Below are positions 1 to 64,000 of a DNA stretch of 64,000 nt, piece after piece. Every line of letters starts with the position of its first letter. The first letter of the stretch is position 1. The stretch is taken from contig NC_043026.1 in the NCBI RefSeq assembly GCF_006345805.1, forward strand, positions 12,007,579 to 12,071,578, read 5' to 3'. Both the position numbers and the translations under genes were made by a program. Below the pieces are notes generated by a model, which was not told the DNA's origin, did no database searches, and worked only from the letters and a program-made list of their open reading frames with translations. Origin of the DNA: Octopus sinensis (taxonomy: Eukaryota).

Positions 1-400
1 CGTTTTCCATGCTAGCATGGGTTGGACAGTTCAACTGGGGTCTGTGAAGCCAGAGGGCTTCATCAGGCCCAGTCTGATCTGGCAGTGTTTCTATGGCTGG
101 ATGCCCTTTCTAACGCCAACCACTCCGTAAGTGTAGTGGGTGCTTTTTACGTGCCACCCGCACAGGTGCCAGATGGAGCTGGCAAACGGCCACGAATGGA
201 TGGTGCTTTTATGTGCCACTGGCACGGGGGCCAGGCGAGGCTGGCAACGGACACGAACGGATGGTGCTTTTTACGTGCTACCGGCACGAGGCCAGTTGGG
301 GCGGCGCTGGCAACGGTCACGAACGGATGGTTCTCTTACATGCCACCGGCACTGGTAACTCAGCTGCAATTTCCATTGATCGATTTCGATTCTGATCCTC
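1..400 (-). mobile_element. Non-autonomous retroelement, family D (GGATGCCCTTCCTAACGCCAACC core, (GAT)n tail in other copies), cut by window start
   Basis: Near-identical copies at 31083-31360, 48786-49140, 51866-52130, 52808-53110, 23415-23570 and 58505-58683. Those copies end in (CAT)n/(GAT)n, an RTE-like tail. Confidence 0.75.
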
Positions 401-1196
401 ACTTGCCTCAACAGGTCTTCACAAGTAGAGTTTTGTGTCCCAAGAAGGGAAGGTATGCATATGAAGTTATAGGAGTGAGTTCCATGAATCTGAAGTAAGA
501 TTCCAAGCAGACTATATATGTTTTCCAACAATACAAAGTTTTAAAATTGATTGTTAACATCCCAGAGAAGATAAATCTACTCATAAAGATGTGGATATAA
601 GTTCCAAGAGGCATGAGGAAAGATGCTGGTCATACCACGGTTAAGTTCTCATCTAACTGTTGCAGACAAAATTCTATAGTAGTAGCAAGAAAGACAGCAG
701 GGGGTAGGTTTAGCTAAAGCAAAAAACATCAGGAGAAAAGAAATAGGGATGCAAAAGGGGATAAAGATACCACAGACAAAGGTTAGTCTATATCTGTGGT
801 GACAGAAAATCTAGGTCAGTGTAGAAGGAATCTTAAATTCATAAAAGAACTGTAAGTTTGACCACTTCTAGCACATGCACATATACACTATGTTCCTTTT
901 TATTATTCAGGTCAATCATTCCTCAATAAAATCAAAACCACTTGTTCGATTTTCTTAAAATTTTTACGGGATATGTAGGATTATGTATCCCGTGTCTTGT
1001 GTAATTTTTGTCTAAATTGGTTTACATTTAAAGCAGAAATGAAGAAAAACACGTTTATAGGGTGTTTCTATTTATTATGCAAGTTAACAAGATACTGCTT
1101 TCCCCCCATGTGATAAGTGATTTTGAAATGTTTTTTCTTAATTTCAGATACGGGAAATATAGAAATGGGTTGAAGTAAAGATATAATATCAAGGGA

Positions 1197-1562
1197 GGGA
1201 TCTTTTCCTTTTGATGGACGGAATTTTCTAGTTAACTAAACAATTTGAAATTTCGTATACTGGTAGAATGTGTCAAAAGAAAACATTATTGTAAACAAAA
1301 TTGAAAACAAAATTGTAATTTGTAAGTTTAACGTAGTTTAATTCTTCGAATTTTAACCAATGAAATGCCAGCATTTGAGCTCAAATCATTTGCTGCGTCT
1401 AAAAACTCAGACAATATCCTCTTGCAACGTAAACAGCACACACACACGTGTTATTCATTCTTCTCTCTTCTGTCTGTTTGATAAACAAAGGCGGAAGGAG
1501 GAGGCAAATTTCAAATTGTTTAGTTAACTAGAAAATTCCGTCCATCAAAAGGAAAAGATCCC
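1197..1562. mobile_element. MITE with ~57-bp terminal inverted repeats
   Basis: GGGATCTTTTCCTTTTGATGGACGGAATTTTCTAGTTAACTAAACAATTTGAAATTT at 1197 and its reverse complement at 1506-1562. Flanks AAGGGA/AAGGGG resemble a short TSD. No ORF. Confidence 0.8.
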
Positions 1563-1646
1563 AAGGGGATGAGAAGAAAGAAATAGTGAAACTACTGGGA
1601 GAAGGGGATATAACAATTGTAATTTCTAAAAAGCTAAATAGAGATC

Positions 1647-1873
1647 GAAGCCATCTTATTATGGCTAACCACATTGGGGACGAGGGACAACAATCCCGAA
1701 ACTAGTTCGAACGTATCACTCAGGCTTGCGAGGAAGGGATGGCCTCCCTTTGCAAATACTCCAAGGACACAGATATTGTGTCTAAAGCCAGCTAGAGACG
1801 AAGATCTCTTGGGGCTATAAAGCTACAGTAACAACCCCCTCCCCAATGTGGTTAGACATGATAAGATGGCTTC
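1647..1873. mobile_element. 227-bp element with 34-bp inverted termini
   Basis: GAAGCCATCTTATTATGGCTAACCACATTGGGGA (1647-1680) matches the reverse complement of 1840-1873 with 2 mismatches. Confidence 0.7.
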
Positions 1874-2114
1874 TATACTTTACATTATCGAGCGATTACT
1901 GTTTCAATCTCATTCTGACATTTAATTATGCCCAAATAGAGATCACAGAACAATAAAGAAAAAAAAAACGGGTACAAAACATTGAGAGAGGAAAAATAAG
2001 GAATAAAATGGGCTTCAAGAACATCACAAATAGAGATAAAACTCAAAAAGAATTATGTGCAAGAAAAGCGGGCTAACGTTTCTGCCAGCTCTCTACCACC
2101 TTCAGTTATTATAT

Positions 2115-2895
2115 TCTCTCTTTTACTTGTTTCAGTCATTTTGACTACGGCCATGTTGGAGCACCGCCTTTAGTCGAGCAAATCGAACCCTGGGACTTAT
2201 TCTTTTGCAAGCCCAGTACTTATTCTATCGGTCTCTTTTTGCTGAACCGCTAAGTGACGGGGACATAAACACACCAGCATCGGTTGTCAAGCAATGCTAG
2301 GGGGACAAACACAAACATACATGCACATATATATATGGCGCAGGAGTGGCTGTGTGGTAAGTAGCTTGCTAACCAACCACATGGTTCCGGGTTCAGTCCC
2401 ACTGCGTGGCACCTTGGGCAAGTGTCCTCTACTATAGCCCCGGGCCGACCAATGCCTTGTGAGTGGATTTGGTAGATGGAAACTGAAAGAAGCCCGTTGT
2501 ATATACTCTTTACTCTTTTACTTGTTTCAGTCATTTGACTACGGCCATGCTGGAGCACCGCCTTTAGTCGAGCAACTCGACCCCGGGACTTATTCTTTTG
2601 CAAGCCCAGTACTTATTCTATCGGCCTCTTTTTGCCGAACCGCTAAGTGACGGGGACATAAACACACCAGCATCGGTTGTCAAGCAATGCTACGGGGACA
2701 AACACAGACGCACACATATACATATATATACAACGGGCTTCTTTCAGTTTCCATCAACCAAATCCACTCACAAGGCTTTGGTCGACCCGAGGCTATAGTA
2801 GAGGACACTTGCCCAAGGTGCCACGCAGTGGGACTGAACCCGGAACCATGTGGTTGGTAAGCAAGCTACTTACAACACAGCCACACCTGCGCCTA
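2115..2895. mobile_element. Cluster of bipartite SINE family A pieces: 3' half (-), 5' half (+), full copy (-)
   Basis: Family A = GGCGCAGGAGTGGCTGTGTGGTAAG head with A/B-box-like motifs (GGTTCAGTCCC), CCTTGGGCAAG core, internal (TA)/(CA) microsatellite, and 3' half ending AAACAAGTAAAAGAG. Many copies in the window. Confidence 0.85.
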
Positions 2896-3139
2896 TATAA
2901 CTCTTTCTCATCCACTCATTTATGTTTTATGTCCCCACTTTGTATTGTATTGTCTGTCCTTATGCTGTCCCTGCTGTGTAGGGCCCTGGTGGCCAATAAA
3001 GAAATACAGAAATACAGTCAGCAAGATTTGGGGCCAGTCCTACAGAGATGACAAAATACATCATCATAACACATTTGAAAGTTGTTATCACACTGTTATG
3101 GTTTTGTGCTTGTAGAGATTCACTCATGGCTATATAAGA

Positions 3140-3515
3140 CTAGCAGTATCGCCCGGCGTTGCTCAGGTTTGTAAGGGAAATAACTATAAAGCATTTTTAG
3201 AGAGTTATAGCCAAAAAATAGCAAAATAATGATGGTAAATTTTTTTTGAGAGTTAAAAAAGGTCGAGTTGCGTCCCCTAGACAGTCTGTGGTTCGTGTTT
3301 CTGATTCTCGACCCCATGTCGAATTTATCGATTTTTTTCAGAACTGGGGGAACTTTTTAAAATTTTCGCTGCGCTAGTTTTGAATTATGACATTGGGCTA
3401 TGTGTGTGTGTCAAGTTTCATCATAATCGGTTGAAAGATGTGGTCAGGGTGAGGGCACAACCTAACAGACACACAGACACACACACAGACAAACTGCCGT
3501 TTATATAGAGAGAGA
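3140..3515 (-). mobile_element. Non-autonomous Helitron-like element
   Basis: The minus-strand 3' end reads GAGCAACGCCGGGCGATACTGCTAG (GC hairpin then CTAG), and the 5' end is TC-type. A near-identical copy lies at 13287-13663. Confidence 0.75.
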
Positions 3516-3551
3516 CGATGGTTCCACAGAATACTATTTGACATTCTATAG

Positions 3552-4886
3552 TTATTCAACCATATGAATACGTACATGTGTAGTTAAGGTACTTTTCTGG
3601 GAGAAGGACTTCCCACATGTATCGCAGCAATATGGTTTTTCTCCTGTATGAACTCGTTTGTGAGTGGTTAAGTTGCTTGACCGAGAGAAGCTTTTACCAC
3701 AGATATCACAGTGATATGGTTTGTTTCCTGCATGAATATATTTGTGAGTCGTTAAGTGGCTTCCGATAGAGAATGATTTACCACAGATATCACAATGATA
3801 TTGTTTCTCTTCAGTATGAATGCGTTTGTGAGTAGTTAAATGATAAATTTTGGGAAAAGATTTATCACAGATATCACAGTGATATGGTTTGTCTCCAGTA
3901 TGAATATATTTGTGTGTAGTTAAGCTACCTATCTGTGAAAATGATTTACCACAGATATCACAGCGATATGGTTTCTCTCCTGTGTGAATATATTTGTGTG
4001 AAGTTAAGCTACCTTTCTGGGAGAATGCTTTACCACAGATATCACAACAATATGGTTTCTCTCCTGTATGAATATATTTGTGTGTTGTGAAGTTACCAGC
4101 ATGATAGAATGATTTATCACAGATACCACAGTGATATGGCCTCTTTCCTGTGTGAATATATTTGTGTGTATTCAAGTCACCATTTTGAGAGAATGATTTA
4201 CCACAGATATCACAGTGATATGGCTTCTCTCCTGTATGAATACGTCTGTGTCTAGTTAAATGACTTCCTTCAGAGAATGATTTACCACAGATATCACAGT
4301 GATATGGCTTCTCTCCTGTATGAATATATTTATGTTTAGTTAAGTTACCCTTCTGGAGAAAAGATTTACCACAAATATCACAGGGATATGGCTTCTCTCC
4401 TGTATGAATATATTTGTGTGTTGTGAAGTTACCAGCATGATAGAATGATTTATCACAGATACCACAGTGATATGGCCTTTTTCCTGTGTGAATATATTTG
4501 TGTGTATTTAAGTCACCATTTTGAGAGAATGATTTACCACAGATATCACAGTGATATGGCTTCTCTCCTGTATGAATACGTCTGTGTCTAGTTAAATGAC
4601 TTCCTTCAGGGAATGATTTACCACAGATATCACAGCAATATGGTTTCTCTCCTGTGTGAATATATTTATGTTTAGTTAAGTTACCCTTCTGAGAGAATGA
4701 TTTACCACAAATATCACAGGGATATGGATTTTCTCTGGCATGAATGCATCTGTGAGTCCCGAGTTTACTTTTGTGAGAGAATATCTTTTTACATATATCA
4801 CAATGATATGATGACATTTCTATCTCTTTTAGCATCTCCTCAGGAAAAAAAAAACAAAAAACAAACAATCCTTTAATTTTTTTCAA
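3552..4886 (-). CDS. Poly-C2H2 zinc-finger protein, 15 fingers (true start probably Met at 4835)
   Basis: 15 C-x2-C-x12-H-x3-H units with HTGEKPY linkers. A poly-T tract plus AG just 5' of 4835 on the minus strand looks like a splice acceptor, so the first 17 ORF codons are probably intronic. Confidence 0.92.
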
Positions 4887-4917
4887 GTCTAATTATGTGT
4901 GAAATATTGTTAATAAT

Positions 4918-5120
4918 TGGGCGAGCTGGCAGAAACGTTAGCACACCAGGTGAAATGCGTGGCCGTATTTCGTCTGCCATTAAGTTCTGATTTCAAATTC
5001 CGCCGAGGTCGACTTTGCCTTTCATCCTTTCGGGGTTGATAAATTAAGTACCAGTTGCACATGGGGTTGATATAATCGACTTATTCCCTTTGTTTGTCCC
5101 CTTGTGGGCAATAAAGAAAT
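4918..5120 (+). mobile_element. SINE family B (GGCGGCGAGCTGGCAGAA head; GACTTTGCCTTTCATCCTTTCGGGGTCGATAAATTAAGTACCAG core)
   Basis: tRNA-like head with a GAGTTCAAATTCC B-box-like motif. More than 10 loci in the window. Confidence 0.85.
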
Positions 5121-6180
5121 AAATATTGTTAATAATCTAAATTCAGAAAGACATATTTCACCATAATTCATCAGAAATGTATATAGACAGGTTATATGTC
5201 ATCTGTGTGATAGTTTCTTTTTGCCTTTAAAGCATGATGTTGATGATAAATCTGAAGTCAAAAATTTTCTCCTTCCTAGGTCAGATGATATTCTGAAACA
5301 ATATAGAAAAAAAAACAAAAAAACATACATTACAGAGATTATTTAAAAAGTCAAGATCAAGCAACAGAAATGTTAACAATATTTCTCCATTGCTAAACTG
5401 TAAATATAAACTTTTACTTCAACAAGTAAACACACCGGTGGTGCCCCAGCATGGCTGCGGCCTTCGGGCTAAAACATTTTTAAGGATTTATATCTGCCAA
5501 TATCCGTTTACACACAAAATTTATACCAGTCAAATACGAAAGCCAACAATATTCGCTTCAATAAATTACATTCTTCCCACTTGACACAAATGGACTTTGG
5601 CAAATGGTAAGAACTTAAAACATCCATCGGATCTTTTTGGTTTGACCGGCAGTTTTTTCCAGCGGTGTCATATGAAATTGTCACCCAGGAGGCTGGCAAA
5701 CGGCCACGATCGGTTGGTGCTTTTTACGTGTCACCGACACAAAAAAAAAAATTAAATTAATGAGGTTATCAAAAACTAATAATTAGAAAGCCTCTTCTAT
5801 GTGCATTCACAGACAAACTGCAGATATCAGTGATGAAGTCAGCAAGAAGGCACCAAAAGAGAATGAATTGTCCCCAGAGACAACAATATATGCTTCAACA
5901 CAGGAATTCACATAAAGAATCTTGCATAATATTATTATTGGATCTTTTCGGTTTGAACGGCAGTTTTTGTAGTGGAGTCATGAAATTGTCACCCATAATT
6001 ATGACCCTAGTATCAATCTATTGCATTTCAATCTGTTTTAGGGTTAGGGTTTGGGGAGGGTATCTTTTTTTCTTCAGAAATGTAAATAAACCCAATCTGT
6101 TTCTTAAACGAGGGACATATTCATGAGTCTATGAGTGCTTGTGAATTGGTGATTGCTTCTACAAATGATAGTATGCGTGA

Positions 6181-6900
6181 GTAAAAGTGCTGGTGTGTTT
6201 ACGTCCCCGTCACTTAGCGGTTTGGCAAAAAGAGACAGATAGAATAAGTACTGGGCTTACAAAGAATAAGTCCCGGGGTCGATTTGCTCGACTAAAAGGC
6301 GGTGCTCCAGCATGGCCGCAGTCAAAATGACTGAAACAAGTAAAAAGAGAGAAAAGAGAGAGAGAGAATAAAGATTACTTTTGACATTAATTTGAATGAG
6401 TTTATTTGGAGAAAAATAATGTAAAACATCAATACATGTCAGAGTGACAATGAAACAAGGAAGGTATCAGATGGTCGAAGGCGGTGAGCTGGCAGAATCG
6501 TTAGAGCGCCGGGTGAAATGCTTAGCTGTATTTCGTCTGCCGTTGCGTTCTGAGTTCAAATTCCGCCGAGGTCGACTTTGCCTTTCATCCTTTCGGGGTC
6601 GATAAATTAAGTACCAGTTACGCACTGGGGTCGATATAATCGACTTAATACTTATGTCTGTCCTTGTTTGTCCCCTGTGTTTAGCCCCTTGTGGGTAATA
6701 AAGAAATACAAATAGGTATTTCGTCTGCTGTTGCGTTCTGAGTTCAAATTCCGCCGAGGTCGACTTTGCCTTTCATCCTTTCGGGGTCGATAAATTAAGT
6801 ACCAGTTACGCACTGGGTCGATATAATCGACTTAATACTTATGTCTGTCCTTGTTTGTCCCATCTGTGTAGCCCCTTGTGGGCAGTAAAGAAATAGGTAT
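6181..6900 (+). mobile_element. SINE A 3' half (6181-6365) followed by a SINE B dimer (6478-6900)
   Basis: Direct sequence match to the other family copies. The second B unit lacks the head. Confidence 0.8.
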
Positions 6901-6932
6901 CAGATGGTCGTGATATGTGCTAAAAATAACAG

Positions 6933-8384
6933 TTAAATCACATGCAAGTTTTTCTTTTCACTGTTCACAGACTTCCTTCTTGTGTGCATTTGTTTGTGTG
7001 ATTTTAAGTGACTGTTACACACAAACGATTTCCAACAGGTTTCACAATGAAAAGGTCTTTCTCCAGTGTGGGTACGTTTATGAACAACAAGGCAAGAATT
7101 CCCAGTGAAAAATTTCCCGCAAATTTCACAACGATACGGTCTCTCTCCCGTATGACTACGTTTGTGGACGACAAGATTAGAATTATTGACGAACGATTTC
7201 CCGCAGATATCACAACGATAAGGCTTTTCTCCCGTATGAGTCCGGACATGAACAACAAGATGAGAGTTATGAGTAAAATTTTTCCCGCATATTTCGCAAT
7301 GATAGGGTCTTTCCCCCGTGTGAATCATTTTGTGATCTACAAGGCTAGAATTTTTAACGAAAGCTTTTCCGCACGTTTCACACTGATAGGGCTTTTCCCC
7401 CGTGTGGCCGCGTTTATGAACAACAAGACAGGACTTTTTAATGAAAGATTTCCCGCACATTTCACAACGAAACGGTTTCTCTCCAGTATGACTACGTATG
7501 TGGATCATAAGGCAAGAATTATTAACAAACGACTTCCCGCAAATTTCACAACGATACGGTTTTTCTCCCGTGTGGCTTCGTTTGTGATCGACAAAATGTG
7601 AATTCCAAGTGAATGATTTTCCACACACGTCACATCGGAAGGGTTTCTCCCCAGAATGACTCCGACTGTGACAAATAAGACTAGAATTCTGCGTAAAAGA
7701 TTTGTTACAAATTTCACAACGAAAAGGTTTTTCCGCAGAGTGTGTCCTTTTGTGTCTGTTTAAATCACTGCTGGAAACAAAAGACTTTCCACACGTTTCA
7801 CAATGGAAAGGTGTTTCTCCCGTGTGACTACGTTTGTGGACAGTAAGTGTGGAATTCTGAGTGTAAGATTTACCACATATTTCACAACGAAAGAGTTTTT
7901 CCCCGGTGTGTGTTATCTTGTGCTGTGTTAAATTACTGTTAGAAACGAAGTACTTTCCGCACATTTCACAATGGAAAGGTTTTTCTCCTGTGTGAATACG
8001 TTTGTGGGTAACAAGATGAGAATTATAAAAGAAACATTTCCCACATGCTGCACACTTATAAGGTTTTTCCCCTGTGTGAACTCTCCTATGACTTGCTAAT
8101 TTACTGTTAAACACGAAAGATTTTCCGCATACTTCACACTGGAAAAGCTTTTCTTTACTGTGTATTTCTTTATGCCGAAATACCTCGTGCTCCGAAGAGA
8201 ATGTTTTCCTACAAATCTCACAGCGAAAATCAGAAATATTTCTCTCTGGTGATCTTTGTTTGATGACTGTTTCAATATGAAGAGGTTTCTCATCTCTGTC
8301 CATCTGAGTAACTGTATCTGTGTTGTTAAAAACCGCTGTGTTAGCAGTATCCGAGTGATTAACGTCCTCCGTAATCATTTTCAA
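6933..8384 (-). CDS. Poly-C2H2 zinc-finger protein, 15 fingers, CEICGK/HKRSH subtype, with ~50-aa N-terminal leader
   Basis: 483-aa uninterrupted ORF with 15 canonical fingers and TGEKP linkers. Finger consensus and codon usage differ from the other four genes. Confidence 0.93.
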   Translation of the reverse strand: MKMITEDVNHSDTANTAVFNNTDTVTQMDRDEKPLHIETVIKQRSPERNISDFRCEICRKTFSSEHEVFRHKEIHSKEKLFQCEVCGKSFVFNSKLASHRRVHTGEKPYKCAACGKCFFYNSHLVTHKRIHTGEKPFHCEMCGKYFVSNSNLTQHKITHTGEKLFRCEICGKSYTQNSTLTVHKRSHTGETPFHCETCGKSFVSSSDLNRHKRTHSAEKPFRCEICNKSFTQNSSLICHSRSHSGEKPFRCDVCGKSFTWNSHFVDHKRSHTGEKPYRCEICGKSFVNNSCLMIHIRSHTGEKPFRCEMCGKSFIKKSCLVVHKRGHTGEKPYQCETCGKAFVKNSSLVDHKMIHTGERPYHCEICGKNFTHNSHLVVHVRTHTGEKPYRCDICGKSFVNNSNLVVHKRSHTGERPYRCEICGKFFTGNSCLVVHKRTHTGERPFHCETCWKSFVCNSHLKSHKQMHTRRKSVNSEKKNLHVI

Positions 8385-8703
8385 GAAACACAGAAGAACT
8401 GAGAAATGTCGGTTAAACCAAAGCGTTAAACCCGGTCAAAAAAAAAATGTGTGTAATAGGTGTAAAACAACTTGCTCTAAACGAATATGAAAAAAACAAA
8501 GCGCGCACGCGAAAGGGGAGTGGAGGAGAGGCCTCGGAAAATTCACATCGGGAATTTCCGAAAGCGTCTGACCCGGGCACAAAAACAAAAAAACCGCTTT
8601 AGTTTAACCGAAATGTCTGCGAGTATAATCTGTTATGGTTCAGTTTCTTGGTTTCGCTATTTACATGTGTGGAAAATATGCAATGTAGATATATTTCGGG
8701 TAC

Positions 8704-9112
8704 TACTAGCGAACAGTGGTCCCGATGCGCGCACTCGCGCTAGCTAGTCGTAAGTAGTCGATCCTACAACGATTTGCGCGTATGTTTGTATTTCAAGGCT
8801 GAATACATATAAAAAAAAATTAAATAATATTTTTCGGCAATCTTTCGTCTCTAGTATACCTTTCCGTCGATTTCCGTAAAAAAAATTTTTTTTTTTTACA
8901 TATGGGCTTGGGGGAGTTTTTACGCAAAGTAAATAATTTTTTAAACCAAGTAAATAAATTATTTTTATAAACAAACTAGGATTAGGTTTAGGGTTAGGGT
9001 TAAAAAATTAGGTTTAGTGTTAGGATTAAAAAGTCGTTGTAGCATCGACGACTTACGACTAGCTAGCATGGATGCGCGAGTGCGCGCACCGGGACCACTG
9101 TTTGCTAGTAGA
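8704..9112. mobile_element. Foldback/MITE-like element with ~70-80-bp CpG-rich inverted arms and internal TTAGGG-like tract
   Basis: TACTAGCGAACAGTGGTCCCGATGCGCGCACTCGCG... at 8704 pairs with ...CGCGAGTGCGCGCACCGGGACCACTGTTTGCTAGTA ending ~9110. Confidence 0.7.
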
Positions 9113-9479
9113 ACCTATATTTCGTACTTACTAAATGCCTGTTATATACAGAGCTTTCTCCATGTGGCACACATTGTTAACAAAATGACTTCTATTTCCA
9201 CGTCAAGATATATGGATGTGGTTAATGGATGTTATGTAGATTAGAACAATGAAGAGAGTTCGTAAATGACTGTTAGCAGACATTCTGACAAAATCGACAT
9301 TCTACAACTTACATGTTGTAACAGAATGAATGATAGGAACAATTATTAAGTAGAAACATACTAACCAAGGCCAGAAAAAGAAAATGTGTGCGTGTGGGTA
9401 GTCTTAATAAATTATGTTTGTTCACAACGTGGAGAGTAGTTAAGTTTACAATGATGTTAATCCAAATAAAAATTTGACA

Positions 9480-9800
9480 AGACTTTGCCTTTCATCCTTT
9501 CGGGGTCGATTAAATAAGTACCAGTTACGCACTGGGGTCGATGTAATCGACTTAATCCGTTTGTCTGTCCCTGTTTGTCCACTTTGTGTTTAGCCCCTTG
9601 TGGGTAGTAAAGAAATAGGTATTTCATCAGCTGCTACGTTCTGAGTTCAAATTCCGCCGAGGTCTACTTTGCCTTTCATCCTTTCGGGGTCGATAAATTA
9701 AGCACCAGTTACGCACTGGGGTCGATATAATCGACTTTATCCGTTTGTCTATCCTTGTTTGTCCCCTCTGTGTTTAGCCCCTTGTGGGTAATAAAGAAAC
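9480..9800 (+). mobile_element. SINE B, two headless units
   Basis: The core motif occurs twice, joined at AAAGAAATAGGTATTTC. Confidence 0.8.
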
Positions 9801-10490
9801 AGATACATCGAAGAGGCCAGGGAACAGAAGAAAGAAGACCTGCACCCAACACCAGAGCTGAAGACACCCACGAAAGGGCGGGGGGATCCCGCCACGTGAA
9901 AACGGTAGAGAAGTAGGGGCCGAAACCGGACGTGGTTCCTCCTGATAATGTCTTGAGCTAACTGGATCCTATAATGGAGCTGTTGTGATAGCAGACCACG
10001 AAACACGGTTGTGATTCCCGTCCTTCCCACCCGAAGGCCAACTGAAAATCAAGAAAACCTCAGAAAGTGGGATTCATTCAATCTGTTGGTCCTCAAAATC
10101 CTTTTCCTTTGTAAAATAGAGAACAATCAATTCAAAATGTAATGTAGTTTGTAATGAAATGAATTGTTTAAAGATAAAGGTGATCAGACATCGATTCTGA
10201 AGCATGTAGGTTACTATGGTATTCTCAAATATCAACCTTTACACTTTAACATAAGATAATAACAAGAACCTGTTTAGGTTAATTGGACTAATTATAAAAA
10301 TACGGGATCGACGGTGTCATTGACAAGTTTCCCCCGTATGAATGACACCGGTCTCACATGCTAAAAGTTCCTAACAGAATTTAATACATTCCGAAATACA
10401 TACGGAATATAAAAAAAAAATCGGCAATGCTTCGGTATATGTACGCATGTGACTTTGTTTACATTTCTGAAGATAACAGAAACCCTTTTC

Positions 10491-10917
10491 GGCAATCTTT
10501 CGTCTCTAGTAGACCTTTCCGTCAATTTCCGTAAAAAAATTTTTTTTTTTTTACATATGGGCTTGCGGGAACTTTTGAAGTAATATACATACATATACAC
10601 ATACACCGAGTAAAAAATTTCAGTTATCTCTTTCTTTCACACATTACTCTGTCTCTTCACACACACTAACAGAAGCACTTCACTTACACAACATACTGTC
10701 TGTCTCCCACACCCCATCAAACACACACACAAACACATGTACATCAATGCCTCACATGCACGGTAACTTCAAAAGAACTTCCCTCGTCATACAATCGCTT
10801 TCTCTTAGTCTCTTTCGCTCTCATTACTTCAAAAGTTCCCGCAAGCCCATATGTAAAAAAAAAAAAAATTTTTTTACGGAAATCGACGGAAAGGTCTACT
10901 AGAGACGAAAGATTGCC
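10491..10917. repeat. Inverted repeat with ~95-bp arms enclosing a CA/CT-rich spacer
   Basis: 10491-10584 (GGCAATCTTTCGTCTCTAGTAGACCTTTCCGTC...GAAGTAAT) is the reverse complement of 10823-10917. The same module also occurs at ~8835-8930. Confidence 0.8.
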
Positions 10918-11599
10918 AAACCCTTTTCTCCCACCCCTAACCCTAAACCCCCTTATATATAAAAAATACACATTTTTGAAATGTATCCGGTACTTACACC
11001 TGTACATATACCGAAGGTTCGCCAAAAAATCATCCTGTATAATAACTATTTTACATCAACAAAGGATCCTCTACAAGGTTGTGTAACCTGCTAGAAATAA
11101 CAGTCAAATTGCCCTCAAACTACAACTTCAGTCTTAAAAAAAGAAAACACATACGACAAAAAGATACTGGCCATAAACTGAGGGGTCACTCGTAAACAGA
11201 GCTGGATAACAAAACCGTTCCCTCTTTAGTGTCCACCCATAATTATGGCCCTAGTATCGATCTATTGCATTTCAATCTGTTTTAGGGTTAGCGTTAGAGT
11301 TAGGGTTTAGGTTAGGGTGGGGGAAAGGTATCTTGCAAAAAAATAAAAGCATGGAAATTCATCCTAACAATGCTTTATTCCGTAGTGATGAGTTTTTATC
11401 ATGACAGGTTGACTGATTTACTTTCAGTTTGACTGTTTTAAAATAGGCCTGTGTTTTTTCATGCTTGTTTTGGATTATATATCTTGTATAGAAGTACAGG
11501 GGTGTTGGGGTCTCCCACCCCTTTATATTTCTACTTACTTTTTTTTTAAGTATTGTAGTTATATTTGTAGTTTTACCAATAGATATTAAATATAAGATG

Positions 11600-12058
11600 T
11601 ACTTGAATAGCAAATGATTTGATCTGAGATCGTGTGCTGAAACGAAAACAATTGCAGCGTGGAAGGTGTTTGTAATCCATTTAAGAAACACACAAAAGCC
11701 GTTCGATTCACTTCAACATTTAAGTTTAATTTGTCAAAATATTTTCGTCACTTTAAGACCGCGACCTTCTCACTGACAAAAATCTGTGCTGAATAAGGTT
11801 TATATATATATATATACAATTGCAGCGTGGAAGGTGTTTATAAGCCATTTAAGAAACACACAAAAGCCGTTCGATTCACTTCAACATTTAAGTTTAATTT
11901 GTCAAAATATTTTCATCGCTTTAAGACTGCAACCTGTTCACTGACAAAAATACATGCTGCATCTTAAATGGCTTACAAACACCTTCCACGCTGCAATTGT
12001 TTTCGTTTCAGCACACGATCTCAAATCAAACCACTTGCTATGCAAGTATATCTCCGTA

Positions 12059-12101
<43 letters not shown>

Positions 12102-12240
12102 CAGATGCAGTACGGAATTTTGTCAGTGAACAGGTTGTGGTCTTAAAGCGACGAAAATATTTTGGCAAATTAAATTTAAATGTTGAAGTGAATCGAATGG
12201 CTTTTGTGTGTTTCTTAAATGGCTTACAAACACCTTCCAT
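11600..12240. mobile_element. Nested direct and inverted copies of one MITE-like family
   Basis: GCAGCGTGGAAGGTGTTT...GACAAAAA occurs at ~11655 and ~11820 (+) and as reverse-complement pieces at ~11965-12060 and ~12110-12240. Confidence 0.7.
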
Positions 12241-12350
12241 TAAATATAAGATTGGAAGTGAAGTATGTTCCCTGGTTTATATCAAAGCACAGTTTTAGGA
12301 TTTCTGTAGATTTTACTTTTCTATTTATAAGTTGGCAACCCAGCAGCATT

Positions 12351-12850
12351 CAATAATAATAATAATGAAATTATTGTATACAGTGCTCAGGTGCACCACA
12401 ACTTGTCAGAAAGTGCATATAAAGTATATGCAGTAATGTACAAATGTCTGGAAAGTGAACAGTGTATGAGTCAGATACATGCTTGCGTGTGTATGGAGGG
12501 GAGAAAATCAGGTGTAGTGTTGGCGAATGTCAGGAAGCATGGAAATTTTGAAGGATGCAGTGCTCCGACAACTAACAACTGATGCCGGCAGTTTGTTCCA
12601 TGCTTCAGCAACTCTCAGCGTGAAAAAATGTTTCCTGAAGTCATGGGAGCTGTGCTGTTTTCTTACTTTGTAAATATGTCCACGGATGTTAGATGGGTGG
12701 AGTTTGAAAAGGTGCTCAGAGTTATTGTTTGTAAGATGGTTGATAATTTTATGGGTGTCTGCCAAGTCAGCTGCCAGATGTCGGAGTTTCAATGTGTCCA
12801 TGCCCAGGGAAGTAAGGCGTTCAGGATATTCTAAATCAGTATTCTTCACC
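12351..12850 (-). mobile_element. CR1/L2-clade LINE 3' fragment (C-terminal part of ORF2)
   Basis: Translation YPERLTSLGMDTLKLRHLAADL...RGHIYKVRKQ...RKHFFTLRVAEAWNKLPASVV matches the CR1-type ORF2 C-terminus. (ATT)n tail at ~12351-12366. Confidence 0.85.
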
Positions 12851-13082
12851 TCAAGAATTTGTAAGCAGCAAACATAAGAATTATTAATGGCAAATGAAAG
12901 AATTGTTAGCGGCAAACTGATAAGTTGTATTCTCAATATTGTATTTTTATTAATCATTCGATATATTTTCTTGCTTCCCACTACATTATAATGAGCAAAA
13001 AAAACAACAAAAAAATCAAAGTTGTACCAGCAAAAATTTGGCTTAAGATGCCAGCATTTACTAAGTAGTTGTGTAAAGTACC

Positions 13083-13196
13083 TCATCATCATCATCATCA
13101 TCATTGTTCGACCGTGGTCGAGACAATGGAATTTACCATGCTACGCCAGACTTCGCGGTCCATCATAGCATTACGGAGGTCCTGTTGCGTAATGCT
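13083..13196 (-). mobile_element. RTE-clade LINE extreme 3' end
   Basis: Nearly identical to 60298-60385 (LRNAMMDREVWRSMVNSIV plus (TGA)n tail). Confidence 0.8.
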
Positions 13197-13286
13197 ATGA
13201 TGGACCGCGAAGTCTGGCGTAGCATGGTAAATTCCATTGTCGAAGTACCTAGTGACCAATCTAAAGCACATTACAGATATTGTAGA

Positions 13287-13663
13287 CTAGCAGTATCACC
13301 CGGCGTTGCTCGGGTTTGTAAGGGAAATAACTATAAAGCATTTTTAGAGAGTTATAGCCAAAAAATAGCAAAAAAATGGAAAAAAAATCTATGGTAAATT
13401 TTTTTTTGAGAGTTAAAAGGTCGAGTTGCGTCCCCTAGACAGTCTGTGGTTTGTGTTTCTGATTCTCGACCCCATGTCGAATTTATCGATTTTTTTCAGA
13501 ACTGGGGGAACTTTTCAAAATTTTCGCTACGTTAGTTTTGAATTATGACATTGGGCTATGTGTGTGTCAAGTTTCATCAGAATCAGTTGAAAGCTGTGGT
13601 CAGGGTGAGGGTACAATCTAACAGACACACACACAGACAAACTGCCGTTTATATAGAGAGAGA
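13287..13663 (-). mobile_element. Non-autonomous Helitron-like element
   Basis: Same family as 3140-3515, with CTAG plus hairpin at the 3' end. Confidence 0.75.
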
Positions 13664-13857
13664 AGAGATGTAATATGTTGGCAAAATATTCTCTTTTAGT
13701 AAACCACTGTGAAGCATAGAAACATAAGGCATCAACTCCACAGCAAATGATTCCTCTTACCAATCTTATTAAAGCCAAAAATGATAAGACATCTATTCTT
13801 GAAGCAAATTTAGCAATGTTTATTTGTTGCCATTCATCATTTAATAGCTGTGATCAC

Positions 13858-14309
13858 TTAACCCTTTCATTACCATATTTCTGTCGAGATGCTCTGTGTT
13901 TCTTTCAATTAATTTTAAATATAACAAAGAATTTAGTAAAATAACTTAGTTATCATTAAACAAGTGTTAGGGACATAAATTGCGACTAAGGTTTGGTGGA
14001 AGATTTTTATTCAAAACTTATGAAAACAAGACATTTGTACTACAGAGTCAGAGGTGGTTTCAACCAAGTTGGTATCAAAAGGGTTAAGAATTGTTTCTCT
14101 ATTATATATTTTAACCCTCTTGTTACCATATTTCTGTTGAGATGCTCTGAGTTTCTTTCAATTAATTTTAAATATAACAAAGAATTTAGTAAAATAACTT
14201 AGTTATTATTCAGTTTGGTGGAAGATTTTAATTCTGAACTTTTGAAAACAAAACATTTGTACTTCAGAGCCAGAGCCGGTTTCAGCCGGGTTGGTAACGG
14301 AAGGGTTAA
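13858..14309. mobile_element. Dimer of TTAA-flanked (piggyBac-like) MITE
   Basis: Each unit runs TTAA-CCCT...AGGG-TTAA (~225 and ~190 bp). Units are separated by GAATTGTTTCTCTATTATATATT. Confidence 0.75.
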
Positions 14310-14409
14310 TAGAGTGTTCGCATTATTCTACCAAAATTAATGCTTTTTCGTCCACATTGTCTTGAACTAATCAGGCATCATTTTGTAGCTATGAGATTTT
14401 GATGAGATA

Positions 14410-14813
14410 CTCTCTTACTCTTTTACTTGTTTCAGTCATTTGACTGCGGCCATGCTGGAGCACCGCCTTTAGTCGAGCAAATCGACCCCGGGACTTATTC
14501 TTTGTAAGCCCAGTACTTATTCTATCGGACTCTCTTGCTGAACCGCTAAGTGATGGGGACGTAAACACACCAGCATCGGTTGTCAAGCAATGCTAGGGGG
14601 ACAAACACAGACACACAAACATATACACACACACACACATATATATATACGATAGGCTTCTTTCAGTTTCCGTCTACCAAATCCACTCACAAGGCATTGG
14701 TCGGCCCGGGGCTATAGCAGAAGACACTTGCTCAAGATGCCACGCAGTGGGACTGAACCCGGAGCCATGTGGTTAGTTAGCAAGCTACTTACCACACAGC
14801 CACTCCTGCGCCT
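14410..14813 (-). mobile_element. Full-length SINE A
   Basis: Head, core, microsatellite and 3' half are all present. Confidence 0.85.
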
Positions 14814-14959
14814 AGCTGTTAATTTTTAAAACGACGTTGTAGGGTTGGTGTGAGAGACCAGATCTGGCCAGTACGACCATAAAACAGGCAGAATACATTT
14901 GGCCGGATATGGCTGGTTTAAATGCTAAAGGGTTAAACCATTTTCCCTGCTAAATCAGG

Positions 14960-15118
14960 GGTTAGCCTTGTGTCTTATTACATGACTAGTTTCAGAGAAA
15001 AATTTATCACAAACATTACACTGATATGGCTTCCCTCCTGTGTGAATACGCTTGTGTTTTGTTACATGACCAGGTTCAGAGAATGATTTACCTCAGATGT
15101 GTTACATTGATGTGGTTT
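14960..15118 (-). pseudogene. Two decayed C2H2 fingers beyond the stop codon of the 15119-16147 gene
   Basis: After TAA the frame reads KPHQCNT, then with a frameshift [42 protein letters not shown]. Confidence 0.8.
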
Positions 15119-16147
15119 TTATCTTTTGTGAATATGTCTGTGTTTAGCCAAGTTATGAGTTAGAGAGAATGATTTGCCACAAATATCACACTCATATGGC
15201 TTCTCTCCTGTATGAACACGTTTGTGTCTTGTTACGTGGCCAGCTTCAGAGAATGATTTACCACAGATATCACAGTGAAATGGCTTCTCTCCAGTATGAA
15301 TTCGTTTGTGTTTGGTTAAAACTCCATTCTCAGAGAATGACTTACCACAGATATCACAGTGAAATGGTTTCTCTCCTGTATGAATACGTTTGTGCCTTGT
15401 GATGTGACCAATTTCAGAGAAAGATTTGCCACAAACATCACACTGATATGGCTTCTCTCCTGTATGAACACGTTTGTGAGTAGTTAAGTTCTCATTTTGA
15501 GAGAATGATTTACCACAGATATCACAGCAATATGGTTTCTCTCCTGTATGAATACGCTTATGTGTAGTTAGGTTTTCGTTTTTAGAGAATGATTTACCAC
15601 AGATATCACAGCGATATGGTTTTTCTCCTGTATGAATACGTATGTGTATATTTACTTCACCTTTACGAGAGAATGATTTACCACAGATATCACAATAATG
15701 AGGCTTCTCTCCTGTATGAATACGTTTGTGTCTAGTTAAGGTTCCATTTTCAGCAAATGATTTACCACAGACATCACAATGATATGGTTTCTCACCTGTG
15801 TGGATACGTTTGTGAGTAGTTAAGTTACTTCCATGGGAAAAAGATTTACCACAGACATCACAATGATATAGTTTTTCTCCCGTGTGCACAAGCTTATGCG
15901 TTGTTAAATATCCATTCTGAGAGAATGATTTGCCACAGATGTCACAATAATATGGTTTCTCACCTGTATGAATTCGTTTGTGAATAGCCAGTTTACTTTT
16001 TTGAGAGAATGATTTACCGCAGATATCACAACGATGTGGTTTCCTTTCTGTATAAATACATTCGTGCTTAATGAGATCTGATTCTAGAGAGAATGACATT
16101 TTACAGACATCACAATGGAATGATAACTTCCTTATTTCTTCCGACAT
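15119..16147 (-). CDS. Poly-C2H2 zinc-finger protein, 12 fingers (first degenerate)
   Basis: 342-aa ORF of CDICGKSFS...[10 protein letters not shown] repeats. The [12 protein letters not shown] start is paralogous to [12 protein letters not shown] of 50757-51800. Confidence 0.92.
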
Positions 16148-16588
16148 CTCATCAGGTAAACATCAATTCTTGAAGTTTCTCACATTCGTCATTTTCTATT
16201 ATTTTACTTTTCTCAACACAATATATGGATTTTTTTTTTGTTTGCATTTTTAGAACTTATTCCTTACAAAATAATACTTTATTTCTTTTAATTGTAACAT
16301 TTGCTGATATTTTTTATATGCTGGAAACTCTTAAAATGCAAAATTATGGGGAAATTCCAGATAATGGAAAGATAAGATATTGCTATTTATCCTAGTTCAA
16401 AAGGAATATTTCACTATAGTAATTGATGTATATAAACATGTTCGCATCAAGTCTGTATAACATTTCCCGTTATTTTTTAATTCATAATCCATACAGAACA
16501 GATGATGTGCTTGAGGTAAACAATTCAAGACCAGCACCTTTTGTTAATCTGAAAAGAAAAACAACAGTGTAAGATACAGAAGATACTT

Positions 16589-16779
16589 AAAAAATGGAAA
16601 TAAAAACAGGTGAAAATTTCAAATTTTAAAAAAATGGAAATACAACAGGTGAAAATTTCAAATTTAAAAAAATGGAAATACAACAGGTGAAAATTTCAAA
16701 TTTAAAAAAATGGAAATACAACAGGTGAAAATTTCAAATTTAAAAAAATGGAAATGCAACAGGTGAAAATTTCAAATTT
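16589..16779. repeat. 38-bp minisatellite, 5 copies, each containing CAGGTG
   Basis: AAAAAAATGGAAATACAACAGGTGAAAATTTCAAATTT, with TGG at 16595, 16635, 16673, 16711 and 16749. Confidence 0.95.
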
Positions 16780-17196
16780 CTATATATAAAAAAAACCCCA
16801 AAAAACTGTAAATGTGAACATTTATGTGAACAGTTGAAGGATGAAAACTAAATCTGCATCTAATCTTTCATAATTTTTTTCTTTTTGGCCACTTTCATGG
16901 ATTCTCATGACTGTCACCATCCAATTCCATTAGTATGAATTTGAATTGAGAAACTCAAGCCACAATGAGTCTTACATTAGCTGATTTGACAACCATAGAG
17001 GCCACCCCTACAGATGCATTGCAGTTCCTCTCTTCACAGATAATCCTAACCAGAGATCTTCTTGGATTCCACTGCTCAGTATCAAAGGAGCACCACTGGC
17101 TCAGTTGAGCTCTTCCACTACTTCTTCACAATCTGCCATGCTGCAGCCCCATAACTCTCCCATATCCCTGGCAGGGTGACTGAACAGGTGTTATGC

Positions 17197-17812
17197 TTTA
17201 GTTAGTTAGTTAATTTTTTGGCTCAAAAAGCAAAAAGCAAGGCCATGTAGGGGGACATGGAGTTATGTACGGGGTGGTGTTCATGTAAAGAGTTCAGGCC
17301 ACTTGTGGTCAAGGGAGACTTTGAACCGAGCGGTCGTCGGCATCTTCACTACCTCATCCAGCAGCTTATTCCACAGATCTGCAACCCGGACGGAGAAAGC
17401 CCCTCTCCTTCGATTGAGATGAATTCCTTGCAGATAGAGCTTTTCAGAGTGACCCTGCAGCCAATGCTCTGGAGCAGGAGTGAAGAACAGCTCTTTCGAG
17501 AGGTTACACTTTCCGCTTATGATGTTGAGAGCAAGAATGAGGTCACCACGGCGGCGGCGTTTTTCTAGAGAATAAAGGTCGAGCATCTTCAGCCTTTCTT
17601 CATAAGACAAATGCTTGAGACCAAGAACCATGCGGGTAGCCAGCTTCTGGACTCTTTCGAGATGCTGTATGTCTTTGAGGAGATAAGGAGAAGAGGCTTG
17701 AATCCTGTACTCCAATATGGGTCTCACCAGCGTGACATAGAGCGGTAGGAACATGGAGGCTGTGAGCATTCCGAATGACCGTCGAATCAAAAACAGAACT
17801 CCGCGTGCTTTG
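17197..17812 (-). mobile_element. CR1/L2-clade LINE 3' fragment, second subfamily
   Basis: ORF 17281-17790 contains LYVTLVRPILEY...LERVQKLATRMV...SYEERL...LEKRRRRGDL...FSVRVADLWNKL. (TAAC)n tail at ~17197-17212. Confidence 0.9.
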
Positions 17813-18242
17813 CCTAAGGGCAGCCCACAAGTATTATAATTAATGTTTGAAAAATGTATTCAATACATGCATATTTTTCAATTCGTTTCATACAGAGTAG
17901 CAAACGTTTATATTTTTCCAATCAACTTTTATAAATAATTAAGCCAAAACATACAATGAGGAATGAATCATCGTTTAACGTCCCCTTTCCATGCTAGCAT
18001 GGGTTGGACGATTTTGACTGAGGGCTGGCGAACCAGATGGCTGCACTAGGCTCCAATCTTGATTTGACACAAAGTCTATGAGATATAACTGATTTAGAAA
18101 TTTTCAGAATTTTGGTACATTTAACAGTGTGTGTTTTTATAATGCATGCTGAGACCCCCTTCGGGCATGACTGACCATGGGATTGCACCTAGAAAGTTAC
18201 CCTCCCAGGCACAAGTCCGGGCAAGGTTGTTTATGGAAGACC

Positions 18243-19014
18243 TTTAAGGCGGCAAGCTGGCAGAATTGTTAGCACACCGGGTGAAATGCTTAGCGGTATT
18301 TCGTCTAATGTTACGTTCTGAGTTCAAATTCCGTTGAGGTCGACTTTGCCTTTCATCCTTTCGGGGTCGATTAAATAAGTACCAGTTACGCACTGTGGTC
18401 GATGTAATCGACTTAATCCGTTTGTCTGTCCTTGTTTGTCCTCTCTGTGTTTAGCCCCTTGTGGGTAGTAAAGAAATAGGTATTTCGTCTGCCACTACGT
18501 TCTGAGTTCAAATTCCGCCGAGGTCGACTTTGCCTTTCATCCTTTCGGGGTCGATTAAATAAGTACCAGTTATGCACTGGGGTCGATATAATCGACTTAA
18601 TCCATTTGCCTGTCCTCTCTGTGTTTAGCCCCTTGTGGGTAGTAAAGAAACAGGTATTTCGTCTGCCGTTATGTCCTGAGTTCAAATTCCGCTGAGGTCG
18701 ACTTTGCCTTTCATCCTTTCGGGGTCGATTAAATAAGTACCAGTTATGCACTGGGGTCGATATAATCGACTTAATCTGTTTGTCTGTCCTTGTTTGTCCT
18801 CTCTGTGTTTAGCCCCTTGTGGGTAATAAAGAAATAGGTATTTCGTCAGCCGCTACGTTCTGAGTTCAAATTCCGCTGAGGTCGACTTTGCCTTTCATCC
18901 TTTTGGGGTCGATTAAAAAAGTACCAGTTACGCACTGGGGTCGATATAATCTGTTTGTCTGTCCTTGTGTGTCCTCTCTGTGTTTAGCCCCTCGTGGGTA
19001 GTAAAGAAATAGGC
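18243..19014 (+). mobile_element. SINE B tetramer (one head plus three headless units) with a single 15-bp TSD
   Basis: TGTTTATGGAAGACC at 18228-18242 and 19015-19029 flanks the whole array. Confidence 0.85.
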
Positions 19015-19701
19015 TGTTTATGGAAGACCAGCAGCCGCCCTTGCATACCGGCCTCCCCTCTCCACGCCACCAGTGTTATCCATGTGATTACTAAAGGCTT
19101 AAAGTGCATCAGCTAAAACTTTTAGTAAAGGTAACATTGACTGTAATTTATTCTAAGTCGTTACTGTTTGCTGCGACCTCTTGACCCCCCAGCCTCTTAA
19201 TATACAGTAACACATGCTTATCAAAAACTTGGCACATTAAGTAGAGAACAGAAATTCCCAACGTTCCTCATTGATTTCCTTTTGCATTATTTTATTTTTA
19301 TTCATTTAGTATTTTTTTTTTTTAGAAAGTTTTATCTAAGAAAATGGGTCAATTGCTCTCAACCTCCCAGAAAATGTTCCTACTCCCCACTCTAATTTCA
19401 CATGAAACAAGTCATTTGAAAATGTATCGGATAGCTGTAAAACTATTGGTGTATTGCCTATTTATTTGTTTGTCTATAACCGAGATACTTAGCGGTCAGT
19501 AACCCGGTTTTAATCACTGATAAAAGTTATCATACAAAATACAAGTTACCTCAGTAGTAAGTAAAAGCCGGGTATAATTAATGAGTATTTTGCTAATTTG
19601 CGATTTTGAATCACAGATTGACGTTTGTAAATACCTGGTTATGATGGTACTAGTTGGAAAGACATAAGTCCTGAACTAACTAAATCCCCACTTAATGGAA
19701 T

Positions 19702-20084
19702 GTGGAAGCACTCCGTCGGTTACGACGACGAGGGTTCCGGTTGATCCGATCAACGGAACAGCCTGCTCGTGAAATTAACGTGTAAGTGGCTGAGCACTCC
19801 ACAGACACGTGTACCCTTAACGTAGTTCTCGGGGATATTCAGTGTGACACAGAGAGTGACAAGGCCGGCCCCTTGAAATACAGGTACAACAGAAACAGGA
19901 AGTAAGAGTGAGAGAAAGTTGTGGTGAAAGAGTACAGCAGGGATCACCACCACCCACTGCCAGAACCTCGTGGAGCTTTAGGTGTTTTCGCTCAATAAAC
20001 ACTCACAACGCCCAGTCTGGGAATCGAAACCGCGATCCTACGACCGCGAGTCCGCTACCCTAACCACTGGGCCATTGCGTCTCC
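19702..20084 (-). mobile_element. tRNA-derived SINE family C, monomer
   Basis: The minus-strand head GGAGACGCAATGGCCCAGTGGTTAGGG...GGTTTCGATTCCCAGAC has A and B boxes. TSD CTTAATGGAAT at 19691 and 20086. Confidence 0.85.
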
Positions 20085-20153
20085 TCTTAATGGAATATGT
20101 GTTTCGCACTAGAAATTTCTGATGATATACGGATCTATTTCAATCGTTTCTAA

Positions 20154-20330
20154 TTATAAAAGCCATGGACTTCTCGATCTAGACTTAATGGAATGACGAA
20201 AAACCACAAGGCTATAACAGTATTCTGCGGTAGATCTGGTTGTACAGAAGCCGTAGTGATGGTCATAGAAAGGAGTCAAGACTGCAGATGATAAACAACG
20301 GAATCGTTTACAACCGTTTCCATTACTTTT
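20154..20330 (-). mobile_element. Probable decayed non-LTR reverse-transcriptase relic
   Basis: FYDHHYGFCTTRSTAE resembles the LINE RT motif xSDxQYGFRxxRSTxD. Short and degenerate. Confidence 0.45.
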
Positions 20331-20534
20331 GAGATGAAGAAAGAGATGTCGATACAACAGTTAGATTACAGAGGTTGGTATAAGTTGGTCTTTATGAAAA
20401 TAGATAAAACTTTTCGTGTTTCTTAACAATCGGGTACATCTCGGTGAAGAAAAAAAGATTAAAATTAATACAGGAACAGGTCTGAAGTTGTATTCAGGTA
20501 AAATGAAAACCATACAGGTCTTTAATTGCTTTTT

Positions 20535-21545
20535 TTCATTGACTGATCGTATAAGATAACTAATATTTGCTCTCTATTATCTTTTAAATGTTTCACTCAT
20601 TGGAAATGTTAACACCAACACACGTATAACTTTTAACGCAGATGGTATGGAAATCATTTAATATCAAACTAATTCCACAGCCCCACTTTAGATAGATGTA
20701 CAGTTTACTCACATCGTGAGCAAGATCCCTTCGTCAAAGGCGGCGAGCTGGCAGAAAGGTTAGCACGCCGGGCGAAATGCGTAGTCGTATTTCGTCTGCT
20801 GTTACGTTCTGAGTTCAAATTCCGCCGAGGTCAACTTTGCCTTTCGTCCTCTCGGGGTCTATAAATTAAGTACCAGTTTCGTACTCTGATCGATATAATC
20901 GACTGGTCCCCTCCCTCAAAATTTCGGGCCTTGTGCCCAGAGTAGAAAAGAATATTTCTGTTTAAAAAGGCGGCGAGCTGGCAGAAACGTTAGCACGTCG
21001 GGCGAAATGCGTAGCCGTATTTCGTCTGTCGTTACGTTGTGGGTTTAAATTCCGCCGAGGTCGACTTTGCCTTTCATACTTTCGGGGTCTATAAATTAAG
21101 TAACAGTTACGCACTGGGGTCAGTGTAATCGACTTAATACCTATGTCTGTCCTTGTTTGTCCCCTCTATGTTTAGCCCCTTGTGGGTAGTAAAGAAATAG
21201 GTATTTCGTCTGCCGCTAATGTTCTGAGTTCAAATTCCGCCGAGGTCGATTTGCCTTTCATCCTTTCCGGGTCGATAAATAAAGTACCAGTTTCGCACTA
21301 GGGGTCGATGTAATCAACTTAATACCTATGTCTGTCCTTGTTTGTCCCCTCTATGTTTAGCCCCATGTGGGTAGTAAAGAAATAGGTATCCAAATTATTT
21401 AATATCTAACTAATTCTACGGTCCCACTTTAGATAGATGTAGTTTACTCACATCGTGAGCAAGATCCCTTCGTCATTATACTTAGGTTAATATAGTGAAA
21501 GGCTTCATATTTAATACTAGTTATCTTATACGATCAGTCAATGAA
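20535..21545. mobile_element. Element with 28-bp perfect inverted termini, hosting a SINE B cluster (20736-21388)
   Basis: TTCATTGACTGATCGTATAAGATAACTA (20535-20562) pairs with TAGTTATCTTATACGATCAGTCAATGAA (21518-21545). Confidence 0.7.
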
Positions 21546-22539
21546 ATCTGTTATTACTTTGTCAGTACTGTGTTAAAGACTTACTTGTATTTTTCCACCA
21601 ATTCCTGTTTCCCGATCTCCAGTCTTGAGTTGTTGTGAGGCAAACTCGTCTTGCAACAGAATATAAAGTTTGTCAACAGAAATTATAAAAAGATGCCCGG
21701 AGAAACGAAACGGAATAAGAATGCGGATGTCTTCTTGTTCTTAATATGCATCTTCCTTTTAAGTATATTTCTTTACTACCCACAAGGGGCTAAACACAGA
21801 GAGGACAAACAAGGACAGACATAGGTATTAAGTCGATTACATCGACCCCGATAGGATGAAAGGCAAAGTCGATCTTTAAAAATCCTTTTAAGTAACACAG
21901 TCAAAGTAAGAAATCGGCCTTATAGGCTACGGGTTCGATCTATTAATCCTTTTATTCGTTTTCTTGCTTTGTTTTCTGATGTTTTAAAAAAAAAAGTTCG
22001 AGTCTAAGGTTAAAGTAATCGTGTATAAAATATATTTTAGTAAATGTTTAAATGATATCATACGAACTCATATAACATTTTTTGTTTTTTGTTCGTCCTG
22101 TGTTGTCCCATTCTGTACAAGATCATTCTTATCATAATTTCCTATAAGAAATTTTTCAGACATACATTTGTGTGTGTGTGTGGACCCTTGTCCAGATATT
22201 ATGTGATGTTCGTAAAGGGCCATCATGACCGTCATACTTGTGCAGTTGTTCACTTCCAGTCCTCAGCGTAAAATATGTCTCACCAGGGAAAATATTTCAA
22301 AGTAAGAATGATACTTCATTTCTTCTTCGAACACAGATCAAAACCTCATTCTTCTTTCAAGATATATTTAGAATCATGGCTTGTCTGAGGCTCCCCCATT
22401 TATAGAGTACCTTTCGACGCAAAGTCTATGAGTTTAGAAATTTCCGGAATTTTTGTACATTTAAAAATGTGTGTGTTTTTCTATATTTTAAGCAAAATTT
22501 TTTTTGGAAGTAATGCATATTTATTTTTCTGTCAGTATA

Positions 22540-22770
22540 TATTTCTTTACTGCCCAGAAGGAGCTAAACACAGAGGGGACAAACAAGGACAGACATAGGT
22601 ATTAAGTCGATTACATCGACCCCAGTGCGAAACTGGTACTTATTTAATCGACCCCGAAAGGATGAAAGGCAAAGTCGACCTCGGCGGAATTTGAACTCAG
22701 AACGTAACGACAGACGAAATACCGCTAAGCACTTCGCCCGGCGTGCTAACGATTCTGCCATCTCGCCGCC
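22540..22770 (-). mobile_element. SINE B monomer
   Basis: Reverse complement of the family B head and core. Confidence 0.85.
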
Positions 22771-23414
22771 TTTTCTTCTGTCAGTATAGAAACCCTGCGT
22801 AATTGCATTTCGTCGTTTACGTTCCGAGTCTTTTTTTTTTTTTTAATTTCTCTTGTCATATTTTTATTCCCTGTTGATTCACACGAGAAAATAAATTGGC
22901 ATTTGAGATATTTGGAAGGTCAGCTGATGTAAATAAAGATATTTCGGTTAATATAAAGCGTTACGCCTATCAGAAAATCAAAAAAAAAATGTGTGTAATA
23001 GGTGTAAAACAACTTCCTATGAACGAATATGAAAAAAAAATTGCCCGCACGCGAAAGGGGGGTGGGGGAGAGGCATATATCATTGCAAGTAAGCTACAGC
23101 GCTCATTTTGGCGGACATTCGGAATAACTCACGAATGAAATTGAATTGGGCGATCCTTCGGTATAGGTACCGTACGTACCGGAAGTGGCTTTGATTACAC
23201 ATTCCTGAAGATAACAGAAACCCTTTTCTCCCCCCCCCCCACCCCAATATATATAAAAAAACACTTTCTTGAAATGTGTCCGGTACTTCAGGTACCTATA
23301 CCGAAGTTACGCCAATTGGGCGATGTTTCGATATGTGTAAAATAGCTGTGTCAAAATTTTGCCTCTTGATTTCTAGGCAGTTTACGGAAAATATATTTAC
23401 TTTATATTTTTACT

Positions 23415-23567
23415 CTCGGAGTGGTTGGCGTTAGGAAGGGCATCCAGCTGTAGAAACTCTGCCAAGTCAAGATTGGAGCCTGGTGCAGCCATCTGGTTCG
23501 CCAGCCCTCAGTCAAAATCGTCCAACCCATGCTAGCATGGAAAGCGGACGTTAAACGATGATGATGA

Positions 23568-23570
<3 letters not shown>
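23415..23570 (+). mobile_element. Family D retroelement 3' end with (GAT)n tail, running into (TA)n
   Basis: GGAGTGGTTGGCGTTAGGAAGGGCATCC...GGACGTTAAACGATGATGATG. Confidence 0.8.
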
Positions 23571-23617
<47 letters not shown>

Positions 23618-23763
23618 AAAAAATCTATCAGAAAGGAACTCTATCTCTCTTAAAAAATATCTTTTGATAAGCATAACAAATGTGCAACCGGTAAAAAGAA
23701 CTTTCACCTAATTAAATACACTCTCCCTTACTTAAATTATTTTGTCAGCATTTTCTTCATTTC

Positions 23764-23804
<41 letters not shown>

Positions 23805-24382
23805 TTCATATACACTATGATAGATTGATTCATCTATACTATTATAATACATTTGATGAGAAACAGTTATATCGTTATTGTTCAGTTGTTCAGGCTCATG
23901 TTTCTTTCTACAGCTTATCTCTATAAAAATATAATAAAATTTCTATTGTATCTTTATTTTAAAAAAATATCTTTTATACTTTACTCTGTTGTTTCTCTGT
24001 TATTTCAGATTATCGTACGACATTGGCATTACAGGCATCATCATTATTCCTCCACTATAACCTTGTTTATGTAATTCTACGAGCTGAAGTACCCAGCGCT
24101 GCCTGAGTTAATTACTCAGAGAATTAACAGTAGTAAATCTTTTTGAAACAAACACCCAGCAAAATTTCCAACTAAGAACACTTTGTGGACCCTTTTTTAT
24201 TTTTCTTCTTTTAAGAATATATTTTTGTTTGATATCCAAGTTCCAAACATATGCAAGATCAATTCTGTAAAAATTTGTACACAAATTCAAATCTTTTGAA
24301 TCCCTTTTTGGTTTCTGCTTAAACATAATCCTTACCCTAACTCAAAATTGTAATCCTAAGTGCTTACATGAAACCTCAACAG

Positions 24383-24594
24383 CCCTTTAGTGTTTAAACC
24401 AGCCAAATCCAGCCCAATATATTCTACATGTTTTATATTCAAACTGGTGATATCTAGCCTCTCACACCTAACCTACATTGACATTATAAAAATAAACAAT
24501 CACATCATTGAAACCATGATAATGCATGATTAATTCAAAACAATTTGAGTGCAAAAAGTATTACATTTAACAGAGTAATCTGAACACTAAAGGG
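24383..24594. mobile_element. MITE with CCCTTTAGTGTT/AACACTAAAGGG termini
   Basis: 12-bp inverted termini. A related decayed copy lies at ~14815-14938. Confidence 0.65.
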
Positions 24595-25401
24595 TTTAAA
24601 CATAATTCTTACCCTTACTCAAAATTGTAATCCTAAGTGCTTACATGAAACCTTAACATTAGATGCTAACCCTCAGTAGAGCAAGAAAGAGCGTGATATG
24701 AAAGACCAGTGCGTCTGCAGAGAGGGAGGGATGAGAAAAAAAATGAGTTTGGTTTAATCACAAATATAGTTGTAGAATTAAGTTACTTCTGTTCATGCGT
24801 CTAATGTCTTAAATGTACGTATATACACGTTAACAGAGTAAAACTTTGATATAAATCATTCCTTTTCTTAAAGGACATGCATACATAGACACACACAAAC
24901 ACTGTTTTCATTAGTTATTGTCTGACTGCTACAACTTGGCTTTGTAAACTGAATGAAAGCATATGTGTGTGTATCCTAGAATGACAGCTGTATTAACATT
25001 ATCATCCTACTGCTACTCCATATTTATTGCTTACACACCTCTGTTCTCTCTTTCTCTGATATCAGTCATTCTCTCTGTACTGCCTCATTTCCCTCACATT
25101 CTTGCGCCTTTCTCATTTTATCCAAAAATAGCCCACCCTACCATCACAATTTCGTAAGTTATAAGATAAGATACTGAATTATGGTGAAATATTTCTTCTC
25201 AGCTGAAATCAGTACCGAGATTTCATTACTCCACTGTCTGGAATGTAAAGAAAATGGTTTTGCATTTTAACTAAATATGGATAGCACCTGAATTTGCAGG
25301 ATCTTTGAATATCAATAAAGAGTAGGGTTGGTGAAAAAATAATAACAGGAATATTTGTTAGGTATTAACTATAAGAATGAAAAAGGAAAAAAACACACCA
25401 T

Positions 25402-25788
25402 AGGCGTAGGAGTGGCTGTGTGGTAAGTAGCTTGCTTACCAACCACATGGTTCCAGGTTCAGTCCCACTGCGTAGCACCTTGGGTAAGTGTCTTCTACTA
25501 TAGCCTCGGGCCGACCAAAGCCTTGTGAGTTGATTTGGTAGACGGAAACTGAAAGAAGCCTGTCGTATATATGTATATATATATATATGTGTGTTTGTGT
25601 GTCTGTGTTTGTCCCCCCAGGATGCTGGTGTGTTTACGTCCCCGTAACTTAGCAGTTCGGCAAAAGAGACCGATAGAATAAGTACTAGGCTTACAAAGAA
25701 TAAGTCCTGGGGTCGATTTGCTCTACACTAAAGGCGGTGCTCCAGCATGGCTGCAGTCAAATGACTGAAACAAGTAAAGAGAGAGTAT
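25402..25788 (+). mobile_element. Full-length SINE A
   Basis: Head, core, (TA)(TG) spacer and 3' half. Confidence 0.85.
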
Positions 25789-26120
25789 ACCTGTTCACTG
25801 GGGTGAGAGAAATAAAATTATGGGAACTGAATTTTGTGACAATAAGTGTATATCTAACACTCAGTTTAAGAGTTTGGGTTCTCTTAATGACATAAACATC
25901 ATATGTCTGTGCATTCTGTGGAAAGGTATTCTCTCAAAAGCATTGCCTCACTACACACAAGCATATTCATGCAGGAGAGAAACCATATAATTGTGATACC
26001 TGTGGTAAATCATTCTCTGTAGGCAGTACTTTAACTAAACTCAGGCGCATTCATACAGGAGAAAGGCCATATCACTGTGATATCTGTGGTAATTTATACT
26101 CTACAAATACTCAACTGACT

Positions 26121-27320
26121 ATGCACAAACGTACTCACACGGGAGAGAAGCCATATCGCTGTGATATCTGTGGTGAATCATTCTCCCAGTCTGGTGTTTT
26201 ACAGAAACACAAACGTATCCATACAGGTGAGAAGCCATATCAGTGTAATATCTGTGGTAAATCATTTTCTCAAAGTGGTGGCTTAACTAAGCACACACGT
26301 ACTCATACGGGAGAAAAACCATATCGCTGTGATATCTGTGGTAAATCATTCACTGTATCTGCTCACGTAACTAAACACAAACGCATTCATACAGGAGAGA
26401 AGCCATATCAGTGTGATATTTGTGGCAAAACATTCTCTGGAAGTAGTGACTTAACCGCTCATATGCGCATTCATACAGGTGAAAAACCATATCACTGTGA
26501 TATCTGTGGTAACTCATTCACTGTATCTACTCACTTAACTAAACACAAACGCATTCATACAGGAGAGAAGCCATATCAGTGTGATATTTGTGGCAAAACA
26601 TTCTCTGGAAGTAGTGACTTAACTGCTCATATGCGCATTCATACAGGTGAAAAACCATACTGCTGTTATATCTGTGGTAAATCATTCCCTATAAGTAGTC
26701 ACTTAGCTGAACATAAACGTATTCACACTGGAGAGAAACCATATCGGTGTGATGTCTGTGATAAATCATTCTCTCAGAGTAGTGATTTAAAAGTACACAA
26801 ACGCATTCATACAGGAGAGAAACCGTTTCACTGTATTATCTGTAATAAATCATTCTCTCAAAGGCATCATTTAACTGAACATAAAGACGTTCATACTGGA
26901 GAAAAAACATACCATTGTGATATCTGTGGCAGATCATTCTTTCAAAATTGTAGCTTACATAGACACAGACGTATTCATACAGGAGAGAGGCTATGCTACT
27001 GTGATATCTGTGGTAAATCATTCATTCAGAATAGTGAATTAGCTAATCACAAGCGTGTTCATACAGGAGAGAAATTATATCTCTGTGATACTTGTGGCAA
27101 AACATTCTCTCAGTTTAGTCAGTTAACTATACACAAACGGGTTCACACAGGAGAGAAGCCGTATCATTGTGATATCTGCAATAAATCGTTCTCTCTTCAT
27201 CATCACTTAATTAGACACAAACGTATTCATACAGGAGAAAAACCTTATCTCTGTGATGTCTGTGGTAAATCATTCTCTCATTTAAATACCTTAACCTCTC
27301 ACAAACATATAACACCATAG
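26121..27320 (+). CDS. Poly-C2H2 zinc-finger protein: 14 fingers from Met 26121, 17 counting the in-frame upstream fingers (25896-26120)
   Basis: 399-aa ORF. The same frame is open back to 25896 and encodes three more fingers. An in-frame TAA at 25893-25895 follows ATG 25887, so gene integrity is uncertain. Confidence 0.8.
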
Positions 27321-27342
27321 ATTAAAGCATTCACACATTTGT

Positions 27343-28077
27343 TTAACCCTTTCGATACCAACCCATGTTGAAACCGGCTCTGGCTCTGGATACAAATGTC
27401 TTATTTTCATAAGTTTTGAATTAAAATCTTCCACCAAAACTTAATCACAATTTATGTTCCTAACATTAGCTTAATGATAACTAAGTTATTTTACTAAATT
27501 CTTTGTTATATTTAAAACTAATTGAAAGAAACTCAGAGCATCTCAACAGAAGTATGGTAACGAAAGGGTTAAAATATATAATAGAGAAACAATTCTTAAC
27601 CCTTTCGATACCAACCTGGTTGAAACCACCTCTGGCTCTGTAGTACAAATGTCTTGTTTTCATAAGTTCTGAATTAAAATCTTCCACCAAACCTTAGTCA
27701 CAATTTATGTTCCTAACATTAGCTAAATGGTAACTAAGTTATTTTACTAAATTCTTTGTTATATTTAAAATTAATTGAAAGAAACTCAGAGCATCTCAAC
27801 AGAAGTATGGTAACAAGAGGGTTAAAATATATAATAGAGAAACAATTCTTAACCCTTTCGATACCAACCTGGTTGAAACCACCTCTGGCTCTGTAGTACA
27901 AATGTCTTGTTTTCATAAGTTCTGAATTAAAATCTTCCACCAAACCTTAGTCACAATTTATGTTCCTAACATTAACTTAATGATAACTAAGTTATTTTAC
28001 TAAATTCTTTGTTATATTTAAAGTAATTGAAAGAAACACAGAGCATCTCAAAATAAATACAGCAACGAAAGGGTTAA
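27343..28077. mobile_element. Trimer of the TTAA-flanked MITE, 253-bp period
   Basis: Units at 27347-27568, 27600-27821 and 27853-28073, each bounded by TTAA, with an identical spacer AATATATAATAGAGAAACAATTC. Confidence 0.85.
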
Positions 28078-28234
28078 TATATAACAATGTATGCTACTAA
28101 ATATCACAGTATGAACATGAAGATATTCATACAGTCTTTGGGATATAGTCTGATGTTAAAAATGCATTTGGAGAGACAGTGATGGTTTTAAATTAATGTT
28201 ACTCATATTCAGCTGGAGTCATGTTTTCTTGACA

Positions 28235-28325
28235 TGGAGAGAAACCATGCCAATGTGATTCCCATAATAAATCCTCTGAAAAGGCAACTTGACTACATGT
28301 GGATGTGTTCATGTAGAAGAGTGAC
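28235..28325 (+). pseudogene. Decayed zinc-finger relic
   Basis: Reads HGEKPCQCDSHNKSSEK, then with a frameshift NLTTCGCVHVEE, a degenerate HTGEKPYxCDxCxKSF..GNLTTH..IHTEE. Confidence 0.5.
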
Positions 28326-28358
28326 TGCATCCACATCAAATTTCAACTTGTGATAAAT

Positions 28359-29505
28359 GGATGGAAGCACTCCGTCAGTTCCGACGACGAGGGTTCCAGT
28401 TGATCCGAATCAACGGAACAGCCTGCTCGTGAAATTAACGTGTAAGTGGCTGAGCACTCCACAGACACGTGTACCCTTAACGTAGTTCTCGGGGATATTC
28501 AGTGTGACACAGAGAGTGACAAGGCCGGCCCCTTGAAATACAGGTACAACAGAAACAGGAAGTAAGAGTGAGAGAAAGTTGTGGTGAAAGAGTACAGAAG
28601 GGATCACCACCATCCCCTGCCGGAGCCTCGGATGGAAGCACTCAGTCGGTTATGACGATGAGGGTTCTGGTTGATCCGAATCAACGGAACAGCCTGCTCA
28701 TGAAATTAACGTGTAAGTGGCTGAGCACTCCACAGACACGTGTACCCTTAACGTAGTTCTCGGGGATATTCAGCGTGACACAGAGAGTGACAAGGCCGGC
28801 CCCTTGAAATACAGGTACAACAGAAACAGGAAGTAAGAGTGAGAGAAAGTTGTGGTGAAAGAGTACAGAAGGGATCACCACCATCCCCTGCCGGAGCCTC
28901 GGATGGAAGCACTCAGTCGGTTATGACGATGAGGGTTCTGGTTGATCCGAATCAACGGAACAGCCTGCTCGTGAAATTAACGTGTAAGTGGCTGAGCACT
29001 CCACAGACACGTGTACCCTTAACGTAGTTCTCGGGGATATTCAGCGTGACACAGAGAGTGACAAGGCCGGCCCTTTGAAATACAGGTACAACAGAAACAG
29101 GAAGTAAGAGTGAGAGAAAGTTGAGGTGAAAGAGTACAGCAGGGATCACCACCATCCCCTGCCGGAGCCTCGTGGAACTTTTAGGTGTTTTCGCTCAATA
29201 AACACTCACAACGAGTGGCTGAGCACTCCACAGACACGTGTACCCTTAACGTAGTTCTCGGGGATATTCAGCGTGACAAGGCCGGCCCTTTGAAAATACA
29301 TGTACAACAGAAACAGGAAGTAAGAGTGAGAGAAAGTTGTGGTGAAAGAGTACAGCAGGGATCACCACCACCCCCTGCCGGAGCCTCGTGGAGCTTTTTA
29401 GGTGTTTTCGCTCAATAAACACTCACAACGCCCGGTCTGGGAATCGAAACCGCGATCCTATGACCGCGAGTCCGCTGCCCTAACCACTGGGCCATTGCGC
29501 CTCCA
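28359..29505 (-). mobile_element. SINE C multimer (271-bp period x3 plus head-bearing unit) with a single TSD
   Basis: Units start near 28360, 28631 and 28902. The tRNA-like head occurs only at 29420-29505. TGTGATAAAT at 28349-28358 and 29508-29517. Confidence 0.85.
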
Positions 29506-29642
29506 CCTGTGATAAATACAATATAGCAAGCATACTGTTTAATTTTTGCTGTGGAAATTTATCTCTTTTCCTTGTAGGCTTAAACTGTAGTCTTATGAAT
29601 ATTGAGGGGGTTTTTTTGTTTGCTTGTTCTAGAAATTTTATC

Positions 29643-31358
29643 GAGTGGCTGTGTGGTAAGTAGCTTGCTAACCAACCACATGGTTCTGGGTTCAGTCCCA
29701 CTGCGTGGCATCTTGGGCAATTGTCTTCTACTATAGCCTCGGGCCGACCAAAGCCTTGTGAGTGGATTTGGTAGACGCAAACTGAAAGAAGCCTGTCGTA
29801 TATATGTATATATATATATATATAGGAGTGGCTGTGTGGTAAGTAGCTTGTTTACCAACCACATGGTTCTGGGTTCAGTACCACTGCGTGGCACCTTGGG
29901 CAAGTGTCTTCTACTATAGCCTCGGGCCGACCAAAGCCTTGTGAGTGGATTTGGTAGACGGAAACTGAAAGAAGCCTGTCGTATATATGTATATATATAT
30001 ATATATATAGGAGTGGCTGTGTGGTAAGTAGCTTGTTTACCAACCACATGGTTCCGGGTTCAGTCCCACTGCGTGGCATCTTGGGCAAGTGTCTTCTGCT
30101 ACAGCTCCGGGCCAACCAATGCCTTGTGAGTGGATTTGGTAGACGGAAACTGAAAGAAGCCTGTCGTATATATGTATATATATATATATATATATAGGAG
30201 TGGCTGTGTGGTAAGTAGCTTGTTTACCAACCACATGGTTCCGGGTTCAGTCCCACTGCGTGGCATCTTGGGCAAGTGTCTTCTACTATAGCCTCGGGCC
30301 GACCAATGCCTTGTGAGTGGATTTGGTAGACGGAAACTGAAAGAAGCCTGTCGTATATATGTATATAAATAGGCATAGGAGTGGCTGTGTGGTAAGTAGC
30401 TTGCTAACCAACCACATGGTTCTGGGTTCAGTCCCACTGCGTGGCACCTTGGGCAAGTGTCTTCTGCTATAGCCCCGGGCCGATCAATGCCTTGTGAGTG
30501 GATTTGGTAGACGGAAACTGAAAGAAGCCTGTCGTATATATGTATATAAATAGGCATAGGAGTGGCTGTGTGGTAAGTAGCTTGCTAACCAACCACATGG
30601 TTCTGGGTTCAGTCCCACTGCGTGGCACCTTGGGCAAGTGTCTTCTGCTATAGCCCCGGGCCGACCAATGCCTTGTGAGTGGATTTGGTAGACGCAAACT
30701 GAAAGAAGCCTGTCGTATATATGTATATATATATATATATAGGAGTGGCTGTGTGGTAAGTAGCTTGTTTACCAACCACATGGTTCCGGGTTCAGTCCCA
30801 CTGCGTGGCACCTTGGGCAAGTGTCTTCTACTATAGCCTCGGGCCGACCAAAGCCTTGTGAGTGGATTTGGTAGACGCAAACTGAAAGAAGCCTGTCGTA
30901 TATATGTATATATATATATATAGGAGTGGCTGTGTGGTAAGTAGCTTGTTTACCAACCACATGGTTCTGGGTTCAGTACCACTGCGTGGCATCTTGGGCA
31001 AGTGTCTTCTGCTACAGCTCCGGGCCAACCAATGCCTTGTGAGTGGATTTGGTAGACGGAAACTGAAAAAACCCCGTCGTATATCATCATCATCATCATC
31101 ATCGTTTAGTGTCCGTTTTCCATGCTAGCATGGGTTGGACGGTTCAACTGGGGTCTGTGAAGCCAGAAGGCTTCATCAGGCCCAGTCAAATCTGGCAGTG
31201 TTTCTACGGCTGGATGCCCTTCCTAACGCCAACCACTCCGTGAGTGTAGTGGGTGCTTTTTACGTGCCACCCGCACTGGTGCCAGACAGAGCTGGCAAAC
31301 GGCCACGAATGGATGGTGCCTTTTATGTGCCACCAGCACGAGGGCCAGGTGAGGCTGG

Positions 31359-31410
<52 letters not shown>

Positions 31411-31610
31411 GTGTGTATGTTTGTTCCCCTAGCATTGCTTGACAACCGATGCTGGTGTGTTTACGTCCCTGTCACTTAGCAGTTCAGCAAAAGAGACTGA
31501 TAGAATAAGTACTGGGCTTACAAAAGAATAAGTCCTGGGGTCGATATGCTTGACTAGAGGTGGTGCTCCAGCATGGCCGCAGTGAAATGACTGAAACAAG
31601 TAAAAGAGTA
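29643..31610 (+). repeat. Tandem array of eight SINE A 5' halves separated by (TA)n, then a family D insert (31083-31360), then the single 3' half (~31400-31610)
   Basis: GAGTGGCTGTGTGGTAAG recurs near 29643, 29825, 30010, 30197, 30378, 30558, 30742 and 30923. Confidence 0.9.
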
Positions 31611-32191
31611 ATACATAGCAAGCACACACTGCAACATGGGAATGTTTCCATATTCATACTTTCTTATGTGGGAAAAAGGCTCTCTATTTTCTCATATATC
31701 TTTTTCCATTGGTAAATCTATAACTTTTTGAATATTTTTATACTTCATGATATGCATAAAATTGTTACTTTTAACCAGTGAGATAAAAATTTGTGATTAT
31801 TAAATATTATCTAGTATGCATAGTTGTATACTAGATTTTCTAAACATTCTTTCATGTTTCTTATGGTATTCTTTTGTTTGTGTCCCTTCAAGGGATTCTG
31901 TTGTTAGTTTAGGTTAAACATCACCAACTGAAGAACGCTACTTTTTTACCAACCCAATATATATAGCGGATCTCAGAATTGAACAGCCGAAATCTGCGAT
32001 GAGGGATCAGTTTCTGACTGAAGAATGAAGGCTTTGAATGACCCGTTTGTCTTTTTGTTCGTCCCTTCGTGTATTTCACGTTATTTATTTATGTAAAGGT
32101 CTATTATATATATATATATATATGTAGGTCCCAGGTTGAATCGGGGTTAACCACAGTAAATAAGGTACTCAATACATAGCAGAGTAAATTA

Positions 32192-32292
32192 ATTTATTTT
32201 ATAGAAGGAGCTTCTACAGGACTAGAACTGAGCTTCCTAATGATTTCTTCTGAATGAAACAGTTCTAGTCCTGTAGAAGCTCCTTCTATAAA

Positions 32293-32298
<6 letters not shown>
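32192..32298. repeat. Perfect 39-bp-arm hairpin with a 29-nt loop
   Basis: ATTTATTTTATAGAAGGAGCTTCTACAGGACTAGAACTG (32192-32230) and its exact reverse complement (32260-32298). Confidence 0.95.
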
Positions 32299-32335
<37 letters not shown>

Positions 32336-32461
32336 TTTAAAAATTGAAGGAGATAAATTAATATTAATTTTAATATCAATTTAAAACCAGTAGTCCAGCA
32401 TTCAAAAAATCTGAGGAGTCAGAGAAAATTCAAATATATGTGTATATTGGCAGCCCTGCCA

Positions 32462-32504
<43 letters not shown>

Positions 32505-32671
32505 AAGTGAGATAGGGGTTTTGAGTGTAACCCACTATGGGATATCATTTATCCAGTATACTGCCAGTAAAGTACCCAAAAGGCAAATACATAAATGCTT
32601 ACAATTGCAATGCAATTAATTCATTTATTGCATTATATGGGCGAAGGTAAAATGTTTTACCTCAAATTCAT

Positions 32672-32998
32672 AATACAAAATAAGAAAATGGAGGAATAGA
32701 TTTCTTTCAATCATCAACTACTAGATAATACCAATTCATATAATTAGTTAATAAATTATTCAAGAACAAAACAGAATAAAACAGTACACATCAATGAGTA
32801 ATATAATACCATAAGAACAATACATATAAATATAAATATATTGTTCTTATGGTATTATATTACTCATTGATGTGTACTGCTTTATTCTGTTTGATCTGGA
32901 TGTTCCTGAATAATTAATTAATAAATTATATGAATTGGTATTATCTAGTAGTTGATGATTGGTAGAAATCTATTCCTCCCTTTTCTTATTTTGTATAT
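32672..32998. repeat. Long imperfect palindrome, ~150-bp arms, ~16-nt loop
   Basis: AATACAAAATAAGAAAATGGAGGAATAGATTTC...CCATAAGAACAATA pairs with TATTGTTCTTATGG...GAAATCTATTCCTCCCTTTTCTTATTTTGTAT, with a few mismatches and one small indel. Confidence 0.92.
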
Positions 32999-33108
32999 TT
33001 ATATATATATATTCACACACAACTATACACCAACATTCATATATATATAAGAAGTGAAGAATGTAGGGAAAAAACAATATTAGTCTACATAATATATATA
33101 TATATATA

Positions 33109-33147
<39 letters not shown>

Positions 33148-33316
33148 CACACACACAACTATACACCAACATTCATATATATAAGAAGTGAAGAATGTAG
33201 GGAAAAAACAATATTAGTCTACATAATGTGACGTAGATTCAGTTTCCAGCCAATTCTGACCACAAACAGATATTTCCAACAAAAACAACAACAAAATGGA
33301 GTAGTTATGAAAATGT

Positions 33317-36300
33317 TTATCTTTCATAATGTAAGAAACAATAAGATTGAGATCCTGAAACAGGTCCAAAAATCATGATAAAATTGGCCGAAACATCAAA
33401 ACCAAGAACTGTGTGGATTTCACTATCATCAGTGCTGAGGAATAACTGTTGTTCACCATCTCTAGCTATTTGGTATATATTGTCATACTTATCTGTTATA
33501 TACATATATTCACCATGTGTTGATAGATGAATTCTCTCATCATATAGATTCAATCTTATTTCTAAACTCCAGACCAAACCTTCTCTGTACCAATGCACAA
33601 CAGCATATTTCCACCTCTCTTTCACAACAATAATAATATCTTCGCTTGATGTTACACAAATTTTCTTCAGTTCAGTTCCTCGAGACCATATTTCATGACT
33701 GTATTCACATGTTTCATCAAGGATGTTAACTACATCGACATAATAGAATTTCCAGCCAGATCTTTTATCTAAAGTATAACCACCACACACAAGTTGATTG
33801 TTGTTCTTTTTATAAATCATTTCATAATCTTTTGTAATGTTGATGGTTTTTAAACAGGAGAGATCTCTTTTGAAGAACATCAGTTGTTTATTTTCTTGGA
33901 AGAGGACTATGAAACAGTCATCTGTCCACCGACATATATCCTGAGCATGTTTATCCAGTACAGTATGATGAAATAATTCACCTGTTGTGTTGGCTACAAT
34001 GAGAGTAGGGCTTTGTATGATAACAGCAAAATTGTCAGGTAACATAATTAATTTGGTGAACCTATCACGATTATAATCTAGTTCAATACCTGTAGGGGTG
34101 GAAAGAGGAAACATTGCTGTTCTATATGGCATTCTCTTCACTAATATTTCATTGCTTCCTAACGTAGTCTCTGCAATGTAATTACCACATCTCACCTTTA
34201 ATCTACCTTTATCGATTATTTTACGTGATTTTTCCCCCTCATCTCCTTTGCTACGTTTCAATGTATTAATTGATTCATTACTGAATATTTCATTGTTCAT
34301 ATAAGGTGTAATGGGAGGGAAATGAAGACCAGAGTCAAGCTTTAATGACATGCATTCCAGAATGTTCAATTGGTCACCATCAATCTCTACGGTATAATAT
34401 TCAGTCAAGTTAATATGTACACACCAGTAAGTGTTTTCTGCTTTTCTACATATTACTCCAAAAGGTATTTCACTTTGCCAGACTTTATAGTTTACCAAAT
34501 CTTGTTGCTTCAGTCGAAATATTTCTTTTCTGTTCGGAATTGTAACCATTATATCTCTTTCTCCTGTATAACACACACCACCAACTAAAGTTCCAAGATC
34601 TCTGTAACATACCAGCTCCCCGTCTCTATCAGATGTTTTAACACCGCCAATATTGGCTTTTTCACATACAACCGTCTGTCCATCAACAGAGATATCAAGA
34701 TCTTTTACTTCAACAGGATACAGGTCTGTTTGCAACTGACAGATGGAGAATCTCTCTCGATTAAGTTTAAACGAACCTTCGACATACAAACGGTTTTCGG
34801 TGTTTCCAACAAACCTTGGGCCATTACAGTTTATACTGGAGAAATTTATTCCACGTTTGTAATGTCTTTTACTTAAAAATAATCTCTTGTATTTACCCGT
34901 CTGCAACAAGCACATAATACGACTACGTTGAAAGTCATTTTCTTTATCCCACCATCCGTAAATGTACAAATAAGCATCGTCAATTGTCAAATAGTTTGCC
35001 TTGACATACATGTGATGCTGTACAACACGTAAAAGTTCACCATTGCGCTTAACGAAAACGATATAATGATCACTGATGAATATGATGACATCCTCAGCAG
35101 TAACTGCAATACCGCATATCTCGTCGTCATAATTTCTACCGAATATTTTAGTAATGTCTATTTCGATTTTATTCATCTCACACACAGTCGACTGTATTTC
35201 ATCAATCTTAATAATAAGCAAATATTTCTCTCCATCTGTATTACCACAACATACAAGTAGATTGTCAGACAAGGAAGCAATACAAGAATACTCATTTTCT
35301 GCCTGGTAAGTTACCAGAGACAATGGAAATTCTACTTTTAACGTTAACAGTTGGTATTCATCACCAGTTGTAATAACCAGTGTGTTTGACTGCCAGCGAC
35401 ACATATATCTAGGGAAAATATCTAATTTTATCGAGTCAAGAAGTTGACCGTCAAATGTTAATATCTTAATGTTCGAATTTACATTGTCGTAGAGTATAAT
35501 CAGGTTGTTATCAGTAATAACTGAACAACCAGTAATGACCGTGTATTCGTTGTCTCCAACGGATCGAGGGGTTGAAATATGTCGGGCTTTATCAGAAACT
35601 GTATGGTCCTGCATATGCAATTTAGAGGACAACATTTCACTGACGCAGATGTTTCTAGAAAATACATCTACCAGGTCGATGTGCATGTTAAGCTGATTAT
35701 TGGTAATGTAATCTCTCACTACTAGGTTATAGTCATTTATAGCAAACATACTAGTGTTGTCTATCAGATAAACAAATATGTTATCAATATATCCACCATA
35801 GAGATTGGGTGGAGGTCTGATATGAGGCAGTAAAAGGGTGGGGACCAACTTACTACCACTATTATTACTATTACAACTGCTACTGTGGCTGCTGCTGCTA
35901 CTACTACAACTACTACTACTACTATTCCTCCTCCTCCTCTTCTTACCAGTAACAGGTTTGTAGAGAAATACCTTTTTTTTAGTAACAACCAGTACACTTT
36001 GTGTTTCGTTTTCTATCACTAATGACTTTATAAAAGGTATATTGATTGTAGAAGTTATTTCACCTTGGTTGTGGCTTTGAATCGATACAATGTCTAAACG
36101 AGAAGGTTTGTCACAAGCACAGGCAATGTGACCTTCACCGAGCTTACGTACCGATGTATAAGGCTGGCTTAATGATAGAGTTCTAATTCTTTTTGATAGA
36201 TTTCCGATAACCCATAGTTGTTTCTCTAGGGGTAATGTGACACCTATGTGATTACAATCCCATCGGCATATATCTGTAGCTGTAGATGGCAGAGATAATC

Positions 36301-38470
36301 TAGACACAATGTCTCCATCTTTAGAAACATATAACAAGTGGTCATTATCAAAGTTGGACAACACAAACTGCCCACTTGGGAGCCAGCACATTTTGGCAAT
36401 GAGTATTTTGTTATTCTTATTTTCTTCAAGCCGAATATCTAGATTTTTGATGTAAGGGTTTTTGATCTGTATATTACAACTGGACCAGTCAGAGTATTTA
36501 TAAAGAAGCATTCTGCTGTGTATAACATCCACTACGTATACAGTTCCTTGGAAAACATCAATGTGAAAGTAAGGAGTTGAAGGCAGTTTCAATTTCCATT
36601 TACTTTCTCCAGTTATGTTGTAGCATACTATCAGAGACTCTCTCCTGAAGACAACATAGAAGTAAAATTTGTCAGTGTAGATATGATGAGGGCTGGAGTA
36701 AAAATCAAGGCGTTTCACAAAAAGTTCTTCACCAGAGCTTGTATAAAACACCAGCGTATTTTCTCTCTTGTCTGCTACTACAAAATTGATTGGAGTTGCT
36801 GCAATGATGACATCTTCATGTTTAAGTGAAATTTTGTCTACGATGTCAATTTTGTTCTCTGTAATCAATACGATATGTGCCTCTACTTCAGTGCTCAGAG
36901 CCAAGTACTTATTTGATACCATATGACATATTTGAATGTAATCAGCATCGATGTCTATAAAGTGACCTTCAGTTAGTTCAGGGCATGCAATATACTGAAG
37001 TTTCCTATCTTCTCCATACAGAACAAGAAATCTGTTTGAATCAGTTCGGCAGATGGCAGAAGGTTGGTATTTAGACGTTAATGTACTTCTGCAAATGACT
37101 TGCCCATTATCACTAAGTAATTTAGCTTCTTGACTCCTATATAGAAGTAATATAGAAGAGGCTGACACAGGCAGAATATTTTGAATCTCACAGGGGTCAT
37201 CAATATGAATTTGGTTTTTCACAGTTGGTGTATGAAATTGTTGGCAATAAGTCATGCTTGGCCAAAAGTTATTATTTGTCTTAAGAGTATATGCAATGCC
37301 TGAGAAATCAAGCAGGAAAATAGCATTTGTGACACAACAAATATATCGAGCTTTTATCGCAATTTTTCTCTGTGACACTCCACCCTTAGATGAAATCCTG
37401 TAGATGACATTTCCTTGCAGAACGTAAAAATAATTGTGAAAAACTGAGATACTAGTTGGAATATCTGTTGAGTGTGTATATACTTGAAATAACTGTCTGC
37501 CATCAAGACTGCAGCAGACAACTTTATTTATATTAGCAAATGCTAATAAGAGGTGATTCTGAGGTCCTACTATGATACTTGTAGGCCTCTCTTCTAGGGC
37601 AGTTATTTTTTCAACTGTATCATTGGCCCAGTCCACAAGATAGATCGTCTTGCCAAACAGTTCCAGCCCTACAAATTTACAATGTTGCAAATAAGAAATC
37701 TTATCGAAACCATAATCCAGAGATATCATTTCCCAACTTGAGGGGTTAAAAATGATTAGTTTTTGCCTAAATGGCAATGTGGCCAGAACAGTCTCTTCAC
37801 CGATTCTTGTAATGTCTATGATGGGTGACGGACAGTGGACTGTGTTACTTCTACCATCAGTTGTGTTACAACGTAGAGTCATCAAATATGGTGAGTAGGT
37901 CACTATTCCATGATAGATTGTGGCAATATTTGATATTATATTTGGGGTGTCTTCATCAGATTCCTCAAACTCCAATTTTCGTGGCACAACTTCAGAAGAA
38001 GAAACGGAATGGAATTTTGTGACTGGCTTTGGTAATGTAATGGCCTTATGCTTGTAGGGATTGCTGTTAGTGTAAATGTCAAACAGCCGTTCACGAAACC
38101 AAGGAAGATTCTGAAGAATCATGTCGTTGTTTTGTTTAGTATATTTCCGAAAGATTTTCATTTCACGCGCGACATTTCTTAAAAACTGACGTTTGTCTAA
38201 CCCCATGAGTTCTATGTCGTTGCCCTTCTCATTCACAAGGTCCACAAACATTTGGATGTGGTTACCTTTCATTATTGTTTGACCACATGTGATTAAGTAA
38301 AAAATTTTCTGCATTTCCTGTTCTTCCTCAGCCTTCTTCCTGCTCTTTTCATTATATACTTTGGCAATAATTGACACTTCGTTATAATTTTTAGCACTGG
38401 ATAGTAAATCATTATTTGATTTGGCGGGATTGTCAAGAGCCAGAATTGGGTTTTCTTCAACCTTCGACAT
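33317..38470 (-). CDS. Uncharacterised 1717-aa protein in one uninterrupted ORF: helical N-terminal region plus six tandem predicted beta-propeller (NHL-like) modules
   Basis: A 5154-bp stop-free frame in AT-rich DNA cannot be chance. The recurring module motif D/N-G-x-L/V...P/A-x-D/A-I-C-R-W...V-T-L-P starts at aa ~178, 427, 690, 977, 1254 and 1470. The fold assignment is an inference. Confidence 0.88.
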   Translation of the reverse strand: MSKVEENPILALDNPAKSNNDLLSSAKNYNEVSIIAKVYNEKSRKKAEEEQEMQKIFYLITCGQTIMKGNHIQMFVDLVNEKGNDIELMGLDKRQFLRNVAREMKIFRKYTKQNNDMILQNLPWFRERLFDIYTNSNPYKHKAITLPKPVTKFHSVSSSEVVPRKLEFEESDEDTPNIISNIATIYHGIVTYSPYLMTLRCNTTDGRSNTVHCPSPIIDITRIGEETVLATLPFRQKLIIFNPSSWEMISLDYGFDKISYLQHCKFVGLELFGKTIYLVDWANDTVEKITALEERPTSIIVGPQNHLLLAFANINKVVCCSLDGRQLFQVYTHSTDIPTSISVFHNYFYVLQGNVIYRISSKGGVSQRKIAIKARYICCVTNAIFLLDFSGIAYTLKTNNNFWPSMTYCQQFHTPTVKNQIHIDDPCEIQNILPVSASSILLLYRSQEAKLLSDNGQVICRSTLTSKYQPSAICRTDSNRFLVLYGEDRKLQYIACPELTEGHFIDIDADYIQICHMVSNKYLALSTEVEAHIVLITENKIDIVDKISLKHEDVIIAATPINFVVADKRENTLVFYTSSGEELFVKRLDFYSSPHHIYTDKFYFYVVFRRESLIVCYNITGESKWKLKLPSTPYFHIDVFQGTVYVVDVIHSRMLLYKYSDWSSCNIQIKNPYIKNLDIRLEENKNNKILIAKMCWLPSGQFVLSNFDNDHLLYVSKDGDIVSRLSLPSTATDICRWDCNHIGVTLPLEKQLWVIGNLSKRIRTLSLSQPYTSVRKLGEGHIACACDKPSRLDIVSIQSHNQGEITSTINIPFIKSLVIENETQSVLVVTKKKVFLYKPVTGKKRRRRNSSSSSCSSSSSSHSSSCNSNNSGSKLVPTLLLPHIRPPPNLYGGYIDNIFVYLIDNTSMFAINDYNLVVRDYITNNQLNMHIDLVDVFSRNICVSEMLSSKLHMQDHTVSDKARHISTPRSVGDNEYTVITGCSVITDNNLIILYDNVNSNIKILTFDGQLLDSIKLDIFPRYMCRWQSNTLVITTGDEYQLLTLKVEFPLSLVTYQAENEYSCIASLSDNLLVCCGNTDGEKYLLIIKIDEIQSTVCEMNKIEIDITKIFGRNYDDEICGIAVTAEDVIIFISDHYIVFVKRNGELLRVVQHHMYVKANYLTIDDAYLYIYGWWDKENDFQRSRIMCLLQTGKYKRLFLSKRHYKRGINFSSINCNGPRFVGNTENRLYVEGSFKLNRERFSICQLQTDLYPVEVKDLDISVDGQTVVCEKANIGGVKTSDRDGELVCYRDLGTLVGGVCYTGERDIMVTIPNRKEIFRLKQQDLVNYKVWQSEIPFGVICRKAENTYWCVHINLTEYYTVEIDGDQLNILECMSLKLDSGLHFPPITPYMNNEIFSNESINTLKRSKGDEGEKSRKIIDKGRLKVRCGNYIAETTLGSNEILVKRMPYRTAMFPLSTPTGIELDYNRDRFTKLIMLPDNFAVIIQSPTLIVANTTGELFHHTVLDKHAQDICRWTDDCFIVLFQENKQLMFFKRDLSCLKTINITKDYEMIYKKNNNQLVCGGYTLDKRSGWKFYYVDVVNILDETCEYSHEIWSRGTELKKICVTSSEDIIIVVKERWKYAVVHWYREGLVWSLEIRLNLYDERIHLSTHGEYMYITDKYDNIYQIARDGEQQLFLSTDDSEIHTVLGFDVSANFIMIFGPVSGSQSYCFLHYER

Positions 38471-38934
38471 TTTCTCAACTTTGATGTCTTAACTCTTCCT
38501 TATATATACTTATGCATGTGCGTATGTGTGTGCTTGCAAGCGTTTATTGGTGGCTGCCTTAAAACCATTAAATCCAAGAGGTCCGTGAGATTGAGATGTC
38601 TTTTGTGTCTCAGTTTTCCTTTGGAGAGAAATTTGCTTACTTCTCAATTTACCGATTTCACACCAGAACTGAAATGAAATTTAAAATAAAATTAAAGCAT
38701 TTATTAGTTTTTTGGGTTTTTTTTAAACCATAGGTGTAGGTGTGTCAGTGTGATAAGAAATTAGCTTCCCGAAAATAACCTTCAAAGGTAATAATTATTA
38801 AAATTATAAATTAGGGTATCACCATGCTGAAAATAGCAGCCATGATCTGACTCTAAAACCACCTTAATTGTCCATATCGCAACACGGAGAGAAAACAAAG
38901 AGACAAGATGAAACTAGGAAAAAATTACTGGATA

Positions 38935-38993
38935 ATTCTAGATCCCGGATTTCTGACTTTGCATTTAGGAATGCTTTGCCTCATCAGTAGAAT
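38935..38993 (-). ncRNA. Candidate type I hammerhead ribozyme (Penelope-type, minimal stem III)
   Basis: Minus strand: ATTCTA-CTGATGA-GGC AAA GCATT CCTA AATGC AAA GTC-A-GAAA-TCCGGGA-TC-TAGAAT. Stem I is a perfect 6 bp and both core boxes are intact. There is one extra A before GAAA. Confidence 0.65.
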
Positions 38994-39054
38994 ACACACA
39001 GAAGAGAAACATAAATACATATATATATAAGCACAACATATGAATTCTTACATA

Positions 39055-39855
39055 TACAACCTGAAGAAAATTCTAACTGGGCCCCACCTGCAAGGTCTTA
39101 TGCTGTTTGTCTTGATATGAGGTCACCATGGTTGTTATGTATGTGCCTGATGTACTCTTATCAGAAGGGTAGTAATGACAGGTATATTAGGTTTCCTATA
39201 TTTTATCCTAGGGTCACTTTGAAGCCATGTACTGCTCTCTCACTCAATGTCTTACAAACTTTAATAATAATAATGCCCTGACGCAGTACCAGGCAGTGGC
39301 TCTCATGGCTTCTGATCTTAACTGATTGGAAGTGTTATCATGTACGTTGTTTTGTCTTGGTATAAAAGATGGGCTACAGCAAATATTCTGCTCAATACCA
39401 CAGATTTGCTTGTCAGTTGTTTGACCTTAACCAGTTGAGCATGTCCCTTAGTGGCTGACGATATGTGCATCTCTGATCACGAGCAGAAGTAGTGGGGGAG
39501 CATCATAGCCATGTGTTGAGAGGAATTCTTTGGGGTTTGAATAATTCACCTCTGGAAACATGGGCGGTTCTTTCAACATCCTTAAACAACCCTTATTCAG
39601 GGACCTTTTGAGCGGGATGGGCTACTCAACCTGAAGAAAATTCTAACTGGGCCCCACCTGCAAGGTCATGTGCTATTTATCTTGATATGAGATCACCATG
39701 TCGTGCACATATGGTTGTGATGCATGTGCCTGGTGTACCCTTATCAGACGGGTAGTCATGATGGGTATATTGGGCTTCGTATATTTTACCCCAGTGTCAC
39801 TTTGATGGCATGAACTGCTCTCTCACTCAATAATAATAATAATAATAATGATAAT
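39055..39855 (+). mobile_element. Retroelement 3' region with (AAT)n tail: partial copy (39055-39272) followed by a longer copy
   Basis: AACCTGAAGAAAATTCTAACTGGGCCCCACCTGCAAGGTC...CTGCTCTCTCACTCAAT occurs twice, each followed by (AAT)n. A further fragment lies at ~49915-49975. Confidence 0.65.
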
Positions 39856-39862
39856 AATAATA

Positions 39863-40953
39863 ATGTATATTTCTTTACTACCTACAAGGGGCTAAACACA
39901 GAGGAGACAAACAAGGACAGACAAAGGATGAAAACAAAGTCGACCATGGCGATATTTGAACTCAGAACGTAACGGCAGACGAAATACCTATTTCTTTACT
40001 ACCCACAAGGGGCTAAACACAGAGAGGACAAACAAGGACAGACAAACGGATTAAGTCGATTGCATCGACCCCAGTGCGTAACTGGTACTTATTTTATCGA
40101 ACCCGGAAGGATGAAAGCAAAGTCGACCATGGCGATATTTGAACTCAGAACGTAACGGCAGACGAAATACCTATTTCTTTACTACCCACAAGGGGCTAAA
40201 CACAGAGAGGACAAACAAGGACAGACAAACGGATTAAGTCGATTGCATCGACCCCCAGTGCGTAACTGGTACTTATTTTATCGAACCCGGAAGGATGAAA
40301 GCAAAGTCGACCTCGGCGATATTTGAACTCAGAACGTAACGGCAGACGTAATACCTATTTCTTTACTACCCACAAGGGGCTAAACATAGAGGGGACAAAC
40401 AAGGACAGACATAGGTATTAAGTCGATTGCATCGACCCCAGTGCGTAACTGGTACTTAATTTATCGAACCCGGAAGGATGAAAGCAAAGTCGACCTCGGC
40501 GATATTTGAACTCAGAACGTAACAGCAGACGTAATACCTATTTCTTTACTACCCACAAGGGGCTAAACATAGAGAGGACAAACAAGGACAGACAAACGGA
40601 TTAAGTCAATTGCATCGACCCCAGTGCGTAACTGGTACTTATTTTATCGAACCCGGAAGGATGAAAGCAAAGTCGACCTTGGCGATATTTGAACTTAGAA
40701 CGTAACGGCAGACGTAATACCTATTTCTTTACTACCCACAAGGGGCTAAACATAGAGGGGACAAACAAGGACAGACAAAGGTATTAAGTCGATTGCATCA
40801 ACCCCAGTGCGTAACTGGTACTTAATTTATCGACCCCGAAAGGATGAAAAGCAAAGTCGACCTCGGCGGAATTTGAACTCACAACGTAACGGCTGACGAA
40901 ATACTGCTAAGCATTTCGCCCGACATGCTAACGCTTTTGTCAGCTAGCCGCCT
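39863..40953 (-). mobile_element. SINE B array, about six units of ~177-185 bp, head only at the right end
   Basis: Recurrent GAAATACC/GTAATACC-TATTTCTTTACTACCCACAAGGGGC junctions. Private variants (GGCGATATTTGAAC, CCCGGAAGG) are shared among units. Confidence 0.88.
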
Positions 40954-41639
40954 TTTTGTTGCATAGAAATCGCTGTCGGAAAATAAAGCAAAATTCAAAT
41001 TAAAGTTGTATGTGTAACTCTAATAAATACTCAACATTTTAAATATGATAGTGCTTATTTGTTAATTAAAATAATTATAACGATACTTACTAGAATCGAT
41101 GTGTGGATTTAGATTTCAAACTGAGAAGTCTTTAATTTTCAGCAACCGCATTCGGAGTTTGGACCAGTTGTGCATTTGTAATGAAACTACTGTTTGCAGA
41201 CAGACTATTTATAGAGCAGGATGGAATATATATACTTCTAGCCATCAGCTTTAGAATTACATGCGTGCGTGCGTTTTGTATATTCGTAAGTAGTGTGTTA
41301 CTTAAGCTCTCAGTTGCTTGTGGTTCTTATCGCTTAGATATGATTCATATTACTTAGATATGTGACCTGAGGCCATTTACAAACCAGTTACTTACTGCAT
41401 GCAACTATATATGGGCTTGCGAAGGAGTGGACGTGCGTAAATTTCTTTGGTAGAGCAAATAATTCTTGGAAATTATGCCTAGAGGGGTGGATCAAAAGAA
41501 AATGGGACGACATTTCGTTGTCAGAAAGGCCATTTTAAAAACTGATTTATTGAGGTGTTTGCCCTTAAATGGAACAAAGAAGTTTTAATTTCCATTCTTA
41601 TTTGCAGGTGCTGCTGACAATGCGTCGGATCTGCAAGAG

Positions 41640-42126
41640 AGGGGGGAGGGCGAGAGGGCGAGAGAGAGAGAGAGAGAGGATCAGTCAAACACACATTCTC
41701 TCTCATGCATACATACCCGCATACATACATGCATATATATAGACATACACACAGGCACACGAATAAACAGTCATACAAACACACACACACACACACAGAG
41801 GAACGTACAGAGATACACATACAGTCACCTACACGCACATAAACCGTCGAAGTAGTAGACAGACAGACACACGAATGATGGACACACACGCACACACATA
41901 GACAGTCGGAGAGACAGACACATGCACACACAGATAAACGGTTGAAAGTAAACTTTGGGCTTATTCTTTGTACGCCTAATACCTTCTTTACAAAAGGAAA
42001 ATTGTTTATTTCTATCTTTCTCTTTGTAATGAAGTAATGCTTTTATTAATCAATTATAATAAGAGATTAAAAGACTCACACGAAGTGGTCGCAATGAATT
42101 GACACGTATGCATCTTTGTTACTCAA

Positions 42127-42205
<79 letters not shown>
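41640..42205. repeat. Compound (GA)n/(CA)n/(CT)n/(TA)n microsatellite region
   Basis: Directly visible simple repeats. Confidence 0.9.
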
Positions 42206-42210
<5 letters not shown>

Positions 42211-42489
42211 AATTAGAGACAAAACCACTATTACGCAAATCAAACAAAGAAAGACTTAATCCAATACATAAATTAATTTATATAATTTAGAAATTTAACA
42301 ATTATTAATATCCACTACGATCGTTTCATGTCTTCTTTTCATCACAACTTTGAGTAGTAGACATTCTTCAGGTGGTTTCAAATAATTGTCTCTAATTTAT
42401 ATAATATAATATTTTACTATAAATTGGATTCAATCCTAAATCTGATTTTTCCCTGTAAGTTTGGATTTATTCCCTAATATTTATTATTA

Positions 42490-42526
<37 letters not shown>

Positions 42527-42565
42527 TCTTTGTTACTCAATTATATATATATATCTATATATATA

Positions 42566-43432
42566 TCAGTTTCTTTTTGCCGAACCGCTAAGTAACGGGG
42601 ACGTAAACACACTAGCATCGGTTGTCAAGCAATGCTAGGGCGACAAACACACATACATATATATATATATATATAAATATTACATTATATAAAAGGGCTT
42701 AGTAAAATAAATTACTTTGCCGCATACTGAACTCATTAGAAATAGCAGCTAAAAAAACTTTTCTAGAACTATTTCCAATACTTAAAGAAAACCTCTCTCA
42801 TATAGTGCTTGCTCAATTCAACCCACGAAAGTATGTGGGTAGAGACATTAAAAAAATCAAATGCAAAGGTTATTTGAGAACGTACGTTTCAAGATTAGTC
42901 AACTCGACATTTCTATCATCAGCTCAGAACTCCCTGGTTTGGATTTGAAAACACTGAAAGTGGGAGCATACCCTTTCGGCTTGTTATCGCTTCTGAAGAT
43001 CCGCTCGAAACTAACAGTGTCAGCAAATTCAAATATGCAAGCGAAGAATTTCTGCTCTCCCCTTTTCTTTAAGTATTGGAAATAGTTCTAGAAAAGTTTT
43101 TTTAGCTGCTATTTCTAATGAGTTCAGTATGCGGCAAAGTAATTTATTTTACTAAGCCCTTTTATATAATGTAATAATTTGAATTCGCCTTAAATGGTCC
43201 CTTTGCATACTGAATACTTGGTGAAATTGATTAATTAATTAATTTTACCCTCAATTGTTAAAATTATATATATAAATATATACGACAGGCTTCTTTCAGA
43301 TTCCGTCTAACAAATCCACTCACAAGGCATTGGTCAGCCCGGGGCTATAGCAGAAGACACCTGCCCAAGATGCCACGCAGTGGGACTGAACCCGGAACCA
43401 TGTGGTTGGTTAGCAAGCTACTTACCACACAG
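42566..43432 (-). mobile_element. SINE A interrupted in its internal microsatellite by a TIR element
   Basis: 3'-half piece at 42566-42660 and 5' half at 43281-43432. Confidence 0.75.
42678..43176. mobile_element. ~500-bp MITE with ~110-bp terminal inverted repeats
   Basis: TATTACATTATATAAAAGGGCTTAGTAAAATAAATTACTTTGCCGCATACTGAACTCATTAG...CTTAAAGAAA is mirrored at ~43065-43176. Confidence 0.85.
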
Positions 43433-43959
43433 CAATATATATTGTTATATTTCGGAATGGTCATTATGCCAATTTAGCCAATAAAAAACACGCACTATAT
43501 ATTTGGTTTTATTTTGCTTCAGTGTTATCTATTTTTTACATTAATCTTAATCTTATTTCGGCCAGAGTTCGTTCGTCACACTCCTGTGACCGCATCAGTG
43601 GTCCTTTGTTTTCTTCTTTCTTATTTGTGTGTCTCTCCTTACTAACCGTCAGCCATTTTGTATTTCTATTGTATGTCTTCATTTGCGCATGCTTATATCT
43701 CTATGTGCGTCTATGTTTATTTAGTGTGTGTATGTGGGGGGATGCCTGTAATATTTGTATCTTCTGTTTATATATGTTCATGTAATTTGTATTTTGTATT
43801 TTGTTTTTGTTGTTTTTGTTTATTCTTATTTTGTTCATGTGTTTACATCCACTTATTATTATCATTACATATGCTTGTATGTATGTATGTATAACAACAA
43901 TACTAGTAATAACAATAATAAATCGAATCGAAATATATATATATATATATATATATATA

Positions 43960-44356
43960 TCTTTATATATAAAAGTAAGGTTGTGTGTCTGTCTCCTACG
44001 ATTTAGAGTCCTAACTACTCCCACATTTTGCAGTGCAGTTTAACCAAAACCGGGTATCTTATAGTCGTGATTCATATCGAGCCCTTCTGGGTATTAGCGT
44101 GCGTCTACGATGAGTCTACGATTTTTAAAATAATTTACCATCATATTTTTCCATTTTAATGCATTTTTTAGCTTTTATATAGGGGAAGTAACTCTCTAAA
44201 AATATCTACGATGTGTCAACGATTTAAAAAAAATTTACCATAATTTCTTTTCCATTTTTAATGCATTTTTTTTGCTATTTTTTGGCTATAACTCTCTAAA
44301 AATGCTTATATAGTTATTTCCCTTACAATCCGAGCAACGCCGGGCGATACTGCTAG
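43960..44356 (+). mobile_element. Non-autonomous Helitron (A|TC ... hairpin CTAG|T)
   Basis: Begins TCTTTATATATAAAAG and ends CCGAGCAACGCCGGGCGATACTGCTAG, between A and T. Confidence 0.85.
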
Positions 44357-44376
44357 TATATATATATATATATATA

Positions 44377-44770
44377 CTAGCAGTATCGCCCGGCGTTGCT
44401 CGGGTTGTAAGGGAAATAACTATATAAGCATTTTTAGAGAGTTATAGCCAAAAAATAGCAAAAAAAATGCATTAAAAATGGAAAAGAAATTATGGTAAAC
44501 TTTTTTTAAATCGTTGACACATCGTAGATATTTTTAGAGAGTTACTTCCCTTATATAAAAGCGAAAAAATGCATTAAAATGGAAAAATATGATGGTAAAT
44601 TTTTTTTAAATCGTAGACTCATCGTAGACGCGCGCTAATACCCAGAAGGGCTCGATATGAATCACGACTATAAGATACCCGCTTTTGGTTAAACTGCACC
44701 GCAAAATGTGGGAGTAATTACGAATGTAAATCGAAGGGGACAGACACACAACTTCACTCTTATATAAAGA
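44377..44770 (-). mobile_element. Non-autonomous Helitron of the same family, tail-to-tail with the previous copy
   Basis: CTAG at 44377-44380 and TC start at 44770 on the minus strand. Confidence 0.85.
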
Positions 44771-45573
44771 TGCTTTTTTTTTCAGTCATAGAGTTAGATT
44801 TATGAAGGTCTTCAGTAGAAAATCCTTCGAATTCTGACTCGCTGCTTGATATAATGAAATTCGTATCCATTTTTTGTCAGAATTACAAATTTTGAAAACA
44901 CAATAGGAACAAATTTCGGAAAAAAATCTCCCATAATTCACGGAATTAAAATTACACTTCGATTTTTGTACAAAACTGTATTTGAAGTGTTTACAAAGTA
45001 TAATACGTGTTTTCACGAATGTACTAAAGAGATTTACTCTGATATTCTCATTTAAATATGAATAGGTAAATTCGGGCGGTTTGGTAACGAAAGGGTTTAT
45101 ATAAGTGTCGTCTGTTTATACATAAACACTGTTTCATAGTTTCAGTTTAGTCTTCCTCAAATCACTGTTGCTAATTTACTCTCTTCCAAGAACATTTTCA
45201 CTCACTGTTATCTGTTAGCTTCCCATACATTTTACTCATGTATCTATCAGCGTGATAGACAGAAACAAATATTACATTTACTTTCATTTTATTCGTTGCC
45301 CACTGTGTGTGTGCGTTTGCGTGTGGTGTAAACCAGACTAAGAAAAGCATTTGACACACACACCAGAATGTGAGTTTTCTGTAAATTTTGCTTAATTGGA
45401 GTTTAAATTTTAAAAACTGGACCTGGCATGACGCGATGCATTGTACTCTTAAAACTGCTAGGTAAATTGTAATTGAAGAAATCCTATATTGTAGATTTGT
45501 ATAACTCCCAAAGGGAGGCAGATAAAATCTGCCTTTTATAATAAGAGATATATATATAGTTATTTATTTCTAT

Positions 45574-46240
45574 TTGTTTATTTATCTGTGTATTTATTAT
45601 GTTTTCGGGATCCTCTATCGTCATATGTTGTGGTGTGCGCTAGTGCTCCATTCTAGTTTTCTATTCAGGCTAGGTTTATTTTCTATTATGTGTGTAGCTT
45701 CTGTAATTTGTCTAATTGTTGCATCTGTTCTATGTGTGGACAATATTCTAATTTCTATGTTATTGATTGATCCCCCGTGTTCCTGTTCGGCGTGTTGGTA
45801 CAGAATCGATGAGCTTTTACCTTCCTTGAGTTGTCTCCAATGTACATTTACCCGCTCTCCTATGCTTCTTGCTGTTTCCCCTACGTATGTCGTTGTCTTG
45901 TTACTGCATCGTCCCTCTATACATCTTATACTATAGACTACATTTCTGGCTTTACAGTTTGTTTGTGGGCTAAATCTACATACAGTACAGTACTTATCCG
46001 TACAGGGGATGCTACTAAAAGGATAGGTTCTACCAATTATAGATTTGATAGGGTTGCCTGGCTTTTCAACAACCTTAATTCTTAGCTTAAGTTTGTCTAG
46101 GGTCCTTCTAAAGCGGTACGCCAGTTCACCTCCAGGGGTGGTGTCAACGAACATGACATTCTGGTATTTATGGCTATCATACCAAGAGTTGGCCTTCCCT
46201 ATTTTCTTTTTTGTCCTTTCTATAGTGTTCCATATATATT
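45574..46240 (-). mobile_element. 5'-truncated Penelope-like retroelement: GIY-YIG endonuclease region
   Basis: ORF 45621-46154 has FVDTTPGGEL, CxxxxCxxC, NCKARNVVYSIRC...C...YVGETARSIGERVNVH and RQITEATHI...LNRKLEW. The frame extends upstream as WNTIERTKKKIGKANSWY. No RT core remains. Confidence 0.85.
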
Positions 46241-46436
46241 CAGCAAAAACAATTAAGATTCAAGTGAATTCCACATAGACACAGGCTCTAGGATGTCTGG
46301 AAAACATGTATGTGATTTAGCTGATGAATACTGGACATTTGTATTTGCTGCAATACTTACAGCTTTAAATAAAATTGTTCTTGGTATGAAACAATTGTAC
46401 TAGGCTACTAATCCATTCTTGTTGCTTTCTTCTTGG

Positions 46437-46479
<43 letters not shown>

Positions 46480-46480
<1 letters not shown>

Positions 46481-46948
46481 TAGCAGTATCGCCCGGTGTT
46501 GCTTGGGTTTGTTTCGACCCGCTGGAATTGGAATTTTTGAAAAGTAAAAATTTTGCATTTTGTACCTTGTTATTCTCTTCAAGTGAACATTTTTGTGGTT
46601 GAAATACACCGAAAAGTGGCGACACTGCAGTGAAAAAATCGTAAAAAAAAAGGGATTTTCATAGAAAAAAGCACCTTTTTGATGTAAATAATTTTTGGTG
46701 TTAACATGGTCCGATTTGAATTTTATCTTCTACGGAAGGAAGAGCAACCCTTCTATCATACTTTCAATTTTGGTCAACTTGCGCCACAGGGTCTCAGAGG
46801 AAATTGAAAAAACTTTATATGCCATGACCCAATCGAATCTACTTGTAAAAATCGTAGGTAAATTCCAATTGAAGAAATTCTATATTGTAGAATTGTATTA
46901 AAAAGGAACATGGGAACAGGCAGAGAAAATCTGCCTTTTATCATAAGA
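46480..46948 (-). mobile_element. Non-autonomous Helitron, third family
   Basis: CTAGCAGTATCGCCCGG 3' terminus after (TA)n. The 5' end near ...TTTTATCATAAGA is shared with a fragment at ~45455-45549. Confidence 0.7.
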
Positions 46949-46990
46949 TAAGAAGAGATAAGAGATCATAAGAGAAGATATCATAAGAAA

Positions 46991-48113
46991 CTAGCAGAAT
47001 TGCCCGGCGTTGCTCGGGGCTGAATTGCTTGAAAGTACAGTTAATGATTGCACTGAATTATGATGATTATTCAGGCAAATATTGATATAAGTTTACGGCG
47101 AATGAATGTATTTGTAAGTATATAGAAAGCCGCGTAAAGGTAGAATGGTGTAAGAATTGAATGCGAGGTTGCCTTGAAAAGAGCCATGTTATTGTTCTCA
47201 TAATTGTAAGAATTTGATAGTCGTGGAAGGCAATGTAAAACGTTCGCAGGTGAATAGGGTCTCTTCATTTTCCACTAACGGCAGCGGATGTGCTGTTACA
47301 AAACTACATTTCATCATTTTCGAACACGTTAGTATTCATTTACATAGGACTCTCTTTTATGATGGCATTTACATTTTTATGCATTTCATGACATTAATTC
47401 ACACTTAACCAACACCTGTCCTTCACTCACCTCTATTTCTATCCATTCATCATCAAACCACCAGCCTCATCTTCTATATCCAACGTACATGACACATCTA
47501 CACTCTCACTGTTAAAGTTTACATAAGCGACAACAAGATCGCAACATACACTTTGGAAACTAAGCAACAGATCATTTTATACAACAACAAATTTAATCAT
47601 AACGCCCATCAATGAAAACATCTCCACCACTGTGTTGTGATTCATCTATTCAGCACCACTACAGTCTTGCCGGTCTGACATATGGTGAGTAGATGCTATT
47701 GTTCTATATTTTATAAATTACCCATATTTACTTACCCATGCTTCATTCCCCTCTTGCCTACATAGGGCATCCATTCTCTTTTAACACAGCATGAAGTTTT
47801 GTAACAGCACATCCGCTGCCGTTCGTGGAAAACGAAGAGACCCTATTCACCTGCGAACGTTTTACACCGCCTTCCACGACTAGCAAATTCTTACAATTAT
47901 GAGAACAATAACATGGCTCTTTTCAAGGCAACCTCGCATTCAATTCTTACACCATTCTACGAGGGGGTAGGAACCCCTTTACACGGCTTTTTATACATTC
48001 ATTCGCCGTAAACTTATATCAATATTTGCCTGAATAATCATCATAATTCAGTGCAATCATTAACAGTACTTTCAAGCAATTCAGCCCCGAGCATCGCCGG
48101 GCAATTCTGCTAG
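46991..48113. mobile_element. 1.1-kb foldback whose two ~320-bp inverted arms both end in a Helitron 3' terminus
   Basis: CTAGCAGAATTGCCCGGCGTTGCTCGGGGC at 46991 and GCCCCGAGCATCGCCGGGCAATTCTGCTAG ending 48113. Arms are ~46991-47310 and ~47790-48113. Confidence 0.8.
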
Positions 48114-48245
48114 TATATATATATATATATGTCATTTTCCATTCTTCCTGAGTGTCAAACTAATACACCTACTTGTTATTCCTACACCTGTCTTCGTCTT
48201 TTTTTTTCTATAAATTTGAACCACACACACACATATATATATATA

Positions 48246-49797
48246 TACTCTTTTACTTGTTTCAGTCATTTGACTGCGGCCATGCTAGAGCACCGCCTTT
48301 AGTCGAGCAAATCGACCCCAGGACTTATTCTTTGTAAGCCCAGTACTTATCCTATCGGTCTCTTTTGCCGAACCGCTAAGTGACGGGGACGTAAACACAC
48401 CAGCATCGGTTGTCAAGCAATGCTAGGGGGACAAACCCAGACACACACATATATACGACGGGCTTCTTTCAGTTTACGTCGACCAAATCCACTCACAAGG
48501 GTTTAGTCGGCCCAAGGCTATAGTAGAAGATACTTACCCAAGATGCCACGCAGTGGGACTGAACCCAGAACCTTGTGGGTGGTAAGCAAGCTACTTACCA
48601 CTCCTGCGCCTAAATATATATGCATCATATATACATCTTATTTTAAGATGAAATATTTCGTCTTACAGTTTTGTATTTATTCGTAACATAACAACTTTAC
48701 TGTGATATTGTTTACTAATATCTGAGAAAACATTTCTCAAAATTTTGTTGACCATCTCAAATATATCAACATTACTTTACTTCACCATCATCGTTTAGCG
48801 TCCGTTTTCCATGCTAGCATGGGTTGGACGGTTCTACTGGGGTCTGTGAAGCCAGAAGGCTTCATCAGGCCCAGTCAAATCTGGCAGTGTTTCTACGGCT
48901 GGATGCCCTTCCTAACGCCAACCACTCCGTGAGTGTAGTGGGTGCTTTTTACGTGCCACCCGCACAGGTGCCAGACAGAGCTGGCAAACGGCCACGAACG
49001 GATGGTGCTTTTTACGTGCCACCGGCACGAGGCCAGTCGGGGCGGCGCTGGCAACGGTCGCGAAATGGAAGGTTCTCTTACATGCCACCGGCACTGGTAA
49101 CACATCTGCAATTTCCATTGATCGATTTCGATTCTGACCCGGAAATTTGTTACGTGAAATATATATGAGTAGATGCATGGTTATACATAACATTACAAAT
49201 ATTTTGGGATCTCATCAACGTAGAGTTCTCTTTCTCTTTTTACTTGTTTCAGTCATTTTGACTGCGACCATGCTGGAGCACCGCCTTTAATCGGAGCAAC
49301 TCAACCCCGGGACTTATTCTTTGTAAGCCCAGTACTTATTCTATTGGTCTCTTTTGCCGAACCGCTAAGTGACGGGGACATAAACACACCAGCATCGGCT
49401 GTCAGGCAATGCTAGGGGAACAAACACAGACACACAAACATACAAGCACATACATATATACGACAGGCTTCTTTCAGTTTCCGTCTACCAAATCCACTCA
49501 CAAGGCTTTGGTCGGCCCGGGGCTATAGTAGAAGACACTTGCCCAAGGTGCCACGCAGTGGGACTGAACCTGGAACCATGTGGTTGGTAAGCAAGCTACT
49601 TACCACACAGCCACTCCTGCGCCTGCGTATACATATATACGACGGGCTTCTTTCAGTTTCTGTCTACCAAATCCACTCACAAGGCTTTGGTCGGCCCGAG
49701 GCTATAGTAGAAGACACTTGCCCAAGGTGCCACGCAGTGGGACTGAACCCGGAACCATGTGGTTGGTAAGCAAGCTACTTACCACACAGCCACTCCT
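48246..49797 (-). mobile_element. SINE A (48246-48612), family D (48786-49140) and SINE A with a duplicated 5' half (49228-49797)
   Basis: Direct family matches. Confidence 0.8.
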
Positions 49798-50069
49798 GAA
49801 AATATAGTAATAATGTTATCACATTAATATCTCTTCTTTCTTGGGTGAATATAGTTATGGTTATACAAGTCATTTATTGCATTGGATGAATTTTCACAAA
49901 CAGCATGTATCCTGCTAAAAGCAGTGGGGGAGCATCCATAGCCATGTGTTGAGAGGAATTCTTTGGGGTTTGAATATGCCACACAAGAAGGTACTAAAAG
50001 GGCAGCTGCCTATAAAACAATGCTTCAAAAAGGGAAGCATGATGTGTCATAGTAAGTGTTATGATTTCA

Positions 50070-50665
50070 TGAACCCTTTCGTTACTGTATTTATTTTGAG
50101 ATGCTCTGTGTTTCTTTCAATTACTTTAAATATAACAAAGAATTTAGTAAAATAATTTAGTTATCATTCAGCTGGTATTAGGAACATAAATTATAACTAA
50201 GGTTTGGTAGAAGATTTGTATTTAAAACTTATGAAAATAAGACATTTGTATCCAGAGCCAGAGCCGGTTTCAGCTGGGTTGGTATCGAAAGGGTTAAACA
50301 CACTTTTACATTTGGACAGATGGACATTAGAAGCAGTTGGAAGGGTGAGGATTTAAGGAAATTTAGGCTGTTATTTCTAGCATATAGAGTGACCTCACTG
50401 AGGTCCCTTCTCGTGTTTTCTGCTGATTATTTTTCTTCTTAACCCTTTTGTTACCATATTTCTGTTGAGATGCTCCGTGTTTCTTTCAATTACTTTAAAT
50501 ATACCAAAGAATTTAGTAAACAAACTTAGTTATCATTTAGCTAGTGTTAGGAACATAAATTGTGACTAAGGTTTGGTGGAAGTTTTTATTCAAAACTTAT
50601 GAAAATAAGACATTTGTATCCAGACCCAGAGTCGGTTTCAGCCGGGTTGGTATTGAAAGGGTTAA
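50070..50665. mobile_element. Two copies of the TTAA-flanked MITE (50074-50293 and 50443-50661)
   Basis: Same family as 13858-14309 and 27343-28077. Confidence 0.8.
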
Positions 50666-50756
50666 GTCCACAAAGCTATCATATGATTTAGCAGGGAAAA
50701 CAGTCTTCAATTGGGTTGTCGTCATAGTATTGCAAAGCATTTTGATAATGATTCCG

Positions 50757-51800
<1,044 letters not shown>

Positions 51801-52464
51801 TCACAAAAAAAAACCAACCCTTTAAAACATTCTCACAGTATTAAATACTTCCCTTCTTTTTCTTTTCATCATCATCATCATCGTTTAGCGTCCACTTTCC
51901 ATGCTAGCATGGGTTGGACGGTTCAACTGGGGTCTGTGAAGCCAGAAGGCTTCATCAGGCCGAGTCAGATCTGGCAGTGTTTCTACGGCTGGATGCCCTT
52001 CCTAACGCCAACCACTCCGTGAGTGTAGTGGGTGCTTTTTATGTGCCACCCGCACAGGTGCCAGACAGAGCTGGCAAATGGCCACGAACGGATGGTGCTT
52101 TTTATGTGCCACCGGCACGGGGGCCAGGTGTTGATTAATTTTCTTGTTCTTCTTTTTCTTTTTGTTTATTCCTCATAAACATTTCACCTGCTATCAACTC
52201 CGAGCTTCATAGATCTCTAAAGCTGCTGCAAACTCTTTTATAAATTTATTCAAGTTTTATTAGAATGCACTTGACAATGAGATGAGGTAGAGAAATGTTG
52301 TTATCAATCTCAGTTCAGAGCAAATATTTCAGTGCTTCTACCATAAACTTATAGAGGCAGGGTCATATCTGTTGTGTATAGCATCGTCTTTACATGATAA
52401 ATAATGAGGTTGTAACGATAAAGTCTTTTACACCAGTGTCATTCATTAATCTGAAACAATAAAG

Positions 52465-52668
52465 CAGTGGTTTTCAACCTTAGGGTTCCGCCAGTACAGT
52501 CCAAGGGTTCCGCAAGAAGTTACCAAAACTGCTAAAATCGGCAGTAATTTTTAATTCTCCTGTGCAGATATGTGTGCATAAGACTATTAAATTATTGCAC
52601 AGGGGTTCCTCGAGCCAGTGGAATGCTTCCTTGGGGTTCCGCTCCAGTAAAAGGTTTGAAAAGCACTG
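52465..52668. mobile_element. hAT-type MITE with an 8-bp TSD
   Basis: CAGTGGTTTTCAACC...GGTTTGAAAAGCACTG termini, with a perfect CAATAAAG at 52457-52464 and 52669-52676. Confidence 0.9.
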
Positions 52669-53892
52669 CAATAAAGAAACAGTATAAGATATAGAGGATA
52701 CATAAAAATGGAAATTTTACAGCATTTTACATTAAAATTATGCATATTCGTATACCACAGTTTCATTTTCATATTGTGTAACATAATCAATGCTAAACTA
52801 CAGAATATCATCATCATCATCATCATCGTCGTTTAACGTCCGCTTTCCATGCTAGCATGGGTTGGACGATTTTGACTGAGGGCTGGCGAACCAGATGGCT
52901 GCACCAGGCTCCAGTCTTGATCTGGCAGAGTTTCTACAGCTGGATGCCCTTCCTAACGCCAACCACTCCGAGAGTGTAGTGGGTGCTTTTTACGTGCCAC
53001 CGGCACGGGGGCCAGTCAGGCGGTACTGGCAACGACCTCGCTCAAATTTTTTTCCCTATGCCAACGGCACAGGTGCCAGTAAGGCGATGCTGGTAATGAT
53101 CCCGCTCGAATAGTGAACAATTATACTCTTCTCCTTTCAGAAACATATTTTCTTATTCTTGCTTGGTCCCAGACCAGCCACGATTGAGCAAATCCATGAT
53201 CAGAGGTATTCCATTCATGACTACCCTGTCTTTCTGTCTAGTATTGCATATCCGGGACTTCATCAGCCAAATACAGTCTTCAGTTATCAAGACTGAAAGG
53301 TGCAAAGAGAATGGAAATTGGCTGTTATTTCTAGCAGATGTGGCACCCTCAGAAAAGTGGTTGAGAACCATTTGTTTGTTTGTGCTATAAAGCTTATCTA
53401 TCATAAGGTGGCGGGCTGGCAGAATTGTTAGCATGCCAGGTAAAATGCTTGGCATTTCATCATTCTTTATGTTCGAAGTTCAAATTCTATTGAAGTCAGC
53501 TTTATCCTCTTGGGATCAATTAAGATAAATACCAGTTGATTACCGGAGGCCTAAATAAACTTATCCCCTCGTTGGATGTCAGACTTATGAAGCGCCAACA
53601 AGTTTGAATTTTTCCGAGGAGTTAATAGGATTTAAAAAATGCGTAAAATTATGAAACCATCATTTTCTGCAATTTTTTTCCCCAGAGCTTTTTCAAGAGT
53701 ACCGTGAAAAAAAAATCTGAAAAATCCTCATCAAAACGGAGAAATTCCAACTTAGTGCTAGTTCGACGTCCGCCAACCTGAACACCAAAATTGCTGGCTT
53801 TATGCCAAAATTTGAAACCAATATTTATTTACTGTTAAACATGCTTAACTTCGTAGAAATGGCAGTCAAATCTCCTTCAAATTACTTAATAC

Positions 53893-54663
53893 CTATTTCT
53901 TTATTACCCACAAGGGGCTAAACATCGTGGGGACAAACAAGGACAGACATAGGTATTAAGTCGATTACATCGACCCCCAGTGCGTAACTGGTACTTAATT
54001 TATCGACACCGAAAGGATGAAAGGCAAAGTCGACCTCGGAGGAATTTGAACGCAGAACGTAAAGACAGACGAAATACCAATTTCTTTACTACCCACAAGG
54101 GGCTAAACATAGAGGGGACAAACAAGGACAGACATAGGTATTAAGGCGATTACATCGACCCCAGTGCGTAACTGGTACCTATTTAATCGACCCCGAAAGG
54201 ATGAAAGGCAAAGTCGACCTCGGAGGAATTTGAACGCAGAACGTAAAGACAGACGAAATACCAATTTCTTTACTACCCACAAGGGGCTAAACATAGAGGG
54301 GACAAACAAGGACAGACATAGGTATTAAGGCGATTACATCGACCCCAGTGCGTAACTGGTACCTATTTAATCGACCCCGAAAGGATGAAAGGCAAAGTCG
54401 ACCTCGGAGGAATTTGAACGCAGAACGTAAAGACAGACGAAATACCAATTTCTTTACTACCCACAAGGGGCTAAACATAGAGGGGACAAACAAGGACAGA
54501 CATAGGTATTAAGTCGATTACATCGACCCCCAGTGCGTAACTGGTACTTAATTTATCGACCTCGAAAGGATGAAAGGCAAAGTCGACCTCGGCGGAATTT
54601 GAACTCAGAACATGATAGCAGACGAAATTCGGCTACGCTAACGATTCTGCCAGCTCGCCACCT
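53893..54663 (-). mobile_element. SINE B tetramer including near-identical 184-bp units
   Basis: The ORF track gives identical translations at 54103 and 54287 (offset 184). A head remnant lies at ~54630-54663. Confidence 0.88.
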
Positions 54664-55845
54664 TGATTTTACTTAATACCGTCTTCAAAACGAAATATTG
54701 GTCTTATATAGACAAAAAACAATATCATAATTGCGCTTTGATGATGTCAGTTTGACTAGGCTGCCCAGGGGCTACACAACACATAAAACACAGGTAAATA
54801 ACTATACAATTAATCTAACTTCGGATAATTTAGGAGCATGGTGAATACTATTCTTATTTTGTCTATACAATAGTCATAATAAATATGCAAAACACGAAAT
54901 AATGTAATCATATTATTCAAATTATACAGGTTACACAGTGAGGTAATAAATAATTCATCACACTGCTGTGGATCACCAACAGTAGCTGTGGTAAATAGTA
55001 AGTTCCCTGGACATTATTCTGTCAAGGACTGATAAAGCCCGTTATTCGGTTTCCAAACTAAGACCGAAATTACAGGTTCCCCCCGCAACCAGAAACCAGT
55101 CCGTCGCAACAATATGATTCTACATCATGAAAATTAATTCCCATATTTATTATTAGTCTGTCATATAACTTCACCCTCTTTGCAGTCGAATTTCGGCCAC
55201 CTTCTTGAGAAATCAACTGTTTTCAGCTATCGTCTCGTACAGGCTCTCTTATATACGTTCTGAGTTCAAATTCCGCCGAGGTCGACTTTGCCTTTCATCC
55301 TCTCGGGGTCAATAAATAAAGGACCAGTTTCGCACTGGGGTCGATGTAATCGACTTAATCCCTTTGCTTGTCCCCTCTATGTTTAGCCCCTTGTGGGTAA
55401 TAAAGAAATATACGTTCTAAGTTCAAATCCCGCCGAGGTCAACTTTGTTTTCCATCCTTGCGAAGTCGATGAAACAAAACCCAATGAAGTGTTAATGGTA
55501 TCAACTGATCCCCATACCCTGAAAATTACTGACCTTGTTCCTAAATCAGAAATCATTATCGAATGCAATAAAATTCATTCTGATGTAGATCGAGCAGCTT
55601 TCTCCGAATCATCACATGTGCGAGTGACATCTTAGTCTTAAGCAATGTAATACGGCGGCCGTGATTAGTCAGTTTCTTCGTCGGACACATCGCATTCCTA
55701 TAACGATTCCATTCATTGGCTAAATAGGACTTCTACTAAAATGTGGAAAGCAAGAAATGATAGAATTTCTTTTTATTTTTTATTTTTTAAGAGTTTAATG
55801 AAAAGCTTTCATCGAAAGGGACAATTAATATATATTGCTTATTTT

Positions 55846-56682
55846 AGGCGGCGAGCTGGCAGAATCGTTAGCACGCCGGGCGAAATGCTTAGCGGTATTT
55901 CGTCTGCCGTTACGTTGTGAGTTCAAATTCCGCCGAGGTCGACTTTGCCTTTCATCCTTTCGGGGTCGATAAATTAAGTACCAGTGAAACACTGGGGTCG
56001 ATATAATCGACTAAATCCGTTTGCCTGTCCTTGTTTGTCCTCTCTGTGTTTAGCCCCATGTGGGTAATAAAGAAATAGGTATTTCGTCAGCCGTTACACT
56101 CTGAGTTCAAATTCCGCCGAGGTCGACTTTGCCTTTCATCCTTCCGGGGTCGATAAAGTTACGCACTGTGGTCAATAAGATCGACTTAATCCGTTTGTCT
56201 GTCCTTGTTTAGCCCCTTGTGGGTAGTAAAGAAATAGGTATTTCTTCTGCCGCTACGTTCTGAGTTCAAATTCCGCCGAGGTTGACTTTGTCTTTCATCA
56301 ATCTCGGGGTCGATAAATTAAGTACCAGTTACGCACTGGGGTCAATGTAATCAACTTAATCCCTTTGTCTGTCCTTGTTTGTCCCCTCTGTGTTTAGCCC
56401 CTTGTGGGTAGTAAAGAAATAGGTATTTCGTCTGCCGTTACGTTCTGAGTTCAAATTCCGCCGAGGTCGACTGTCTTTCATCCTTCCGGGGTCGATAAAT
56501 TAAGTACCAGTTACGCACTGGTGTCGATTTAATCAACTTAATCCGTTTGTTCCTTCTGTGTTTAGGCCCTTGTGGGTAGTAAAGAAATAGGTATTTCGTC
56601 TGCCGCTACGTTCTGAGTTCAAATTCCGCCGGGGTCGACTTTGCCTTTCATCCTTCCGGGGTCGATAAATTAAGTACCAGTT
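55846..56682 (+). mobile_element. SINE B multimer (head plus four headless units, last partial)
   Basis: Junctions AAAGAAATAGGTATTT near 56070, 56230, 56415 and 56580. Confidence 0.85.
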
Positions 56683-56974
56683 TGACCGGGTCATAAAAAC
56701 AATTTAAAAAAATGGCGATCCTTCGGTATAGGTACACACGTGACTTTGTTTACATTTCTGAAGATAACATAAACCCTTTTCTCCCACCCCTAACCCTAAC
56801 CTATAAAAAAAAACAGCCTGGCGTGCTAACGTTTCAGCCTCTCTTCTTTTTGTTAGGGAGATTTTAAACACAAGGGTTACTGTTTGGGGGAGGTCTTATT
56901 TATTTACTGTTATGGATATCCCCTTTTTTTTTTTTTCTGCTGACTTGTATCATATAGTCTTTGACTCAATTCAG

Positions 56975-57372
56975 CAGGAGTGGCCCTGTGGTAAGTAGCT
57001 TGCTTACCAGCCACATGGTTCCGGGTTCAGTCCCACTGCGTGGCATCTTGGGCAAGTGTCTTCTACTATAGCCCCGGGCCGACCAATGCCTTGTGAGTGG
57101 ATTTGGTAGACGGAAACTGAAAGAAGCCTGTCGTATATATGTATATATATATTTGTGTGTGTGTATGTGTGTCTGTTTGTCCCCCTAGCATTGCTTGACA
57201 ACCGATGCTGGCGTGTTTACGTCTCCGTTACTTAGCGGTTCAGCAAAAGAGACCGATAAAATAAGTACTAGGCTCACAAAGAATAAGTCCCAGGGTCGAT
57301 TTGCTCGACTAAAAAGCGGTGCTCCAGCATGGCCGCAGTCAAATGACTGAAACAAGTAAAAGAGAGTGAAGA
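56975..57372 (+). mobile_element. Full-length SINE A
   Basis: Family match. Confidence 0.85.
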
Positions 57373-57554
57373 GAGATATTAATAACTTCACCACACACAT
57401 TCAACTCCATAATAATCCAAAGTACCTTGGATCGCAGAACAACCTGCTGTGCTTACCTTGGATCATAGGGCGACCTGCTGTGCTTGAGGAGACCTATTGA
57501 GTCAAGTACATCAACATCAAAATAAAAAAAATCAAATAGAAATTGTAGTTGTGA

Positions 57555-58505
57555 TACCTGTGCCGGTGGCACGTAAAAAGCACCAACCGATCGTGACCAC
57601 TGCCAACCTCCCCTGGCACGTAAAAAGCACCAACTGATCGTGGCCACTGCCAACATCCCCTGGCACCTGTGCCGGTGGCACGTAAAAAGCACCAACCGAT
57701 CGTGACCACTGCCAACCTCCCCTGGCACGTAAAAAGCACCAACTGATCGTGGCCACTGCCAATCTCCCCTGGCACCTGTGCCGGTGGCACGTAAAAAGCA
57801 CCAACCGATCGCGGCCACTGCCAACCTCCCCTGGCACCTGTGCTGGTGGCACGTAAAAAGCACCAACCGATCATGGCCACTGCCAATCTCCCCTGGCACC
57901 TGTGCCGGTGGCACGTAAAAAGCACCAACCGATCGTGGCCACTGCCAACCTCCCTTGGCACCTGTGCCGGTGACACGTAAAAAGCACCAACCGATCGTGG
58001 CCACTGCCAAACTCCCCTGGCATCTGTGCCGGTGGCAAGTAAAAAGCACCAACCGATCATGGCCACTGCCAATCTCCCCTGGCACCTGTGCCAGTGGCAC
58101 GTAAAAAGCACCAACTGATCGTGGCCACTGCAAAACTCCCCTGGCACCTGTGCCGGTGGCACGTAAAAAGCACCAACTGATCGTGGCCACTGCCAAACTC
58201 CCCTGGCACCTGTGCTGGCGGCAAGTAAAAAGCACCAACCGATCATGGCCACTGCCAACCTCCCCTGGCACCTGTGCCGGTGGCACGTAAAAAGCACCAA
58301 CTGATCGTGGCCACTGCCAAACTCCCCTGGCACCTGTGCTGGCGGCAAGTAAAAAGCACCAACCGATCATGGCCACTGCCAACCTCCCCTGGCACCTGTG
58401 CCGGTGGCACGTAAAAAGCACCAACTGATCGTGGCCACTGCCAAACTCCCCTGGCACCTGTGCTGGCGGCAAGTAAAAAGCACCAACCGATCGTGGCCAC
58501 TGCAC
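57555..58505. repeat. 62-bp GC-rich minisatellite (~16 units, some 47 bp) expanded from the internal part of a family D element that ends at 58683
   Basis: Unit GGCACCTGTGCCGGTGGCACGTAAAAAGCACCAACCGATCGTGGCCACTGCCAACCTCCCCT. The same motif occurs once or twice in other family D copies. Confidence 0.93.
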
Positions 58506-59415
58506 GTAAAAAGCACCCACTACACTCACGGAGTGGTTGGCGTTAGGAAAGGCATCCAGCTGTAGAAACACTGCCAAGATCAGACTGGAGGCTTGGTGCA
58601 GCCTTCCGGCTTCCCAGACCCCAGTTGAACCGTCCAACCCATGCTAGCCTGGAAAACGGACGTTAAACGATGATGATGATGATGAACATTTAACGTCTGT
58701 TTTCCATGCGGTTATGGCTTGGACAGCTCACAGGGACAGGCAAGCACAGGGCCCACACCAGGTTCCACAGTCTGTTTTGGTTTGGTTTCTGCGGCTAGAT
58801 GCCCTTCCTGATGTCAACCACTTTACAGTGTGTTGGGTGGCCTTTATGTGCCACCAGCATGGGTGCATTTACACGGCAATAGCATAAGTGCATCTTAATC
58901 TACGTAAGATGCACTCATGCTACCAAGTGCATTTAAATAAGTACCAGTTATGCACTGGGGTCGATATAATCAACTTAATCCCTTTGTCTGTCCCTTCTGT
59001 GTTTAGCCCCCTATGGGTAGTAAAGGACATGTTTGTATGTATGGATGAGTGCAATTTTATTAGCTTGATGCATCTTTCTAAGTACAGCAAATTACAACTC
59101 CCAGGCCCTTGTCAATTCCTCAGTGAGGTCCAGCATCTGAAAATACTTTCTCGTCATTTCGTTCCCATGTCTTCATGGGTTTACCCCTTCAACAGGTTCC
59201 CTTCACAACTAGAGACTGGTACTTCTTTAAGCTGTTGTCCGCATCCACATATATCCCATGATCAAACTATCACAGTCTTCTCTTGCAAACTGCACTAGTT
59301 TGGTCATGTGATGCATATCGATGAGGACCGCCTGTCGCTACGTTCTGAGTTCAAATTCCGCCAAGGTCGACTTTGCCTTTATTATGAATTGTAGAAAGAA
59401 ATTTTGCAGAATAAT

Positions 59416-59816
59416 AGGCGCAGAAGTGGCTGTGTGGTAAGTAGCTTACTAACCAACCACATGGTTCCGAGTTCAGTCCCACTGCGTGGCATCTTGGGCA
59501 AGTGTCTTCTGCTATAGCCCCGGGCCGACCAATGCCTTGTGAGTGGATTTGGTAGACGGAAACTGAAAGAAGCCTGTCGTATATATGTATATATATATAT
59601 ATGTGTGTGTGTGTTTGTGCGTCTGTGTTTGTCCCTCTAGCATTGCTTGACAATCGATGCTGGTGTGTTTACGTCCCCGTCACTTAGCGGTTCAGCAAAA
59701 GAGACCGATAGAATAAGTACTGGGCTTACAAAGAATAAGTCCTGGGGTCGATTTGCTCGACTAAAGGCGGTGCTCCAGCATGGCCGCAGTCAAATGACTG
59801 AAACAAGTAAAAGAGT
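59416..59816 (+). mobile_element. Full-length SINE A
   Basis: Family match. Confidence 0.85.
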
Positions 59817-60297
59817 AATAAGATTAAAAAACAAACAACCTGTTTTGATTAAAGATAAATTTATTCTCTGCAATCAATTTAGAAGAATGTCTTGTAGATA
59901 ATTGTTCTTAAAAGAGTTGGTCTCCACCAATCTTTTCCAGCAACAGGATTCTCGTTAGTGAACGTAAAAGATTCAAAACATCAAAATGATTTTTCATGCT
60001 CTCAACTGTCTGAGCATCAGCAGAATTAATCCTTTAGAGTTCAGATTATTCTGTCAAATGTGATGTTTGTTTATTTAAAATGGTTTGAATTAATCATGCA
60101 TTATCTTGTAATTTAGAAATTTCAGTGATGTGATTTTTTAGTTTTAGAATGACATTGTAGGGCTGAGGTGAGAGGTGAGATCTGGTAGGTTTCAATATAA
60201 AACAGGCTAAATATTTTGGCCAGATATGGCTAAAGGGTTAATCCATTGTCATAATTTTATACATTTATAAAGAACACTCTATCAAACTGATATGAGA

Positions 60298-60860
60298 CAT
60301 CATCATCATCATTGTTTGACTGTGGTCGAGACAATGGAATTTACCATGCTACGCCAGACTTCACGGTCCATCATGGCATTACGGAGGTCCCTGGAGATTA
60401 CATCAGGGTAGGAAAGTGTAGCCCTCTGGTATTGCGAGTAAATGGCTTCCAGAGGAGAAGAGTAGAAATTACTTCTTTTTTCAGCTCTACAACAATGTCC
60501 AGCAAACTGGACTCTCCCACCTTTCACAAGAGATGACACAGGTGGTACTTTCCCATATATTTGCATTTTGGTTGGATGGCGCTTCCACGAGAGATTTTGA
60601 GCTCTCATAAGGAGGCGAGTGTAGGTTCCATCCAACCGCCTCTCAAGCTTCTTTGATAACGTCCAGGTTTCTGAGCCATATAGTAGTATTGGTTCGACTG
60701 TGGCTTTGAATATTTCAAGTTTGAAGTCTCTACTTAGATTTGATGACCAGATCTTATGCATGTCATTACAGGCTGACCAGGCCATACCCTTTCTAGTTAG
60801 AAAGTCTTTCCCAGATGATGATATGCATGACCCAAGATATTTGTAATCAGAAACCATATT
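60298..60860 (-). mobile_element. RTE-clade LINE, 5'-truncated 3' end
   Basis: ORF 60309-60857 contains DYKYLGSCI, IFKATVEPILLYGSETWTL, LDGTYTRLLMRAQNLSW and QFAGHCCR. (TGA)n tail. Confidence 0.9.
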
Positions 60861-61367
60861 TAGTCAGACTTTATGGGTGTCAGCATGAATTCAGTGGCTT
60901 TGAGCTGCAGAATATGTTGAAGCAGAAAAAGAAAAAAATGGACATTAAATGATCATATTCTCTGCAATGTGATACAAATAAATCTGAGGATCCAGTCTTT
61001 GATATTACCAAATTCAAAAGCTAGGCAAGGGGAGAGAAATGTTAGCATCTGCTGCAAGTTTAGAAAGTTAAGCAATCTTTCAGTTTAGGAACATAAAACG
61101 GCTGCCTTACACGAGTGAAAGTGCATTAGATGCTTGTGTACCACAACAGAAGCATTTCTTCCCTGATGTAAGGCAGAACCTAGAAAGATGTGATGATTTT
61201 ATCGTTGCTATAATAATTAACCCAGCTTCACTCATTTGTTGTTTGATCAACTTTATTTGATGACAGTCACTGTTAGTGGTGTATTAGAACTTGGCTGCAT
61301 TTTTGATCCAAGAGGAAACATTAGCTCCAACTACATTGTGGGTAGTAAAGAAATTATATATATAACA

Positions 61368-64000
<2,633 letters not shown>

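Follow-up and report, generated by a model that had tools for sequence, protein, structure and literature searches.

The locus and its coding frame

The window is a stretch of 64,000 nucleotides of Octopus sinensis DNA, and all nucleotide positions below refer to it unless otherwise stated. On its minus strand, at a locus on chromosome CM016888.1, lies a single-exon open reading frame (33317..38470) that begins with ATG and encodes 1717 aa followed by a stop, corresponding to a protein of about 190 kDa. A preliminary description of this DNA had reported an intronless protein of this length, which is borne out by a single ORF; the strand was not given there. An in-frame TAA is found 21 nt upstream of the ATG. 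The chance probability of 1717 open codons at 36% GC (stop probability 0.073 per codon) is P ~3.5e-57, and the other five frames across the same stretch contain between 82 and 202 stops. The gene and its flanks are:

33317..38470, minus strand: whole CDS in one exon, 1717 codons and a stop (33317-33319)
38471..38770, minus strand: 5' flank, collinear with the O. bimaculoides orthologue
33131..33316, minus strand: 3' flank, putative 3' UTR, collinear with the orthologue

A candidate splice acceptor (tttcatttcag, read by eye) is present near 38670 in the 5' flank, and because of it an upstream non-coding exon ahead of the ORF is possible. No upstream coding exon bearing a RING or B-box was seen among the ORFs in 38471-50700.

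The O. bimaculoides orthologue (L001, 10001-15139) is collinear and 85.7% identical at the amino acid level. Collinearity, at 90.4% nucleotide identity, extends 300 nt beyond the ORF on its 5' side and 186 nt on its 3' side, and the position is orthologous, with a ZNF gene downstream at both loci. None of the 436 substitutions between the two species creates a stop, where about 14 stops are expected under neutrality, and the frame stayed open in 0 of 2000 neutral simulations over the same substitutions. The five indels are each a multiple of 3. The dN/dS ratio between the orthologues, a check proposed in the preliminary description, is 0.40 with the orthologous frame intact; over the final ~110 codons, which belong to module 6 (see below), it is ~1.2, a value that comes from one species pair and does not constitute a test of positive selection. 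The constraint on the ORF is modest, because its nucleotide identity is about equal to that of nearby non-coding syntenic blocks (89.5-91.1%). It could be argued from this similarity, and from a fairly relaxed omega of 0.40, that the ORF is a non-functional relic, either a young pseudogene or an over-predicted frame that has not yet decayed. This is extremely improbable, however, given the outcome of the neutral simulations, the in-frame indels and the persistence of intact frames of 1650-1900 codons in Argonauta and in many paralogues despite identities of only 31-50%. The ORF at 33317..38470 is a protein-coding gene of O. sinensis that is intact, consists of one exon and has been maintained by selection.

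Genomic surroundings

Five C2H2 zinc-finger ORFs are located within the 64-kb window, in agreement with the zinc-finger cluster described earlier. The gene is surrounded by SINE-like arrays and retroelement debris and is nested within another gene model. Such surroundings, together with the lack of introns and the presence of at least 13 copies over several chromosomes, some of them frameshifted or truncated, are features also expected if a mobile element or endogenised virus had left a large multi-copy ORF in repeat-rich DNA. On the other hand, nucleotide similarity between paralogues ends at the ORF boundaries (flank comparison, L002), a repeat search found no terminal inverted or direct repeats bracketing the ORF, and Pfam found no transposase, reverse transcriptase, integrase or capsid domain. 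The position is also orthologous in O. bimaculoides, with the downstream ZNF gene in common, and the nearest relatives are cellular B-box+NHL proteins. A match to a transposon ORF, which the preliminary description had named as an observation that would speak against it, was not found, and a mobile-element origin is very unlikely. A viral origin was also considered and rejected, as a fold search of BFVD returned generic propellers only, at identities of at most 14%.

Layout of the protein

The protein was divided into the following parts:

38048..38386, minus strand: N-terminal helical region, aa 29-141; four predicted helices, pLDDT 41-67
37931..38047, minus strand: junction, aa 142-180; predicted disordered, pLDDT 25-28
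37271..37930, minus strand: module 1, aa 181-400; beta-propeller, 21 strands (~5 blades + one strand), pLDDT 75-88
36491..37228, minus strand: module 2, aa 415-660; beta-propeller, 24 strands (6 blades), pLDDT 78-89; motif at aa 470
35960..36418, minus strand: module 3, aa 685-837; first ~3.5 blades; motif at aa 731
35819..35959, minus strand: Ser-rich low-complexity linker, aa 838-884; starts KKRRRR, disordered in models
35576..35818, minus strand: conserved segment, aa 885-965; four low-confidence strands and two short helices, 64.7% between paralogues
34766..35575, minus strand: module 4, aa 966-1235; beta-propeller, ~23 strands, pLDDT mostly 70-88; motif at aa 1020
34091..34765, minus strand: module 5 and linker, aa 1236-1460; low-confidence model, pLDDT <50; motif at aa 1296
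33320..34090, minus strand: module 6, aa 1461-1717; beta-propeller, ~23 strands, pLDDT 80-93; motif at aa 1509

The N-terminal helical region is the fastest-diverging part of the protein, with 24% identity between paralogues as opposed to 60-67% for modules 2, 3, and 5. No relatives outside the family were detected for it in a profile scan of 1.84 billion proteins, by hhalign or in a PDB sequence search, and its earlier designation as an unrecognised domain stands. Crude heptad scoring gives high values around aa 116-156 alone, the helices themselves are of low confidence, and homology to TRIM coiled coils was not detected; against B-box proteins the N-terminal profile gave an hhalign probability of 0.1-0.2%. 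Conserved residues in the junction are K142, K148, K152, F153, S171, I179, and S180.

The six peptides quoted in the preliminary description as a recurring module were located at aa 217, 470, 731, 1020, 1296, and 1509; the first is IIDITRIGEETVLATLP in module 1 and the third ATDICRWDCNHIGVTLP in module 3. Module 3 is the best conserved module between paralogues (66.6%), and it also gives the closest match to B-box+NHL proteins (96.6%, E 4.9e-10). The conserved segment at aa 885-965 is possibly the closing blade or blades of this module. Module 4 contains the NHL-like blade IILYDNVNSNIKILTFDGQLL and has a sub-threshold match to the NHL domain of TRIM71. The first two blades of module 5 are homologous to module 4 (85.6%), and aa 1236-1375 are 64.8% conserved between paralogues despite the pLDDT below 50.

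Hydropathy revealed no transmembrane segment (maximum KD19 1.53) and the N-terminus is not signal-peptide-like, as stated in the preliminary description, and the protein is predicted to be soluble. Neither a RING, a B-box nor a recognisable catalytic domain was found in it.

Fold and relationship of the modules

The protein was modelled with AlphaFold2 in segments, and the split at aa 860 cut through module 3. Downstream of the helices at aa 29-141 the models consist of all-beta modules of short strands (pLDDT 70-93) that span aa 181-397, 420-657, 691-837, 961-1231, and 1470-1717, and the best Foldseek matches are tandem beta-propeller proteins (E 1e-21 to 1e-14, among them 7e-21 and 3e-14). 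Structure prediction, which had been proposed for each module, returned propellers for modules 1, 2, 4, and 6. Strand counts from AlphaFold2 and DSSP fit a propeller of six four-stranded blades (~40-45 aa per blade) for these four, with 24 strands in module 2, ~23 in modules 4 and 6, and 21 in module 1. Closure with six blades is not confidently predicted for modules 3 and 5. The six propellers of the preliminary description are therefore retained as six homologous modules of propeller type, but two of them cannot confidently be called complete.

The top Foldseek matches are the tandem propellers of IFT-A, axonemal doublet-microtubule proteins, UTP21, AIP1, and DDB1, and a few paralogues have sub-threshold matches to the WDR90 and CFAP43 propellers. 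It is thus conceivable that the protein is a cytoskeletal or ciliary scaffold of the WD40/EML/IFT kind, in which the propellers serve as rigid blocks of a large assembly. The structural matches, however, have identities of 8-12% and TM scores of 0.1-0.3, and because of this they are taken to reflect the generic fold. Furthermore, sequence profiles indicate NHL and not WD40, and the family is octopod-only, multi-copy and ~50% divergent, while scaffolds with a housekeeping role are as a rule encoded by one widely conserved gene. A role of this kind is unlikely.

Self-BLASTP of the protein gave no internal matches, and the repeats are visible at the profile level only. When modules were compared by hhalign, using blocks of an alignment of 20 paralogues, probabilities were 96.6% for modules 4 and 6 (E 7e-10), 95.5% for modules 3 and 6, 85.6% for modules 4 and 5, 76.7% for modules 2 and 6, and 76.2% for modules 3 and 4, while module 1 was tied to the others through an external NHL profile (92.5%). 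Against the propeller of the P0044 family, which carries Pfam B-box and NHL annotation, the values were 92.5% for module 1, 71% for module 2, 96.6% for module 3, 92% for module 4 (an alignment of 227 columns that covers its entire propeller), 68% for module 5, and 31% for module 6; the latter is linked to modules 3 and 4 at 95-97%. These profile comparisons show homology among the six modules and with the NHL propeller found in B-box+NHL proteins, in line with the recurrence and the NHL-like character noted earlier.

Single-sequence searches of Pfam, NCBIfam, and PDB gave nothing above threshold. The Pfam NHL model (PF01436) had no match at E<=1 in the window protein or the 20 paralogues, while the deep paralogue P0028 scored 18.5 bits against a cut-off of 20. 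Eight of the 13 sub-threshold PDB sequence matches are NHL domains of TRIM71, TRIM2, or TRIM3. Across the 20 paralogues Pfam returned sub-threshold propeller families only, among them DUF4934 (7/20) and WDR90 (5/20), and WD40 repeat models were likewise restricted to sub-threshold matches, with ANAPC4_WD40 and WD40_CFAP43 in one paralogue each besides WDR90. A PF23381 tag precomputed for P0012 was not reproduced by hmmscan. Neither RING nor B-box was matched in the window protein, the 20 paralogues, Argonauta P0025 or P0028. Weak sub-threshold matches to enzymatic propellers were also seen, Mala_s_1-like in the window protein and SGL in P0044, and SGL-type families belong to the same six-bladed fold clan, which raises the question of whether the modules are SGL/lactonase-, strictosidine-synthase- or PAL-like enzymes instead of binding modules. 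None of these matches reaches its curated cut-off, the invariant columns show no evident metal-binding or catalytic motif and consist mostly of hydrophobic, Gly, Pro, and Asp structural positions, and the closest profile relatives are the non-catalytic NHL domains of TRIM type; we regard an enzymatic function as highly improbable.

The modules differ in charge. Modules 1 and 3 consistently have a basic pI (8-9.3), that of modules 4-6 is acidic in the majority of paralogues and that of module 6 throughout (~5), although the pattern per module is weak. The NHL domains of Brat and LIN-41/TRIM71 bind RNA elements, and a multivalent RNA-binding regulator, in which six NHL propellers tether or compact several RNAs of the host or of viruses and transposons, would be compatible with the NHL-type ancestry, the basic modules and the basic KKRRRR/RRRRR cluster in the linker. 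It is less easily reconciled with the acidic modules, and many NHL domains bind proteins instead. RNA binding of this kind is accordingly a rather unlikely explanation.

Distribution and age of the family

The gene is one among at least 13 paralogous loci in O. sinensis, most of them intronless. Copies are found on CM016888.1 at 9.81, 11.26, 12.03, and 13.32 Mb; one copy is frameshifted and truncated models exist. The single-exon structure is shared by P0004, P0028, and Argonauta P0025. Word-indexed sequence searches and family-profile searches recovered 22 proteins from Octopus only, and a profile hmmsearch of 1.84 billion representative proteins gave 28 matches, of which 18 were looked up. 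All of these 18 come from Octopus or Argonauta hians except two B-box proteins, i.e., P0044, with B-box and NHL, and KAK3588083.1 (P0045) from the mussel Potamilus streckersoni, which combines RING, B-box and propeller. Judged by these searches, the family is found only in octopods (O. sinensis, O. vulgaris, O. bimaculoides, and Argonauta hians), and the kinship with mollusc B-box/TRIM propellers claimed in the preliminary description agrees with the only matches outside octopods being B-box proteins.

Collinear alignment over the six modules was obtained for the Argonauta hians protein and for the deep Octopus paralogue. Together with the tree of the family, this indicates that the six-module layout predates the split between Argonauta and Octopus, and the duplications are old, as had been suggested. 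Family members are already present in public databases as 'uncharacterized protein LOC...'. Literature searches, by gene symbol and on expansions of NHL/TRIM genes in octopus and intronless propellers in cephalopods, yielded no description of the family, and no source name describes it, consistent with the earlier view that the architecture is undescribed.

Proposed origin and function

On balance the data are best explained by an octopod-only gene with six NHL-type propellers that probably derives from a TRIM-like ancestor and may serve as a binding platform, a reading that as a whole we consider fairly probable. An intronless gene of B-box+NHL type would have lost its zinc-binding head, whereupon the propeller would have been duplicated internally six-fold; the whole gene may later have been copied repeatedly, mostly along one small chromosome, with birth-and-death dynamics. 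The preliminary description had proposed that RING and B-box were lost. Both are indeed absent in the Pfam scans, but loss of the B-box rather than capture of the propeller by B-box proteins is a tentative direction of change, suggested by the nearest relatives.

With regard to function, a scaffold or multi-ligand sensor, as in the preliminary description, may be envisaged from domain type and evolutionary pattern, and hydropathy would allow a cytosolic location. More specifically, the protein might be a non-enzymatic multivalent binding platform without ubiquitin-ligase output, which we put forward tentatively. Each NHL propeller would, like those of TRIM-NHL proteins, bind a protein or RNA ligand on its top face, and the variable helical head could supply self-association or contact with a paralogue-specific partner. 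A diversifying recognition role, e.g., in innate-immune or genome-defence sensing, would seem to fit better than a housekeeping scaffold because of the diversity of paralogues, the decaying copies and the fast C-terminal module. It is tempting to speculate, although the odds are against it, that the family constitutes octopod-specific cytosolic pattern-recognition or genome-defence receptors, TRIM-derived and ligase-less, whose six diversifying propellers read several (possibly nucleic-acid) ligands together while the hypervariable helical head couples paralogue-specific effectors, and which co-expand with the C2H2 arrays on the same small chromosome.

Lineage-specific expansions are known from cephalopod genomes, e.g., of C2H2 zinc fingers and protocadherins, and a large octopod-only family is now added to them. 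The gene would also be an example of how a new giant protein arises by internal duplication of a domain of a TRIM-like ancestor after loss of its catalytic head. Should the family turn out to be a recognition system, it would add a novel type of sensor to those of invertebrates and offer a test case from nature for the replacement of E3-ligase signalling by multivalency; should it be just a scaffold, structural and expression work in octopus would still gain a useful and well-defined target.

Comparison with known systems

The closest known proteins are the TRIM-like B-box+NHL proteins of invertebrates, molluscs included (e.g., P0045 and the P0044 family). Their propeller is homologous to the octopus modules at the profile level (up to 96.6%) and has the same blade-1/2 signature (hydrophobic-x-P-x-G-x-hydrophobic ... 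LP..x.DIC ... hydrophobic-TLP), and their genes are, like the octopus family, intronless and lineage-expanded; an expansion of a B-box orthogroup has been noted for bivalves (PMC8382680). They are, however, only 400-470 aa long and have a single propeller that follows one or two B-boxes, with or without a RING, whereas the octopus protein has six propellers, an unrelated helical N-terminus and no zinc-binding head, and its best module is only ~26-29% identical to theirs.

In the vertebrate and fly TRIM-NHL proteins (TRIM71/LIN-41, TRIM2, TRIM3, TRIM32, and Brat) the six-bladed propeller is a ligand-binding module for RNA or protein. The NHL-type blade motif is matched, as seen for the octopus sequence 'IAVyDeeNknIKIlTFDGQLL' against TRIM71, but the sequence match is sub-threshold (E 0.17-1.9). 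The octopus protein differs in having six propellers instead of one, and it is without RING, B-box and filamin domain, so that it is not expected to function as an E3 ligase.

Several propellers per chain are also found in eukaryotic tandem-propeller scaffolds, i.e., UTP21, the three propellers of DDB1, the TAPE domain of EML proteins and the WD40 pairs of IFT-A, and propellers are strung on one chain in the YWTD arrays of LRP4/5/6 and LRP2 as in the octopus protein. The LRP family demonstrates that a series of four to eight six-bladed propellers can work as a receptor for multiple ligands. These proteins are, however, built from WD40 or YWTD repeats that have no sequence relationship to the octopus protein, and the LRPs are extracellular with EGF spacers, while the octopus protein has no signal peptide, transmembrane segment or EGF. 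What is new is thus the architecture, six NHL-type propellers in one intronless chain, and the domain from which it is built is already known.

Reading Frame and Locus

The window corresponds to about 12.03–12.06 Mb of O. sinensis chromosome CM016888.1 and is eukaryotic in character (GC 36–45%, C2H2 zinc-finger ORFs and SINE-like arrays). The propeller gene lies among five long C2H2 ORFs, each encoding 9–11 or more fingers (Pfam zf-C2H2, E 1e-67 to 1e-79), which confirms the zinc-finger setting claimed in the preliminary description:

33317..38470, minus strand, propeller gene, single frame of 1717 codons with ATG start
3552-4886, minus strand, C2H2 zinc-finger ORF
6933-8384, minus strand, C2H2 zinc-finger ORF
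15119-16147, minus strand, C2H2 zinc-finger ORF
26121-27320, plus strand, C2H2 zinc-finger ORF
50757-51800, minus strand, C2H2 zinc-finger ORF

An in-frame TAA is located 21 nt 5' of the ATG. Local composition predicts one stop per ~14 codons and hence a probability of ~3.5e-57 for 1717 open codons; the five alternative frames contain 82–202 stops. The six peptides quoted earlier were recovered at aa 217, 470, 731, 1020, 1296, and 1509. The zinc-finger gene at 26121-27320 is syntenic with O. bimaculoides, and a zinc-finger gene downstream of the propeller gene is common to the two species. A separate gene model with a 552-aa product spans the whole 25-kb locus L003 (the window region) on the same strand, which apparently puts the propeller gene inside an intron of a longer gene that probably encodes zinc fingers. 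At the Octopus paralogue P0004, too, a 1956-aa model overlaps the locus, in this case from the opposite strand.

Comparison with O. bimaculoides speaks against a relic. The orthologue is collinear (locus L001, 10001-15139, 1712 aa, 85.7% amino acid identity), with nucleotide collinearity of 90.4% from 300 nt 5' of the ATG to 186 nt beyond the stop. Between the two coding sequences there are 436 substitutions and five indels, of 3, 6, 6, 9, and 21 nt, none of which shifts the frame. When 436 random substitutions were placed on the coding sequence at the observed transition/transversion ratio, ~14 stops arose on average and the frame stayed open in 0 of 2000 trials. Nei-Gojobori estimates were dS 0.177, dN 0.071, and omega 0.40; omega was 0.24–0.41 over codons 1–1000, ~0.5 over codons 1200–1600 and ~1.2 in the final ~110 codons. 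Nucleotide identity of the ORF is not above that of nearby non-coding syntenic blocks (89.5–91.1%). On this evidence the frame is maintained by selection, with moderate constraint.

Surrounding Repeats

A mobile-element or viral ORF was considered and rejected on flanks, repeats, domains, synteny, and structure matches. Nucleotide similarity between the window and the paralogous locus L002 is restricted to the ORF (67–73%), all other shared sequence being interspersed repeat, and the ORF is not flanked by inverted or direct repeats; the gene is thus not a transposon ORF. The protein has no transposition or viral domain, its viral structure matches are generic, and its locus is syntenic between O. 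sinensis and O. bimaculoides. Repeats and other ORFs in the window are:

30000-31196 and 39861-40956, tandem arrays with repeat units of 181-184 nt, one to either side of the propeller gene
45621-46154, minus strand, 177-aa ORF, Cys-rich stretch followed by 'YVGETARSIGERVNVH', no Pfam match
12508-13104, 17281-17790 and 60309-60857, minus strand, ORFs whose C-terminal tails resemble one another (e.g., '...RVAEAWNKLPASVV', '...RVADLWNKLLDEVV')
57453-58637 (minus), 22-498 (plus) and 48824-49168 (plus), overlapping ORFs of a repeated ~40-aa unit 'GAFYVPPAQVPGE.GSGHD.LVLFTC..HRCQG.LAVA'

The 30–31 kb unit recurs at many other sites in the window and at other Octopus loci and is therefore an abundant interspersed (SINE-like) repeat. 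The 177-aa ORF may resemble the GIY-YIG endonuclease of Penelope-like retroelements. The three ORFs with similar tails have no significant Pfam match and look like decayed LINE ORF2 ends, and those of the ~40-aa unit, also without Pfam match, are probably translated tandem or interspersed repeat and not a gene.

Predicted Fold and Propeller Type

As proposed earlier, no transmembrane segment or signal peptide is apparent in the protein (best 19-residue hydropathy window 1.53; N-terminus charged and not signal-like). AlphaFold2 was run with a paralogue alignment on two halves, aa 1–860 (mean pLDDT 67.5) and aa 861–1717 (60.6). Four helices were predicted at aa 29–141 with modest confidence, followed by disorder up to aa 177, and then:

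aa 181-397 (21 strands), 420-657 (24) and 691-837 (14), all-beta modules with short strands
aa ~900-929, four low-confidence strands
aa 961-1231, confident module, ~23 strands
aa 1234-1470, low-confidence region
aa 1470-1717, very confident module, ~23 strands, pLDDT 80-93

In Foldseek searches of the PDB each half matched tandem beta-propeller proteins (E down to 7e-21 and 3e-14), among them IFT-A, UTP21, axonemal WD40 proteins, AIP1, DDB1, LRP4, LRP2, and Apaf-1, at just 8–12% identity and with low TM-scores, as relative domain orientations differ. From these models and matches, modules 1, 2, 4, and 6 are confidently predicted to be propellers. The claim of six propellers thus stands for these four; module 3 was cut by the split between halves, placed in the Ser-rich linker (aa 838–884), and the conserved segment aa 885–965 may complete it, while module 5 has a low-confidence model, yet is 64.8% conserved between paralogues. 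The low-complexity linker, 35819-35959 (minus strand), begins with KKRRRR (RRRRR in O. bimaculoides), differs in length and composition among paralogues, and could be a candidate nuclear localization signal or phospho-regulated hinge.

BLASTP of the protein against itself gave no internal repeats. With hhalign between blocks of a 20-paralogue alignment, modules 4 and 6 matched at 96.6% (E 7e-10, 175 columns), followed by 3–6 (95.5%), 4–5 (85.6%), 2–6 (76.7%), 3–4 (76.2%), and 1–3 (37%); module 1 was linked to the others via an external NHL profile. The reading of six divergent modules is therefore correct, well beyond chance.

No curated family scored above threshold for the window protein or its paralogues, and by the Pfam NHL score the modules are not recognisable as NHL repeats. 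An exhaustive HMMER scan with a profile of aa 1–1200 gave just 28 matches in 1.84 billion representative proteins. Of 18 looked up by source, 16 were from O. sinensis, O. vulgaris, O. bimaculoides, and Argonauta hians, the exception among them being a short ENA fragment (P0042). The remaining two both matched module 3: P0045, which comes from the freshwater mussel Potamilus streckersoni and carries a RING, a B-box, and a C-terminal propeller (E 2.7e-4), and P0044, from a eukaryote ENA assembly, with B-boxes and NHL repeat (E 3.4e-5). The P0044 family comprises at least 79 intronless paralogues with precomputed Pfam B-box (PF22586, PF00643) and NHL (PF01436) matches; its propeller profile aligned to octopus module 3 at 96.6% (E 4.9e-10), to module 4 at 92.0% across 227 columns, which cover the six-bladed domain in full, and to modules 1, 2, 5, and 6 and the N-terminal region at 92.5, 71, 68, 31, and 0.2%, respectively. 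When PDB sequences were searched with this octopus family's profile, all 13 matches were sub-threshold, 8 being NHL domains of TRIM71, TRIM2, and TRIM3, which share a classic blade motif (IAVyDeeNknIKIlTFDGQLL on the octopus side). These matches and alignments indicate that the modules are NHL-type propellers, kin of B-box/TRIM-like propellers, and bear out the affinity first suggested. The reported lack of RING and B-box extends to every family member, the longer Argonauta and O. vulgaris proteins included, and to ORFs upstream of the gene. At the P0044 loci L004 and L005 (ENA ERZ25073280 and ERZ25073293; gene at 6001-7326) no repeats are shared with Octopus; many P0044 paralogues are >80% identical, as judged from which the family is a very recent massive expansion.

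Family History

Database proteins represent at least 13 loci in O. sinensis, and counts for O. vulgaris and O. bimaculoides are comparable. In a neighbour-joining tree, P0028/P0048 form a deep clade (~31% identity) that is represented in all three Octopus species and lies on another, large chromosome. The tree further contains two proteins of Argonauta hians (~35%) and at least 10 Octopus lineages that radiated at ~50% identity. As P0002 is the 1:1 partner of the window gene, most of these lineages are older than the O. bimaculoides/O. sinensis split. All regions of the window protein, including the six modules, are collinear with Argonauta (30–48% identity) and likewise with the deep paralogue; the six-propeller layout therefore predates the Argonauta–Octopus divergence.

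Each gene examined has a single exon: P0004 (5406 nt), P0028 (4989 nt), Argonauta P0025 (5742 nt), and O. sinensis locus L008 (CM016888.1, 11.26 Mb), where 10001-15412 is an uninterrupted frame of 1804 codons from which the 1691-aa database model P0009 seems to splice out ~340 nt. Copies on CM016888.1 at 9.81, 11.26, 12.03 (window gene), and 13.32 Mb are loosely co-located and not tandem. The 9.81 Mb copy (L009) is full-length with one frameshift at locus nt ~12160-12290; it is annotated as the 764-aa P0022, the other ~1000 codons running on in another frame, and is a pseudogene unless the assembly is in error. With several truncated database models, this copy gives the family a birth-and-death pattern. 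Identity between paralogues is lowest in the N-terminal helical region (24%), intermediate in modules 1, 4, and 6 (47–55%), and highest in modules 2, 3, and 5 and aa 885–965 (60–67%). Residues 195–324 of P0037 (O. vulgaris CAJ1099278.1, 'E3 ubiquitin-protein ligase MIB2-like isoform X4') give a strong match to the family junction and module 1 start (E 6e-43), which stems either from a chimeric gene model or from a gene fragment captured beside a MIB2-like gene.

Possible Function and Relation to Known Proteins

NHL propellers are non-catalytic binding modules whose top face binds RNA in Brat and LIN-41/TRIM71; TRIM2, TRIM3, and TRIM32 bind proteins. On the simplest reading, a soluble chain of six NHL propellers without ligase head would be a multivalent binding platform. 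Restriction to one lineage, copy-number turnover, 50% paralogue divergence, the variable head, and the fast C-terminal module make the family look more like a diversifying recognition family than a housekeeping scaffold. An RNA-tethering regulator is an alternative, favored by modules 1 and 3 being basic in nearly all paralogues and by the KKRRRR cluster; a cytoskeletal scaffold and an enzyme are others. The structural and evolutionary description is held with high confidence, and a sensor or platform mechanism is a tentative proposal, rather doubtful as it stands. In bivalves, the immune-associated families that have expanded include B-box-containing orthogroups (PMC8382680).

Database names across the family are all "uncharacterized" or "hypothetical", literature searches on it found nothing, and among named or published proteins none with six NHL-type propellers came to light. 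The octopus propellers would work like, and descend from, the NHL propeller of TRIM-like proteins, but the protein is not a TRIM, as tests for RING and B-box found neither, nor is it recognisable as an NHL-repeat protein by Pfam scoring. Multi-propeller chains are known in DDB1, EML, IFT-A, and LRPs, which resemble the octopus protein in this respect but belong to other repeat families. The octopus protein is most aptly described as a new family, with a new architecture, that uses a known kind of domain.
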